A stretch of DNA of 64,000 bases from Acidobacteriota bacterium (GTDB lineage: Bacteria; Acidobacteriota; UBA6911), in contig OY761556.1 in NCBI GenBank assembly GCA_963664705.1, positions 3,104,001 through 3,168,000 on the forward strand. The letters run 5' to 3'. Positions 1-64,000 of this stretch are shown here, piece after piece. The stretch's first letter is position 1; each line of letters opens with the position of its first letter. Under the pieces are notes generated by a model. The model saw only the letters and a program-made list of their open reading frames with translations. It had not been told where the DNA came from and made no database searches. Both the position numbers and the translations under genes were made by a program.

Positions 1-15
1 TCTTTGAGTCGATCG

Positions 16-44
16 CCGGTAGGGCGAATCTCCAATCCTACCGG
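16..44. repeat. Small GTAG-type palindrome (REP-like)
   Basis: CCGGTAGG (16-23) and CCTACCGG (37-44) form an 8-bp inverted repeat containing GTAGG/CCTAC. Confidence 0.35.
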
Positions 45-100
45 GCCCTTTAACTGTCTGCCTTTGTATCTTCCGGATATTACTCTCATATTCTCAAGTC

Positions 101-215
101 GCGGGTTACGGGTTGAAGGTTTCAGATTGCAGGCAGCAGAATGCAGCAAGCCGCCGACACCGATCAACAAACCAATTCGTCATTCGTAATTCGTCATTCG
201 TAATTCGTCATTCGT
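101..215. repeat. Heptamer tandem-repeat element downstream of recG
   Basis: Degenerate nCRGGTT-type units at 101-144; six units alternating AATTCGT/CATTCGT at 174-215, ending exactly at the recG stop. Confidence 0.9.
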
Positions 216-2369
216 CTATCCTGTCATTGCCAAACCAAAATGGTCCTTCCACATTTGCCGGATAAGCTGGGCCACGCGGACTGTTTCTTCATCCGGATTT
301 CCGCGCAGCGCTTCAATGAAACGGCCCGCCTCATCACGAGCGATCTCCAGGGCGCGTCGATCCCGGATAAGATTAGCGTATTTGAAGGCCGGAATCCCGG
401 ATTGTCGTGTGCCGATGATTTCGCCCGGCCCGCGCAATTCCAGATCGACCTCTGCGATGCGAAACCCGTCGTTGGTCTCGCACATGATTTCGAGACGTCG
501 GCGCGCTTCAGGGCTGGTTCGCACATTGCCGACAAGGATACAGGTGGACTGGGCCGGTCCGCGCCCCACCCTGCCGCGAAGCTGATGGAGTTGGGAAAGG
601 CCAAAGCGCTCGGCATGTTCAATAACCATGAGGGTGGCATTCGCCACATCGACTCCGACCTCAATCACAGTCGTGGAAACCAGAACCTGGAGCTTTCCGG
701 CGGCAAACGCGGCCATGGTCTCTTCTTTCTCTATACTCTTCATGCGACCGTGCAGCAGGCCGATACGCAGATTGGGAAATACCTTTCCGGCCAGGTACTC
801 CGCCATTTCCGTGGCTGCCCGCAGATCTGATTTCTCCGATTCCTCCACGAGAGGATACACCACATAAACCTGGTGGCCGTCAGAAACAGCTTTTCGTATC
901 GCTTCAAAGGCTTTGGCTCGGTCACTATCCTCATACCACAGCGTTTCAATCGGTTTGCGTCCAGGGGGCATCTGATTGATGGTCGATACATCGAGGTCGC
1001 CATACATCGTCAAAGCCAGGGATCGTGGAATCGGGGTCGCCGTCATGACCAGGACGTCCGGGTGTTGACCTTTTTCCCTCAGGATATTCCGCTGAACCAC
1101 GCCAAAGCGATGCTGTTCATCGATAACCACCAACGCCAGATTCTTGAACTGTACATCTTCCTGGACGAGAGCATGGGTGCCGATGGCAATCTGCGTCACC
1201 CCTTTCCCTATCCGCTCCTGCACCTGCCGCTTATCCTTTGCGGAAAGGCTGCCTTTCAGAAGGTCAATGCGGTACCCAACGGGTTCCAGGAGGCGTCTGA
1301 AATAAAAGTAGTGCTGTTCCGCCAGGATTTCGGTTGGAGCCATTATCGCGACCTGGTACCCGTTTTCCACGGCAATGACGGCTGCCTGCGCCGCAACAAT
1401 AGTCTTTCCGGATCCGACGTCCCCCTGAAGCAACCGGCTCATCGGATGAGGAGAACAGATATCCTCCGCAATATCCCTGAGGGCTTTTTTTTGCGCCTCG
1501 GTCGGATGGAAAGGAAGAACCTTCTTGATGGCAACGCGAATGCTCTCGTCCAATCGAAACTGCCTATCCTTCACATGGCGCACACGGTTTTGCCGAACCA
1601 TTGCGATGCCGACCTGCAGCTGGAAAAGCTCTTCAAAAATGAGTCGCTTGTGCGCCGGGGAAATGCCCTGGTTATAAAGATCCAGTTCCTTGCGCCGCTC
1701 GAGCGCAGTCGTCCCGCGGAATCCGGGAAAATGTAGCTGCTGTATCGCCCTGAGTCTGGAGAACAGGCGCAGCTTCCGGCTGAGCTGCGCTGGAATTGCG
1801 TCCGGGATGTCCGAAGGCAAATGCGCCAGGACCGAATAGATAATCTGACGCAGCGTGCGTGTCCGCAGGTCCACGATCCGTCGATAAATGGGCACCACCC
1901 GTCCGGAATGAATCGAAACGGCGGCGTTCTCATCTTCGAGGATTTCGCACTCAGGATTCATGAATACAAGAGCGCCATGAGCATAGGAGTCCTTTTTGAC
2001 CTGACCGTAGATGACAAGCCGTAGGCCGACTTTATAGACCATCCGGAGATATGGCTGATTAAAGAACTTGACTCGCACGCTTCCGCGCCCGTCGCGGACC
2101 AGCATTTCGTATACCGAGAAGCCACGGCGGCGCGAATCGAAACCACCAACGCTACATATTTCCCCGCAAATCAGTCCCCACTCTCCTTCCCGAAGCGACT
2201 CGATGGACTGAAACCGGCTGCGGTCTTCGTACCGGAACGGCGCATATCCCAGGAGATCTCCAATCGTGCGAATGCCGTGGGCAGCCAACATTTCCGACCG
2301 ACGCGGTCCGATGCCTTTCAGGAATTGCACGGCCGTATCCATTCGCAGAACAGGGGCTGTTGTGGTCAT
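216..2369 (-). CDS. recG: ATP-dependent DNA helicase RecG
   Basis: Wedge domain, LQGDVGSGKT Walker A, DEQH, MTATPIPR, QLRGRVGR and LRGPGE motifs. Confidence 0.97.
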   Translation of the reverse strand: MTTTAPVLRMDTAVQFLKGIGPRRSEMLAAHGIRTIGDLLGYAPFRYEDRSRFQSIESLREGEWGLICGEICSVGGFDSRRRGFSVYEMLVRDGRGSVRVKFFNQPYLRMVYKVGLRLVIYGQVKKDSYAHGALVFMNPECEILEDENAAVSIHSGRVVPIYRRIVDLRTRTLRQIIYSVLAHLPSDIPDAIPAQLSRKLRLFSRLRAIQQLHFPGFRGTTALERRKELDLYNQGISPAHKRLIFEELFQLQVGIAMVRQNRVRHVKDRQFRLDESIRVAIKKVLPFHPTEAQKKALRDIAEDICSPHPMSRLLQGDVGSGKTIVAAQAAVIAVENGYQVAIMAPTEILAEQHYFYFRRLLEPVGYRIDLLKGSLSAKDKRQVQERIGKGVTQIAIGTHALVQEDVQFKNLALVVIDEQHRFGVVQRNILREKGQHPDVLVMTATPIPRSLALTMYGDLDVSTINQMPPGRKPIETLWYEDSDRAKAFEAIRKAVSDGHQVYVVYPLVEESEKSDLRAATEMAEYLAGKVFPNLRIGLLHGRMKSIEKEETMAAFAAGKLQVLVSTTVIEVGVDVANATLMVIEHAERFGLSQLHQLRGRVGRGPAQSTCILVGNVRTSPEARRRLEIMCETNDGFRIAEVDLELRGPGEIIGTRQSGIPAFKYANLIRDRRALEIARDEAGRFIEALRGNPDEETVRVAQLIRQMWKDHFGLAMTG

Positions 2370-2382
2370 GATTTGATGGCTA

Positions 2383-2438
2383 CCGGTTGCAAGTTGCAGG
2401 TTACAGGTTACAGGGTGAGGAGTTCAAGCTGCAAGTTG
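2383..2438. repeat. Heptamer tract (CAGGTTA/CAAGTTG) upstream of recG
   Basis: CCGGTTG CAAGTTG CAGGTTA CAGGTTA CAGGGTG ... CAAGCTG CAAGTTG. Confidence 0.8.
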
Positions 2439-2442
2439 CCGC

Positions 2443-2477
2443 AAAAAAAAGGGGGGTAGCGATCGGCGCCACCCCCC
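2443..2477 (-). terminator. Intrinsic terminator on the minus strand, upstream of recG
   Basis: Minus strand reads GGGGGGTGGCG-CCGAT-CGCTACCCCCC-T8; the G-U wobble and the U-tract both fix the orientation. Confidence 0.85.
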
Positions 2478-2604
2478 AAGGGAATGTATGGTGCGAAAGG
2501 GATTTTGTCTTTCCTTTTACTTACAAATACTCGGATTGCATGAAATCGTTTCAAAAAATTTTGATCTTAGCCCCGGGACCGGTACTCATGCAACGGAGTG
2601 TCCC

Positions 2605-2639
2605 CTTGCATCCCGTATCTCGCATCCTGTATCTTGCTT
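2605..2639. repeat. Heptamer tract (CYYGYAT) upstream of the lipoprotein gene
   Basis: CTTGCAT CCCGTAT CTCGCAT CCTGTAT CTTGCTT. Confidence 0.8.
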
Positions 2640-2641
2640 AA

Positions 2642-3250
2642 ATGCTATCAGCATTGCGGCACCGGACATTCATGGGTCTGGCATTTCTGATTACCTCTCT
2701 TCTCCTTTGTGCCGGCTGCGGTGGGCGTTCCATGAACAAAAGCCTGGCAAGGGACCTGATCACCCAGATACCGGGAGAGGTCCTGGAGAAAAGGGATGTT
2801 GAGGTCGCCAATATTTCCCAGGTTAGCGGATCGGAGGCGATTGCCGAAACTTCGTTTAAGACCGCCTTTCGGCTCGAGAGAGTTCATGGCAGCTGGGTGG
2901 TGCAGGAAATAAAGATCGGGCATGGTCAATGGGAAAAGGTATCCAACCTTGTCAAAGCCCTTGAAAAGGTCAAAGCAGAGGAAACGGCCGCGATGCTGGA
3001 CCGGACGGTGGAAGGCATCCGGAAATACCGGGCCGACAAGGGTTCCATACCGGTTTTCAAAGACTACATCGGGCTTTCAGATCTGCTGACTCCCAAGTAT
3101 CTCACGCCATTGATGCGTCTGGATTCCTGGCGGCGCCCCTTTTTCGCCGGACTCAGTCCAGCCAACACCATTACTATCCGCTCTGCCGGCCCTGACGGCC
3201 GCTATTTTACGAACGACGATATTGTGAGGACAGTAGGCAGCGGCCAGTAG
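2642..3250 (+). CDS. Lipoprotein with C-terminal GspG/pseudopilin-like domain
   Basis: Signal peptide with lipobox-like LCAGC; C-terminal DSWRRPF...IRSAGPDG..TNDDI resembles the T2SS protein G C-terminal signature. Confidence 0.65.
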   Translation: MLSALRHRTFMGLAFLITSLLLCAGCGGRSMNKSLARDLITQIPGEVLEKRDVEVANISQVSGSEAIAETSFKTAFRLERVHGSWVVQEIKIGHGQWEKVSNLVKALEKVKAEETAAMLDRTVEGIRKYRADKGSIPVFKDYIGLSDLLTPKYLTPLMRLDSWRRPFFAGLSPANTITIRSAGPDGRYFTNDDIVRTVGSGQ

Positions 3251-3376
3251 CTGGCGGTCGGGAACCAGGTTTGATGGATTGGTTCGATCCCCAAAATGCC
3301 AACAGATGTTTGCACCGGTAGCCACGCGTCACGACATGCATTGATTTAATGAATTGTCCTGCGCTGCCGGCTACTG
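3231..3376. repeat. Degenerate CAGTAGG-type inverted heptamer element between convergent genes
   Basis: CAGTAGG CAGCGGC CAGTAGC TGGCGG at 3231-3257; CTGCCGGCTACTG at 3364-3376 is near-complementary to 3245-3257. Confidence 0.55.
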
Positions 3377-3377
3377 A

Positions 3378-3968
3378 TTACAGTCCCAATATGTGTCCCA
3401 GCTTTTCTTTTTTGATTTTGAGATACTCGCGAGTATGGATGTGCGGGGGGATCTCAAGCGGGACGCGCTTTTCCACGATGATTCCCTCCTTTTCCAACCC
3501 CTGCACCTTATCCGGATTGTTGGAAAGCAGGTGGATGCGCGTGGCACCGAGGGTTTTCAATATTTCCGCCGGCATGAGGTAGTCTCGCTGGTCTGCATCG
3601 AATCCCAGCTTGATATTAGCGGCCACCGTATCGAGGCCGCTGTCCTGCAGTTCATACGCGGCAATTTTATTCGTAAGGCCGATGCCGCGTCCTTCTTTCT
3701 GCTGGTAGACGAGCACTCCGGATTCGGCTTTGGCAATAAGCGTCATTGCGGCCTCAAGCTGATCTCCACAGTCGCAACGGAGTGAGAACAGGACATCGCC
3801 GGTCAGGCATTGGGAGTGGATTCGAACAAGAGCGGCTTTGGCAGGATCTGGTTTACCTACAACCAGAGCCACGGCTTCTTCACCTGAGTTCAGGTCACGG
3901 AAGCCGTGGATCGTAAAGTCTCCCAATCGAGTTGGGAGTTTAGCTTGCGGAATCTTATCAAAATTCAT
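3378..3968 (-). CDS. ribA: GTP cyclohydrolase II
   Basis: VRIHSQCLTGD...RCDCG zinc motif, EGRGIGL, LSNNPDK. Confidence 0.96.
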   Translation of the reverse strand: MNFDKIPQAKLPTRLGDFTIHGFRDLNSGEEAVALVVGKPDPAKAALVRIHSQCLTGDVLFSLRCDCGDQLEAAMTLIAKAESGVLVYQQKEGRGIGLTNKIAAYELQDSGLDTVAANIKLGFDADQRDYLMPAEILKTLGATRIHLLSNNPDKVQGLEKEGIIVEKRVPLEIPPHIHTREYLKIKKEKLGHILGL

Positions 3969-3995
3969 TACGCGGTACTGCGTACAGGGCGCAGG

Positions 3996-4469
3996 CTATT
4001 TTTTATCGCTTGCGGCGGCCTGTTTTTCGCTTTTCTTGCTTTTCTTGCTTTCTTCCTTCTTGCCCTCTTCCTTTTTCCCCTTCTTGCCTTCATCCTTTTT
4101 TTCGGCCTTGAATTCGCTTCCAACTAATTCGAGGTAGGCCATCTGGGCGCCATCACCATCTCGGAATCCGAGTCGGATGATGCGAGTATATCCGCCGGGT
4201 CTCTGGGCGAAACGGGGGGCAAGAGTTTCAAACAATTTGGCAACAACCTGAGGATCTTTTACATACGCCAGGACCTGCCGTCTTGCGTGCAGATTTTCGC
4301 GTTTCCCAAGCGTGATCATTTTTTCAGCAATGGGACGAACCGCTTTGGCACGGTCCAGGGTTGTTCGAACACGCTCTTTGTCAAAGAGTGACGTGACCAT
4401 GTTGCGAAACATGCTTATGCGATGGGGAGTTTTCCGCCCCAGCTTTTTTCCAGCAACTCGATGTCTCAT
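3996..4469 (-). CDS. rplQ: 50S ribosomal protein L17 with Lys/Glu-rich tail
   Basis: [16 protein letters not shown] motifs; position after rpoA. Confidence 0.98.
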
Positions 4470-4505
4470 GAATCCAGTCTCCGATCCGCTTCAGCGGTCC
4501 TATCG

Positions 4506-5495
4506 CTATTCCGGTTTTGGAGCAGGAACCGGCCTGCCCTCCGGATCGAGCTTCATTCCAAAGGACAAGCCCATTTCGGAAAGTATCTCTTTGATTTCAT
4601 TAAGGGACTTCCGCCCGAAGTTCTTGGTCTTCAACATTTCTGCCTCGGTCTTCTGGACCAGTTCACCGATGGTCTTGATATCGGCGTTCTTCAGGCAGTT
4701 GTAGGACCTGACTGAAAGCTCCAACTCCTCAACGGAGCGCTTCAGGTTCTCGTACATCCGTTCGGCTTCCCGATCGACTTCCTCTTCCTCTTCTTCGGGT
4801 TGTTCTTCGAAGTTGATGAAGATGAACATGTGGTCTTTGACGATTTTGGCAGCCTGGGCAATGGCATCCTGGGGAGGAATGCACCCGTTGGTCCAGACAT
4901 CCAGAACCAGCTTGTCGTAGTCCGTGGTCTGACCGAGACGCGCGGCTTCCACCGAATAATTAACTCTCTTAATCGGGGAGTGAACGCTGTCGACAGGAAT
5001 ATATCCAAGCTCCAGGTCTTCCTCGAAATTTTCATCCGCCTGGATATAGCCACGTCCCTTTTTCACGCGCATGGCTATCTTCAGTTTTCCGCCTTCCCCA
5101 ATTGTCGCGATGTAGACATTGGGGTCCAGGATCTCGATGTCGGGATCCGGCGTTATATTGGCAGAGGTGATGACGCCAGCCTGGTCCGATTCCAGATAGA
5201 TGGTCTTCGTGTGGTCCACGTTGAGCTTCAGAGGGACCTGCTTCATGTTCATGATGATGTTGGTGGCATCTTCAGTCACGTTGGGGATTGGCGTGAACTC
5301 ATGAAGAACGCCTTCGATCTTCACAGCGGTAATCGCTGCACCTTCGATCGATGACAGCAGGACTCGTCGCAACGCATTCCCGATCGTCGTACCGAAACCT
5401 CTTTCGAAAGGTTGGGCATAAAAATGGCCGTACGTCGGACTCAGGGTTTCAAGATCGCAGATCAGTCTCTTTGGCTTTTGAAAAGCTCTAGTCAT
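4506..5495 (-). CDS. rpoA: RNA polymerase alpha subunit
   Basis: [21 protein letters not shown]; alpha-[22 protein letters not shown]. Confidence 0.99.
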
Positions 5496-5512
5496 ATTTT
5501 CCCCGCTCTCCC

Positions 5513-6145
5513 TTACTTCGAATAGAGTTCTACGATGAGTTGCTCATCAATAGGCATCTGAATATCTTCGCGTTTGGGCAAAGCCTGTACGGTGCCTTTC
5601 AAACCATCTGCGTCCAGTAGAAGCCAGGCAGGAACTCCGCCTCGTCCGCCAATGGTGGCGACCGAGTCCAAGATCTGCTGGTTTTTCCTGGTTCGCTCAC
5701 GCAGAGTAATTACGTCTCCCACTTTGACCTGGGCGGAGGCGATATCTACCTTCTTGCCGTTGACAAGAATGTGTCCATGGGTCACCAGCTGTCGTGCCTG
5801 GTCCCGCGATGGCGCAAATCCCAGCCGGCAGATAACGTTGTCGAGACGGCATTCGAGTGAAAGCAGAAGGTTCTCACCCGTGATCCCCTTCTTTTTGTCC
5901 GCCTTTTCGAAATAATTGGCAAACTGATTTTCGAGGACCCGATAGATGCGTTTGACCTTCTGTTTTTCGCGCAGCTGAATCCCGTATCCGACCGTTTTGG
6001 GGCGATGGTCGCGGCCATGCTGTCCTGGAGGGAAGTTGCGCTTCTCAACTGCACAGGTATCCCTGAAGCAGCGGTCTCCCTTCAGGAAGAGCTTCATGCC
6101 TTCCCGCCGGCAAAGCCGACATTTCGCTTCGCGGTATCTAGCCAA
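5513..6145 (-). CDS. rpsD: 30S ribosomal protein S4 (zinc-binding type)
   Basis: [33 protein letters not shown]. Confidence 0.99.
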
Positions 6146-6177
6146 TTCGTTTCTCCTTTAAAATTCCATCGATTCTC

Positions 6178-6309
6178 AATTACGAGTTTCGAATGACGTA
6201 AGTTGAATTGAGATGATTTCTTTGCTCAATTCACTATTTGCCTGAATCCCTGCTTCCATCCAGGTCTGATGGTTCATTCGCAAATCGTAATTCGTAATTC
6301 CTAATTTCG
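6178..6309. repeat. Inverted heptamer element (AATTACG/CGTAATT) in the rpsK-rpsD spacer
   Basis: AATTACG AGTTTCG AATGACG ... CATTCGC AAATCGT AATTCGT AATTCCT; internal hairpin TGAATTGAG/CTCAATTCA. Confidence 0.8.
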
Positions 6310-6310
6310 C

Positions 6311-6724
6311 TTACACTCTGCGCCGCTTGGGCGGCCGGCAACCATTGTGCGGGATAGGAGTGATGTCACGGATGGCCTTCACTTCCAGTCCTGAGCTCTG
6401 CAAGGCACGGATTGCGGATTCTCGTCCCGCTCCGGGTCCTTTGAGCTCGACATTGATCGTGCGCATTCCGTATTCCTTCACGGCGTTGGCAGCAATCGTT
6501 GCCGCCTGTTGCGCTGCAAAAGGAGTCCCTTTGCGCGATCCCTTGAAGCCTACCGCGCCGGCACTGGACGTAGCCAGCAGGTTACCGTCGAGATCTGTAA
6601 TGCTGATAATCGTGTTGTTGAAAGTTGCGAGAACATGCGCAACACCAGCCGGTATGCTGAGTTTCTCCCGCTTCTTTCCAGTTTTCCGTTTTGCGGTCTT
6701 CTTTGCTTGTGCTTTTTCTGCCAT
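6311..6724 (-). CDS. rpsK: 30S ribosomal protein S11
   Basis: [34 protein letters not shown]. Confidence 0.99.
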
Positions 6725-6742
6725 GAATCACTCCAGCAAGGT

Positions 6743-7105
6743 CTACTTTTTGCCGACAATCCTTCGCGGCCCTTTGCGCGTCCGGGCGTTTGTATGCGTC
6801 CTCTGCCCTCGAACAGGAAGTCCGCGTCGATGACGCAGACCACGATAGGAACCGATCTCCATGAGTCTCTTGATATCCATCGAGATTGCCTTGCGCAGAT
6901 CGCCTTCGACCATCCCGTCTCTTTGGATAATATTGCGGATGCGCACCGCTTCTTCTTCGGTCAGGTCCTTCACCTTGGTATTGATACTAATTCCGGCCTC
7001 TTCTAGTATCTTGGCAGCCCGGCTTCTGCCGATACCGTAGATGTATGTGAGACCAACCTGGATTCGCTTTCCCAGTGGCAGATCCACTCCTGCGATTCTA
7101 GCCAA
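6743..7105 (-). CDS. rpsM: 30S ribosomal protein S13
   Basis: [27 protein letters not shown]. Confidence 0.99.
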
Positions 7106-7119
7106 TTCTTACCTCCCTT

Positions 7120-7233
7120 TTATCCCTGGCGCTGCTTGTGTTTGGGATTGGAGCACCGAACCTGGATGACCCCTTTGCGGCGCACGACTTTGCACTTGGT
7201 GCAGATCTTTTTTACGGACGCTCGTACTTTCAT
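7120..7233 (-). CDS. rpmJ: 50S ribosomal protein L36 (zinc-ribbon type; not in ORF track)
   Basis: Manual translation [37 protein letters not shown], between infA and rpsM. Confidence 0.98.
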
Positions 7234-7240
7234 AGTATCC

Positions 7241-7459
7241 CTACTTATACCTATACACGATTCGCCCCCGTGTTAAATCATAGGGGGATAGTTCAACCAG
7301 GATCTTGTCGCCAGGCAGGATCCGGATAAAATTCTTGCGCATTTTGCCCGAAACGTGCGCAAGCACCATGTGTTTATTCTCTAGTTCCACTCGGAACATA
7401 GCATTCGGCAGCGTCTCTACCACCGTTCCCACTACTTCGATTGCATCCTCTTTGGGCAT
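7241..7459 (-). CDS. infA: Translation initiation factor IF-1
   Basis: [33 protein letters not shown]; start placed at MPKED (72 aa). Confidence 0.97.
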
Positions 7460-7470
7460 ATGCATATTCA

Positions 7471-7531
7471 CGATTGACGATTTACGATTGATGATCCACT
7501 TCCGTCAATCATCAATCGTAAATTGTCAATC
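7471..7531. repeat. Inverted heptamer hairpin (GATTKAC family) in the adk-infA spacer
   Basis: 7472-7495 is complementary to 7508-7531 at 23/24 positions; contains the adk stop. Confidence 0.92.
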
Positions 7532-8185
7532 TTTTCCGACAACCGTCATAATAAAATCGAAGATTTCGTCAACTGCCCGTTCTCCATTAACTTCAACATA
7601 GAGTCCCTGGTCTTTGTAATACTGGATCAGGGGTGCCGTTTTCTGCTCATACACCTGGAGCCGTTCTGCAACTACCTCGGGCGCGTCGTCTTTCCGCTGT
7701 ACGAGAGCTGCCCGGCACTCATCACAGGCACCTTCCGCTTTTCCCGGATCCAGAATCGCGTTGAACATTTTGCCGCACTTTGCGCAGGTCCACCGCGAGG
7801 ACAGCCTTTTGATCAACTCGTTATTCCCGACCTTGACTCCGAGCGTCAGGATCTTCGTCTTGTCCTTCTCCAGTACCGACCGGAGAAATTCCGCCTGGGG
7901 AATTGTCCGCGGATATCCGTCAAGGATCACTCCGTTATCGCAGTCCGCGCGTCCAATCCGCTCGGCTACGATCGCATCCACCAGTTCATCCGGGACCAGC
8001 AGGCCCGAATCCATGAAAGCCTTGGCCTTTTGCCCCAGCTCGGTTTTGTTCCTCAATGCTTCGCGAAGTATGTCCCCGGTAGAAATGTGGGGAACTTTCA
8101 GTGCCTCGCTCATCATTCTCGCCTGCGTACCTTTTCCGGCACCGGGCGGACCAAGCATTATAATCGCTAACCGCTGATTCTTCAT
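7526..8185 (-). CDS. adk: Adenylate kinase (zinc lid)
   Basis: GPPGAGKGTQA, ISTGDILR, LDGYPRT, CxxC...CxxC lid. Confidence 0.98.
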   Translation of the reverse strand: MKNQRLAIIMLGPPGAGKGTQARMMSEALKVPHISTGDILREALRNKTELGQKAKAFMDSGLLVPDELVDAIVAERIGRADCDNGVILDGYPRTIPQAEFLRSVLEKDKTKILTLGVKVGNNELIKRLSSRWTCAKCGKMFNAILDPGKAEGACDECRAALVQRKDDAPEVVAERLQVYEQKTAPLIQYYKDQGLYVEVNGERAVDEIFDFIMTVVGKD

Positions 8186-8190
8186 CTTTT

Positions 8191-8277
8191 ATTTACGTTT
8201 TGCGATCAAAAAAAATAACGATCGAAGAAAAATGATGTGCTTTCAATCGTCAATCGTTAATCGTAAATCGTCAACCG
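8191..8277. repeat. Heptamer element (TMAATCG x5) in the secY-adk spacer
   Basis: TCAATCG TCAATCG TTAATCG TAAATCG TCAACCG at 8243-8277; decayed opposite arm ATTTACG TTTTGCG near 8191. Confidence 0.85.
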
Positions 8278-8278
8278 G

Positions 8279-9685
8279 TTAACTGCGCCGCCCGCGAATT
8301 CTTCCCTTTTTGAGGAATCCGTCATAATGACGCATGATCAGCTGCGATTCGATTTGTTGAATCGTATCCATCGCAACGCCGACCACAATCAGAAGAGAAG
8401 TACCGCCGAAGTAAAACGTTACGCCAAGCCCCGTCGTAATCCAGGCCAATCCGGCAGAGTTGAGAAAATCGTCAAGCTTAGGTCCAATAAACGGAATGGG
8501 CTGAACCTTAAACCCGGTGATCAGGAATTCCGGCAACAGGCAAACCAGCACGAGATAGATGGCGCCGGCAGCCGTAAGACGGCTCAGGATGCGATCGATA
8601 AACTCTGCCGTTCTCCGTCCAGGCCGAATTCCGGGAATGTACCCGCCGTATTTCCGGATATTATCCGCAACCTCCATGGGGTTGAAGATAATGCTGACAT
8701 AAAAGAAACAGAAAAAGATGATACCCGCGATATAGAGCAGGTTATAGAGCGGCATGCCCTGCGCAAGCTGCGATGAGAGGCTCGTCATCCACTTGACCTG
8801 TACCACAGCCGCCAGCGTACCAGGAATCGAGACGATGGAGGCGGCAAAGATTACAGGGATAACGCCGCCGGAATTGACCCGCAGCGGCAAGTGCGTCGCC
8901 TGTCCGCCATAGACGCGTCGTCCGACAACACGTTTCGCATACTGAACAGGAATCTTCCTTTGCCCGCGTTCCACAAAAACCACGGCCGCGACCACAACCA
9001 CCATGACGATGATAAGAATCGCGATGGTAAAGATAGACCATTCACGCGCGACGAACCGATTGTAAATCTGCGCAATAGCGTGTGGCAGGCCGACCACGAT
9101 ACCGGCAAAGATAATCAAGCTGATGCCGTTTCCGATTCCCCGTTCGGTGATCTGTTCACCGACCCACATGATAAAGGCAGTTCCGGTAGTCAGCGTGATC
9201 ATGACCATCAGCCGGAAACCCCATCCGGGATTCAGCACGACGGATCCGCCGCCGGAGCGCTCGAGAGCAACCGCAGTCATAAACCCCTGGAAGAGGGTCA
9301 GCGCTACCGTCATATAGCGCGTGTATTGAGTAATCTTCTTTCTACCCAGTTCGCCTTCTTTGGAAAGCTTTTCCAGGTAAGGTACGACGACGGTGGCGAG
9401 CTGCAGGATAATGGATGCGGTAATATACGGCATAATCCCCAAAGCGAAAATGCTGAAGCGCTTCAGGGCGCCGCCGGAGAAGATGTCGAGAAATCCGAAG
9501 ATGGTCCCCGCCTGTGTCTGGAACAGCTGTTCCAGAGCCGCACCATTGATTCCCGGGGTTGGGATGAAGGCACCGATGCGATATACAGCCAGCAGGCCGA
9601 GCATAAAAAGCACTCGCTTGCGCAAGTCCGGAATGCTGAATATATTTTGTATAGAACTGAAAAAAGGACTTCTTTCTTCCGGCAT
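8279..9685 (-). CDS. secY: Preprotein translocase subunit SecY
   Basis: SIFALGIMPYITASII, GIGNGISLIIF, GGYIPGIRPG, FGGTSLLIVVGV. Confidence 0.99.
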   Translation of the reverse strand: MPEERSPFFSSIQNIFSIPDLRKRVLFMLGLLAVYRIGAFIPTPGINGAALEQLFQTQAGTIFGFLDIFSGGALKRFSIFALGIMPYITASIILQLATVVVPYLEKLSKEGELGRKKITQYTRYMTVALTLFQGFMTAVALERSGGGSVVLNPGWGFRLMVMITLTTGTAFIMWVGEQITERGIGNGISLIIFAGIVVGLPHAIAQIYNRFVAREWSIFTIAILIIVMVVVVAAVVFVERGQRKIPVQYAKRVVGRRVYGGQATHLPLRVNSGGVIPVIFAASIVSIPGTLAAVVQVKWMTSLSSQLAQGMPLYNLLYIAGIIFFCFFYVSIIFNPMEVADNIRKYGGYIPGIRPGRRTAEFIDRILSRLTAAGAIYLVLVCLLPEFLITGFKVQPIPFIGPKLDDFLNSAGLAWITTGLGVTFYFGGTSLLIVVGVAMDTIQQIESQLIMRHYDGFLKKGRIRGRRS

Positions 9686-9771
9686 CGTCTTTTCACAACC
9701 TCAAAGACTGGGGTTGATGTTCTCAGAGGCCACTCGGCTTCGAGAAGGGTAAATATTCAAGTTTATTCTTT

Positions 9772-10218
9772 TTATGCAATTACCTCAATGGTGCCGCCCG
9801 CCTTCTTGATCTTCTCTTCCGCGCTCTTGCTGAATTTGTGCGCACGAACAGTAAGCGCGTGGGGCAGTTCTCCGACGCCAAGAATCTTGAGTCCATCCTG
9901 CAGCTTCTTGACGATTCCTTTGCTTTTCAGGATTTCCGGATCTACGACAGATCCAGCCTCGAATTCAGCCAGAGTCTCAAGATTGACCACGGCATATTCC
10001 TTGCGGAAAATATTATGAAATCCGCGCTTCGGCAATCGCCGGTACAGCGGCATCTGACCGCCTTCAAATCCGGGACGAATGCTGGCACCGGCACGGGACA
10101 TCTGTCCGTTGTAGCCTCGGGCCGCTGTCTTGCCGTGCCCGGAACCGATTCCGCGTCCGACACGTTTATTCTTGCGGTTTGCGCCGGGAGCCGGCTTCAG
10201 AGTATTTATGCTTAACAT
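9772..10218 (-). CDS. rplO: 50S ribosomal protein L15
   Basis: RVGRGIGSGHGKT, FEGGQMPLYRRLPKRGF. Confidence 0.99.
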   Translation of the reverse strand: MLSINTLKPAPGANRKNKRVGRGIGSGHGKTAARGYNGQMSRAGASIRPGFEGGQMPLYRRLPKRGFHNIFRKEYAVVNLETLAEFEAGSVVDPEILKSKGIVKKLQDGLKILGVGELPHALTVRAHKFSKSAEEKIKKAGGTIEVIA

Positions 10219-10237
10219 TGTCGTATGCCCTGTCTTT

Positions 10238-10315
10238 TAGTCGGCAGCAGATAGTGGGCAGTGGGCAGCAAGATACTCCATATACCGCCCATTGCCCACT
10301 GCAGACTGCCTACTG
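10238..10315. repeat. Inverted heptamer hairpin (CAGTGGG family) in the rpmD-rplO spacer
   Basis: TAGTCGG CAGCAGA TAGTGGG CAGTGGG CAG ... CCGCCCA TTGCCCA CTGCAGA CTGCCTA CTG; contains the rpmD stop. Confidence 0.88.
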
Positions 10316-10522
10316 TTCCAGAATTTTCACCAGGTGAGGAACCTGCGCGACCATGCCGCGAACAGCGGGAGTATCGACGCGATCGACGACCTGGTTGAGG
10401 CGCTTGAACCCCAGACTCTTGATAACCAGTTTGTGCTTTTCGGGCGAACCGATTGCACTGCGAACGTATTGGATTTTTAGTGTTGCGCCGGTTTCGGCTA
10501 CAGCTTTCTTTTTCGATGCCAT
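10310..10522 (-). CDS. rpmD: 50S ribosomal protein L30
   Basis: LKIQYVRSAIG..SLG..VRGMV..VPHLV; position after rpsE. Confidence 0.96.
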   Translation of the reverse strand: MASKKKAVAETGATLKIQYVRSAIGSPEKHKLVIKSLGFKRLNQVVDRVDTPAVRGMVAQVPHLVKILEQ

Positions 10523-10525
10523 CGC

Positions 10526-11020
10526 TTACAATTCCTCGACCTGTCGGCCCCGCAGTTTGGCAACTTCGACCGGTTCTTTCAGCCGTTTTAGTCCGTCGAA
10601 AGTGGCTTTGACCACATTATGGGGATTGGTGCTTCCAAGAGATTTCGTGAGGATGTTGGAAATACCCGCAGACTGAACGACGGCACGCACCGGTCCGCCT
10701 GCAATCACACCCGTCCCTTCGGATGCGGGTTTCAAAATCACTCGCCCGGCCCCGTAGCGGCCCAGAATGATATGAGGGATCGTGCGACCCTTCAGCGGAA
10801 CCCGAATCAGGTTCTTGCGCGCCTGTTCGACTCCTTTGCGGATGGCTTGAGGAACTTCCTTTGCCTTCCCCATCCCATAGCCCACCAGACCATTTTGATC
10901 GCCAACAACCACGAGAGCGCTGAAGCTCAGGTTCTTCCCGCCCTTGACCACTTTGGTCACGCGATTGATGGAGACAACCTGATCCTTCAATTCCATCGCA
11001 TTCGGATCGATCTTATCCAA
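10526..11020 (-). CDS. rpsE: 30S ribosomal protein S5
   Basis: [26 protein letters not shown]. Confidence 0.99.
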
Positions 11021-11034
11021 GCTTCCTCCGTAAC

Positions 11035-11106
11035 TAGTGGACAGTGGGCAGTTGGCAGTGGGCAGTTTGTTGTTTACTGCCGACTGGCGACTGTCGACTG
11101 CCGACT
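11035..11106. repeat. Inverted heptamer hairpin (CAGTGGG/ACTGCCG) in the rplR-rpsE spacer
   Basis: TAGTGGA CAGTGGG CAGTTGG CAGTGGG CAGT ... ACTGCCG ACTGGCG ACTGTCG ACTGCCG ACT. Confidence 0.92.
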
Positions 11107-11107
11107 C

Positions 11108-11476
11108 CTAAAATTTTAAACCTGATTCCCTGGCCGCTTCGGCTACCGCCTTGATCCGGCCGTGATATAAATAACCGCCGCGGTCGAACACAACCGCCTC
11201 GATCCCTTTGGCTTTGGCACGCTCAGCAATCGTCTTCCCGACGAGCTTCGAAGCTTGTATATTGCCCCCCTGTTTCAGGTCGCCAAGAACAGCCTTCTCA
11301 ACGGTGGACGCTGCCACAAGAGTTTTCCCCTGTGAGTCGTCTATGATCTGGGCATAAATGTACTTCGAGCTTCTGTAGATGCAAAGCCGTGGGCGATTGA
11401 CATTTCCGGAGATCTTCTGCCGGATGCGCTTGTGGATTCTGCGGCGTTCGCTGGAACGGTCAATTGGAGTAATCAT
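11108..11476 (-). CDS. rplR: 50S ribosomal protein L18
   Basis: [22 protein letters not shown]. Confidence 0.99.
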
Positions 11477-12036
11477 TAAGCACCCTTCTTCCCAACTTTG
11501 AGGCGGATAACTTCATTCTTGTATCGAAGTCCCTTACCCTTGTATGCATCCGGTTTTCTCAAGGAACGGATATCGGCAGCATACTGCCCGACGAGCTGCT
11601 TGTCCGATCCCGAAATAGTTATAGTCGCCACGTAATTCTGTATGCTCTTGCTTTGCTTTTCCGCCTTCACGCTGATTCCGGGCGGAATTGGAAACTCGAT
11701 GGGGTGGGAGTACCCCAGGGACAACGTCATATATTTTGGCTTGACGTCTACTTTGTATCCGATTCCAACTAAATCCAGCTCCTTGGTAAATCCATCGGTT
11801 ACGCCGCGGACGCAATTTGCGGCCAGTGCCCGGGCCAAGCCGTGGTATGCCGGATAGGGTTTCTCATCGGAGTCCCTGAAAGCCGTCAGAGTATCTCCAT
11901 TCAATTCAAAGCGAATACCAGCGGGAATGGGACTTGTCAGCTTTGCATTTTTCCCTTCGACTTCCAATTGGCCGTCGTGGATGCTCACCTTAACTCCGCC
12001 TGGCACCTTGATCGGTTTCTTTCCAATTCGCGACAT
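11476..12036 (-). CDS. rplF: 50S ribosomal protein L6
   Basis: [23 protein letters not shown]. Confidence 0.99.
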
Positions 12037-12056
12037 AAAGCACCTTTATGATAAAT

Positions 12057-12131
12057 CGTTCCCCATTTCCGGTTGCCCGCTTTCCCGTTCTCAACCATGT
12101 TCCAGGAACGGTTAAAGGGAAACGTTAAACG
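12057..12131. repeat. Degenerate inverted heptamer element (CGTTTCC/GGAAACG) in the rpsH-rplF spacer
   Basis: CGTTCCC CATTTCC GGTTGCC CGCTTTC CCGTTC ... GGAACGG TTAAAGG GAAACGT TAAACG. Confidence 0.7.
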
Positions 12132-12132
12132 C

Positions 12133-12531
12133 TTAGCTGATGGTACAGAGTACCTCTCCGCCTAATCCTTTTTCCTGCGCCTGCTTGCCCGTAAATATCC
12201 CCTGAGATGTGGACACGATGCAGACTCCCAGGCCACCAAGTACGGACGGGATTTCCGATTTATTCGCATACACGCGGCAACCCGGCCGGCTTACTCGATC
12301 TATGGCGGAAATCACAGGCTTCTTCCCCGACGAATAGCGGAGCTGTACACGGATCATTCCCTGCTTGTCGTCTTGGATCAGGTGATAATTGGAAACATAA
12401 CCCTCTTCCTTCAGGATCCGGGTAATTTCCAGTTTCAGTTTTGACGAGGGGATATCAACAGTCTCGTGCCTCGCATTACTGGCATTTCGAATCCGCGTCA
12501 GAAGATCGGACACGGGATCGGTCATCGTCAT
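12133..12531 (-). CDS. rpsH: 30S ribosomal protein S8
   Basis: TDPVSDLLTRIRNA, SRPGCRVY, GLGGEV. Confidence 0.99.
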   Translation of the reverse strand: MTMTDPVSDLLTRIRNASNARHETVDIPSSKLKLEITRILKEEGYVSNYHLIQDDKQGMIRVQLRYSSGKKPVISAIDRVSRPGCRVYANKSEIPSVLGGLGVCIVSTSQGIFTGKQAQEKGLGGEVLCTIS

Positions 12532-12546
12532 AATAAACTCTCCACG

Positions 12547-12629
12547 TAATTACGAATTACCGTTTACGAATAACGAATAGTGCATAGCTTTTCCCTTCGT
12601 CATTCGTCACCTGCAATTCGTCATTCCAA
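12547..12629. repeat. Inverted heptamer element (GAATTAC/TTCGTCA) in the rpsN-rpsH spacer
   Basis: TAATTAC GAATTAC CGTTTAC GAATAAC GAATA ... TTCGTCA TTCGTCA CCTGCAA TTCGTCA TTCC. Confidence 0.88.
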
Positions 12630-12815
12630 TTACCAGCTTGACTTGGTAACGCCAGGGATCTCCCCGGAAAGCGCCAGTGTACGGAAACAGAGGCGACAGA
12701 GCTGGAATTTCCGGTAATATCCTCGAGAACGACCACATCGCAGGCACCGGTTGTGCGCGCGCACCGTGAACTTCGGTGTCTGCCTGGCTTTGGCCTTCAT
12801 GCAATTTCTTGCCAC
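12630..12815 (-). CDS. rpsN: 30S ribosomal protein S14, short zinc-binding type Z
   Basis: GTG start after a GGGAG SD gives 61 aa; RCLRCGR...[16 protein letters not shown]. Confidence 0.97.
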
Positions 12816-12873
12816 AATAACTCCCGTCAGCAGTTGTGCTTCGTCCAAAGGACGAAGGCTTTACCAATACTAC

Positions 12874-13428
12874 TTATTGTTGCTGCCCTTTTTTCGCAAA
12901 TGGCATTCCCATAGCTTTCAACAGTTCGAAAGCTTCGTCGTCTGTTTTCGCAGTGGTGACGATGGTAATGTTCATCCCGCGAGCTTTATCCGCCTTTGCA
13001 AAATCAATTTCGGGGAAAATCAGCTGATCACGCAGTCCCAGCGTATAGTTCCCGCGGCCGTCAAACGATCGCGGAGACACGCCGCGAAAATCGCGAACGC
13101 GCGGAAGAGCGATATTCATCAGCCTGTCAAGGAACTCGAACATCCGATCCCCGCGCAATGTTACGGTTACGCCGATCGGCATCCCCTGGCGCAGTTTGAA
13201 AGCAGCGATCGACTTTTTTGCCTTGGTGACCACAGGGTGCTGCCCTGTGATGGCTCCGAGTTCATCCGCCGCTACGTCGAGAATCTTGGCATTGGAAATG
13301 GCTTCACCCAGCCCCATATTTACATTAATCTTCACCAGCTTGGGCGTCGCCATGATATTTTTGTACCCGAACTGCTTTGTCAGGGCAGGTACGGCTTCCG
13401 TCTTGTATAACTCCCGAAGTCTACTCAT
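12874..13428 (-). CDS. rplE: 50S ribosomal protein L5
   Basis: [25 protein letters not shown]. Confidence 0.99.
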
Positions 13429-13457
13429 GTTCTGACCTTTCCAACCTCGTCATGCCC

Positions 13458-13784
13458 CTACGCATCCAAAAGCTCGTTGCAGTTCTTACACACTCGGACC
13501 TTGCGGCCGTCCGGCATGACGCTGAGTCCCGTCCGGGAATGCTTATTGCAGCGCTTGCAGACAACCATCAGATTGGAGATGTGCAATGGGGATTCCTTCG
13601 GCAGGATCCCTCCCTTGATGTTTTTCTGCGGGTTAGGCCGGGTGTGCTTTTGGATATGATTCAAGCCTTCGACCACTGCCCTGTTTTTGTCTTGGAAGAC
13701 CCTGAGCACTTTTCCAGTCTTGCCCCGGTCCTTCCCAGACAGCACGTAAACCATGTCGTTTTTCTTAATATGCACTCTGGGCAT
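13458..13784 (-). CDS. rplX: 50S ribosomal protein L24
   Basis: KOW motif IKKNDMVYVLSGKDRGKTGKV; ESPLHISN. Confidence 0.98.
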   Translation of the reverse strand: MPRVHIKKNDMVYVLSGKDRGKTGKVLRVFQDKNRAVVEGLNHIQKHTRPNPQKNIKGGILPKESPLHISNLMVVCKRCNKHSRTGLSVMPDGRKVRVCKNCNELLDA

Positions 13785-13810
13785 CGGATTCTATCCTCGC
13801 TCAACCGCTT

Positions 13811-14179
13811 CTAGAGCACTTCAGGCGCCAGCGAAACGATTTTCAAAAAGTCTCTGTCCCTCAGCTCGCGGCTGACCGGACCGAAAACGCGCGTACCAAT
13901 GGGCTCTTTCTGGTCATTGATAAGCACCGCGGCATTATCGTCGAAGCGAATGTAGGTGCCGTCTTTGCGCCTAAATTCCTTGCGTGTCCGAACGATGACG
14001 GCCTTTACCACCTGTCCCTTTTTGACCGTGCCGTCCGGCGAAGCTTCCTTCACATTCGCCGTAATGATATCCCCAAGGCTCGCAACGCGACCCACCTGGT
14101 TTCCCAATGCGTGAATGCAGGAGATCTTCCGAGCTCCTGAATTATCCGCAACATCTAAAATCGTCCTCATCTGTATCAT
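13811..14179 (-). CDS. rplN: 50S ribosomal protein L14
   Basis: [29 protein letters not shown]. Confidence 0.99.
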
Positions 14180-14193
14180 GATGACCCTCAGTC

Positions 14194-14278
14194 CGAATTA
14201 CGAATTACGAATGTCGAAGGACGAATATGCTCACTCGTCCTTCAGCATTCGTAATTCGTCATTCGTAATTCGTCATTC
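14194..14278. repeat. Inverted heptamer hairpin (CGAATKA family) in the rpsQ-rplN spacer
   Basis: 14194-14224 is complementary to 14235-14265 at 28/31 positions around a 10-nt loop; contains the rpsQ stop. Confidence 0.95.
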
Positions 14279-14548
14279 AACACTTGTGGCACTGGTCAGT
14301 ACCTTCTCAACTCGCCATCTTTTGCGCGCACTCAGCGGCCGCGTTTCGACAATGCGCACGCGATCTCCTACCTTGCAGGATCCATTTTCATCGTGCGCCA
14401 GAAACTTGGAGGTCTTCCGCTGGATCTTCTTGTAGAGGGGATGCTGCACCAGTCTGTCGACCGCGACGGTGACAGTTTTCTGCATAGCCGTGCTTGTGAC
14501 GGTGCCGATCTGGCTCTTGCGGATTCCTCTTCTTTCTTCAGTTCCCAT
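14273..14548 (-). CDS. rpsQ: 30S ribosomal protein S17
   Basis: MQKTVTV, HPLYKK, AHDE, ETRPLS. Confidence 0.99.
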   Translation of the reverse strand: MGTEERRGIRKSQIGTVTSTAMQKTVTVAVDRLVQHPLYKKIQRKTSKFLAHDENGSCKVGDRVRIVETRPLSARKRWRVEKVLTSATSVE

Positions 14549-14563
14549 GTCTTCCCTATCTTG

Positions 14564-14640
14564 GATTTACAATTTACGATTAACGATTGAAAACTCAAAG
14601 ACGTCCTTCAATCATCAATCGTAAATCGTCAATCGTAAAT
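14564..14640. repeat. Inverted heptamer hairpin (GATTKAC family) in the rpmC-rpsQ spacer
   Basis: GATTTAC AATTTAC GATTAAC GATTGAA ... TTCAATC ATCAATC GTAAATC GTCAATC GTAAAT. Confidence 0.92.
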
Positions 14641-14641
14641 G

Positions 14642-14836
14642 TTACTTGCCCTTCTCCATCTCTGTAAGAACAGTAGCAATTCGCGCGATGTCGCGACGGA
14701 TATCGCGCATCTTCGGGGCACTCTCGACCTGACCTGCGGCTGCCTGGAAACGGAGCCGGAGAAGCTGCTTTCGCAGCTCGGCTTCTTCCACGAGCAGGTC
14801 GTCCTTGGACATATCCCTCATTTTAGAAGCCTTCAT
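14642..14836 (-). CDS. rpmC: 50S ribosomal protein L29
   Basis: 64 aa, [16 protein letters not shown]. Confidence 0.97.
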
Positions 14837-15255
14837 TCCGCCCCCTTCCCGAATCTCTTAACAAACTTCGATTTGACCGAAAGCTTGTGGCCCGCAAGCC
14901 TCATCGCTTCCTGTGCCTGATCTTCCGGGATCCCTTCCATTTCATACAGGATCTTGCCCGGCCGGACAACGGCAACCCAACCTTCAGGCGCGCCCTTTCC
15001 TTTGCCCATACGGGTTTCAGCAGGCTTCTTGGTGATCGGCTTGTCAGGGAAAACACGGATCCAGATCTTTCCGCCCCTCTTGACAAAACGGGTGATCGCG
15101 ACACGTCCGGCCTCGATCTGCCGGTCCGTAACCCAGCCCACTTCCATGGCTTTCAGACCGTATTCCCCGAAGGTCACCTCGGAGCCACGCCACGCCTTAC
15201 CGCGACGTTTGCCCTTTTGTTGCTTACGATATTTGACTTTTTTCGGCATCAGCAT
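14833..15255 (-). CDS. rplP: 50S ribosomal protein L16
   Basis: [31 protein letters not shown]. Confidence 0.99.
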
Positions 15256-15275
15256 GATTCACGAACTCCTCAAGC

Positions 15276-15929
15276 CTACCGGGCTGTCTTTTCAGGTCTC
15301 TGCATTTCGAAAACTTCGCCCTTGTAGATCCACACCTTAACGCCAATGACCCCGTAGGTCGTATTTGCTTCCGCAAATCCGTAATCGATATCCGCACGGA
15401 TTGTGTGCAGCGGCAGCTGACCGCTCAGGTACCATTCTGTACGCGCGATTTCCGCGCCATTCAAACGGCCGGAGCAGCGCACTTTAATCCCCTTCGCTCC
15501 AAAACGAAGCGTACCGTCGACTGCACGCCGCATAGCACGCCGGAAAGCGATTCGCTTTTCCAACTGCTGCGCAATCCCTTCCGATACGAGTTGCGCATCG
15601 AGTTCAGGCTTGCTAACTTCCTGGATCTTCAGGTTGACATCTCGCCCTGTCAGAAGCTGCATGTCCTTCTTCAGCTTCTCGATCTCGGTCCCCTTCTTCC
15701 CTACGATAATGCCGGGCCGCGAAGTAAAGATAATGATAGTCAACTTGTTGGCCGCCCGCTCGACCTCAATACGGGATACACCCGCATGCGAAAACTTCTT
15801 CTTCAGCATCTTCTTAAGACGAAGATCTTCATGAAGCAGGGCGCCGTAGTCTTTCCGAGCAAACCAGCGGGAACGCCACGTGCGATTAACCCCAAGCCTG
15901 AAACCGTAAGGATGAACTTTCTGACCCAC
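15276..15929 (-). CDS. rpsC: 30S ribosomal protein S3
   Basis: [34 protein letters not shown]. Confidence 0.99.
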
Positions 15930-15940
15930 GGATTACCTCC

Positions 15941-16300
15941 CTACCCTTCTTCCTCGATGTCTTTACCTTTGATGGATATGACGACATGTTTGTAGCGGCG
16001 CTGCTGGCGATAGGCTCGACCCATCGGGGCGGGGCGAACTCTTCGGCGGTACTTGGTAGGACCGGAATCGACGATCGCACGATCTACGATAAACTGGTCG
16101 ACATCCGCAGCGGCGTTCTTCTCTTTCGCATTCGCAACCGCCGATAATAGCACCTTCTCTATCGACTTCGTGGCGCGCTTGTTGGTGAACCGGAGAATAG
16201 CCAGGGCCTCCTGCACATTCCTGCCGCGAATAAGATCAATGACGAGCCGGGCTTTCTGCGGCGACCCTCTCAAATATTTGCCTTTCGCTATAGCTTCCAT
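15941..16300 (-). CDS. rplV: 50S ribosomal protein L22
   Basis: SPQKARLVIDLIRG, SAVANA, PMGRA. Confidence 0.98.
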   Translation of the reverse strand: MEAIAKGKYLRGSPQKARLVIDLIRGRNVQEALAILRFTNKRATKSIEKVLLSAVANAKEKNAAADVDQFIVDRAIVDSGPTKYRRRVRPAPMGRAYRQQRRYKHVVISIKGKDIEEEG

Positions 16301-16309
16301 AACCCTCTC

Positions 16310-16386
16310 AATTTCGGATTTGGAATTTCAGATTGCAGATTGCAGAACTGCTCAATCCGCCGCTCGAAATCCGAAATCCGTAATCC
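16310..16386. repeat. Inverted heptamer element (GATTKCR/AAATCCG) in the rpsS-rplV spacer
   Basis: AATTTCG GATTTGG AATTTCA GATTGCA GATTGCA ... CAATCCG ... AAATCCG AAATCCG TAATCC. Confidence 0.85.
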
Positions 16387-16391
16387 TTTCC

Positions 16392-16697
16392 CTATGCCGG
16401 CGGTTTCACCGCGGTTGTCTTCTCGGCCGCCTTGGTGCTCGTGTGCCCTTTGAACATCCGGGTCGGGGCAAATTCACCAAGCTTATGGCTAACCATATTC
16501 TCAGAAATGTAAATGGGTATGAACTTCTTGCCGTTATGCACGGCAATCGTCAAACCGACCATATCTGGAGTAATCGTCGAACGCCGCGACCATGTTTTGA
16601 TCACCGTCCGGCTGCCTGCTCCAGCAGTGGAAGCGGCTCCCACCTTTTTCAGGAGATGGTCGTCAACAAAAGGTCCTTTTTTGACTGATCTGGTCAT
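16392..16697 (-). CDS. rpsS: 30S ribosomal protein S19
   Basis: [29 protein letters not shown]. Confidence 0.99.
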
Positions 16698-16705
16698 GCT
16701 GCTCC

Positions 16706-17533
16706 CTATTTACCGCGGCGCTTAATGATGAAGCGCTGAGTACGTTTATTATTCCGGGTCTTGTACCCCTTCGTGGGCAATCCCCATGGACTGACCGGAT
16801 GACGGCCACCGGAGGTTTTCCCCTCACCGCCGCCATGCGGATGATCGATCGGGTTCATGGCAACGCCGCGTACCGTCGGTCGTTTCCCCAGCCAACGAGT
16901 GCGACCCGCCTTGCCGATGGACACGTTTTCATGGTTCAGATTTCCAACCTGTCCTATCGTGGCATAGCAGTCCAGGATGACCATACGGGTTTCGCCCGAT
17001 GGCATCTTGATCTGGGCATACCCAGATTCCTTAGCCACCAACTGGGCAGCAGCACCCGCCGCTCTCGCCAATTGGCCGCCTTTTCCCTTTTTCATCTCGA
17101 TATTGTGAATCATCGTACCGAGAGGGATGTTTTTGAGAGGCAGCGCGTTCCCGAGAAGAATGTCCGCCGTATCACCGGCAACAACGGTCGCTCCGACGGC
17201 TAGACCATCGGGAGCCAGGATATAGCGCTTTTCTCCATCCGCATACGCAAGCAACGCAATGCGGGCGGATCGATTCGGATCATATTCGAGCGCTACAACC
17301 TTTGCTGGAATTTCGCGCTTGTCACGACGGAAATCAATGATGCGATACAGCTTTTTGTGCCCGCCGCCCCGGTGCCGCACGGTAAGACGCCCTTTATTGT
17401 TGCGTCCGGAAATCCTTTGTTTGGATTCCGTGAGGCGCTTGAGCGGACGATCCTTGGAGAGATCCTTGTTATCCAGAGTCGTCCGGAACCGGATCGCCGG
17501 TGACGTGGGATTATAGGTCTTGATAGAAGACAT
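16706..17533 (-). CDS. rplB: 50S ribosomal protein L2
   Basis: [29 protein letters not shown]. Confidence 0.99.
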
Positions 17534-17554
17534 GATTTCGCCCAGCTCCTGCTG

Positions 17555-17848
17555 TTATACTGCCTCGGAAAACTCGATCATCTTCTCACCCTCTTTGAGG
17601 GTGACGTAGGCCTTTTTCCAATCCGGCCGACGGCCGGTATACCGACCCTGACGTCGCTTCTTCCCATGGAAAATCGCCGTACGAACACTTTCAACCTTTA
17701 CTTTAAAGATCTTCTCGACGGCATCCTTAATTTCGATTTTGTTCGCATCCCGCAAAACTTTGAACGCAACAGTCCGGAGATTTTCCTTGACGTGTGTGCT
17801 CTTTTCCGTAATTACGGGAAGTTGTAAAACATATTCTCTATGGTTCAT
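17555..17848 (-). CDS. rplW: 50S ribosomal protein L23
   Basis: PVITEKS, ANKIEIK.AVE..F.VKV, WKKAYVTL. Confidence 0.98.
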   Translation of the reverse strand: MNHREYVLQLPVITEKSTHVKENLRTVAFKVLRDANKIEIKDAVEKIFKVKVESVRTAIFHGKKRRQGRYTGRRPDWKKAYVTLKEGEKMIEFSEAV

Positions 17849-18471
17849 CGGCTTAGGACCTCCTGCACCTGGAGAATCGCATCCTTGGAAAAAAGCAGCG
17901 TGTTGCTGTTGACCACATCAAAGATGTTAACGCCGGTGCCGGGAACCAGCTTTACCTTCGGCAGATTGCGCGAAGACAGCACCAGGTTGTTGTTCCGGCT
18001 GGAATCCACAATCAAGACTTTTCCAGTGAATCCCATCTTCACAAGCAATTTCTGAAACTCTTTGGTCTTGCTGCTTTCCGGAGTCAGGTTCTCGATTACA
18101 GCTACCGAGTTTTCACTGAGCTTTGCGGAAAGTGCCGAACGCATTGCGCTCTGCAGCTTTTTGCGCGGGAAGTTGTAGACGTAGCTCCGCGGCTGTGGCC
18201 CATGTACCGTTCCACCATGCCGCCACAGAGGGCTTCGAATGCTGCCAACCCGTGCCCGCCCGGTACCCTTCTGGCGCCAGAGCTTCTTCCCGCTTCCACT
18301 CACATCTCCTCGGACTTTGGTTGAGGCAGTTCCTGCCCGAAGGGAATCACTATAGTGTTTTACGGCTTCCCAGATGAGGGGCTGGTTAAAGTCCGCCTTG
18401 AATACGGCATCCGAAAGCTCCAGCTTTCCTACAACCTCATTGGCAAGGTTTTTTACCTCAATCTCCGCCAT
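17845..18471 (-). CDS. rplD: 50S ribosomal protein L4
   Basis: [25 protein letters not shown]. Confidence 0.99.
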
Positions 18472-18481
18472 ACCACCCTCA

Positions 18482-18542
18482 CAATTGACGATTTACGATT
18501 GACGATTGACGATTTTGTCTTTCGACCGTAGATCGCTAAATC
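18482..18542. repeat. Heptamer element (CGATTKA x5) in the rplC-rplD spacer
   Basis: CAATTGA CGATTTA CGATTGA CGATTGA CGATTTT with decayed opposite arm TCGACCG TAGATCG. Confidence 0.85.
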
Positions 18543-19172
18543 CTATGACTTTTTGATAATAACGTATCCGCCGTTGCGCCCGGGAACAGCACCCTTGACC
18601 ATTAGCAGGTTTTCCTGTTCCTGAATGCGTACCACACTGAGGTTCTGAACCGTTACCGCTTCATCGCCCATGTGCCCGGCAGCCCGCATCCCCGGCAAAA
18701 CACGGCTCGGGAAAGCAGAGGCTCCAATCGATCCGGGAGCTCTGTGGAACATGGAACCATGGCTTGCGGCGCCGCCACCGAAGTGGTGTCGTTTGATCAA
18801 TCCGGCAAACCCACGCCCTTTGCTGGTTCCAAGAATATCGACTTTATCCTTCGCCTGGAAAACCTGCGTTAACAGGATCTGCTCGCCGACATTGGGCATT
18901 TCAGCCCCATCCTGAAAGCGGAACTCACGCATAATCCGGCAGGGCGGAACACCGGCTTTCTTGAAGTGGCCAGTTCTCGGCTTGTTAACCCTGGAAGGAC
19001 GAATAAACTCTACGAGGCCCAGCTGGACCGATTCGTAACCATCCGTCTCCTTGGTCTTCTTCTGAACGACAACACAGGGTCCGGCTTTGATCACGGTAAC
19101 CGGAGTAACGATTCCGTTCTCGTCAAAAACCTGAGTCATCCCTACCTTAATACCAATCAATCCATCAACCAT
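18543..19172 (-). CDS. rplC: 50S ribosomal protein L3
   Basis: [30 protein letters not shown]. Confidence 0.99.
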
Positions 19173-19174
19173 AT

Positions 19175-19330
19175 CAGTTCCCGGTTCCCAGTTCCCAGTT
19201 CCCCGTTCCCAACTCCATCCGAACAGAGGAAACTCGGAGCTCGTTTTATTTCGCTTGCTGTTTCCCGGTCCCAGTCATCAACTTTCCAGTTCGCATTCAA
19301 TCATGAACTGGAAACTCTGTACTGGGAGCT
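19175..19330. repeat. Heptamer element (CAGTTCC/GAACTGG) in the rpsJ-rplC spacer
   Basis: CAGTTCC CGGTTCC CAGTTCC CAGTTCC CCGTTCC CAACTCC ... TTTCCAGTTC/GAACTGGAAA hairpin, GTACTGG GAGCT. Confidence 0.88.
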
Positions 19331-19333
19331 CCT

Positions 19334-19660
19334 CTACTTGTGCTCAGTTCCGAAGGCCTTGATCTCGACGTCGATGGCGGCCGGCAAATCCAGCTTCATC
19401 AGAGCATCGACGGTCTGCGGTGTGGGCTCCAGAATATCCACCAGACGCTTGTGCGTTCGGATCTCAAACTGTTCGCGCGACTTCTTATCCACATGCGGGG
19501 ATCGAAGGACGCAAAACTTGTTTTTGACCGTGGGCAGAGGGATCGGACCCGAAACTCTGGAACCGGTACGCTTTGCAATATCCACGATCTCAGAGGTGGA
19601 TTGATCCAGCACCCTGTAATCGTAAGCCTTCAGCCTGATTCTTATTTTTTCATTCAGCAT
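19334..19660 (-). CDS. rpsJ: 30S ribosomal protein S10
   Basis: [29 protein letters not shown]. Confidence 0.99.
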
Positions 19661-19671
19661 GGTCGTTCCGC

Positions 19672-20859
<1,188 letters not shown>

Positions 20860-20877
20860 ACATTCCTCCGAACCGAA

Positions 20878-22968
20878 TTACCCGACGTTCTTTCCACGGA
20901 TCTTCGAAATCACTTCTTCACTGACCGCCTTAGGCGCTTCCTCATAGTGAGAGAAGTGCATAGAGTACGTCGCCCGACCCTGGGTCATGGAGCGCAGGTC
21001 TGTGGAATAGCCGAACATTTCCGAAAGCGGTACCTTACATTGAATAATTGTCGAACTAAGGCGTCTCTCCGTTGATTCAACTCTCCCTCTTCGGGAATGA
21101 AGGTCTCCCGTGACGCCTCCCATAAACTCCTCGGGAACAACAACCTCTACCTTCATCATAGGTTCCAGGAGCACCGGTTTCGCCTTCCGGGCGGCTTCCT
21201 TCACCGCCATCGAGCCGGCAACCTTGAATGCCATCTCCGAGGAATCCACCTCGTGATAGGAACCGTCGATCAACGCTACCTTCACATCTACCATTTCAAA
21301 GCCTGCCAGCACTCCCGACTCCAGCGCTTCCCGGATTCCCTCTTCCACAGGCTTAATGTATTCCTTGGGAATCGCGCCGCCGATGATTTCATTGGCAAAC
21401 TCGAAGCCCGTTCCCGGAGCGGCCGGCTCCAGTATGATCTTCACATGTCCATACTGGCCGCGACCTCCGGTCTGTCGGATGAACTTCCCTTCCGACTCTG
21501 CACGCTGGCGAATCGTTTCCCGATAAGCGACCTGCGGCTTCCCGATGTTGGCCGCAACCCCGAACTCCCGAATCATGCGGTCCACGAGAATTTCCAGGTG
21601 AAGCTCGCCCATACCGGAGAGAATCGTCTGACCGGTATCCGGATCTGTGTGCACCCGAAATGTCGGGTCCTCACGAAGCAACTTATCCAGCGAAACGCCC
21701 AGCTTTTCCTGATCCCCTTTGGTCTTCGGCTCTATCGCAACCGAAATCACCGGCGCCGGGAACTCGATGGCTTCCAGCACCAGCGGATGCTGCTTATCAC
21801 AAATCGTGTCGCCGGTGGCAACATTCTTGAGCCCAACGGCCGCGGCGATGTCGCCGCAGTAAACCTCTTTAATCTCTTCGCGCTTGTTGGCGTGCATCTT
21901 GAGCAATCGTCCAACGCGCTCTACCGATTCCCGCGTGGAGTTGAACACGCTCGATCCGGACTTCAGCTGGCCCGAATAAACCCGGAAAAACGCCAGATGC
22001 CCGACAAACGGATCGGTCATAATTTTAAAGACCAACCCGGCAAACGGTTCATCATCCGAAGCATGTCGAACCGGAACCGTTCCGCCTTCTTCACTCACTC
22101 CCGTTACCGCCGGGACATCCAGGGGAGATGGGAGATAGGCAACAATCGCGTCCAGCAGCTGCTGAATTCCCTTATTTTTGAAGGCCGCGCCGCAAAGTAC
22201 AGGCACAAACCTGAGGCCGATCGTTCCTCGACGCAGAGCCGCTTGGATCAGGTCGTTGGGAATGCTTTCCCCATGGATGTATTTCTCCATGAGAGCATCA
22301 TCCGCTTCGGAAGCCACCTCGATCATACGATCTCGGTAAGAAGCGACCTCACCTTTGAACTGCTCCGGGATCTCCTCAACTTCAAAATCAGAACCCAGCG
22401 TATCTTCACGGAAAACAATCGCCTTTTGCTGCACCAGGTCGATCACTCCGCGAAATTCGTCTTCAGCCCCTATGGGGATCTGAACCGCGACTGGAACCGT
22501 ATCGAGCCGGTCGCGCATCATTTCAAGCACATGCGCGAAATCAGACCCGGGGCGGTCCATCTTATTCACAAAACCGATGCGCGGGACCCTGTATTTGTCG
22601 GCCTGCCGCCACACTGTTTCCGATTGTGGCTCAACGCCTTCTACTGCGCCGAACAGGGCCACCGCCCCATCCAGGACCCGCAAACTTCTTTCCACCTCGG
22701 CGGTAAAATCTACGTGACCGGGTGTATCAATAATATTGATACGGTGGTCATCCCAGAAGCAGGTGGTGGCAGCGGATGTTATCGTAATGCCCCGCTCCTG
22801 CTCCTGCTCCATCCAGTCCATCGTAGCGGTCCCTTCGTGAACCTCTCCGAGTTTATGCGTAATGCCCGTGTAATAAAGGATTCGCTCCGTGCAGGTCGTC
22901 TTACCGGCATCAATGTGCGCCATGATGCCGATATTCCTTGTTTGTTCCAAAGATGCAGAACGCCCCAC
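20878..22968 (-). CDS. fusA: Elongation factor G
   Basis: [28 protein letters not shown]. Confidence 0.99.
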
Positions 22969-22980
22969 GGATCAACCCCA

Positions 22981-23451
22981 CTACCACCGATAATGAGCAA
23001 AAGCCTTGTTGGCCTCCGCCATGCGGTGAGTGTCTTCCTTTTTCTTGATGGCGCCGCCACGATTGTTGGAAGCATCCAGAATTTCGGCTGCAAGCTTCTC
23101 TTTCATCGTTTTCTCGCCGCGCGATCTCGCGTTGTTGATAATCCAGCGAATAGCCAGAGACGTCCTTCGATCCTGCGGAACCTCAATAGGCACCTGGTAG
23201 GTGGCGCCGCCTACGCGACGCGACTTTACCTCGAGAATCGGCTTTACATTGTCCATGGCCTTTTTGAAGACTTTCACCGGGTCTTCTTTGGCACGATCTT
23301 TGACGATTTCGAGGCTGCCGTAAAAAGCTCCTTCGGCAACGCTCTTCTTCCCTTGAATCATCATGCAATTGACGAATTTGCTAATGAGCGTGCTTCCAAA
23401 CATCGGATCGGGTAGCGTCTCCCGTTTCGGTACTTCTCTTCGCCTCGGCAT
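22981..23451 (-). CDS. rpsG: 30S ribosomal protein S7
   Basis: Start at MPRRR (156 aa) after a GGGAG SD; [25 protein letters not shown]. Confidence 0.99.
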
Positions 23452-23487
23452 ACTTAAAGATCTCCCAAAACCTCTACAGATACTGAT

Positions 23488-23592
23488 TACTGTTAGGGTG
23501 AGGATTCCCACTTGAGCGAATCCTGCCGGCTTCTGGCAAGCGCCGGGTCGTCAGATACTCGGCGGGTTTGTATCGCTCACCCTGAAACAGTA
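23488..23592 (-). promoter_or_regulatory. Structured RNA in the rpsL-rpsG spacer (candidate S7 autoregulatory element)
   Basis: Closing stem TACTGTT-TC-AGGGTGA/TCACCCT-AACAGTA encloses three hairpins (GATAC/GTATC, CCGGC/GCCGG, GGATTC/GAATCC). Confidence 0.6.
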
Positions 23593-23607
23593 GTTATAAA
23601 GAAGTGA

Positions 23608-23982
23608 TTAGCTTTTAGGCCGCTTGGCACCATACTTGGAACGGGAATTCTTCCTGTCCTGAACTCCAACGGAATCCAACGTCCCCCGAACCACATGATA
23701 CCTAACCCCGGGGAGATCCTTGACACGTCCACCGCGAATCAAAACGATGGAGTGTTCCTGCAGGTTGTGCCCGATGCCAGGAATATAGGTTGTAACCTCG
23801 ATTCCATTGGTCAAACGAACACGCGCAACTTTACGCAAAGCAGAGTTGGGCTTTTTGGGTGTAGACGTGTACACCCTTGTGCATACTCCGCGGCGCTGGG
23901 GACTCCCCTGCAAAGCCGGACTCTTCGTCTTATAACGAATCTTCTTTCGGCCAGACCGTACCAGCTGATTGAAGGTCGGCAA
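23608..23982 (-). CDS. rpsL: 30S ribosomal protein S12
   Basis: [20 protein letters not shown]; TTG start after AAGGAG. Confidence 0.99.
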
Positions 23983-24083
23983 ACTTTGCTCTCCTTATAA
24001 ATAAAGTCAACACACAACCAGGGACATCTTCCCTACATTAGTCAGCGCCCCTAGCCGTGCCTATTACAGCGAAAAACCTGACG

Positions 24084-24112
24084 AATATAGCAGACGGCTA
24101 AAATCGTGTCAA
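24084..24112 (-). promoter_or_regulatory. Sigma70 promoter of the ribosomal superoperon
   Basis: Minus strand TTGACA-N17-TATATT with TGn extended -10. Confidence 0.85.
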
Positions 24113-24228
24113 GCAAATGAGATATTTGAAGATTCTTTATTTTTGGCTGCCCCGACGTGCCCTTTTTTTCGCTCGTATTCAGTGGCTGAATCGGCACAAA
24201 AAGGACCAGGCAAACCCTCTACAGCCTG

Positions 24229-25380
24229 TTAAATCTTCTTCAATGCTTCTTTCATCCGGTCTAGGGCATGTACCAATTTTTGTCGTGGACATGCAAAATT
24301 CAAGCGGACGAAATTTTCTCCGCCCTTCCCGAATTCGGTTCCGTCATTAAGTGCAACACGGGCCTGATTCAGGAAAAAATCAGCCGGATTTTTAATAATA
24401 CCCGTTTCACTGCAATTTAGCCAGCATAAATATGTCGATTCCACACGATTTATGCGAATTGATGGCATTTTTTCCCGCAGGTAATCATAAATGAAGTCTC
24501 TATTGGATTGAAGATAGGCCAGTACCTGATCCAGCCACTCCTGCCCCTCGGTCATCGCGGCCAGGGCGGCCACGTGTCCCATGATGTTCACGCCCGGAAT
24601 AAGTCCATAACTGAATTCTTTCCACCGGTTGCGCAGATCCTTGTTCGGAATGATCGCATAACCGCACTCCAGGCCGGCGATATTATACGTCTTGCTCGGC
24701 GCCATCAGCGTGATAGTGCGGTCCTCCACTTCCGGCGCAATCGTGGCAATCGGGATGTGCCGGTGTGGCGAATAAACCAGGTCACAGTGAATTTCATCGG
24801 AACAGATGATCAGGTTGTGGCGAAGACAAATCTCCGCGAGTCTCTCCAGTTCCGGTTTTGTATAGACCCGGCCCACCGGATTATGCGGATTGCAAAGCAC
24901 AAACACGCGCGTTTCTTTTGTAATCGCTTTTTCAAAGTGATCGAAATCGATTTCGTACGTATCTCCGCGTGGAACGACGGGCGGATCCTGAAGAATTCTT
25001 CCGTGCTGCTGCGGATCGCGCAGAAAATGAAAATAAACCGGAGGCTGTGCAAGGATCGCCTCTCCCGGAGCGGAAAAAGCCTGAAACGCAATGTTCAGCC
25101 CCGTCACAATCCCAGGCAGAAACACAACCATAGGCTCACCCACAGTCCACCCGTACAGCCGCTGCAAACGGTCAAGGATGGCCAGGGTCAACTCCCGGGA
25201 GGGGCGGCTGTAGCCGAACACGGCATGGTCGACCCTGTGATGCAGCGCCCTGATAACAGGTTCAGCGGAAACAAAATCCATGTCCGCCACCCATAAAGGC
25301 AGGACATCCTCCGGATGCAGGCTCCACTTGATGCTGTCGCTATTCCTTCGCTCGACGATCTGGTCAAAATCGTATTTCAT
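24229..25380 (-). CDS. PatB/MalY family PLP-dependent C-S lyase (cystathionine beta-lyase-like)
   Basis: LPLWVADMDF, CNPHNPVG, SDEIH, APSKTYN, VRLNFAC. Confidence 0.92.
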   Translation of the reverse strand: MKYDFDQIVERRNSDSIKWSLHPEDVLPLWVADMDFVSAEPVIRALHHRVDHAVFGYSRPSRELTLAILDRLQRLYGWTVGEPMVVFLPGIVTGLNIAFQAFSAPGEAILAQPPVYFHFLRDPQQHGRILQDPPVVPRGDTYEIDFDHFEKAITKETRVFVLCNPHNPVGRVYTKPELERLAEICLRHNLIICSDEIHCDLVYSPHRHIPIATIAPEVEDRTITLMAPSKTYNIAGLECGYAIIPNKDLRNRWKEFSYGLIPGVNIMGHVAALAAMTEGQEWLDQVLAYLQSNRDFIYDYLREKMPSIRINRVESTYLCWLNCSETGIIKNPADFFLNQARVALNDGTEFGKGGENFVRLNFACPRQKLVHALDRMKEALKKI

Positions 25381-25522
25381 GGAAAAAGTCTCCGCAAAAT
25401 CCCCAGGCCCAAAGATTTCAAGTATATGACAAATTTTCCCTGAGCCCCGAAACTTTGTCGCGGCTGCAAATATTTTCGCTCAACTCCGCCGCGCTTCATT
25501 AGATAAGCGAGGAGGAACAAAA

Positions 25523-25900
25523 ATGGGAACACTGAACCGAGTGATGCTTATTGGACGATTGGGCCGGGATCCGGAGGAACGATCGACAGCCAACGGCACG
25601 CGGGTATCCAACTTCTCATTAGCAACCGATACCTTTCGCGGAAATAATGCAGACAAAACGACCGAATGGCACAGAATTGTGGTGTTCGGAAAAATTGCGG
25701 ACATATGCAGCCAGTATCTGAGAAAGGGGCAACTTGTCTTTGTCGAAGGATCACTGCAGACGCGCTCGTGGGAAAAGCCCCCGGGAGAAAAACACTTTAT
25801 GACCGAGGTGGTCGGTTCGCGCATCACCTTCCTGGAGCGCAAAAATGGGGAGTCTCACGCTACCGTCGCGGCGGATGAGGAATCCGGCGAGCCGTTCTAA
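25523..25900 (+). CDS. ssb: Single-stranded DNA-binding protein
   Basis: NRVMLIGRLGRDPE, TEWH, VEGSLQTRSW, acidic PF C-terminus. Confidence 0.96.
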   Translation: MGTLNRVMLIGRLGRDPEERSTANGTRVSNFSLATDTFRGNNADKTTEWHRIVVFGKIADICSQYLRKGQLVFVEGSLQTRSWEKPPGEKHFMTEVVGSRITFLERKNGESHATVAADEESGEPF

Positions 25901-25978
25901 GTTGCACCCGCCATTTTATGCCCCGATGGAGAGGAGACGTCCCAGGCAAGAACCGGAAAATGGGAACTGGCTTCGCTG

Positions 25979-25987
25979 TGTTATAAT
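25979..25987 (+). promoter_or_regulatory. Extended -10 promoter for the PBP1A gene
   Basis: TG-T-TATAAT 12 nt upstream of the ATG. Confidence 0.55.
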
Positions 25988-25999
25988 CGTTTCCTGACT

Positions 26000-28249
26000 A
26001 TGGTTTCCCGAAATAATACCGCTTCCGGCAAACGCGACGGAAAACTACCATTCTGGCTTTGGCTGTTTTTTGGCTGCCTGATCCTTGCCTTCGCGGCCGC
26101 CGGATCAGCTTTCGGCATTCTGCTTGGCTACGAGTATAATTTGCCGAAGATTCAGAGTCTCGAGGATTATCGCCCGGACGTCATCACGGACGTTTACTCG
26201 GACGACAACAAGGTAATCGGGGAGTTTGCCATTGAACGACGGATCATCGTCTCCTATGACGAAATCCCTCCCTATCTCCAGCTTGCCATCCTTGCCGCCG
26301 AGGACTCCCAGTTTTACAACCATTCGGGCATCAATTATTTCTCCAACCTTCGAGCTTTGTACCGGGATGTCACCCAGATGCGAATGGCCGAGGGAGCCAG
26401 CACCATAACGCAGCAACTGGCGCGAATGCTCCTCGGCAGCTATGAAAAGACGGCGGATCGCAAAATAAAAGAACTGCTGATTGCCTGGAAGATTGAGAAA
26501 CAATACTCCAAGCAGCAGATACTGACCCTGTACTGCAACCAGCACAACATGGGGCGCGGGATCTACGGCGTTGCAGCCGCAGCCGAAAGCTACTTCGGAA
26601 AGCCGCTGAAAAACCTCTCTCTGGAAGAATGCGCCCTGATCGCCGGACTACCACGCAACCCAACGCTCTACTCCCCTATCCTTCGGCCGGATTCCGCATT
26701 AAAGCGGCGAAACTGGGTGCTGGACAGGATGGTTGCCGAGCACATGATCTCTGCCAAGCTCGCGACGGAAGCTAAAGCCAAACCCATGGTCATCAAAAAG
26801 GCCGAGCATGATGACACGGAGATTGCCCCGCACTTTGTTGAATGGGTCCGGGAATCGCTCGCGGCGCGATACTCCACAGACGAAATCTGGAGAAAAGGAC
26901 TGCAGGTATACACGACGCTGAATATACAAATGCAGCAGGCCGCGAGAAAATCCCTGCAGGACGGACTGCGGGAGTATGACAAGAAGCGCGGCTGGCGCGG
27001 GCCGATCGGCAATGTCTTGAATATGCCATCTGCCAGCATGGCCACGTATTTTCATCCGAGCTGGCGGCATAACCTGCAAATCAATGACGTATCGGTGGGG
27101 CTGGTGGAGGATGTGGGGAACGCGGAAGCTACCGTGCGAATCGGCGGCTTTCACGGCACCCTTATATCAAAGGATATCGTTTGGACCAAATCAAGTTCCT
27201 TGCGGCAGATCCTGAAGCCCGGGGACCTGGCCTATTTCAAAGTACTGTCGCGCGACGATGCCGCCCGCAAACTGACACTGGCATTGGACCAGCGACCAGC
27301 GGTTGAAGGTGCCATCATCATCCTGCAAAACAGCACGGGCGAAATCAAAGCCATGGTCGGCGGATACGATTTCGAATCCAGCGAATTCAACCGAACCACG
27401 CAGGCATTGCGCCAGGTGGGGTCCACCTTCAAACCGATAGTCTACTCAACGGCATTTGAAAAGGGAATGACGCCGGATACAACAGTCCTCGATGCCCCGC
27501 TCAGTTTCAGAGACAACCTGGGACGAACCTGGACGCCTGGCAACTATGACGGCAAATTCAAAGGGACGATCACCATCCGGCAGGCACTGACGGAATCCAG
27601 GAACATCCCGACAATTCGAATTGCCTCGCTGCTGGGGATCAAAAATGTCGTGGTAATGGCGCGGCGCTTCGGAATCACAAGTGCACTGGATCCCTATCTG
27701 CCTTTGGCCATCGGCGCCTGCGAGGCCACGCCCCTGGAGATGGCCTCTGCATTCACGGTATTTCCCAACCTCGGGATGCAGGCAAAGCCCTATTTCATTC
27801 GCAAAGTTGAAGATTACGATCGGTCGAAGAAAGAGGAAAGCACTCCACAGAAACACCAGGTCCTCAACCCGGAAATCGCCGAACAAATGCTCGGGCTCCT
27901 GCAGAATGTAGTCCAGAATGGCACGGCAACGGCAGCCAAGTCCCTGGGCAGGCCGATTGGTGGGAAGACGGGAACAACCGACAATTTTACCGATGCATGG
28001 TTTGTAGGATTCACGCCATCCCTGACGGCGGCAGTCTGGGTCGGGTTTGACGCCAAGAAATCGCTGGGCGACAAGCAAACCGGTGCCGCGGTTGCGCTTC
28101 CCATCTGGATTGAATGTATGAAGGAAATCCTGAAGGACAAACCTATCGAGAATTTCGCAACCGTCGAATTGTCCGGCGCCTCATCAGAAGACGAAAAGCG
28201 TCTCTATATAGAAAATATTCCAGGCACCCCGCAGCACCCCTCCAATTGA
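26000..28249 (+). CDS. Class A penicillin-binding protein (PBP1A family)
   Basis: N-terminal TM, AEDSQF..H.G and GASTITQQL transglycosylase motifs; STFK, SRN and KTG transpeptidase motifs. Confidence 0.95.
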   Translation: MVSRNNTASGKRDGKLPFWLWLFFGCLILAFAAAGSAFGILLGYEYNLPKIQSLEDYRPDVITDVYSDDNKVIGEFAIERRIIVSYDEIPPYLQLAILAAEDSQFYNHSGINYFSNLRALYRDVTQMRMAEGASTITQQLARMLLGSYEKTADRKIKELLIAWKIEKQYSKQQILTLYCNQHNMGRGIYGVAAAAESYFGKPLKNLSLEECALIAGLPRNPTLYSPILRPDSALKRRNWVLDRMVAEHMISAKLATEAKAKPMVIKKAEHDDTEIAPHFVEWVRESLAARYSTDEIWRKGLQVYTTLNIQMQQAARKSLQDGLREYDKKRGWRGPIGNVLNMPSASMATYFHPSWRHNLQINDVSVGLVEDVGNAEATVRIGGFHGTLISKDIVWTKSSSLRQILKPGDLAYFKVLSRDDAARKLTLALDQRPAVEGAIIILQNSTGEIKAMVGGYDFESSEFNRTTQALRQVGSTFKPIVYSTAFEKGMTPDTTVLDAPLSFRDNLGRTWTPGNYDGKFKGTITIRQALTESRNIPTIRIASLLGIKNVVVMARRFGITSALDPYLPLAIGACEATPLEMASAFTVFPNLGMQAKPYFIRKVEDYDRSKKEESTPQKHQVLNPEIAEQMLGLLQNVVQNGTATAAKSLGRPIGGKTGTTDNFTDAWFVGFTPSLTAAVWVGFDAKKSLGDKQTGAAVALPIWIECMKEILKDKPIENFATVELSGASSEDEKRLYIENIPGTPQHPSN

Positions 28250-28421
28250 CGATTGACGATTTACGAGTGACGATTGAACAACCAATCCGATCTCGAAAAT
28301 CCTGGTTTAGTGGAGAAGTAAGAGCTTCGCACACACTCTTGGGTTTCCGTGGCAACACAACCTACTTCGATCCGGAATCGTGCGTGCTGTTCAATCGTCA
28401 ATCGTAAATCGTCAATCAATT
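28243..28421. repeat. Heptamer element with 30-bp inverted arms around a 107-nt spacer (MITE-like)
   Basis: 28251-28280 is complementary to 28388-28417 at 29/30 positions; lies between convergent stop codons. Confidence 0.93.
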
Positions 28422-29394
28422 AGCGGTCCCGCTCGACGATGTAGTCTGGAATGGACATCAGGGCATCGCGGGCTTTGGATGGCGGAAAATCCTCGAGGCA
28501 GGCTTTTGCTTTAGCGCCAAATGCGTGCGCTTTTTCAAGCACGCGATCGGCGGATCCGTAGTCGCGCACAAGCTGAATCACTGTGTCCTGCATCTCCCGG
28601 TCGAGCGTGCGGTTTTGAAGGGCATTCCGGACCAGGTCACGGTGCTGCGGCTTTCCATCGCGCATAAGGTAGATGAGTGGAAGCGTCAGCTTCCCTTCTT
28701 TGAGATCGCTCCCCACCGGCTTTCCAAGCGTGCTCTCATTGGAGGTAAAATCCAGGACATCGTCCACCAACTGGAAAGCCAATCCCACGTTGAGCCCATA
28801 CTGCCGCAGGCTGTCCTCTTTTTCTTCTCCGACAGATCCCAGGATGGCACCGAGTTGGGAACAGGCAGAAAAAAGAAACGCCGTCTTGCGGATCGAAATT
28901 TCCATGTGCTGTTCTTCGGTGATATCCAGGTTGCCGTTATGCGTCAGCTGGATGAGTTCGCCCTCAACCATCTTGCGCGTCGCTTCGATCAGCACATCCA
29001 GCACTTTGAGCTGCCGTTCGCCCAAAGCCAGCCGGAACGAGGTCATGTAAAGCCAGTCGCCCATGAGGACGGTGATCTCATTGCCCCACTGAACATTCAC
29101 CGAAGTGCGTCCTCTCCGGACATTCGCGTTATCAATAATGTCGTCGTGGATCAGCGTCGCCGAGTGGATCATCTCGACCACCGCGCCCAGTCGAGGCCCG
29201 ATCGGCCCGTCATAGCCGCACACCTGGGAACCCAGAAGAAGGATCGCCGGCCGGATGCGCTTCCCGCCGCTGCTGCAGATATATTGACCGATCTGGTCGA
29301 TTAACGGGACGCCGGAATTCGAATGACGAGTAATTTCCTCGTCTACCTGCGCCATTCTTTGCTCGATCAACTTATATATTTCGCTTGGAGTCAA
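28420..29394 (-). CDS. ispB: Polyprenyl (octaprenyl-type) diphosphate synthase
   Basis: GGKRIRP, LIHDDIID..RRG, FQLVDDVLD, GKPVGSDLKEGK. Confidence 0.88.
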   Translation of the reverse strand: MTPSEIYKLIEQRMAQVDEEITRHSNSGVPLIDQIGQYICSSGGKRIRPAILLLGSQVCGYDGPIGPRLGAVVEMIHSATLIHDDIIDNANVRRGRTSVNVQWGNEITVLMGDWLYMTSFRLALGERQLKVLDVLIEATRKMVEGELIQLTHNGNLDITEEQHMEISIRKTAFLFSACSQLGAILGSVGEEKEDSLRQYGLNVGLAFQLVDDVLDFTSNESTLGKPVGSDLKEGKLTLPLIYLMRDGKPQHRDLVRNALQNRTLDREMQDTVIQLVRDYGSADRVLEKAHAFGAKAKACLEDFPPSKARDALMSIPDYIVERDR

Positions 29395-29495
29395 TGGACA
29401 CTCTCAACCGCAGTCAACACCGGCAACACAAAAGGATCAAACCGTAACCCGGAACGATCTTACCATAGGTACCGGAACACCGATATCAAATCCAT

Positions 29496-29837
29496 CTACT
29501 TGAGAATGGCTCCGTTAGGAACCTCTTCGGCAAATGTGGCCAGCACCGGCTTCCCATCAATGGAAGCAGCGACAATCATCCCGTTGGATTCTACGCCCAT
29601 AAGTTTGGCCGGCTTGAGGTTGGCGACAATAACAACCTTTCTGTTTAAAAGGCTGGCGGGCTCATAGGCTTCCGCGATCCCCGCGACTACCTGCCGCACT
29701 TCCGTTCCTATATCCACCTTGAGCTTGATGAGCTTCCTGGAATTTTCGATCCGCTCCGCTTCCAGAATCTGTCCCACGCGCATTTGTACCTTGGCAAATT
29801 CCTCGATACTGATCTGAGAAAGCAATTCTTCCGACAT
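29496..29837 (-). CDS. Stand-alone tRNA-binding OB-fold protein (MetRS C-terminal/Trbp111-like)
   Basis: ISIEEFAKVQMRVG, RQVVAGI, NLKPAKLMGVESNGM. Confidence 0.88.
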   Translation of the reverse strand: MSEELLSQISIEEFAKVQMRVGQILEAERIENSRKLIKLKVDIGTEVRQVVAGIAEAYEPASLLNRKVVIVANLKPAKLMGVESNGMIVAASIDGKPVLATFAEEVPNGAILK

Positions 29838-29854
29838 TTTATATCCTTTTTCGT

Positions 29855-29906
29855 CTGGGAAAATGCCGCACCTGGCATTCTGCCGGCAAGATGCCGGCGC
29901 TCCCAG
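29855..29906. repeat. REP-like nested palindrome
   Basis: CTGGGA...TCCCAG encloses AATGCC/GGCATT and GCCGGCA-AGA-TGCCGGC hairpins. Confidence 0.5.
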
Positions 29907-29918
29907 TGATCCTGGCGA

Positions 29919-31133
29919 TTAGTGCTTCGATTGCAGATATGCATGAATCGCTGAAGACTGAACCTCCTTCAGCGCCACGCCTTTTTCCGCCGCAAGACGA
30001 CGGCAGTCCTCAAATTCCGGAACGAAGTTCACCGCGCTGCCGTCCAGGAGGGACACTTTCATTGAAACCTCCCCGAAAGCGGTCTGAACCTTTGAAAACT
30101 CACGCCGAAGTGTTTTGCGATGAGCGGTCGTGTACCGGATCCCGATGGTTGTGGTCTCGCGGAAAATCACTTCCGCAACCTTGTCCACATCGGAAACAGC
30201 GCAAATGCAGGTGACCTTCAACGCCGGCCGATTCTTCTTCATCTGGATGGGGGTCGCATAGACGTCGAGAACCCCGGAAGCCAGCGCTTTTTCCTGAAAG
30301 TACCCATAAACCTGGGGACTCATATCGTCAATGGTCGCATCAATGACCGCTACCTGGGTTTCCGGAGAAATACCGCAGCCCACAACCATTTCGCCCAGAG
30401 TAACCCTTAAAACATTCGCATTCCCGGGAGTCTGACGAGACCCGGCCCCGTAACCGGAGTTCAGAATTTTCATCTCAGGACGGGTTCCAAAGCTCTCTGC
30501 CAGCGTCGTGACCAGCGTCGCTCCCGTTGGAGTGGTCAATTCGCCCGTAACCGCATTGGAAAATACGGGAATGCCCTTGAGAAGCTCTTGAACGGCTGGC
30601 CCCGGAACCGGATAGGTACCGTGCTGGCATTCCAGCGTTCCCTGCCCCAGATTTATGGACGAGGACAGAATCCGGACCGGCAGGAAGGGTTCCAGCGCAA
30701 TCATGGCTCCTACAATATCCACAATCGAGTCGACGGCGCCAACCTCATGAAAATGCACTTTCTCGGGCGGCTGGCCATGCACCTTCCCTTCCGCTTCAGC
30801 CAGTTTTTGGAAGGCGGCAATCGATTGCTCCCGTACCCAGGGAGAAAGCTCACTCGATTCAATCATCTTGCGGATATCCGCAAATGTCCGGTGATGATGG
30901 GAATGGCCCACCTGGACGTTGAATTTGGTAGCCTGAACTCCGGATCGGTTGACTTTCTCCACGGAAAGCTCATAGCCCTTCAACGGCAGCAGAGCAAGCT
31001 TGGCCTTTAAGTCATCCAAGCCGAAACCGAGGTCGAGAAGCGCCCCAACCATCATGTCGCCGCTGATTCCGGAAAACGGTTCGATAAACAACACCTTCTG
31101 CCCGGCAGTTTGCAAAGTAGTATCTGTCATCAT
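29919..31133 (-). CDS. larC: Nickel-pincer cofactor biosynthesis protein LarC
   Basis: SGISGDM, His-rich segment, HFHEVGAVDSIVD, GELTTPTGA, MKKNRP, ETTTIGIR, PEFED. Confidence 0.93.
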   Translation of the reverse strand: MMTDTTLQTAGQKVLFIEPFSGISGDMMVGALLDLGFGLDDLKAKLALLPLKGYELSVEKVNRSGVQATKFNVQVGHSHHHRTFADIRKMIESSELSPWVREQSIAAFQKLAEAEGKVHGQPPEKVHFHEVGAVDSIVDIVGAMIALEPFLPVRILSSSINLGQGTLECQHGTYPVPGPAVQELLKGIPVFSNAVTGELTTPTGATLVTTLAESFGTRPEMKILNSGYGAGSRQTPGNANVLRVTLGEMVVGCGISPETQVAVIDATIDDMSPQVYGYFQEKALASGVLDVYATPIQMKKNRPALKVTCICAVSDVDKVAEVIFRETTTIGIRYTTAHRKTLRREFSKVQTAFGEVSMKVSLLDGSAVNFVPEFEDCRRLAAEKGVALKEVQSSAIHAYLQSKH

Positions 31134-31183
31134 GTCCTCAAACTTTTGAGTCTATGGGGCACACGATCTGAAGTCAAGTATAG

Positions 31184-31345
31184 TAGTCAGTAGTCAGGAG
31201 TCAGGAGTCAGGAGTCAGGGGATTTTCGTTTGACGCTTTTTAGTTTTGACTAAAACGCCATTCCAAGCATCAATCTATATCAGGTCAAGACACCTTATCC
31301 TGTATCCTCATATCCTGTATCCTCATTCCTGAATCGTGTATCATG
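31184..31345. repeat. Two heptamer tracts in the divergent larC-argS region
   Basis: (T/G)AGTCAG x5 at 31184-31218; TATCCTG/TATCCTC units at 31296-31345, including the 15-mer TATCCTGTATCCTCA twice. Confidence 0.9.
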
Positions 31346-31394
31346 CAATTTGTGAGTAGGATGGCAATATTCTCTTTATTGATGGAACGAAACG

Positions 31395-33365
31395 ATGCTG
31401 CTAGCACTTGCACGAAATCTAGAAAAGGCGCTTCTGAACCGGATCCGCGAACGCTATAACATACAATATGAATCCCTTACTTTCACGATTCCCCCCAAAA
31501 TCGAGCTTGGAGAACTGGCACTCCCGATTGCCTTTGATTTAGCCCGCAAGGTACGGAGGCCTCCCATCGAAATCGCGCGTGAACTCGCCTCGGATGCGGA
31601 AGGCATCCCGGGAATCGGGAAGGCGGACGTTGCAGGCGGCGGCTATCTGAATTTCCATTTTGATCGTGGGGCCTTCGCCCATGACCTGGCTGTAAGCGTT
31701 GCTAAAAAGCGGTTTGGAAGGGCTTCCGATCCGGATGACAGCGAAAAAATCGTCATCGAGCACACCAACATCAACCCCAACAAGGCCGCCCATATCGGGC
31801 ATCTGCGCAATGCAACCCTGGGAGACTCTTTTGTCCGCTGCATGCGTTTTCTTGGGCATCCGGTCGAGGTCCAGAATTATCTGGATAACACCGGGGTCCA
31901 GGTTGCCGACGTTGTTGTCGGATTCGAGCGGATGGAAAAAAAGACGCTTCAGGATCTGGCGTCCATGGAAGGAAAGTTCGACTACTACTGCTGGGACGTC
32001 TATGCCCGCGTCAATGATTTCTATCAGCAGTCGGAGGAGAACAAGAAATGGCGCAGCCTTACGCTGCAGTCCATTGAAGCCGGCAACAATGCAACGTCCG
32101 AACTGGCAGAGCATGTCGCCATGCGCATCGTCAGGGCTCATCTCGCGACCATGGCACGCATCAACGTCCATTACGATCTTCTGCCGAGAGAAAGCGAGAT
32201 CCTTCACCTTCATTTTTGGAATACCGCTTACGAGTTACTAAAGAAACGGCAGGCCATTTACTATGTGGATGAAGGAAAGAACCGCGGCTGCTGGGTTATG
32301 ATGACAGGCAGCCAGCAGCAGGGCGAAGTCTCCCGCGAAGAAGCAGAGGACGACGAAAAAATTATCGTCCGGTCCGACGGAACGGTCACATATGTCGGGA
32401 AAGACATCGCCTATCAATTATGGAAATTCGGACTTCTGGGGCTGGATTTCCAGTACAAACCCTACGAGACTGACGGCGGACAACAACTGTGGATCACCGC
32501 GACGGAACCGGCTGTCGGGGCAACCGCTCCGCAGTTCGGGCATGCGCACCGAGTCTATAATGTAATCGACAGCCGGCAGGCCTACCTTCAGAATATCGTT
32601 GTGCAGGGATTGCAGGCGCTCGGATTCAATGAACAGGCGGCCAACTCCATCCACTTCTCCTATGAAATGGTGGCGCTGACGCCGGCTTGCTGCGATGAAC
32701 TCGGATTCCCGCTGACCGACCAGGATCGGAAAAGGCCCTATGTGGAGGTCTCGGGACGCAAAGGCCTCGGCGTAAAAGCGGATGACTTGCTGAACACGCT
32801 TGAAGAAAAGGCCCTGGCGGAGGTGCGTGCCCGCCATTCACTGCCTGACGACGAAGCGATTCGAATCGCGCGTATGATCGCGGTGAGCGCCTTGCGCTAC
32901 TTTCTACTGCGCTTCGCTCGCAATACGGTTATCGCGTTTGATCTGAAGGAAGCTCTCAGCTTTGACGGTGAAACAGGCCCCTATGTCCAGTACTCGGCGG
33001 TGCGTGCCAACAACATATTCAACAAGCTGGCCGAACAGGGAGACGCCCCACCGGATCTGACAAAATCCTACCCGGGCTTCGGAGAGTTTCTCGCTGCGGA
33101 TAATGAGATCTGGGAGATTGTTTACCAGGCGGCAAGGCTTCCGGAAATTGTCCGGCAGATCGGACAATCACTTGAACTGGGGCAGATCTGCAAATATGCC
33201 TTTTCGCTGGCAAAGAAATTTAATCTTTTCTATCACAACCATCACATTTTGTCGGAACCCGACGCTCAGAAAAAGCAGCATCTTCTCCTGGTGGCGGACA
33301 TTGTTCGCAAACAACTGACGCAGGCACTCTATTTGATTGGATGCGACGTCCCCCCCAAAATGTAG
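31395..33365 (+). CDS. argS: Arginine--tRNA ligase
   Basis: NPNKAAHIGHLRN, RSDGT..Y, SGRKG, GETGPYVQY, DALR-type C-terminus. Confidence 0.96.
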   Translation: MLLALARNLEKALLNRIRERYNIQYESLTFTIPPKIELGELALPIAFDLARKVRRPPIEIARELASDAEGIPGIGKADVAGGGYLNFHFDRGAFAHDLAVSVAKKRFGRASDPDDSEKIVIEHTNINPNKAAHIGHLRNATLGDSFVRCMRFLGHPVEVQNYLDNTGVQVADVVVGFERMEKKTLQDLASMEGKFDYYCWDVYARVNDFYQQSEENKKWRSLTLQSIEAGNNATSELAEHVAMRIVRAHLATMARINVHYDLLPRESEILHLHFWNTAYELLKKRQAIYYVDEGKNRGCWVMMTGSQQQGEVSREEAEDDEKIIVRSDGTVTYVGKDIAYQLWKFGLLGLDFQYKPYETDGGQQLWITATEPAVGATAPQFGHAHRVYNVIDSRQAYLQNIVVQGLQALGFNEQAANSIHFSYEMVALTPACCDELGFPLTDQDRKRPYVEVSGRKGLGVKADDLLNTLEEKALAEVRARHSLPDDEAIRIARMIAVSALRYFLLRFARNTVIAFDLKEALSFDGETGPYVQYSAVRANNIFNKLAEQGDAPPDLTKSYPGFGEFLAADNEIWEIVYQAARLPEIVRQIGQSLELGQICKYAFSLAKKFNLFYHNHHILSEPDAQKKQHLLLVADIVRKQLTQALYLIGCDVPPKM

Positions 33366-33370
33366 GGGTT

Positions 33371-33832
33371 ATGCCTATCTACTATCTGCTTGTTTCTGCC
33401 TGGATGCTGTTCATTCAATCTGGAGGCAATGCAGCTGCTTTGGGTGATATCCTTTCCCCCGGCGAAAAGGCTCAGATGGAGAAGGCGGATACCATCGAGC
33501 GCCGGATCAAGGTGTATGATGCGGCTTCCCGGCGAATTGCGCAGGAACTCGAAGCCGCCGTGGTGAAAGACGATTCCCCGGCGGTCCCGCAAATTCTCCA
33601 CACGTGGAGTTCATTGCTGTCAAAATCTCTTGAAGATATCGAAGCGAACCTCAAATCAAAAAAGAAATCGCGCGCCCTCATCAACTACGAAATACAGTTG
33701 CGCAAATCCATCTCACGCTCGGAGAGCCTCAAAATCAGAGCCTCCGCCGACCTGCAGGATGCTTTCGATTCCTGCCTGGAGCAGGCGGAGAAAATACGAA
33801 AGCGGTTTGTTGAGATTCTTTTCCGACCCTAG
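33371..33832 (+). CDS. Hypothetical exported helical protein
   Basis: Signal-like N-terminus from ATG 33371; N-terminal pattern shared with the next gene. Confidence 0.75.
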   Translation: MPIYYLLVSAWMLFIQSGGNAAALGDILSPGEKAQMEKADTIERRIKVYDAASRRIAQELEAAVVKDDSPAVPQILHTWSSLLSKSLEDIEANLKSKKKSRALINYEIQLRKSISRSESLKIRASADLQDAFDSCLEQAEKIRKRFVEILFRP

Positions 33833-33842
33833 GATTATCAGC

Positions 33843-34382
33843 ATGCAGCACTCAAAACAGTTGTTACCGGTTATCTTTTTTGCAGCACTGCTAACATTGG
33901 TGTCAGCCAAGGAATTTCTGACCGACAAGGAAATTGAAAAGATCCAGGATGCCCAGGAAATTGACGCCAGGGTCAAAATATATCTCGAAGCCGCCACATT
34001 GCGCCTCAAGACCGCGGAAGACAGGCTGGTGGGCAAGGAATCTGTCGAAGGAGATCCGCTGGAATTTTTTACTCCAGAAGACATGCTGGACGGCTATTTT
34101 CGGATCATCAAAAGCGTGATGATGAACCTGGACGCAGCCGCTGAAAAGGGTGGACCCAATCATGCCCTTCTTGGGAAAGCGCTCAAAATGCTGAAATCGG
34201 CGACGGAAAAGAACTCCGGCCAGCTTCAAATCCTCAAAAAACTGGCGGAGGAGAAAAGAAAAGAGGAACTCTGGAACAGCATCAATAGCGCGATCGATAT
34301 AACAAACGGCGCACACGATGGCGCCGAATACGGTCTTACAAAACACCCGGCTCCGGCGGAAAAGGAAAAGAAAAACAAGTAA
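33843..34382 (+). CDS. Hypothetical exported helical protein (probable paralog of the upstream gene)
   Basis: Signal peptide MQHSKQLLPVIFFAALLTLVSA; shared L(S/T)..E.....A..I..R.K.Y..A pattern. Confidence 0.75.
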   Translation: MQHSKQLLPVIFFAALLTLVSAKEFLTDKEIEKIQDAQEIDARVKIYLEAATLRLKTAEDRLVGKESVEGDPLEFFTPEDMLDGYFRIIKSVMMNLDAAAEKGGPNHALLGKALKMLKSATEKNSGQLQILKKLAEEKRKEELWNSINSAIDITNGAHDGAEYGLTKHPAPAEKEKKNK

Positions 34383-34391
34383 CCGGGCAAT

Positions 34392-35036
34392 CTACTCGTT
34401 CCAGAAATCAGGGGCGACCGTAATGATCCCCTGCTTCCACACAAGCTCTTTTCTCAATTTGAGGTCCTGAAGCAGGCGAGACAGCGTTTCGGGAGTAGCT
34501 CCAATAGCCGCCGCCAGTTGCTTCTTGTTGATCTCTATATTGATTTGCGAATGCTCTCCATACTGCTCGAGCAGGAAGGCGCGCAGACGCTGCTCGACAT
34601 CCTGGCTGGTCAACTGCTGTATTTTGTCGGCAAGATAGCGCTGCTTCCGCAAAAGCATCGCGATAAAATCATTGCGAAAATCTTCCTGCCGCAAAAGATT
34701 GAGCAGGTCGCGGCGCAGCAGTCTGAAAACAAGAACGCCGGTCAGCGTTACGGCGGTTACCGGATAAAACTTCTTCTCAAATAGAATCGCTTCGGCAAAC
34801 ACCTCGCCCGGTTTGATCACCTTGATCACGATTTCCCGTCCGTCCGGCGTAATCTTATGAAGAGATATGCGGCCGCGGGCAAGAAGGTACATTGCTTCCC
34901 CCGGCTCCCCTTCACGGAAGAGAGTCGCATGCTTCGGCTTCTCTGCCGGCATGCAGAATCTTGATAGGGCTTCCTTGCTTTCCTTCGAAATGCCCTCAAA
35001 AAAACGCGCCTGGTCAATTATTCGCGAAATATCCAT
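34392..35036 (-). CDS. Crp/Fnr family regulator (HcpR/DNR-like)
   Basis: cNMP-binding domain (LFREGE, PGEVFAE), HTH with PETLSR, no FNR Cys cluster; divergent from hcp; start MDISR after AAGGGG. Confidence 0.9.
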   Translation of the reverse strand: MDISRIIDQARFFEGISKESKEALSRFCMPAEKPKHATLFREGEPGEAMYLLARGRISLHKITPDGREIVIKVIKPGEVFAEAILFEKKFYPVTAVTLTGVLVFRLLRRDLLNLLRQEDFRNDFIAMLLRKQRYLADKIQQLTSQDVEQRLRAFLLEQYGEHSQINIEINKKQLAAAIGATPETLSRLLQDLKLRKELVWKQGIITVAPDFWNE

Positions 35037-35090
35037 CGTGACCCCTTGGAATCCCTTCATTTTTTTGATAATAAAAAATAATTCATTTTC

Positions 35091-35132
35091 TTGATATAAA
35101 TCAATTTTATCCGGAGTACTTGGGCATAAGAT
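35091..35132 (+). promoter_or_regulatory. FNR/HcpR box and class II promoter for hcp
   Basis: TTGAT-ATAA-ATCAA (35091-35104); -10 TAAGAT at 35127-35132 centres the box at -41.5. Confidence 0.85.
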
Positions 35133-35176
35133 TCTCGCGTTGTCAGCAATAACCACTATTCAAGGGGGCAATTGAG

Positions 35177-36829
35177 ATGAGCATGTTCTGTTATCAATGT
35201 GAACAGACGTCGGCAGGTAAGGGTTGTGAAAAAATGGGCGTTTGCGGGAAGGACCCGAAATGCGCGGCATTGCAGGATCTTCTGGTATACGCCACCAAAG
35301 GAATCAGCCAGTATGCGAACAAAGCCCGCCAATTGGGCGCGAAAAATCAGGATATTGACGTTTTTGTGGTCCATGCCTTGTTTACGACGGTAACTAACGT
35401 GAATTTCGATGCCGCCCGTGTAGAGGAAATGATTCGGGAAGCCGCCGTTCTCAAAAAGACCGCGCAGAGCCTTTATGAAGATGCCTGCCGGAAGGCCGGG
35501 AAAACACCCGAAGCTCTTCAGGGAGCAGTTCAGTGGGCTCCAGCCGCAACCCAGGAAGGCCTTCTGGAACAGGCTGACAAGGTAGGGATTCAAGCGGCAC
35601 GCGCCTCGCTGGGAGATGATCTGGCCGGATTGGCTGAACTCCTGGTTTACGGATTAAAGGGGACGGCCGCGTACATGGATCACGCTCGAATTTTGGGCAA
35701 GGAAGATGACAAGGCATATGCGTACATGCACGAAGCGCTCGACTATTTGGCGCAGCCGAACCCGGCGGTGGACGCACTCCTTGGCCTCAACCTGAAATGC
35801 GGCGAAATCAACCTGCTTGTCATGGAATTGCTGGATGCCGCCAACACAGGCGCTTACGGGCATCCGGTTCCGACAAGCGTGCGGATTACACCGGTAAAAG
35901 GCAAGGCGATCCTGGTTTCCGGCCACGATCTCAAAGATCTGGAAGTTCTGCTGGAACAGACCAAGGGCCTTGGAATCAATGTCTATACCCACGGTGAAAT
36001 GCTCCCAGCCCACGGCTATCCTGGACTGAAGAAATACAGCCACCTGGCCGGCAACTACGGCGGAGCATGGCAAGACCAGGCGAAGGAATTTGATGCCTTC
36101 CCCGGCTCGATCCTTATGACAACCAATTGCATTCAGGCCCCGAGGGAAAGCTATAAAGCCCGCATATTCACAACGGGACTGGTGGAATGGCCCGGAGTCA
36201 AGCACGTCAAGAATGGCGACTTCAAGCCGGTAATCGATGCGGCACTGGCGGCGCCGGGATTCGCGGCGGATGAAGCGGAGAAAAGCATTCTGGTCGGATT
36301 TGGCCACAATACAATTCTTGGAGTGGCAGACAAAGTGATTGGCGCCGTAAAGGGCGGCCAATTGAAGCACTTCTTCCTGATCGGTGGTTGCGACGGTGCG
36401 AAGTCGGGCCGCAACTACTACACAGAGTTTGCGCAGGCAGTCCCCAAGGATTGCGCCATTCTGACGCTGGCCTGCGGAAAGTATCGTTTCAATAAGCTTG
36501 AATTCGGCGACATCGGAGGGATACCACGCCTTCTGGATTGCGGACAGTGCAATGATGCCTACTCCGCCATCAAGGTAGCGGTAGCTCTTGCCCAGGCGTT
36601 CGGTTGCGGAGTCAACGACTTGCCGTTGTCCCTGATCCTCTCCTGGTACGAACAGAAGGCTTGCGCCATTCTGTTGACCTTGCTCCACCTTGGTATCAAG
36701 AACATTCGGCTCGGCCCATCTCTCCCGGCCTTCGTCACACCGAATGTATTGAATGTACTGGTGGAAAAATTCAATATCAAGCCGATCACGACTGCGGAAG
36801 CGGATCTGAAAGCCGCCCTGTCGGCATAA
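35177..36829 (+). CDS. hcp: Hybrid cluster protein (class I)
   Basis: C-X2-C-X8-C-X5-C N-terminus, SGHDL, THGEMLP, TTNC, GGCDG, GQCND, SWYEQK. Confidence 0.97.
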
Positions 36830-36837
36830 CAAACAAG

Positions 36838-36886
36838 AACGCCACGAATTGCGGAGCCAACTGCAGTTCGTGGCGTTTTCTTTTTT
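36838..36886 (+). terminator. Intrinsic (possibly bidirectional) terminator after hcp
   Basis: AACGCCACGAATTGCGG-AGCCAA-CTGCAGTTCGTGGCGTT followed by a T-rich tract. Confidence 0.85.
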
Positions 36887-37199
36887 AGCGCAGAGTCAGT
36901 AAAAATGAGGTGAGGTCGTTAATATCCTTTTCAGGCAGATTTGGATAGGGTTTCATCGTTGTAGCCGGTTTCATTTCTTTCGGAGTGCGAATCCACTTCC
37001 GGATATCCTCTGCTTTCAACCGCCCCCCGACGCCGTCCAACGCCAGTTTCTTGCCGCCGATCCCCGCAATAGAATGGCATAGAGCACATTTCTGCTCAGC
37101 AAACACTTCTCTTCCACGCTCCACCGAACTCTGAGGAGAAGCTGCGATTATGATCCCAACTATTACAAATGATCCGAATAGAATCAGCGTCGGTTTCAT
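36885..37199 (-). CDS. Monoheme class I cytochrome c
   Basis: Signal/TM segment, CALCH heme motif, distal Met in TTMKPY. Confidence 0.9.
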   Translation of the reverse strand: MKPTLILFGSFVIVGIIIAASPQSSVERGREVFAEQKCALCHSIAGIGGKKLALDGVGGRLKAEDIRKWIRTPKEMKPATTMKPYPNLPEKDINDLTSFLLTLR

Positions 37200-37235
37200 C
37201 GTTTATATCCCCCACGAAAAATGGTCAGCCAATTA

Positions 37236-37961
37236 TTAAACACTATCATGGTACCATCCGGCAGGCGGCCGCGGAGGATTGAAAAAACGAACCTCCTTCT
37301 TCTTGAACAGGCCGACAAGAAGCACTCCCGCAATGAAGCCGCCGATGTGCGCGCCAAAAGCGATTCCGCCCGTATTCTGATTGCCTGCGGCGCTGCCACT
37401 GATCAACTGAAAAACAAACCAGAATGCGAGCATAAAGCCTGCCGGGATATACATCAGCCGAATGAAAAAGATCAGCATAACCAGCGTCAGCACGCGCGCG
37501 CGCGGATATAGCAAAAGATAAGCGCCAAGAACACCGGCAATGGCACCGCTGGCTCCGATGGTGGGAAGAATGGACCCGGCATCAGGCAGGATCTGACTTG
37601 CGCTGGCAAGCAATCCGCAGATCAGATAGAAGGCAATAAACCGCGCGGATCCCATGGCCTCTTCAATATTGTTGCCGAAGATCCAGAGGTACCACATGTT
37701 TCCAATCAGGTGCATCCAGCTACCATGAAGAAACATGCTGGTAAAAAGGCTCAGGAAAGGAGGGATCGTCGCCAGAGTGGCCGGCAGACTCTCCACGCCT
37801 GTCACTACTGCCGGGATGGCACCAAACCTGTACACAAAAATCTTCAAGGCATTGGGTGCCAGTGATGCCTGGTAGAGAAATACAGCCGCATTCACGGCGA
37901 TCAGTGCCCAGGTTACAACCGGCGTAATGGTAGTCGGGTTATCGTCTTTTAAGGGAAACAT
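37236..37961 (-). CDS. Rhomboid family intramembrane serine protease
   Basis: HGSWMHLIGNM, GASG catalytic Ser, AHIGG catalytic His. Confidence 0.94.
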   Translation of the reverse strand: MFPLKDDNPTTITPVVTWALIAVNAAVFLYQASLAPNALKIFVYRFGAIPAVVTGVESLPATLATIPPFLSLFTSMFLHGSWMHLIGNMWYLWIFGNNIEEAMGSARFIAFYLICGLLASASQILPDAGSILPTIGASGAIAGVLGAYLLLYPRARVLTLVMLIFFIRLMYIPAGFMLAFWFVFQLISGSAAGNQNTGGIAFGAHIGGFIAGVLLVGLFKKKEVRFFNPPRPPAGWYHDSV

Positions 37962-37965
37962 AACC

Positions 37966-38083
37966 TAATTACGAATTGAGAATGGATACAAAAGCCCGCC
38001 TCTGTTGGCGGCAGTGCGCCAATTCAAACATGTCGCACTGCCCCGTCTTAGGGTTTCAATCCGTCATTCGTAATTCGTCATTT
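37966..38083. repeat. Inverted heptamer element (GAATKAC family) between S46 peptidase and rhomboid
   Basis: TAATTAC GAATTGA GAATGGA ... AATCCGT CATTCGT AATTCGT CATTT; internal hairpin GGCAGTGCG/CGCACTGCC; contains the S46 stop. Confidence 0.8.
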
Positions 38084-40156
38084 TGACTCCAGTTCATCCG
38101 CGACAGCGCCGGCGTCGTATAGCTTTCGTAACGCTTCCGTCATCCCGGCTGTATCGACTGCCACTGACCGGTTATCCGCATCGTTATATATGTAATTTCC
38201 GACAAGACTCTCGATATTGCCGTCGAATATCACGCCCACGATCTCCCCCGCCTTGTTCACCACGGGAGAACCGGAGTTTCCCCCAATGGTATCGCACGTG
38301 CAAACGAAATTGAGGGTCTTGGCAAGATCGAGTTTATCGCGCCTCTCAGAATAGCGCGCGGGCAAATCAAAGGGCGATTTGCCATCAAAGCCAAGGCTGC
38401 GGTCATACAGGCCGAAGAAGGTAGTCTTGGGTGGAGCCTCCGTTCCATTCATCGGATATCCCTTGACGGCCCCAAAGGAGAGCCTCAGCGTGAAGGTGGC
38501 GTCGGGATAAACGGTTTTTCCGTAAATGGCAAAGCGCGCCTGGCCGATCTTCTCGCCTGCGGTGGTCAAAACGCTATCGATATTATCTTCAGTCCATTTT
38601 TGAGTTTCGCGAGTGAAGGGATCCACTTTCCGGGCAAGAACGATTGCCGGATCGTTGGAAGCGTCTACCGCAGACTGCCCGCCCTCTATGAGTTCCTTAC
38701 GGAAGGCCGGGTCGGTGAGCTTTGTCCCTTTCACAATCTGTTCGGCCAGCGTTCCGGGGCGCTGCCCATTCAATACAGCTTTCATAAATGTATCCTCCTG
38801 TCCCAATTGTTCGAAGGATTCCTGAAGGCTGTCCGTCAACAGAACGGTTTCCATTCCGGAATAGATGGGAGCGGGAGAGTAAATTCGGAAGCGCAAAGAT
38901 TCCAGCTGCGATTCATGAAAACCATCCAGTCGCTCACCATCAGGCTTTTTGACTTCAGCAACATACTGCACAATCTGAGACGCGAGGCTTGCGATCCTCG
39001 AACCACGAAGCGAGCGAAAGGTGGTTTCCTTATACCGATTCAACGCTTTCTTTTCAGCGGCGGCAATGGCATCCCAGGCGGCGCCATATTTCGAAGCCAG
39101 CTCCGGCCTGCGTGAAACCTGCATGCGGAAATCGGATTCCTCCTTCTGCTTCTTAGCCATGAGGCTCATGCCCGATAGCCCTTTGTATTCGCCGTCAAAC
39201 ACCTTCAGTGAGTTTTCAAGGCGCCGCACCTGCGACGTCGCCTGGCGCATTTCCTCCGGTCCCTTCGCCGCATACTTTCTCAAGACTTCCAGCCGCCGTT
39301 TGTACTGTTTGATTCTGCCGGGCAAATAGGTTTCCCGTTGCGCCTCGATCTGGGCGATCGTGCTGAGGCGGTCGGTCGATCCGGGATTGCCGGACACAAA
39401 CACCGGTTCACCGGCTTTGGCTCCCGCGGCATTCCATTTCAGATAGTTTTTGCTCTCTACCGGCTTCCCATCTTCATAGGCGCGGAACAGCGCCATATCC
39501 AAATCGTACCGGGGGTAGGTAAAATTGTCAGGGTCTCCCCCAAAGAATGCGATTCTTTCCTCCGGAGCGAACACCAGCCGGACATCGGTATATTTCTTGT
39601 ACCGGTACAACCAGTACTCGCCTCCTGAATACAGCGAAACCACATCGGAACGCAGGCTCGTTGAATCCTGGCTCTCTTTCTCAATCTTCGCCATCTCCGC
39701 CTTGCGGGCCTGTAAAGCCGCCTTCTCGGTCATTCCCGGTTTCACAGCGCCCTGCACCCGCCGAGTAACATCCTCCATGGAGATAAGAATATTCAGCTCG
39801 AGATCCGGGCATTTCATCTCTTCTTTTGCGTCGCGCGCATAAAAGCCGTTTTTCACATAATCGTTTGCGGCGGTTGACACTTTCTGCAACTGACCGAGCG
39901 CCACATGGTGGTTTGTCAGGATCAGACCGTGAGGGCTTACAAACGAACCGGATCCGCCATCGTTGAAGCGAACGCTGGCCAGTCGCACATGGTCCAGCCA
40001 CTCCTGGGTCAGGGCAAACCCGTATTTCTCCTGAATCTGCTTTTGGGGCGGATTGTCAAATGTCCACATCCCCTCGTCTCCCAGCGCGGGCACAGTGTAG
40101 GCGAAACAGCCTGCACAAATAAGTATCAGCATTAATGCACATTGATATTCTTTCAT
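38078..40156 (-). CDS. S46 family dipeptidyl peptidase
   Basis: Signal peptide, DEGMW, GSFVS..GL..TNHH, FGGDPDN, GGNSGSPV. Confidence 0.94.
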   Translation of the reverse strand: MKEYQCALMLILICAGCFAYTVPALGDEGMWTFDNPPQKQIQEKYGFALTQEWLDHVRLASVRFNDGGSGSFVSPHGLILTNHHVALGQLQKVSTAANDYVKNGFYARDAKEEMKCPDLELNILISMEDVTRRVQGAVKPGMTEKAALQARKAEMAKIEKESQDSTSLRSDVVSLYSGGEYWLYRYKKYTDVRLVFAPEERIAFFGGDPDNFTYPRYDLDMALFRAYEDGKPVESKNYLKWNAAGAKAGEPVFVSGNPGSTDRLSTIAQIEAQRETYLPGRIKQYKRRLEVLRKYAAKGPEEMRQATSQVRRLENSLKVFDGEYKGLSGMSLMAKKQKEESDFRMQVSRRPELASKYGAAWDAIAAAEKKALNRYKETTFRSLRGSRIASLASQIVQYVAEVKKPDGERLDGFHESQLESLRFRIYSPAPIYSGMETVLLTDSLQESFEQLGQEDTFMKAVLNGQRPGTLAEQIVKGTKLTDPAFRKELIEGGQSAVDASNDPAIVLARKVDPFTRETQKWTEDNIDSVLTTAGEKIGQARFAIYGKTVYPDATFTLRLSFGAVKGYPMNGTEAPPKTTFFGLYDRSLGFDGKSPFDLPARYSERRDKLDLAKTLNFVCTCDTIGGNSGSPVVNKAGEIVGVIFDGNIESLVGNYIYNDADNRSVAVDTAGMTEALRKLYDAGAVADELESK

Positions 40157-40365
40157 TCGAGCCTCCCATCCAAATTATAGCCTATCAATCATACAGGATA
40201 CGAAATTCGAGTTGAATCCTGCAGGAGGACTGTGCCGGCGGGCAACTTGTGGTAACGTTTTGGTGGAGGATCCCGCGGGGAACGGCACCAATTTCGGGTC
40301 TCATTCCGATTATCCCAGCGGCGGGATCGACCCTATACTGCAACCGAATTGCCGAGGTGTGAGAA

Positions 40366-41133
40366 ATGGATGAAGTGCTCTTTTCCAGAGACTCCGGCAT
40401 TGGACGGATCACCATCAACCGGCCGGAAAAAAGTAATGCTCTAAACCGGAGTGTCATCAACCGGCTGCACGAAATCCTGAACGACGCGGCACACGATGAC
40501 GCAATCCGCGCGATCACCTTGACCGGAGCGGGAGAAAGGGCATTCTGTGCGGGCGCCGACTTGAAGGCGGCTTATTTGGCCGCAGCCGACGGAGAAGGTT
40601 TCAACCGTACGGAATTCCGGCAACTGCTCGTAGATCTGGTTCAGTTTCCCAAGCCGACCATCACGCTTGTACGCGGGCATGTCATGGGTGGGGGATTGGG
40701 ATTGGTGCTTGCCAGCGACCTTTCGCTCGCCTGCGAAGATGTTTATTTATCAACCCCTGAAATACAGGTCGGCATGTTCCCCATGATGATAATGGCATTG
40801 CTATATCGGAACGTGGGACGCAAAAAGGCCACGGAACTGATGTTTCTCGGCGAACGAATCACCGCGGGCCAAGCGGAAGCCTTTGGGATCATCAATCACG
40901 TGTTCCGCAGGGATTTGTTCGAGACGACCGCGGAGGAATTTGTTCAGAAAATCGCGGTCAAAAGTGCCGCTATCCTTCGCCTTGGAAAAGAAGCGTTATC
41001 CGGCCTTCTTGACGAGTCGTTAACAACTGAGGAAAAGTACCTGGAGGCCGCGCTGGCCGAAGTCATGTCCACAGAAGACAGCAAGGAAGGACTGCGCGCT
41101 TTCATTGAAAAACGGCCACCCCGGTGGAACTGA
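40366..41133 (+). CDS. Enoyl-CoA hydratase/isomerase family protein
   Basis: NRPEKSNAL, AFCAGADL, MGGG, PEIQVG, EGLRAFIEKR. Confidence 0.93.
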   Translation: MDEVLFSRDSGIGRITINRPEKSNALNRSVINRLHEILNDAAHDDAIRAITLTGAGERAFCAGADLKAAYLAAADGEGFNRTEFRQLLVDLVQFPKPTITLVRGHVMGGGLGLVLASDLSLACEDVYLSTPEIQVGMFPMMIMALLYRNVGRKKATELMFLGERITAGQAEAFGIINHVFRRDLFETTAEEFVQKIAVKSAAILRLGKEALSGLLDESLTTEEKYLEAALAEVMSTEDSKEGLRAFIEKRPPRWN

Positions 41134-41145
41134 GATCCTAAAATT

Positions 41146-42510
41146 ATGAAACAGATACGAATTGGTGGAGCATTGGGCTATTGGGGCGATCGCAATGACG
41201 CCTTGATCGATCTGCTTACAGGGGGCCCCCTGGACTACGTCATTATGGATTACCTGGCGGAAGTCACAATGTCGATCCTGCAGAAGCAGGTCGGCCGAAA
41301 GGGGGGACCCGGATATCCACACGATTTCATCCCGCTTATGCGGGAAGCGCTGCCTCTGCTGCACAAGCACCGGGTCCGCCTTATCACCGATGCCGGAGGG
41401 CTTGATCCACAGGGACTCGCGGAAGCCCTGCGATCCGAAGCAAAGGAATGCGGCTGGCCGGACATCAGGATCGGCGTTGTTTATGGCGACGACCTCATGC
41501 CCTGCCTGTCTGAGTTCTCCGACCAGGGAATCGAATTCCGGCATTTCGATAGGGGCGCTCCGCAAAACGAAATCCCTGGAAGGATAACCTCGGCGAATGC
41601 CTATTTTGGGGCATTTCCCATCGCAAACGCTTTGGCCATGGGTGCCGATCTGGTCGTTACCGGCCGCGTCAATGATGCAGCGCTTGCACTCGGCCCCCTG
41701 ATTCACGAATTCAAGTGGAAGCCGGACGATTACGATCTGCTGGCAAAAGGCACCATTGCGGGACACCTCCTTGAATGCGGAGGCCAGGCTTCCGGGGGCA
41801 ATTACAATAAAGCCTGGCAGGATGTTCCGGATCTGGACCGCCTTGCCTTCCCCATCGGCGAGATTAGTGAAGATGGCAGCCTGATCATGACGATACACCC
41901 GGGACAAGGCGGATGTATCACACCGGCTCTGCTCAAAGAGCAGCTTCTGTACGAAATCGGGGACCCGTCAGCCTATATTGTGGCCGATGTGGTCTGTGAT
42001 ATCACCGATTTGGAAATGGAGGATCTCGGGCAGAATCGAGTTCGAGTCATCGGAACGAAAGGACACCCGCCTACTTCCACCTATAAAGTGTCGATGAGCT
42101 ATGAAGGGGGATACCGGATTGCGGTCGGGCTCATCTACAGTTGGCCGGATTGCGTTGCGAAGGCAAAGGCAAGCTCCGAGATAGTATTGAAGCGGCTTGC
42201 GAAACTGGGAATCCGCTACCGGGACGTTCTGGTATCGATATTTGGCAGCAACGCCCTGCATGGCCATATGTCCCATGCCATCGATGATCCGAATGAGGTG
42301 TATCTGCGGATGGCTTTTGTTGTCGATGATGCGGACACGGCAGAACGAATCTCCCGCGAGATGATTACGCATGTGCTTTGCGGGATACCCACCAGTTGCC
42401 TGCCGGACATCGTGCGGCCCTCACCGCAGAAGCAAATCATTTACTGGCCCAGTTTGATTCCAAAATCGGCGGTAGGGCCGACAGTAAAAATCATCGGAGG
42501 TCCGCAATGA
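41146..42510 (+). CDS. Acyclic terpene utilization AtuA family protein (N-terminal part)
   Basis: GYWGD, DYLAEVTM, SANAYFG, GHLLECG, EQLLYEI. Confidence 0.88.
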   Translation: MKQIRIGGALGYWGDRNDALIDLLTGGPLDYVIMDYLAEVTMSILQKQVGRKGGPGYPHDFIPLMREALPLLHKHRVRLITDAGGLDPQGLAEALRSEAKECGWPDIRIGVVYGDDLMPCLSEFSDQGIEFRHFDRGAPQNEIPGRITSANAYFGAFPIANALAMGADLVVTGRVNDAALALGPLIHEFKWKPDDYDLLAKGTIAGHLLECGGQASGGNYNKAWQDVPDLDRLAFPIGEISEDGSLIMTIHPGQGGCITPALLKEQLLYEIGDPSAYIVADVVCDITDLEMEDLGQNRVRVIGTKGHPPTSTYKVSMSYEGGYRIAVGLIYSWPDCVAKAKASSEIVLKRLAKLGIRYRDVLVSIFGSNALHGHMSHAIDDPNEVYLRMAFVVDDADTAERISREMITHVLCGIPTSCLPDIVRPSPQKQIIYWPSLIPKSAVGPTVKIIGGPQ

Positions 42511-42833
42511 AGGAAGTAGCTCTATTCAAGCTGGCTCACGGACGAAGCGGAGACAAAGGGGACACCGTCAACTGCGGCATCATTGCCAGAAGGCCTGAAT
42601 ACTACGACATCCTTGTCCACGAAGTTACGGCGGAACGCGTAAAAGCCCATTTTGGGAGTTTTTGCAAAGGAACAGTCACCCGATACGAACTGCCCAAAAT
42701 ACAAGCGCTCAATTTTGTTCTCACTCAAACGCTCGGCGGGGGAGGAACGGTATCCCTGCGTCTCGATCCTCAGGGAAAAACCTATGCGGCAGCCTTGATG
42801 CGTATGAAAGTGCGTATCCCGGACGAAAAATAA
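42507..42833 (+). CDS. AtuA-related small protein (C-terminal domain)
   Basis: AHGRSGDKGD, LGGGG..SLRLDPQGKT; ATGA overlap with the upstream gene. Confidence 0.85.
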   Translation: MKEVALFKLAHGRSGDKGDTVNCGIIARRPEYYDILVHEVTAERVKAHFGSFCKGTVTRYELPKIQALNFVLTQTLGGGGTVSLRLDPQGKTYAAALMRMKVRIPDEK

Positions 42834-42880
42834 TTCGAAGGGAAAGCCGCCGCACCCGGTCCTCGGAAAAAAAATGGAGA

Positions 42881-44041
42881 TCATGCCTTCAAAAGCTTGG
42901 AGCGCAGGATCTCATCTTTTGCAATGTCGATGGCCGTCCAGGCCATGGCCAATGCACCGTCATTCACCGCTTTATCCGCCGACGCACTGATGCAGTGCGC
43001 GGTAAATTCCCGCTGATGATTGACGGCCGGCATGGAATCGATCCCGATCATCGGGTGAATGGATGGAATCACGAGCGATATATTCCCCATATCGGTGGAG
43101 GCAGCCGATTTTTGCGCTTCCGCTCCCAGGGGTGGGAACGCCCGGCCCAGGGCTTCGGAGTTGTTTCGATAGTAAGCCGCTATCTCCAGGTTGTGAATCA
43201 TATGGGAATACGGTTTGTCGCCTCCGATAATTCTCATCCTGGATCCCGTGGCCAGAGCTCCCGCTTCGAAACATTTGTAAACACGCGGCCGCAGCTTTTC
43301 CAGGTCCGCAGTCGTCTCACCGCGAACGATATAGCGCGCCCGCGTCAGCGCCGGTATCACGTTGGGAGCCTCTCCGCCGTTTGTGATGATTCCGTGAATC
43401 CTGTCCGTGGGCAGAATGTGCTGGCGCAACAGGCCGATTGCAGTTTGTGCAATGGTGAGTGCATCAGCGGCGTTGATGCCGTGCTCCGGGTAAGCGGATG
43501 CATGTGCCTCCTTTCCAACATATTCAACCTCAAACATGGACGCAGCGATCACCTTGGGGGTCAAAAGGTTAAAGGGTGAGGGATGAATCATCATGGCCGC
43601 ATGGATGCCGGCAAATCCACCTCTTTCGAGCAAAAGGATCTTTCCCCCGGCATTCCCCAGTTCCTCGGCAGGAGTTCCAATCACGGAAACTGTCATTCCG
43701 ACATCGTCGGCTGCGGCGGATGCGGCAATCCCGGCTCCAACGGCAGCCCCGGCGATGATGTTATGGCCACAGGCGTGCCCGATTGCGGGCAGCGCATCGT
43801 ATTCGGCACAAATCGCCACATGAAGAGGTCCTCTGCCTGCAGTCGCGATAAAGGCCGTCGGCAGATCGCAGATGCCTGTCTTCACGCTGAAACCCGCTTC
43901 GCGCAAAAGCTCGCAAATCCAGGCTGCCGACTTCACCTCTTCAAAGCCGATTTCGGGATTGCCGTGGATCCGGTGACTTAAATCGATGATGCGTTTCTGG
44001 AATTGATCGTACTTTGCCCGAGCTGCAGATTTTGCCTCCAC
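42881..44041 (-). CDS. M20 family amidohydrolase
   Basis: PEIGFEE, EYDAL..HACGHN, GTPAEE, STDMGN. Confidence 0.92.
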
Positions 44042-44195
44042 TATCCACTCTCCTTTTCACTCCGACCTTCCCAATATTACTACAGGAATGCAAGGATTCT
44101 CTGCCGGAGCTTCAACCAATTTTGGCCAGGCATGTAAAGTCCCTCAAACTTTTCATTCCGTTGTATTAAAATGGTGCGTCTCAGGAGAGTACGCA

Positions 44196-45218
44196 ATGTT
44201 AGTGATAATGAAATCGCATGCTACAAAAGAAGAGGTTGACGCAGTCTGCCGTAAGATTGAGTCCTTGGGGTACAAACCGCATCCCATTCCCGGCAGCACC
44301 CGGACGGCAATCGGCATAACCGGGAACCAGGGACAGATTGAGGCGGCGGCGCTGGAATCCCTCTCGGGAGTCGGGGAGTGCGTTCCGGTTTCCAAGCCCT
44401 ACAAACTCGTTGGCCGCGAGCTGAAGGAAGACAAAACCATTGTTGATTTAGGAGATGGAGTACGCATCGGGGGCAGGGAGCTTGCGATTATCGCCGGGCC
44501 ATGCGCGGTGGAAAGCCGCGAGCAGACACGGGCGGTGGCGGAAAAGGTCGCGGCTGCAGGAGCAAAGCTCTTGCGCGGAGGCGCCTACAAGCCTCGCACA
44601 TCGCCGTACAGTTTTCAGGGCCTGGCAGAAGAGGGCTTGAAGATCCTTGCGGAAGTTCGTCGTGATTTCGGATTGAAGATCGTTACGGAAGCCATCGATG
44701 TTGAAAGCCTGGATCTGGTGGAGCGCTACAGCGATATGATCCAGATCGGGGCCAGGAATATGCAGAACTTTTCGCTTTTGAAGAGAGCCGGCCGATCGAA
44801 AACGCCCGTGCTTTTGAAGCGCGGGATTTCGGCTACCCTGGATGAGTTGCTGATGGCGGCGGAGTACATCCTTTCTGAGGGCAACTATAACGTGGTTCTG
44901 TGCGAGCGCGGCATCCGAACCTTCACGGATCATACTCGGAACACCCTGGATCTCAGCGTAATTCCAGCCGTCCAGCGGCTGAGCCATTTGCCAATCATCG
45001 TGGACCCCAGCCATGGCACAGGCCGCAGGGAGAAAGTCATCCCGCTCTCGCGCGCCGCCATTGCGGTGGGGGCGGACGGGCTGATGATCGAGGTGCACGA
45101 TCAGCCTGAAGAAGCCTTATCGGATGGCAACCAATCCATACAGCCGCCGGAATTCCGGCAGTTGATGTCCGAAATATCGCAGATTGCATCCGTCGTCGGC
45201 AGATCGATGATGCGCTGA
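44196..45218 (+). CDS. aroF: DAHP synthase type I-beta with N-terminal regulatory domain
   Basis: [32 protein letters not shown]; start MLVIMK after AGGAG. Confidence 0.94.
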
Positions 45219-45363
45219 TTGCGGAGCACTGCCGGCAGATTTTCCAGCAGTCAACAAGGGTACGGAATTGGCGCCGATAATGCGAAACGCCGGCAACAGC
45301 CAATACCCAAATATGTAAGCGGGCAGCTTGATCAGCCGCACCAAGGATTCGTATTGCGGAGCA
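45218..45363. other. Intergenic segment bounded by 11-bp direct repeats
   Basis: ATTGCGGAGCA at 45218-45228 and 45353-45363. Confidence 0.55.
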
Positions 45364-45366
45364 GGC

Positions 45367-46272
45367 ATGAATATTCTGGTTTCCGGATCCACAGGGCTCA
45401 TCGGTTCCGAATTGGTTTCTTTTCTTTCCGCGAACCAGCACCAGGTGCTCCGGCTGGTTCGTCATCCCGACACTAGGCCGGGTGAAATTTACTGGGATCC
45501 GAATGCCGGAGTGCTGAATCCTCAATCGCTCGAAGGTATCGATGCCGTTGTTCATCTCGCCGGAGAAAATCTTGCAGCCGGGCGATGGACTGTTGAGAGA
45601 AAACGACGAATCCGGGAGAGCCGCATCAAAGGCACGCAACTCCTGGCTCAAACGATGGCTCGCCTTTTTGATCCCCCAAAGGTCCTGGTCAGTGTTTCAG
45701 CCGTCGGCTATTACGGCGACAGGGGTGACGAGCGACTGGATGAGGAAAGCGATCCGGGAACAGGTTTTCTTCCGGATCTATGCCGCCAGTGGGAAGCCGC
45801 AACACAAGCGGCGATGCTGCGGGGGATTCGCGTGGTCATCCCGAGAGTTGGAATGGTTCTGAGCCCCAAAGGAGGAGCCTTGCCATTGATGCTTCCGGTA
45901 TTCCGACTGGGAATCGGCGGCAGGCTCGGCTCGGGACGACAGTTCATGAGTTGGATTTCGCTGGAAGACATGGTGGGGGTAATTCATCACGTCATGAATA
46001 ATCATTTTCTGCAGGGCCCCGTTAATGCGGTATCGCCCAATCCTGTAACGAACCGCGAGTTCACACAAACGTTGGCCGCCGCTCTTTCACGGCCATCGCC
46101 GTTCGTGCTCCCCTCTTTCGCTGCACGACTCGCTTTTGGAGAAATGGCCGACGAGGCGCTTCTCGCAAGTACAAGAGTTTACCCGGAACGCTTAAAGCAA
46201 TCGGGCTTCAAGTTTCAATTTCCGGATCTGGACAGTGCCTTACGGCAAAGCCTGCAAAAAAAAACGGCGTGA
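45367..46272 (+). CDS. TIGR01777/YfcH-type NAD-dependent epimerase family protein
   Basis: ILVSGSTGLIG, HLAGE, SAVGYYG, GSGRQFMSWI, GPVNAVSP. Confidence 0.92.
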   Translation: MNILVSGSTGLIGSELVSFLSANQHQVLRLVRHPDTRPGEIYWDPNAGVLNPQSLEGIDAVVHLAGENLAAGRWTVERKRRIRESRIKGTQLLAQTMARLFDPPKVLVSVSAVGYYGDRGDERLDEESDPGTGFLPDLCRQWEAATQAAMLRGIRVVIPRVGMVLSPKGGALPLMLPVFRLGIGGRLGSGRQFMSWISLEDMVGVIHHVMNNHFLQGPVNAVSPNPVTNREFTQTLAAALSRPSPFVLPSFAARLAFGEMADEALLASTRVYPERLKQSGFKFQFPDLDSALRQSLQKKTA

Positions 46273-46284
46273 GGGATCCTACCA

Positions 46285-46956
46285 TTGGCTCGATTGCAAC
46301 GAACCCCTGCCTCCTCTTTGCCCGATGCCAGACTTTTGTTCGACCCGATCACTCTCGGCCTGCGTGAATTCCCACGAAAGTTTTTTCGTCAGGATACGGT
46401 AACGATTGCCAAAGCGCTTATCGGAACGCTGCTGGCCCGCAAACATGAAGGCCGCTGGTACGGCGCCCGCATTGTTGAAACCGAGGCCTATCTCGGCGCA
46501 GGTGATGCGGCGGCGCATTCCTGGAAGGGGCGCAGAACGCCGCGCGTCGAACCGATGTATATGGATGGAGGACATCTCTACGTCTTTCTCGTTTATGGAA
46601 TGCACTCCTGCGCAAATATTGTAACCAGGCCGGAAGGCATTGGTGAAGCCGTTCTGCTAAGGGCCGCAGAAGCTCCATTCGGGCCGCAGGGAAGACTTCT
46701 GAGCGGCCCGGGCAAGTTGTGCGCAGCGCTCGGCATCACGGTAGCCTATACAGGCATTGACCTGCTTGCGCCGGGAGACCTGCGACTGTTTCAGGGAGAT
46801 GGCAGGGATATAAAGATAGGAACATCGCGTCGAATCGGAGTCGAGTACGCAGGAGAAGCGGCTGATTGGCAATTGCGCTTTTATGACACTGATTCCGGTG
46901 CGGTTTCCGGACCGCGTCGTCTGCGCAGCAACCCTGATCCCTGCCGGGACGGCTAA
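46285..46956 (+). CDS. mpg: 3-methyladenine DNA glycosylase (AAG/MPG family)
   Basis: IVETEAY, YVFLVYGMH, AVLLRA, GPGKLC, RIGV; start uncertain. Confidence 0.9.
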   Translation: MARLQRTPASSLPDARLLFDPITLGLREFPRKFFRQDTVTIAKALIGTLLARKHEGRWYGARIVETEAYLGAGDAAAHSWKGRRTPRVEPMYMDGGHLYVFLVYGMHSCANIVTRPEGIGEAVLLRAAEAPFGPQGRLLSGPGKLCAALGITVAYTGIDLLAPGDLRLFQGDGRDIKIGTSRRIGVEYAGEAADWQLRFYDTDSGAVSGPRRLRSNPDPCRDG

Positions 46957-46991
46957 TGCTGCATGATATCTGCTCAAGGACAATGCATATC

Positions 46992-47220
46992 AGCCCCGAG
47001 GCCTGAAGGGGCGGCAGAATTCCCATCTTTCGCCCTTCATAGAAGGGCTCTTTCTCGCGCTTGTCTATACCAGGGGTTCGCTGCGCTTCACCCCTGGCCA
47101 CTTGCTGATCGCCCTGCCGGGGCTGGTTGCTGGCCTGATCCAATCCGGGCGGTCGCTTTAGCCCTGGGCTACTCTCTTTCGGCCTTCCAGAGCCTGGTGC
47201 CCCACTCGCGCCGCAGGGCT
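46992..47220. repeat. Composite REP-like palindrome cluster between convergent genes
   Basis: TGAAGGGGCG/CGCCCTTCA, CCAGGGGT/ACCCCTGG, CCGGGC/GCCCTGG and AGCCCCG/CGGGGCT pairings. Confidence 0.65.
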
Positions 47221-47291
47221 CAGAACAAATATTATGCAGCATTGGCCGGGACGGCGGCGCTCCCTTTGTGGACTCGATTCGTTCGGTGGTT

Positions 47292-47735
47292 CTAAAGAGT
47301 GATTCTACCGTCGGAACGAAAAGCCGACTTGATATCCTCCATCAGTTCTTCCGCACTCCTGAATCCCAAAATCCGATCCACTTCACGACCGGAGGAATCC
47401 AGGAGAATCAGCGTGGGAAACCCATCGATCCCATATCGCCGAGCCAACCGGTTTCCCTGGGGATCCGTGTCTTGAAACACTCGGACCAATACATAGCTTT
47501 GTGAAAACTTGATGAACTCCCTATCCGGATAGACCTCACGGGCCATTCTTCGGCACTGCGGTCACCAGCTTGCCGAAATATCCAGGATAATGGACTTCTT
47601 TTCCCTGGCAGCCTGCTTCAGAGCATCGTCGAAATTCTTGACCCAGGCAACCTGAGCAACCGCTACTCCCTGGCACAATACCAGCAGCACGAATACAATC
47701 GAAAGCAACTGTCGGCTCCTGCAAAACGGATGCAT
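47292..47735 (-). CDS. Exported thioredoxin-fold selenoprotein (W-U-P-Q-C active site)
   Basis: GGGAGG SD and ATG at 47735; signal peptide; in-frame TGA (47562-47564) at codon 58 in SASW-U-PQC; frame continues into ORF 47292-47546 with the GFPTL cis-Pro motif. Confidence 0.9.
47529..47546 (-). promoter_or_regulatory. Candidate bacterial SECIS hairpin
   Basis: AUGGCC-CGUGA-GGUC(U)AU; apical loop begins after a 21-nt spacer from the UGA, with G in the second loop position. Confidence 0.6.
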
Positions 47736-47756
47736 CTTAACCTCCCACCGGCATTT

Positions 47757-49268
47757 CTATTTCGGGTACACCATTGTCAACGGGTCCGGAAGCGGAATAC
47801 GAGTGATCTTGCCTGTTGATATTTTCTGAAACGAATATTCCGGCTTGTCCGGATTGCCTTTGATCATGTCATCGACATTCCCGACCGCCAATATTACAAG
47901 CTTATCAGGATGCAGATACGCATTCGCGACCCTCTGGACATCCGCTATTGTAACAGCCTTCACCTTATCCCGGTATGTATCCCAATAATCAGGAGCACGT
48001 CCCGTGAACTCATCGCGCGCAAAGGTATCGGCTATGGCAGACGCGGATGCAAATAGCCTTGGAAAAACTTCGATCGCCTGATTCTTGACAATCTCCAGTT
48101 CCTCCGCGGAAACCTTTTCGTCGCGGATTTTTCGAATCTCCTCGAGGACAATCTGGGCAGCCTGGGCAGCGGTTGCACTTTTGCTTTGAAACGCGGCGCA
48201 GAATTGGCCTTCATAATAAACGCCGGCCGAATAGGCCGAACCAGCGTCATATGCCAGCCCCTCATCAGAGCGCACGCGGTTCATAATGCGGGAAGAAAAT
48301 CCGGATCCACCCAAAATTTCATTCATCATGTCGATGGCATATTCATCCGGATTGCCTCTCATGATCCCAAGGTGTCCGATCGATACGCGTCCCTGATTGA
48401 CATCCGGTTTGTTCACCATATAGATGCCGGGGACAGGGGTGAAGTCCGGTTTCGGCACTGCCGGCACAGAGCCGTTCGTGTTCGGCCATCCCGCCATGGC
48501 CTTTTCCAGCTTTGCCTTCATCTCGGCGGTTTTAAAATCCCCGGAGACAGCCAGAATCATATTGCCGGGGTGATAGTAGCGCTTGTGAAAGCTGATCAGA
48601 TCCTCCCTGGTCAGCGAAGAGATGGAGTTCTTTGTACTGTATCTGGTTGAGAAGTGCTTTTCTCCGCGAAGCAGGCGATTCCACTCCCGGAACTCAATAT
48701 CTTCGGTTCGATCATTGCGGCGCTCGATGGACTGGAGCACCTGGCTTTTATAAAGATCCAATCGGTCCTGCTGGAATGCAGGGTTTTGAAGCATATCAAA
48801 GAAAAGCGCCAGGGCTTTATCCGCGTCCTTTGCCATAAAGTTGATGGAAGCGTTGCCCGAAGTCGCACTAATGGAACTGGTAATTGTCGCGGCGAGAAAA
48901 TCAGTTTCTTCATCAAAGGCCGCGGCATCATATTTGGCAGTTCCTCCGGATCGCATCTGGTTGGCCGTTGTGGCACTCAGTCCTTCTTTCCCCGCCGGAT
49001 CCAGGTAACTGCCGGTGTGAAACATTACCAATACATTCACCAACGGCAGATCGTGATCTTCCACAAAGTAGCCAACCGCGCCGTTATTGAGCACCTGTCG
49101 AAAGGCGGATGCCTTTGGAGGCGTGTACGGTAAAGAGGGATATTTGAGTTCACGGGGATGGGCAGGGATTGGATTCCGGCGAACTGTCTGGCTGAGGCAG
49201 AGGGAACCGGCGATAAGACAGCAGACGATCAAAATAGAAACACCCTGGATTCTCGTATGCCGATGCAT
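47757..49268 (-). CDS. M16B peptidase, non-catalytic subunit
   Basis: Signal peptide, no HxxEH, LGGSGFSSR..VR...GLAY motif. Confidence 0.9.
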   Translation of the reverse strand: MHRHTRIQGVSILIVCCLIAGSLCLSQTVRRNPIPAHPRELKYPSLPYTPPKASAFRQVLNNGAVGYFVEDHDLPLVNVLVMFHTGSYLDPAGKEGLSATTANQMRSGGTAKYDAAAFDEETDFLAATITSSISATSGNASINFMAKDADKALALFFDMLQNPAFQQDRLDLYKSQVLQSIERRNDRTEDIEFREWNRLLRGEKHFSTRYSTKNSISSLTREDLISFHKRYYHPGNMILAVSGDFKTAEMKAKLEKAMAGWPNTNGSVPAVPKPDFTPVPGIYMVNKPDVNQGRVSIGHLGIMRGNPDEYAIDMMNEILGGSGFSSRIMNRVRSDEGLAYDAGSAYSAGVYYEGQFCAAFQSKSATAAQAAQIVLEEIRKIRDEKVSAEELEIVKNQAIEVFPRLFASASAIADTFARDEFTGRAPDYWDTYRDKVKAVTIADVQRVANAYLHPDKLVILAVGNVDDMIKGNPDKPEYSFQKISTGKITRIPLPDPLTMVYPK

Positions 49269-50992
49269 TATTTCCCTCCGTTCTGAATTTTTGCCTGCAG
49301 CAGTTTGGATAGAGCTTCCACAAAATTCTTCTTGTCGGGAGGTGCGGAGTCCCGCTGCGATTCCAGCTTTTGCAGGATCGCTTTTGCCTCATCCATGGGC
49401 ATCTGAGCCAGCGCCTGCTTAAGCTGACGGACTTGCACTTTTTCCTGTTCACTCAAACCCGTAAGCAGCGGATCCTCTCCTTCGCCGGACTCCGATTTCC
49501 TGGTGTAGTACAACGCCACCGTGCGATTTTCGGGCTTGAAGTACTGATTGGCGACTCGCTGAACGTCTTCTGCAGTAACGGCGGCCAGCTTTGGGGGATC
49601 CTCGTTAAAGCTCTGCCACCCTCGGTTGCTTTCGGCCAGAAGCATCTGCAACATCAGATAAAACCGGCTCTCCAGTTTCCGGTAGTTATCCGCCGCAAAC
49701 TGGTTTTTTACCTTCTGCAGTTCTCTCTCTCCCACCTTTTCTTTTTGAAGCTTTTCGATCTCCCGGTAAAGCGCCTGCTCCACGATTTCGGGAGTGCTCC
49801 CGGGCTTGGCCACTCCTCCGAGCGAAAAATAGCCTTCCCACTTCATTCCATTCTGGCCCGCCGAGGCGCTGTTGGCGATCTTCTGGTCAAGCACGAGAGA
49901 TTTGTACAGCCGTCCGGTTTTTCCATTCAACAAAGCGCCCAGCACAACCAGCGCCGGCTCATTAACATGACCATCCGCCACCGAGTGATATCGGATCTCG
50001 ACTTCCGGATTGGTTTCCGCATACGCGATCATTCGCTTTTCCGCCATCTGCTCTACTTCCCGAGTCCTCACGGGGGGCTGCGGTTGCGGGTTTCGCTTCA
50101 GCCGGCCGAAATATCGATCGGCCAATTGCCGGGCCCGGGCGGGGTCAAAATCCCCGACCAGACAAGCGCTGACGTTATTGGGAGCATAATTCAACGCGAA
50201 GTAATCAAGAGCTTCCTGCCGGGTCAAACCGCTCAGATCGCTGGGCCAACCCACCACAGGCCAGGAATAGGGCGACGATGTCCAGAAAAGCGCGTTAAAC
50301 TGCTCATCAAATTTGCCGGTGGGAGTGCTGTCGGTCCGCATCCGTCTCTCTTCGAATACAACATCCCGCTCGGAGTAGAATTCACGAAAAACGGGATTAA
50401 GCAGTCGGTCGGATTCCATCCAGAACCACAGCTCCAGTTTGTTGGCCGGAACATTTATGAAATAAACGGTGTAATCTTCAGATGTTCCCGCGTTCAGGCT
50501 GCTGGCTCCCGCATTCGTATAAATCCTGTCGAATTCGTTTTGTACGATCAGGCTTTTGCTTTCTTTTTCAATCTTGTCCAATTCCTGCAAAAGCTCATTG
50601 TGACGGGCAGTGCGGTTCTTCGGATCCTGCAGATCCGAAATTTCTCCGAGCCGCAGGCGTTTGATCTGCGCCTGCTCTTCTTTCCGAATCTCGGCCTTTA
50701 CGGAATCCATCTGCGCCATCAGCGCCAGGTCTTTTTGAATATCCCGCGTCCCGATGACATGAGTGCCTTTGAACATCATGTGTTCAAAGAGATGCGACAG
50801 CCCGGTTATCCCCGGACGTTCGTTGACCGAGCCGACCTTCGCCACCCAGCCCGCCGCAATATTGGGATCTCCCTTTTTAGGAATCATCAGCAGCTTCAGC
50901 CCGTTGGGCAGGACGTATTCCTGAACAGAGACCTGCTGCGCCCAAATCACCGGAGACAGAAGAAACACCCAGAGAACAACGAATCGCTTCAT
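49268..50992 (-). CDS. M16B zinc peptidase, catalytic subunit
   Basis: Signal peptide, GLSHLFEHMMFKG (HxxEH), NAGT, EERRMR; contains a helical insertion. Confidence 0.93.
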   Translation of the reverse strand: MKRFVVLWVFLLSPVIWAQQVSVQEYVLPNGLKLLMIPKKGDPNIAAGWVAKVGSVNERPGITGLSHLFEHMMFKGTHVIGTRDIQKDLALMAQMDSVKAEIRKEEQAQIKRLRLGEISDLQDPKNRTARHNELLQELDKIEKESKSLIVQNEFDRIYTNAGASSLNAGTSEDYTVYFINVPANKLELWFWMESDRLLNPVFREFYSERDVVFEERRMRTDSTPTGKFDEQFNALFWTSSPYSWPVVGWPSDLSGLTRQEALDYFALNYAPNNVSACLVGDFDPARARQLADRYFGRLKRNPQPQPPVRTREVEQMAEKRMIAYAETNPEVEIRYHSVADGHVNEPALVVLGALLNGKTGRLYKSLVLDQKIANSASAGQNGMKWEGYFSLGGVAKPGSTPEIVEQALYREIEKLQKEKVGERELQKVKNQFAADNYRKLESRFYLMLQMLLAESNRGWQSFNEDPPKLAAVTAEDVQRVANQYFKPENRTVALYYTRKSESGEGEDPLLTGLSEQEKVQVRQLKQALAQMPMDEAKAILQKLESQRDSAPPDKKNFVEALSKLLQAKIQNGGK

Positions 50993-51121
50993 ATCTACTC
51001 TCCATACAGTTCACTTAAATTTACTTTAACTGCAGCAGGATACAAGGAGGTGTTGGCTTTCAGGCTGCCGGTCGCAAAAGCAACCGCTGCAATCGGCAGC
51101 CCGAAGCCGGAAAACCGGGCA

Positions 51122-53806
51122 TTAGCCGGCAAGAGGATGAAGCGGATCAAGCTTATCCGGATCAATTCCAAGTTCTCTGATAGCGCTGCCCACTTCCGAT
51201 GCAGAAAGCTGGCCATCCTGAAATAGGGCGTGCATGGCTGCAACGGCAATACTCTCCGCATCCACTTCAAAGAAACGGCGCAGTGCTTCGCGCGTGTCGC
51301 TGCGACCGAACCCATCCGTGCCCAGCACGACATAGCGTTGGTCCACCCATGGTCGGATGAAATCCGGAAGTGTCTTCACAAAATCGGTCGCCGCAATGAT
51401 CGGGCCGGAGACACCTTCCAATACCTGCCGGATGTACGGAACCGATGGCTGCGATTCTGGATGAAGCCGGTTCCATCGATCCGCACAGAGGGCCTCGTCG
51501 CGCAGCTGCTGATAGCTTGTCGCGCTCCAGACATCCGCAGAGATCTGGAATTTTTGCGCCAGCAATTCCTGCGCCTGAAGAACGCATTTCATAATGGAAC
51601 CGCTGCCAAAGAGCTGCACGTGATGGTTCAGCTTCTGCGGCGCCGGGCGAAACAGATATAGCCCTTTGATGATCCCTTCCTCGACCCCATCGGGCATAGG
51701 CGGATGATAAATATTTTCGTTATATACCGTGAGGTAGTAAAAAACATCCTCCCCCTTCTGATACATCCGGACAAGGCCGCTTTTTACGATCATGGCAACC
51801 TCGTAGGCAAAAGCCGGATCATAGGAAACGATATTGGGAATTACCGATGCAAGTACCTGGCTGTGGCCATCCTCGTGCTGCAACCCTTCGCCATTCAAAG
51901 TGGTACGTCCCGCTGTGGCGCCAATAGCGAATCCGCGTCCTCGAGCGTCGCCGAATGCCCAGAACAGATCTCCGGTTCTTTGAAATCCGAACATCGAATA
52001 AAAGAGGTAGATAGGAATCATGTACTCGCCGTGCGTGGCATAGCTCGTTCCCGCGGATGTAAAGCTGGCGGCACTGCCGGCTTCCGTGATGCCCTCTTCA
52101 AGGATTTGCCCTTCCTTCGACTCGTTATAGCTGAGGAGCATTCCGGCATCCACGGACTCATACAACTGCCCCACGGAAGAATAAATGCCAAATTCGTGAA
52201 AGAAGGAATCCATGCCGAACGTGCGAGCTTCATCAGGAATAATGGGTACAATGCGCTTCCCAATTTCCTTGTCACGCATCAACAGCCGCAGCAATCGAAC
52301 AAAAGCCATCGTCGTGGATACTTCACGGCTGCTCCCGGTTCCCGTTTTGAATTCATCATAAAGGTCAGGCTTCGGAATCTGGAGCGGCTTGGCGCGCACC
52401 ACCCGCTTGGGGAGAGACCCTCCAAGAGCATGCCTTCTTTCCCGGAGGTACTCGATCTCCGGACTCTTCGGTCCGGGATGATAATAGGGGGCATCCTCCA
52501 ACTGCCTGTCACTGATCGGCAGCTCCAGCAAATTTCGAAAATCGCGCAACTGATCCAGATTCATCTTCTTCAGTTGATGCGTGACATTCTTGCCCAGGAA
52601 TCCTTCTCCGAGAGCCCAACCCTTTACGGTCTTCGCAAGGATAACGGTAGGCGCCCCCTGATTCTCTGTTGCGAGTTTGTAGGCGGAATATAGTTTCCGA
52701 TAATCATGTCCTCCTCGACGGAGGTTTTGCAGATCCTGATCGCTCAAGTTCTCCACGAGTTTCTTGAGACCGGGCTCGGGACCAAAAAAGTGTTCCCGAA
52801 TATAATCCCCTTTGGCCGTTGCATACTTCTGGTAGGCCCCATCCACGGTTTCATTCATTCTTTCCAACAGCAGGCCCTGTTTGTCTTTGCGCAACAGTTC
52901 ATCCCACGCGCGCCCCCAGATGACCTTGATGACATTCCATCCGGCTCCACGAAAAACCATTTCCAGTTCCTGGATGATTTTGCCATTGCCGCGTACCGGG
53001 CCGTCCAATCGCTGCAGATTGCAGTTGATAACGAAAACGAGATTATCGAGTTTCTCCCGCGAAGCCAAAAACAGCGAACCCAGCGCTTCCGGCTCATCGC
53101 ACTCGCCGTCTCCGAGAAAAGCCCAGACACGCGATTGCTCTGTATTGGCAATGCCTCGCGCCTGCACGAAACGATTGAATCGCGCCTGATAGATGGCGGT
53201 CAGCGGTCCCAGTCCCATCGACACCGTTGGGAATTCCCAGAATTCCGGCATCAGGCGAGGATGTGGATACGAGGAAAGCCCGGCGCCGGGAATTGTTTCC
53301 CTGCGAAAATTATCCATCTGCGATTCCGTGATCCGCCCCTCCAGAAAGGCGCGCGCATAAATGCCCGGCGATGCATGCCCCTGGATAAAAATCTGATCCC
53401 CCGCCGTTCCGTTATCCTTCCCACGGAAAAAATGGTTAAATCCAACATCGTATAATCCCGCCGAAGAAGCATAGGTCGAAATGTGGCCGCCGATTCCGTC
53501 GTAGTGCTTGTTTGCCCGCGTCACCATAACCACGGAATTCCACCGCTCCAGCCTGCGGATCCGCTTCTCCAGCTTTTCATCCCCGGGAAAAACCGCCTCC
53601 TGCTCCGGCGGAATGGTATTGATGTAGGGGGTTTGAACCAGTTCCGGAATGCCCACGTTGAGAGAGCGTGCTTTTTGCAAAAGTGTTCGCACCAGATAAC
53701 CGGCACGGCTCGTTCCTCTGTCACGGACTACCGCTTGGAGCGAATCCTGCCATTCCTGCGTTTCGGCCGGATCACCATCGGGCAATTGCTGATTTAGGAT
53801 AATCAA
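51122..53806 (-). CDS. aceE: Pyruvate dehydrogenase E1, homodimeric type
   Basis: GGHISTYAS, SSYPHP, GDGE, NCNLQRLDGPV, PDEARTFG, EGLQH, GTDGFGRSD. Confidence 0.96.
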   Translation of the reverse strand: MIILNQQLPDGDPAETQEWQDSLQAVVRDRGTSRAGYLVRTLLQKARSLNVGIPELVQTPYINTIPPEQEAVFPGDEKLEKRIRRLERWNSVVMVTRANKHYDGIGGHISTYASSAGLYDVGFNHFFRGKDNGTAGDQIFIQGHASPGIYARAFLEGRITESQMDNFRRETIPGAGLSSYPHPRLMPEFWEFPTVSMGLGPLTAIYQARFNRFVQARGIANTEQSRVWAFLGDGECDEPEALGSLFLASREKLDNLVFVINCNLQRLDGPVRGNGKIIQELEMVFRGAGWNVIKVIWGRAWDELLRKDKQGLLLERMNETVDGAYQKYATAKGDYIREHFFGPEPGLKKLVENLSDQDLQNLRRGGHDYRKLYSAYKLATENQGAPTVILAKTVKGWALGEGFLGKNVTHQLKKMNLDQLRDFRNLLELPISDRQLEDAPYYHPGPKSPEIEYLRERRHALGGSLPKRVVRAKPLQIPKPDLYDEFKTGTGSSREVSTTMAFVRLLRLLMRDKEIGKRIVPIIPDEARTFGMDSFFHEFGIYSSVGQLYESVDAGMLLSYNESKEGQILEEGITEAGSAASFTSAGTSYATHGEYMIPIYLFYSMFGFQRTGDLFWAFGDARGRGFAIGATAGRTTLNGEGLQHEDGHSQVLASVIPNIVSYDPAFAYEVAMIVKSGLVRMYQKGEDVFYYLTVYNENIYHPPMPDGVEEGIIKGLYLFRPAPQKLNHHVQLFGSGSIMKCVLQAQELLAQKFQISADVWSATSYQQLRDEALCADRWNRLHPESQPSVPYIRQVLEGVSGPIIAATDFVKTLPDFIRPWVDQRYVVLGTDGFGRSDTREALRRFFEVDAESIAVAAMHALFQDGQLSASEVGSAIRELGIDPDKLDPLHPLAG

Positions 53807-54090
53807 TTCGTATTCCCCTCCATCATCCCTACTACTGAATTATGTTACCGAATCGGTCTCCGCTCCAGAAATCCATTTTCCCTGCCGGAATGCGCAAACC
53901 CTCAAGTTACATATCGCCCAATAAAGCAAGACTGTTTTCAAAGGAAATAGGAAAAATATTCCGGTTTGACATCCAATTGGAAATCAGGAACCAGATCAGG
54001 GAAATTTTACCCGATTCCCTTAACGGCCATCCCCTGGGGCAATCAGGCAAAACTCTTTTCTTTACAGCATTATACACCATTTTGCGCACC

Positions 54091-54106
54091 TGGCACACCG
54101 ATTGCA
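54091..54106 (+). promoter_or_regulatory. Sigma54 -24/-12 promoter
   Basis: TGGCAC-ACCGA-TTGCA with correct GG/GC spacing, about 80 nt upstream of the OmpA-family gene. Confidence 0.85.
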
Positions 54107-54187
54107 CTTGAAGAGGCTGACAGCACTAAAAGGAGATCTCCTAAATTGGAGACACGTTTTGTACTCAAATAGGAACCAGGAGGATAT

Positions 54188-55267
54188 ATGAGCAGAACCC
54201 AATATCGGCGTTGGACACTTGTACTGTTTACGGCCTTCGCTTTGACGCTTGCTACGGTAAGCTTCGCTCAGGTCGAAGGGAAAGCGGCGCCCAACCAGGC
54301 TCAGACAAACACCCTGCAGGTTGCTGCCGGGCAGAAAATGAATATCGAGGGCGTTGTGTACGGCCAGCAGCAGGACAGTATCATAGTGCGGGCTACCGGT
54401 GGGGGGATATACAATGTCACCTTCTCCGCCAACCCCGAAGTAAAGGAAAAGAAAAGCAACCCATTCCGGTCTGCCCGCAAATATACCAAGGCTGACCTTG
54501 TACCTGGACTACATGTTGAGGTCAAAGGGACGGGCGACAATTCTGGAGGTATCGCGGCCAGGGAAATCCGCCTCACACAGGATGATTTCAAGGTAGCCCA
54601 GACGATTGACACGCGCGTCGTGCCGGTGGAAAACCGATTGTCGGATACGCAGGCACGACTTGGAGAGGCGGAGCAGAACGCACAGCGCTTGTCCGGTCAG
54701 GTTCAGGAAATTTCCATCATCTCCAATGCAGCGCGCACCGGGGCGAAAACCGCCCAGGATACGGCGGACAATGCCATGAGCACCGCGACGGATGCCCGAT
54801 CGCGCGCAGACAGTGCCAAGGTTGGCGTCCAGGCCGCCAACGAACGGATAACGTCACTGGATGACTATGCAGTGAAAAACTTGGCAACCGTTCATTTCAA
54901 GGTTGGCAGCTCGAATCTTTCCAAGGAAGACAGGGACGAACTGAGCAAATTTGCCGAGCAAATCAAAGAAGAGCGAGGCTACGTGATTGAAGTGGCCGGA
55001 TTTGCTTCATCGGATGGAGATGTTTCCGTCAACCGCAAGCTCAGCCAGCGACGCGCCGATGCCGTGATTCAATACCTGGCCGAGAACTACTCTATCCCGC
55101 TTCGAAGATTCATCACCCCGATGGGATATGGAGAGAGCCAGCCGGTAGGCGATAATAAAACGCACACCGGCCGTGTGGAAAATCGCCGGGTCGAAGTCCG
55201 GATTCTTGTCAGTAAAGGGCTGACGCCAACCGAAGGCCCAAGCACATCCATCCACGCTTCCAACTAG
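54188..55267 (+). CDS. OmpA C-terminal domain protein with N-terminal beta domain and coiled coil
   Basis: Signal peptide; heptad-rich middle; NRKLSQRRADAV, GYGESQP, NRRVEV. Confidence 0.9.
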   Translation: MSRTQYRRWTLVLFTAFALTLATVSFAQVEGKAAPNQAQTNTLQVAAGQKMNIEGVVYGQQQDSIIVRATGGGIYNVTFSANPEVKEKKSNPFRSARKYTKADLVPGLHVEVKGTGDNSGGIAAREIRLTQDDFKVAQTIDTRVVPVENRLSDTQARLGEAEQNAQRLSGQVQEISIISNAARTGAKTAQDTADNAMSTATDARSRADSAKVGVQAANERITSLDDYAVKNLATVHFKVGSSNLSKEDRDELSKFAEQIKEERGYVIEVAGFASSDGDVSVNRKLSQRRADAVIQYLAENYSIPLRRFITPMGYGESQPVGDNKTHTGRVENRRVEVRILVSKGLTPTEGPSTSIHASN

Positions 55268-55287
55268 CGGCACACTAACAGGCTTTG

Positions 55288-55333
55288 AAGCCCTGGAGTC
55301 TCCCGGACTTTTGTTCTCGGAGCTCCAGGGCTT
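55288..55333 (+). terminator. Long stem-loop after the OmpA-family gene (terminator or stabilising hairpin)
   Basis: AAGCCCTGGAG/CTCCAGGGCTT 11-bp stem plus inner pairing; weak U-tract. Confidence 0.55.
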
Positions 55334-55347
55334 TGTAGCTGGAATTC

Positions 55348-56316
55348 ATGGAGTGGTCACCCCGCATGCGCGCCTATCCGGCCTTTTCATTGATTCTTGC
55401 CCTTGTCTTGGCATCGATCCCTTTCCTCAAGGGAATGGGGCAGGACACCCAAGGCGCCGCCGTCCAAGCTCCAACCGTCATTCGTGTCAGCACCAATCTT
55501 GTCATGGTTCCCGTCTCGGTTACCGACGCATCGGGGCGCACGATTGCCAATCTCGGCAAAGACGATTTTCAGATCGAGGAGGATGGAGTTATCGAAAGCA
55601 TTTCCAGGATAGCGGAAGCCGGACAATCGCCGCTGCAACTGGCTCTGCTTTTCGATGTATCTGGAAGTGTGAACAAGCGGTTTGATTTCGAGCAGCAGGC
55701 TGCGACCCGGTTCCTTCAAAAGATATGGAAACCAGGGGATGCCATCACCATAGTCTCGTTCAGCGAAGAACCGCACATCGGCATCCGCAATTCCAGATCG
55801 CTGACCGATGCGCTTCAGGACCTTCAGGGACTGCAGCCCACCGAGAGCGTGACCGCCCTGTACGACTCCGTAGTGGCGTCAGCCCGACTTCTGAAATCCT
55901 ATGCAACCTCCGAAAGTCGTCAGGCGGAGATTGTGATATCGGATGGAGAAGATAACCGAAGCGAAGCTTCCATGAAGGACGCGCTCCGGGAAATACAGCG
56001 CTGCGATACAATCTTTTACTCGATCAACCCGGGAGGCAATTCGATCCGGCTTAACGATATCAGCATCCGTGGACAGAAGGATCTTGTCCTGCTTGCGCGC
56101 GAAACCGGCGGAACCGCCTTCGTCTCCGACCGAGCCAGCGATTTGGATGAAATATTCGGGAGAATTGCCAACGAACTGCGGGCACAGTATCTTCTCGGCT
56201 ACTATTCCTCCAATCCGCGACTGGATGGACAATTCAGGCAGATTGCCGTCTCTATTCCGAAAAAGCCGGACCTCCGCGTCCGCTCACGACAGGGTTATTA
56301 CGCCGCCCGGAAATAA
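55348..56316 (+). CDS. VWA domain protein (acidobacterial VWFA-related type)
   Basis: VSTNLVMVPVSVTD, DVSGS MIDAS, TALYD, ISDGED, ETGG, LRAQY.LGY, VRSRQGYY; start may be 55366. Confidence 0.9.
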   Translation: MEWSPRMRAYPAFSLILALVLASIPFLKGMGQDTQGAAVQAPTVIRVSTNLVMVPVSVTDASGRTIANLGKDDFQIEEDGVIESISRIAEAGQSPLQLALLFDVSGSVNKRFDFEQQAATRFLQKIWKPGDAITIVSFSEEPHIGIRNSRSLTDALQDLQGLQPTESVTALYDSVVASARLLKSYATSESRQAEIVISDGEDNRSEASMKDALREIQRCDTIFYSINPGGNSIRLNDISIRGQKDLVLLARETGGTAFVSDRASDLDEIFGRIANELRAQYLLGYYSSNPRLDGQFRQIAVSIPKKPDLRVRSRQGYYAARK

Positions 56317-56426
56317 TCTGCTCCTTCCGATCCAAACCAGTAAATCCAAGCATCTTTCTGTACTACCGGCAGTTTCGACATTTTATTTTGTTGAGCTTTT
56401 GCGGTTGCAAGCTACTATGGAAAGTT

Positions 56427-57152
56427 ATGTTCGGAAAACGATTTAAGACGGCGTTCATACTGGGAGCGGGGCTCGGGACCCGCCTCCGTCCCTTGACTGA
56501 GACGTGCCCGAAACCGCTTCTACCTCTCGGCGGTCGTCCCGTCATCACCTATGCGATGGATCACTTGCGGAGCGTCGGAATCGAGCGATTTATCATCAAC
56601 ACGCATCACCACGCAGAGGTATATTCGCAGCACTTCCCGGATGGTCAGTGGGAGGGAATCCCGATCATTTTTCGGCATGAGCCGGTATTGCTGGATACGG
56701 CCGGAGGGCTCAAGAATATCGAAGATCTGCTGGCCGAAGACGAAACGATCCTCTGCTATAACGGAGATATCCTGGCCGATTTTTCGCTGTCGAAATTGTT
56801 GAATCGCCACCAACACGGCAATCCTGAAGCCACCATGGTGCTGCGAAGCGATGGTTCATTGAAGAACGTCAATATCGACGAACAAGGCCGGATCTGTGAT
56901 ATCCGGAATACGCTGATGCAGCCGGGTGTTCAAAGCTGCCTCTTTGCAGGCATCTATGCAGTCGAAACGTCCCTGCTGCGGCACATTGAAAAAGGAAGGA
57001 TTGAAAGCATCGTCTCAACCTTTATCGATCGTATCCGGGAAAAACCGGGCAGTATTGCCGGCGTCCTTATCGATGAGGGAGATTGGCACGATATCGGCTC
57101 GATCGACGAATACCAGCTTCTAAGCAAAAAAATGACGGATCGGAAGGAGTAG
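56427..57152 (+). CDS. Sugar-phosphate nucleotidyltransferase (MurU-like)
   Basis: LGAGLGTRLRPLT...PKPL, LDTAGG, NGD, WHDIG; adjacent to an AmgK-like kinase. Confidence 0.85.
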   Translation: MFGKRFKTAFILGAGLGTRLRPLTETCPKPLLPLGGRPVITYAMDHLRSVGIERFIINTHHHAEVYSQHFPDGQWEGIPIIFRHEPVLLDTAGGLKNIEDLLAEDETILCYNGDILADFSLSKLLNRHQHGNPEATMVLRSDGSLKNVNIDEQGRICDIRNTLMQPGVQSCLFAGIYAVETSLLRHIEKGRIESIVSTFIDRIREKPGSIAGVLIDEGDWHDIGSIDEYQLLSKKMTDRKE

Positions 57153-57157
57153 TCAGG

Positions 57158-58180
57158 ATGCAGGAGAAATTGGTCCGCTTTATACAGGAAGCCCTGGATG
57201 TTGCAGATGAATCTCGTTTCAAAATTATTCCATTTGAAGGGCGGGGATCCGATCGGGCCTATTTTCGAGTCCTTTGGGATCATCAATCTGCCATCCTTGT
57301 CCACTACCAGCCGAGCCGGACTGAAAATACCTATTTCGCCGATATAGCCCTTTTTCTTGCCAAACAAGGCATCCCCGTTCCCGAATTGCTAAAGCATGAT
57401 CCTGCAAAATGCCTCATTCTGATGAATGACTTGGGGGATGTAGACCTTTGGGCGCTTCGAAATGAACCCTGGCCTGTGCGAAAGACTCTGTACGAAAAAG
57501 CGTTGAGGGTTGCACACAGGCTTCATTCCCTGGCCGAAAAACAATTCCCCGCCGATCGGATACCTCTCGCCGAGGCTTTTGGCCCCGGATTGTATCGATG
57601 GGAACGCGGCTATTTCAGGGATAATTTCGTGGAAACCCTGTGTGGGCTGAAGCTCGGGCCAGACATGAGCCTTCGTCTGGAAGAAGAACTGTCCGGATTG
57701 GCTGAACGACTATCCTCGCGCAGACGATGCCTTGTCCACCGCGATCTGCAGTCGCAAAATGTAATGGTACACCGCGATCAGACTTACCTTATAGATTTTC
57801 AGGGGATGCGTTTTGGAACCTGCTTCTATGATTTGGGGTCCATTTTATGTGACCCGTATGTGGGCTTCGCCGCGCACGAACGGGAGGAATTGCTCGCTTT
57901 CTATTATGGGCTATCGGAGCAGGAGATTAGCTGGAGTGAATTTCAAATTGCCTTTTGGGAAGCTTCAGCGCAACGTCTGATGCAGGCACTGGGCGCCTAT
58001 GGTTTTCTGGGCACAAAGCGCGGATTAACCGGCTACCTGCGCCATGTCTCGCCCGGGATTCGAAATCTACACACGGCTGCCGAGAATGCAGCTTCTCTGC
58101 CTGCTCTTTTGGAAGTATGCATGCAATGCGAAAACACGGGAATTCCAAATTCCAGATTTCAAATTTCTGATCAGACCTAA
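57158..58180 (+). CDS. APH-family phosphotransferase (AmgK-like anomeric sugar kinase)
   Basis: GSDRAYFR, DLGD, HRDLQSQN, IDFQG, YDLGS, QRLMQALG. Confidence 0.85.
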   Translation: MQEKLVRFIQEALDVADESRFKIIPFEGRGSDRAYFRVLWDHQSAILVHYQPSRTENTYFADIALFLAKQGIPVPELLKHDPAKCLILMNDLGDVDLWALRNEPWPVRKTLYEKALRVAHRLHSLAEKQFPADRIPLAEAFGPGLYRWERGYFRDNFVETLCGLKLGPDMSLRLEEELSGLAERLSSRRRCLVHRDLQSQNVMVHRDQTYLIDFQGMRFGTCFYDLGSILCDPYVGFAAHEREELLAFYYGLSEQEISWSEFQIAFWEASAQRLMQALGAYGFLGTKRGLTGYLRHVSPGIRNLHTAAENAASLPALLEVCMQCENTGIPNSRFQISDQT

Positions 58181-58223
58181 CCCCATCTTTCGGGGATCTG
58201 AGATACGGAGTTTGAAAACTGAA
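58141..58223. repeat. Inverted heptamer element (RATTYCA) overlapping the kinase 3' end
   Basis: AATTCCA AATTCCA GATTTCA AATTTCT ... ATCTGAG ATACGGA GTTTGAA AACTGAA. Confidence 0.75.
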
Positions 58224-58228
58224 GGAGT

Positions 58229-61200
58229 ATGCTGATGATCACCCGACGGTCCTGGCTCATTGTTGCGGTTGTCCTTTGCAGCTTCAGTCTCTCCTTGCTG
58301 GCTCAACAGCAGGCGCGCATTCAGGAATTCACTCCTCAAGGAACGGTTCGGACTATTCGCCAGGTGCGGGTACGGTTTTCCGAAGCAATGGTGGCTTTCG
58401 GAGACCCGCATGCCGCTTCATCGCCATTCAGCATAAGCTGCGATGAAAAGGGGGCAGGCCGATGGGCTGATTCTACAAACTGGGCCTATGATTTTGAGAG
58501 GGACCTGCCTGCGGGCATCCGTTGCGAATTCACAGTCCGGGATGATCTGAAAAGCCTGAACGGCAATGCCATCACCGGCCAGCGGCGCTTCCAGCTTTCA
58601 ACCGGAGGTCCCGCAATCCTCCGAACCACTCCCTACCAGGGCTCCGAATCCATCAGCGATGATCAGATCTTCATCCTCGAGCTCAATGGCCCCGCCGTAG
58701 AGTCCTCTGTCTTGTCTCACGTGTCCTTTACGGTTCAGGGTATTTCGGAAAAGGTAGGAATTCGCATCGTATCCGGACCACAGCGAGAGGAGATTATCAA
58801 TTCTCGCTATCCCGCGCGCTATTACGAGAAACGACCGGGCAATCTTCTGCTGATTCAGTCAAAGCAGCGATTCCCTGCCCGATCCCAGGTAAACCTTGTA
58901 TGGGGGGCGGGTGTCGCTTCCCCATCCGGTGTAGTGACCGGCCAGGATCAGGTAATTCCCTATAAAACCCAGGTACCATTCATCGCAACCTTTCATTGCC
59001 AGAGAGAGAACCCGCAATCGCAATGCGTTCCGGTCAGTACCATGCACCTCTCATTCTCGGCACCGGTATCCTGGAAAACCGCAAAAAACGTGATCCTGAA
59101 AGGACCGGCAGGAAAGGTTTGGAAGGCAAAAGCCCAATTCGAAGAAGATGCAGAGGAAGAATCCAAAGAAACTGGTGATCGCACTGTCAATGGCGTAACG
59201 TTCCAGCCTCCCTTTCCGGAGAGCGCAGCTTTCACGATTGAGATTCCCCAGGGCATTGAAGATGATGCGGGGCACAAGCTCACCAATACAGGAAGTTTTC
59301 CCCTGAAGGTGCGAACGGACGAATACCCGCCGCTTGCAAAGTTTGCCGCCGATTTTGGAATTCTCGAGCTGAATGCCGAGCCGGCCCTGCCTGTCACGTT
59401 GAGAAATATCGAATCGGAGTTATCCGGAAAGATTTTTGAGAATACGGGAGGGGCCGACGGCTTCGATCCCGTCGTCCAGGAACCTGGCGCACAAAGGATC
59501 ATCAGCGATCTGAAAGGGAAAGTCCTGAAGATCCCCGCAGACAAAGCAAACCAGATGCTGGGCTGGATCAACAAAGTATCCCAGCGCGGATGGGATGACC
59601 GCGACAAGTCGGTATTTGGCGCAGTAACCGCGCCCAGAACAAAAGCCTTCAAACTGCCCAGGCCTCAGGGTGGCAAGCCCTTTGAGGTCATTGGTATTCC
59701 ACTGAAAGACCCGGGCTTCTATGTGGTTGAGATCGAGAGCGGCATGCTTGGCGCGTCCCTTCTTGGCGCCTCCAAACCAATGTACGTCCCGACAACCGTG
59801 CTGGTCACGAATCTCTCGGTCCACTTCAAGTGGGGTGCCGAATCATCGCTGGTTTGGGTCACAACGCTGGATAAAGCCGAACCGGTCAAGCAGGCTAAAG
59901 TGGAAATCCTTGACTGCGAGGGAAAGCTCCGCGCGCAAGGAACAACGGATGCGAGCGGAATCCTGCGCATTCCTTCCCTTCCAACATCGCGTGAAGTACC
60001 CACCTGCCGCGAAAATCGCTATGCCCGAGAGGGATTGTTGGCAACAGCCCAGTCAAACAATGATATGGCTTTTGTGCACAGCGGCTGGAATGAGGGGATA
60101 GAAAGCTGGCGATACAACCTCCCGACCGAATGGCGCCCGAATCTGCTGGCGGTTCATACGATTCTGGACCGAAGCCTTTTCCGGGCCGGCGAGACCGTGC
60201 ATATGAAACATCTTTTCCGCAAAAAGGTGCTGGCTGGCTTCGCATTGAATCCGGCAGAGCCATTGCCAAAGAAGGCCGTCATCCAGCATCTGGGCACGGA
60301 CCAGAAATATGAATTCCCCCTGAAATGGGATGCCGCAGGAATCTCCGAAAGCACATGGAACATCCCCAAGGATGCCAAACTGGGAACATACCAGATCTAT
60401 TTCCACACTGGCGATGAAGCCAAAACCAATGAGGAAGAAGAATACGATTCTTATGGCGCGGCACCGGTTTCCGGCTATTTCCGGGTGGAGGAATATCGCG
60501 TCCCGCTGACGCGAGCCATCATTCGCCCGCCTTCGGAACCCCTTGTTGTCCCGGCTACGGTTCCAGTGGATCTGACCGTAAGCTATCTCAGCGGCGGGGG
60601 CGCTTCCGGACTGCCCGTTAAGTTCCGCTATGACGTGAAACCCCGCTATATTTCGGGAGTAGAGGGTTTCGAGGACTATCTCTTTTCCAACGGCAACGTG
60701 AAAGAAGGCATCGTTCGCCACGACCTGGAGGAGAGCGAAACTAGTGAACCGGCCTTGAAAAGCATTGACCTGAATCTGGACAAGACAGGATCGGCGCGCA
60801 CAACTATCACGGGGCTTGCGCCGGCCAATATTCCGACGCAGATCCTTGCGGAACTGGAATTCCGGGATCCGAATGGCGAAGTACAGACGGCAGCGTCCTC
60901 CATCCCCGTCTGGCCTGCTTCCCGCATGATCGGAATCCAACCGGATTCCTGGATGCAATCCAAGGGCTCTCTGAAATTTAAGGTGGCCGTTCTGGACTTG
61001 AAGCGCAAACCGGTGGCCAACGCCCCGGTTAGTGTTCTGCTCCTTCAACGCAAATCCTACTCCCACAGGAAACGTCTCGTGGGCGGATTTTATGCCTATG
61101 AAAATTATACGGAGACGAAGAGGATCGGTTCCGTGTGCAATGGGAAGACCGACAGCAAAGGTCTGCTGATCTGCGCATCATCGCAAACCGTTTCGGGAAA

Positions 61201-63952
61201 CCTCATCCTCCAGGCTTCAACAAAGGACGAGGCCGGACACGCAGCCATCGCAAACCGGGATATGTGGATTGCCGGAGACAACGATTGGTGGTTTGCGGCT
61301 CGGGACGACGACCGCATGGATCTTCTCCCTGAGAAAAAGCGTTATGAACCGGGGCAGAAGGCCAGATTCCAGGTTCGGATGCCTTTCCGCAAAGCAACCG
61401 CGCTTATCAGCATTGAACGAGAGGGCGTCGGCGAAACGTTTATCAAAGAGCTTTCCGGGAAAGAACCGGTCATCGAAATCCCGGTAAAGGGGAACTACTC
61501 GCCCAATGTATTTGTTTCAGCCCTTGTGGTGCGCGGCAGGGCCAACGATTCGCGGCCTACCTCCATGGTGGATCTTGGCCGGCCTGCATACAAGCTGGGC
61601 ATAGCAGAAATCAACGTGGGCTGGAGCGCGCATGAACTCAAAGTGAAGGTGTCTTCCGATCGTTCTCAATATACGATCCGTGAAAAAGCAAAGGTGCAGG
61701 TTGCCGTAACGACTCCGGATGGCACGCCGCCGCCCAAAGGCTCTGAAGTGGCAATAGCGGCAGTGGATGAGGGGTTACTTGAATTGATGCCTAATGCCAG
61801 TTGGCAATTGCTCGATTCCATGATGGGAAGGCGCAGCTACAACGTTCAAACTTCCACAGCCCAAATGCACGTGATCGGAAAACGCCATTTCGGCCTCAAA
61901 GCATTGCCACCCGGCGGTGGAGGAGGAAGCCAGGCTACGCGGGAATTGTTTGACACCCTGCTGCTATGGAAAGGCCGGGTCCCGCTGAGCGAAAAAGGAA
62001 TTGCCAATGTAGAGGTTCCGCTGAATGACTCCATCACCAGCTTCCGGATCGTGGCGGTCGCGACCGCAGGTGTGGACCGGTTCGGTACTGGCTCAACAAG
62101 CATACGGTCCAACCGGGATCTGATTTTACTCTCTGGCATCGCCCCCCTTGTGCGCCAGGGAGATACCTTCCGTTCGACCTTCACCGTGCGCAATACAACC
62201 GCACGCAGCCTGAATGTCCGAATCACCACGAATATTACCGGGATCAAGGAGTCGTTGAAACCGCACGCAATGGACATCGGATCCGGTGAATCCAAGGAAA
62301 TCTACTGGGATGTAACGGCACCCGCCGGTGTCGATTCGCTCCGCTACCAGATCGAGGCGGTAGCGGACGGAGGTATCAGGGACAGTCTTGCCGTATCCCA
62401 GAAGGTTGTTCCTCCTTTGCCCGTGCATGCGGTCCAGGCTACTTTGACTCAGCTTTCCGGCGACTATCGCATGGATGTCGATCGGCCCAAAGAGGCGCTT
62501 CCAGGTATGGGAGGAATTGATATTTCTCTCAAACCCAGGCTTGTCGATGGACTCACCGGTGTTTCGGATTACATGCGGCTATACCCGTACTCCTGTCTTG
62601 AGCAATTGGTTTCCAAATCGGTTGCCCTGCATGATCTTGCGCTCTGGAAAAGAATCGCAGCGGAACTCCCCGCCTATCTCGATGCGGATGGCTTGCTCAA
62701 GTACTTCCCGTCGATGAACAAAGGCAGCGATGTTCTGACTTCCTATGTCCTGTCCATCGCCCAGGAAGCAGGATTCGAGATTCCCGAAGGAACCAAACAG
62801 CGCCTCGTCGAAGGGTTGCGAGGTTTCGTCGAAGGCCGAATTGTCCGCTACTCTTCTCTTCCCACCGTCGACCTGTCGGTCCGGAAGTTGTCCGCCATCG
62901 CGGCATTGGCGAGAGTTGGACAGATGAATAGCGAACTGCTTTCGTCCATCACCATCGAGCCGAATCTGTGGCCGACATCGGCGCTCATCGACTGGCTGGA
63001 GATTCTCAAACGAGGCCAGTCCATCCGAAATCGCGACGCTCGGCTGCGTGAATCCCAGCAGATACTGCGCTCACGACTCAATTTCCAGGGAACAATCATG
63101 ACCTTCTCTACGGAGAAGACAGATTGTTTGTGGTGGCTTATGATTTCCCCGGATGAGAACTCCGTTCGGATGCTCCTGAATGCCCTGGATCTGTCCGACT
63201 GGAGACAGGACATTCCCAGGCTTGTTCGCGGCACCTTGGGAAGGCAGCACCGGGGGCATTGGGATACAACGGTTGCCAACGCATGGGGAGTGCTGGCGAT
63301 GAATAAGTTCTCGCGGCTATTTGAAAGTACGCCCGTAACAGGATCCAGCACAATCTCGCTTGCCGGAGCCAGCCAAAATCTGAATTGGTCGGAATCTCCT
63401 CAAGGCAAAAACCTGTCGTTTGCATGGCCTGCCCAGAAATCGGAGCTTGCCTTGCATATGGCCGGCACCGGCCAGCCCTGGGCAACCATCCGCAGCCTGG
63501 CCGCAATTCCTCTTAAGCAGCCGGTATCTACAGGATACAAAATCAAAAAGACCATGACGCCTGTTGAGCAAAAAGATCGCAGCAAATGGACACGGGGCGA
63601 CCTTCTGCGCGTGCGTCTCGAGATGGAGGCGCAATCGGACATGACATGGGTTATTGTCGACGATCCGATTCCCGCCGGAGCGGCTATCCTGGGAAGCGGG
63701 CTGGGACGCGATTCACAGCTGTTGACTCGAGGGGAAAAAAGAGAAGGCTGGGTTTGGCCGGCCTTTGAAGAACGATCCTTCGAAGCATTTCGTTCCTATT
63801 TTGAGTTCGTTCCTAAAGGGAATTGGGTTATCGAATACACGTTGCGGTTGAACAATGAAGGAACAATGCATATGCCTCCCACCAGAGTGGAGGCCATGTA
63901 TTCACCCGAAATGTTCGGAGAACTGCCGAATCAAGCCATGCAAATACAATGA
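58229..63952 (+). CDS. Bacterial alpha-2-macroglobulin
   Basis: 1907 aa; DRSLFRAGETVH, AAVDEG, thioester YPYSCLEQ, VDDPIPAG, EAMYSPE. Confidence 0.95.
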   Translation: MLMITRRSWLIVAVVLCSFSLSLLAQQQARIQEFTPQGTVRTIRQVRVRFSEAMVAFGDPHAASSPFSISCDEKGAGRWADSTNWAYDFERDLPAGIRCEFTVRDDLKSLNGNAITGQRRFQLSTGGPAILRTTPYQGSESISDDQIFILELNGPAVESSVLSHVSFTVQGISEKVGIRIVSGPQREEIINSRYPARYYEKRPGNLLLIQSKQRFPARSQVNLVWGAGVASPSGVVTGQDQVIPYKTQVPFIATFHCQRENPQSQCVPVSTMHLSFSAPVSWKTAKNVILKGPAGKVWKAKAQFEEDAEEESKETGDRTVNGVTFQPPFPESAAFTIEIPQGIEDDAGHKLTNTGSFPLKVRTDEYPPLAKFAADFGILELNAEPALPVTLRNIESELSGKIFENTGGADGFDPVVQEPGAQRIISDLKGKVLKIPADKANQMLGWINKVSQRGWDDRDKSVFGAVTAPRTKAFKLPRPQGGKPFEVIGIPLKDPGFYVVEIESGMLGASLLGASKPMYVPTTVLVTNLSVHFKWGAESSLVWVTTLDKAEPVKQAKVEILDCEGKLRAQGTTDASGILRIPSLPTSREVPTCRENRYAREGLLATAQSNNDMAFVHSGWNEGIESWRYNLPTEWRPNLLAVHTILDRSLFRAGETVHMKHLFRKKVLAGFALNPAEPLPKKAVIQHLGTDQKYEFPLKWDAAGISESTWNIPKDAKLGTYQIYFHTGDEAKTNEEEEYDSYGAAPVSGYFRVEEYRVPLTRAIIRPPSEPLVVPATVPVDLTVSYLSGGGASGLPVKFRYDVKPRYISGVEGFEDYLFSNGNVKEGIVRHDLEESETSEPALKSIDLNLDKTGSARTTITGLAPANIPTQILAELEFRDPNGEVQTAASSIPVWPASRMIGIQPDSWMQSKGSLKFKVAVLDLKRKPVANAPVSVLLLQRKSYSHRKRLVGGFYAYENYTETKRIGSVCNGKTDSKGLLICASSQTVSGNLILQASTKDEAGHAAIANRDMWIAGDNDWWFAARDDDRMDLLPEKKRYEPGQKARFQVRMPFRKATALISIEREGVGETFIKELSGKEPVIEIPVKGNYSPNVFVSALVVRGRANDSRPTSMVDLGRPAYKLGIAEINVGWSAHELKVKVSSDRSQYTIREKAKVQVAVTTPDGTPPPKGSEVAIAAVDEGLLELMPNASWQLLDSMMGRRSYNVQTSTAQMHVIGKRHFGLKALPPGGGGGSQATRELFDTLLLWKGRVPLSEKGIANVEVPLNDSITSFRIVAVATAGVDRFGTGSTSIRSNRDLILLSGIAPLVRQGDTFRSTFTVRNTTARSLNVRITTNITGIKESLKPHAMDIGSGESKEIYWDVTAPAGVDSLRYQIEAVADGGIRDSLAVSQKVVPPLPVHAVQATLTQLSGDYRMDVDRPKEALPGMGGIDISLKPRLVDGLTGVSDYMRLYPYSCLEQLVSKSVALHDLALWKRIAAELPAYLDADGLLKYFPSMNKGSDVLTSYVLSIAQEAGFEIPEGTKQRLVEGLRGFVEGRIVRYSSLPTVDLSVRKLSAIAALARVGQMNSELLSSITIEPNLWPTSALIDWLEILKRGQSIRNRDARLRESQQILRSRLNFQGTIMTFSTEKTDCLWWLMISPDENSVRMLLNALDLSDWRQDIPRLVRGTLGRQHRGHWDTTVANAWGVLAMNKFSRLFESTPVTGSSTISLAGASQNLNWSESPQGKNLSFAWPAQKSELALHMAGTGQPWATIRSLAAIPLKQPVSTGYKIKKTMTPVEQKDRSKWTRGDLLRVRLEMEAQSDMTWVIVDDPIPAGAAILGSGLGRDSQLLTRGEKREGWVWPAFEERSFEAFRSYFEFVPKGNWVIEYTLRLNNEGTMHMPPTRVEAMYSPEMFGELPNQAMQIQ

Positions 63953-64000
63953 AAAGGTCAGGCTTCCGACTTCACATCTCAAAGGCGGGGTTCCTCATCC
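63949..64000 (+). CDS. Start of a downstream gene, truncated by the window edge (possibly PBP1C)
   Basis: ATGA overlap with the A2M stop, open to the edge (MKRSGFRLHISKAGFLI); identity inferred only from usual A2M-pbpC synteny. Confidence 0.4.
   Translation, partial: MKRSGFRLHISKAGFLI

Follow-up and report, generated by a model that had tools for sequence, protein, structure and literature searches.

Heptamer hairpins in a ribosomal superoperon and their likely link to four-helix-bundle proteins of the rRNA intervening-sequence type

In the genus of this uncultured Acidobacteriota bacterium, the unit of intergenic repeat arms follows the clade of a small four-helix-bundle protein, both beside its gene and genome-wide. 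Hairpins built from such units occupy twelve junctions of the ribosomal superoperon in the window, the stretch of 64,000 nucleotides analyzed here, and each unit type matches one protein clade. With evenly balanced confidence, we read the hairpins as gene-less copies of the arms of four-helix-bundle genes, likely written and renewed in place at gene ends under the direction of the protein rather than being leftovers of a deleted gene. The arms likely belong to a system of the rRNA intervening-sequence (IVS) type and are likely rewritten in place, by a mechanism that we infer.

Heptamer elements in the superoperon and the genome

The heptamer elements described for twelve spacers were confirmed, with all of these spacers at the stated positions on the minus strand. 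Period-7 arms were clear at 11 of these junctions, rpsH/rplF being the decayed one:

19173..19333, minus strand: rpsJ/rplC spacer with CAGTTCC/CGGTTCC arms of clade-C type, the downstream one (19175-19216) being intact and the upstream one decayed; a second, inner hairpin
18472..18542, minus strand: rplC/rplD spacer with GATTKAC units of clade-E type; the downstream arm spans 18482-18516 and the upstream one is decayed
16301..16391, minus strand: rpsS/rplV spacer, clade-D type GATTTCG/GATTGCA arms 16325-16346 and 16365-16386
14549..14641, minus strand: rpmC/rpsQ spacer, GATTKAC arms 14564-14588 and 14608-14640
14180..14279, minus strand: rpsQ/rplN spacer, GAATKAC arms 14194-14226 and 14245-14279; the rpsQ stop codon is part of the first unit
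12532..12629, minus strand: rpsN/rpsH spacer, GAATKAC arms, partly decayed
12037..12132, minus strand: rpsH/rplF spacer, decayed hairpin, clade-C type CGTTTCC; clade-C gene not found in this genome
11021..11107, minus strand: rplR/rpsE spacer, clade-B type CAGTCGG/CAGTGGG arms 11035-11069 and 11076-11107
10219..10315, minus strand: rpmD/rplO spacer, CAGTGGG arms; the outer unit overlaps the rpmD stop codon
8186..8278, minus strand: secY/adk spacer with a GATTKAC arm at 8243-8277 on the upstream side and a decayed one downstream
7460..7532, minus strand: adk/infA spacer, GATTKAC arms 7466-7495 and 7505-7532; the adk stop codon is part of the first unit
6146..6310, minus strand: rpsK/rpsD spacer, GAATKAC arms, loop of about 70 nt

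Seven was the best period in 11/12 spacers, with a score reached by none of 500 shuffles; at rpsH/rplF the best period was 8 (period-7 p=0.046), and the period-7 test was not significant in two control spacers. Folding gave z<-2 in 9/12 spacers against 40 dinucleotide shuffles each. Logan contigs, which may come from the same source sample, matched the stretch without differences and broke at two arrays only.

The original prediction expected about eight similar elements elsewhere in the window. Further loci indeed exist, but their number is about six:

173..216, no strand: lone GAATKAC-family arm of 6 units, outside the operon
2381..2414, no strand: further period-7 arm, GTTRCAG type, with a possible decayed partner at 2608-2634
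28243..28418, no strand: GATTKAC arm pair with a unique 113-nt loop, between convergent genes
31181..31342, no strand: mixed arm, CAGTAGT units giving way to CAGGAGT units, opposite a TATCCTG arm
37967..38083, no strand: GAATKAC arm pair with decayed left arm
58141..58165, no strand: lone arm AATTCCA/GATTTCA (clade-D type)

About 200 such loci occur in the genome. The proposed genome-wide scan showed period 7 to be the commonest, with 296 strong tracts versus 13 of period 6, 38 of period 8 and 59 of period 9; 273 of the 296 lay between genes, in the 14.8% of the genome that is intergenic. Arms paired above chance: an inverted partner lay within 1 kb for 118/296 tracts versus 32.8+/-6.2 under unit permutation (maximum 50 in 200 permutations), and 120/296 had no neighbouring tract at that threshold. 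Period, size and arm polarity had been described as constant. Polarity held, same-family inverted neighbours pointing inward in 33 cases and outward in 1; size did not (66-165 nt), nor did the period across the genus, where 6- and 8-mer families occur. Single arms and mixed-family pairs were common, and arms of different families faced each other with normal polarity. At least six unit families coexist in this genome, D arrays forming the largest. STRR units, in the four spellings quoted earlier for comparison, formed no array of at least two copies in the genome.

One family, X, was the sole locally clustered one, with 71/77 arrays within 150 kb. As it sits in a compositionally atypical accessory island, its clustering was rejected as evidence for spread in cis from a gene.

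Repeat units and protein clades

The suggested link of such arms to TIGR02436 genes was borne out: each of the five PF05635 genes of the genome is enclosed by inverted arms with a unit of its own, and one of these genes is located about 0.6 kb before the window. All five matches scored above the PF05635 cut-off and 8/8 proteins above that of TIGR02436. The structure model (pLDDT 92.7) has four helices and an rmsd of 0.8 A to 2GSC. Its fold agrees with that of Xcc0516, a pentamer, at TM 0.84-0.86 and with that of Avd at TM about 0.75. Residues Q40, S47, N51 and E77 are invariant. dN was below dS in 11/11 gene pairs (dS saturated in 4), which points to purifying selection.

We compared 30 congeneric genomes. 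An arm accompanied 60 of the 62 genus proteins, and of the 45 genes with two arms, 39 had them inverted. For 29/60 proteins, the unit was within one mismatch of that carried by the nearest neighbour in a different genome (permutation mean 4.2, maximum 13); such clade-unit statistics treat kin genomes as independent, and gene-less genomes cluster on the tree. The named pairs are D with GATTYCA, E with GAWTKAC, C with CGTTTCC or a new 8-mer, B with CAGTNGN and A with CAGRAGW. Abundant GATTYCA arrays (86-241 matches) were present in 5/30 genomes, every one with a clade-D gene; the 24 genomes without that gene had 0-4 matches each, abundant in none (0/24). The sixth clade-D genome carries RATTCGA arms, no GATTYCA match and the highest RATTCGA count (101). 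Similarly, the eight genomes with a clade-E gene, intact or broken, all belonged to the group of 12 that have 63 or more GAWTKAC matches, and none of the 18 genomes with 18 or fewer had one. The 8-mer was restricted to the sisters G002 and G014 (2/30 genomes; 127 and 185 overlapping matches), and in G014 the clade-C gene is flanked by 8-mer arms, outside which lie 7-mer remnants. This match of units to clades lends weight to the dedicated mechanism originally proposed, in the form of a protein-linked process.

The correspondence is incomplete. Arrays without a detected cognate gene were seen for RATTCGA (G002, G012 and G014; 36-55 matches), GAWTKAC (G002, G007, G018 and G037; 127-268 matches) and CAGRAGW (G034 and G004); among the 16 genomes with 25 or more C-type matches, 7 showed no clade-C gene, and none was found in G002 despite its 8-mers. 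Such genomes count against protein-directed writing, as does the clade-D gene of the present genome, which is frameshifted although D arrays form the largest family there. G039, which carries a clade-A gene, lacks arrays. A Fisher test for clade C was set aside because of a further clade-C fragment in G007 and a post hoc threshold.

Could the arrays be simple repeats independent of any protein, made by 7-nt polymerase slippage as in STRR, with palindromes arising by template switching? The heptamer excess and a slippage hypothesis appear in the text examined of PMC4692102 (citing its ref. 33), and slight mirroring of the arms and inward stem extension would agree. We consider this very improbable: units recur at different loci and in different genomes, retain degenerate positions typical of their family and track protein clades, polarity is 33:1, and the clade-unit match already largely refutes it.

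Turnover of units and origin of the hairpins

Presence/absence variation among relatives, anticipated for mobile elements, was seen, together with swaps of units at the same junctions. Orthologous junctions of relatives carried different unit families; between G002 and G014, the family differed at 4/8 junctions fresh in both. About 100 loci took up one new 8-mer in one lineage, and among 112 8-mer arms, the ancestral 7-mer adjoined 12 on the outer side and 1 on the inner side (p=0.003). Terminal complementary arms forming a long stem gave z<-2 in 50/52 fresh junctions, with a median folding z of -5.6 versus -1.0 in 94 unit-less ones. Arrays and hairpin strength were lost in several lineages, and hairpins fade in gene-less lineages. 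The sense strand folded better at 32/52 fresh and 71/94 unit-less junctions, an observation confounded by composition and left out of the argument.

Since unit types match the arms of the proteins and relatives swap units at the same gaps, each protein likely guides the synthesis of its own repeat at gene ends. The protein, a predicted pentamer like Xcc0516 and Avd, would recognise its unit in RNA or in single-stranded DNA, and the single degenerate position in each unit would be a base that is flipped out. New units would join the loop-side end of each arm, each arm independently, by copying from existing arrays during nick or break repair near the hairpin tip, and the writing enzyme is probably a host polymerase. 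The inserts would be tolerated in essential operons because they begin at the stop codon, finish close to the following ribosome-binding site and are folded out of the transcript, where RNase III might trim them in the way of rRNA IVS, which it cuts out without religation. Some fold-back copying may contribute: variant positions were slightly mirrored between arms (219/345 versus 198-203 in shuffles). A perfect fold-back origin was rejected, only 63% of degenerate positions being mirrored, and complementarity of the outer flanks was not significant.

More tentatively, the IVS proteins could be specificity subunits of an unrecognised repeat-writing system, in which clade-specific 6-9-nt units would be added by host polymerase to DNA ends at junctions or hairpin tips, telomerase-like and inside-out, the extended ends being rejoined head to head. 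If so, the heptamer excess, rRNA intervening sequences and gene capture between arms would be one transposase-free process.

The outer-old, inner-new pattern also fits whole elements inserted into older loops. Accordingly, the hairpins might be empty shells of a gene-bearing cassette that enters gene ends or older hairpins, where an internal deletion later removes its gene; nesting would explain the old units outside. Filled and empty forms share units, polarity and, by eye, an A-tract after the first arm, and at genome positions 1489148-1489883 a 9-mer-armed repeat with a short ORF remnant, presumably of GxxExxY type, is enclosed by an arm pair. We nevertheless judge this origin unlikely. A six-frame profile search of the genome, with its roughly 200 loci, found no four-helix-bundle remnant beyond the five genes (three weak matches at E 0.38-4.7, the best one not adjoining an array), and 30 operon loci showed neither a remnant nor a filled site. 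Moreover, the loop was absent in 16/49 complete 8-mer elements, and single arms and mixed-family pairs are common. The earlier idea of an empty cassette, understood as one whose gene was deleted, is thus weakly supported at best. A cassette leader motif gave 37 matches, none near an arm, with a strict pattern that also missed the filled copies of this genome. The idea that loops are captured host genes was likewise rejected, protein matches being no more frequent than in shuffles (39 and 43 loops) with one exception.

Transposition of whole MITE- or REP-like units by a separate transposase would account for short inverted-repeat elements at gene ends and for lineage-specific bursts, and the genome has one Y1 transposase (Y1_Tnp). 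That gene, however, sits in an accessory island. The loops are mostly unique, those of 8-mer elements ranging from 0 to 107 nt and differing between copies, and their few DNA matches were other repeats. No target duplication was seen by eye at G014 gains and rplN/rplX, in relatives too diverged for a strict test. The MITE-like unit suggested at first is therefore not supported, and such transposition seems highly unlikely.

A host regulatory network, in which arrays originate from slippage and persist as protein binding sites that control how mRNAs of core operons are processed, how stable they are or how they are translated, would agree with purifying selection on the genes and with the RNase III gene present here. 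The ribosomal operon is enriched in arrays (8/28 junctions in the strict scan versus 89/3553 other co-directional junctions), the junction rate shows a weak trend with codon usage (1.4% to 3.7%), and MacGregor 2015 (PMC4679880), in the text examined, proposes translational regulation for TAACTGA repeats within r-protein operons. Nonetheless, the rate was highest at convergent junctions (48/807), the family at a junction differs between sisters, arrays and hairpin strength disappear in several lineages, and uptake of one new 8-mer at about 100 loci goes beyond slippage alone. We thus find this network improbable. The processing or stoichiometry module originally suggested is doubtful too, since hairpin strength is not kept where units decay.

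Significance and comparison with known systems

To our knowledge, the S23/IVS four-helix-bundle family has solved structures and no function. Literature searches, confined mostly to the main text of openly accessible papers, found no paper linking these proteins to intergenic repeat arms. The genus ties heptamer repeats to this family testably, through named protein-unit pairs, a natural unit switch in one lineage and replaced units at orthologous junctions. The bacterial heptamer excess is so far unexplained, and protein-directed writing would supply a cause. If the proteins read or write their units, they would constitute a family of nucleic-acid-binding rings, small and re-specified by nature, as well as a transposase-free route for inserting DNA into essential operons.

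MITEs and REP/BIME are short inverted repeats of intergenic DNA that frequently sit directly behind stop codons and spread by lineage; REP/BIME have a conserved palindrome with a GTAG/CGTC foot and flank a RAYT gene. The present elements resemble them in being short intergenic inverted repeats spreading by lineage, but their arms are tandem 7-mer arrays renewed separately, and their unique loops share no common internal sequence; no target duplication was seen by eye at the sites compared.

The Avd pentamer of diversity-generating retroelements, according to the text examined of bioRxiv 10.1101/2023.10.23.563531, binds a stem-loop via flipped-out bases between protomers. Our proteins share its predicted fold and match its HMM weakly (E 5e-7 to 7e-6), but at 26-30 bits versus a cut-off of 80, and no reverse transcriptase follows the arrays: RVT_1 was absent from array-bearing G003, G012 and G018 and present in array-less G009, G013 and G016. 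A reverse-transcriptase partner was thus rejected at the presence/absence level.

Two known heptamer repeats are TAACTGA of Ca. Maribeggiatoa, intergenic and also within r-protein operons (PMC4679880), and GGGAATC of Xanthomonas, in intergenic inverted pairs (PMC4692102). As far as the text examined of these papers goes, both share with our arrays period 7, mostly 2-6 copies and intergenic location, the former also r-protein operons and the latter inverted pairs. They describe one unit per genome, whereas at least six families following protein clades coexist here, and name no four-helix-bundle partner (searched as 'S23' in PMC4679880 and 'four helix' in PMC4692102).

Finally, in the text examined of PMC4990558, the 23S rRNA intervening sequences of Coxiella burnetii contain an S23p ORF, a terminal stem of about 28 bp and tandem GACAGAT heptamers at the 5' end. 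Both 23S genes here are 3005 nt (model 2925 positions) and hold no ORF-sized IVS. Unlike the Coxiella IVS, the present elements lie at junctions of protein genes in mRNA rather than inside an rRNA gene, in about 200 mostly gene-less copies with several clade-specific units; like it, they combine the same protein family with tandem heptamers and a predicted folding out of host RNA.

Heptamer arrays in the ribosomal operon and across the genome

The genome under study (G000, 6.89 Mb in one contig, G000:C1; nearest named relatives, uncultured Acidobacteriota) carries the S10-spc-alpha ribosomal superoperon on the window's minus strand. The period-7 hairpins first noted in its twelve spacers (66-165 nt) were recovered: 7 was the best period in 11 of the 12, with a score reached by 0 of 500 shuffles, and only rpsH/rplF, which is decayed, had no clear period 7. 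Neither of two control spacers gave a significant period-7 score. Fold z was below -2 in 9 of 12 operon spacers, and Logan contigs, which may derive from the source sample, matched the stretch. The hairpin feature of the operon is real.

The original prediction that period 7 would dominate and that tracts would pair as inverted arms more than by chance also held genome-wide. We observed 296 strong period-7 tracts versus 13 of period 6, 38 of period 8 and 59 of period 9; 118 had an inverted partner within 1 kb (32.8 ± 6.2 in permutations) and 120 had no neighbouring tract at the same threshold. By our own gene calling, 273 of the 296 were intergenic, spread over 204 loci. A family-seeded scan gave 280 non-coding arrays. 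Same-family inverted neighbours pointed inward in 33 cases and outward in 1, and arms of different families can face each other with normal polarity. The median distance from stop codon to arm start was 9 nt (162 arms located after a stop codon). With one island excluded, elements were found at 97/3581 co-directional, 48/807 convergent and 17/806 divergent junctions; in this strict junction scan the ribosomal operon was positive at 8 of 28, and 33 of 112 arms overlapped the preceding stop codon. Each unit family has its own degenerate position (T57/G40 in GAATKAC, C65/T30 in GATTYCA), and the family can change within a single tract, for example at window 31181.

Three further loci were noted. 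At G000:C1:3262349-3263227 a unit of ~260 nt is repeated four times in tandem, with a complete GAATKAC hairpin in each. Two inverted B-family arms entirely enclose an ordinary host gene, which we take to be dtd-like (G000:C1:4145015-4145583), and a B-family hairpin lies immediately 3′ of the 5S rRNA in one rRNA operon (G000:C1:4583456-4583523), the other operon having none.

Arm units and four-helix-bundle genes

All five PF05635 genes of G000 are enclosed by inverted arms, with a different unit for each; one ends ~0.6 kb before the window, and that of clade D is frameshifted. A genus-wide search for four-helix-bundle genes yielded 80 matches, spread over 23 of 30 genomes. From these, 70 gene calls were recovered and, with 8 armless fragments excluded, a tree of 62 (53 full-length, 9 partial) was built. 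The units were GAWTKAC in clade E, GATTYCA/RATTCGA in D, CGTTTCC/CAGTTCC in C, CAGTNGN/TAGTGGT in B and CAGRAGW in A, with 6- and 8-mers in further clades. Arms were inverted in 39 of 45 two-armed genes. The unit lay within one mismatch of that of the nearest other-genome neighbour in 29 of 60 (permutation 4.2, maximum 13), a match that by itself shows only co-descent, because labels are common to kin. Judged from sequence, the genes are conserved, with dN < dS in all 11 pairs (4 of them saturated) and S47, N51 and E77 invariant; the predicted fold resembles pentameric Xcc0516 and also Avd.

We then compared empty copies, that is, arms without a gene, among the 30 genomes. GATTYCA arrays were abundant (86-241 matches) in G000, G005, G010, G017 and G037, each of which has a clade-D gene. 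In G032 the arms of the clade-D gene are of RATTCGA, and that genome had 0 GATTYCA and 101 RATTCGA matches; the other 24 genomes had 0-4 GATTYCA matches. Since G000 differs in this respect from G002 and G014, its own sisters, this match is not one inherited event. Clade-E genes occurred in 8 genomes (3 broken or partial), all among the 12 rich in GAWTKAC, and in 0 of the 18 poor in it. G000 itself has no clade-C gene, only 3 C-type matches, and decay at both C-type operon junctions. Against a strict unit-clade rule, no cognate gene was detected where RATTCGA (G002, G012, G014) or GAWTKAC (G002, G007, G018, G037) was common, the clade-C gene was not seen in 7 of 16 C-rich genomes, and clade A fitted loosely. 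Most of these genomes are in fragmented assemblies; G014 (99%, 10 contigs), though, stands as a true counter-example, unless the gene was recently lost. Altogether, we consider it very probable that the arrays are linked to the four-helix-bundle protein.

Related repeats were also noted. The atypical accessory island G000:C1:1300000-1500000 (loci L101-L107) has its own four-helix-bundle gene, surrounded by very long, irregular CCAACGT/CCCAACGT arrays (up to ~450 nt, with stutter in C runs). This family comprises 77 arrays, 71 of them no more than 150 kb away from that gene. An unrelated ~200-nt palindromic repeat (window 46990-47230; L102:15424-15640) has many copies in G014, and one copy sits within a D-family arm-pair loop at genome position 4109902. 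The motif TT(G/C)GCTCAA-N15-TTAGAT, upstream of an ordinary gene at window 25460-25500, also stands before many four-helix-bundle genes, at a position just within the first arm, and is possibly a genus promoter. Three PDDEXK_3 genes have 9-mer arrays of CCACGAATT and ACCGCGAAG types on their flanks, and 9-mer hairpins without a gene also occur, in an apparent parallel system:

PDDEXK_3/9-mer array entries
G000:C1:4472310
G000:C1:2163578
G000:C1:3800606
window 36840-36880

Turnover at fixed junctions

Operon loci were compared among 20 congeneric copies (19 genomes; two differing copies in G005) and 11 from the class. The twelve junctions were long in most congeners, and their occupancy is therefore old, but the unit family varied: E1, E2 or 8-mer at rplC/rplD, and E1, D or 8-mer at rpmC/rpsQ, which in G000 has E2, partly decayed. 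Of 8 junctions that are fresh in both of the sisters G002 and G014, 4 carried different families. Presence/absence variation among relatives was found: the normally short rpmJ/rpsM and rpsM/rpsK gained elements in G014, as did rpsD/rpoA in both G014 and G002. In addition, 4 of the 20 congeneric loci had a long rplN/rplX bearing D arms. The overlapping or near-overlapping junctions rplD/rplW, rplP/rpmC, rpsE/rpmD, rplB/rpsS and rplV/rpsC were short in congeneric loci, the two exceptions, both in G017, being frameshift mis-calls. Where a genome has the four-helix-bundle family, fresh arrays filled 63 of 206 junction slots; in the five genomes without it, which cluster on the tree, the figure was 1 of 84. 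Median fold z was -1.0 in unit-less junctions (n=94) against -5.6 in fresh ones (n=52), so the hairpin is not kept by the host after unit loss.

The G005 bin with two differing operon copies (L004, L005) is probably chimeric. In the operon of G020 (L021), as judged by eye, the AAACCTG family occupies most junctions, and an AATCC-type arm comes first, with polarity opposite to G000; in L021, L022 and L023 the same operon is filled by other families of the class, each with its own units.

Of the 30 genomes, G002 and G014 alone had arrays of the 8-mer CGTTHACG (127 and 185 three-copy overlapping matches, respectively). In G014 the clade-C gene lies between 8-mer arms that bear 7-mer units on their outer side; in G002, despite its 8-mer arrays, no clade-C gene was found. 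Among 112 8-mer arms, drawn from 48 loci among the first matches listed plus two operons, the ancestral 7-mer lay outside of 12 and inside of 1. Sixteen of 49 complete 8-mer elements had no loop, and the remainder had unrelated loops of 7-107 nt. An orthologous G000 junction exists for 41 of 52 8-mer elements; those listed contained no 8-mer and, in one, a D hairpin, and some keep an older 9-mer-type hairpin, beside which the new 8-mer arms were set.

One loop of ~80 nt, in the 8-mer elements at rpsD/rpoA of G014 (L009) and at ~726-812 of L196 (G002), resembles the last 20 rpmC codons, with differences mostly at third codon positions (DNA score 37-41 versus a shuffle maximum of 32). For the G014 loop rpmC was the best of 5333 proteins (score 56 against 47, with a blastp E of 0.056 that alone is not significant), and for that of G002 it fell outside the top six matches. 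The loop could be a gene end captured from a relative.

Arm formation and comparison with known systems

Arms left by deletion of a gene fit these patterns less well, as neither the genome nor 30 operon loci yielded a gene remnant; the same goes for transposition of whole elements, whose loops are unique. Simple fold-back copying is likewise a poorer fit: variant positions were mirrored in 219 of 345 cases versus 198-203 expected. In-place writing is the best-fitting mechanism for the arms, at about even odds. Each arm would be extended or replaced separately from the loop side, and the added units would be determined by the resident four-helix-bundle protein. Its ring might read one degenerate base per unit, by analogy with Avd, which binds a stem-loop of RNA by way of bases that flip out between its protomers (10.1101/2023.10.23.563531). 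Because reverse transcriptases did not track arrays across genomes, the writing would fall to a host enzyme. Set between stop codon and ribosome-binding site, the insert would fold out of the message; G000 encodes RNase III.

Published accounts describe comparable arrangements. The Coxiella 23S intervening sequence (IVS) encodes the same protein family as the arm-flanked genes here; RNase III cuts this sequence, and its 28-bp stem bears GACAGAT heptamers in tandem (PMC4990558). Heptamer repeats lie within r-protein operons of Ca. Maribeggiatoa (PMC4679880), and heptamer pairs are inverted in Xanthomonas (PMC4692102). Neither heptamer nor helix bundle gave a match in the accessible text of a recent non-coding survey (10.64898/2026.10.21.760802), and our literature search found no paper joining the four-helix-bundle protein to these arms. 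On the features tested, membership of the operon elements in IVS, MITE or STRR families was rejected. They behave like IVS that colonised mRNA junctions, and to the known systems the present case adds a genome-wide unit-clade match, an 8-mer sweep, an inside-out order and a lack of remnants.
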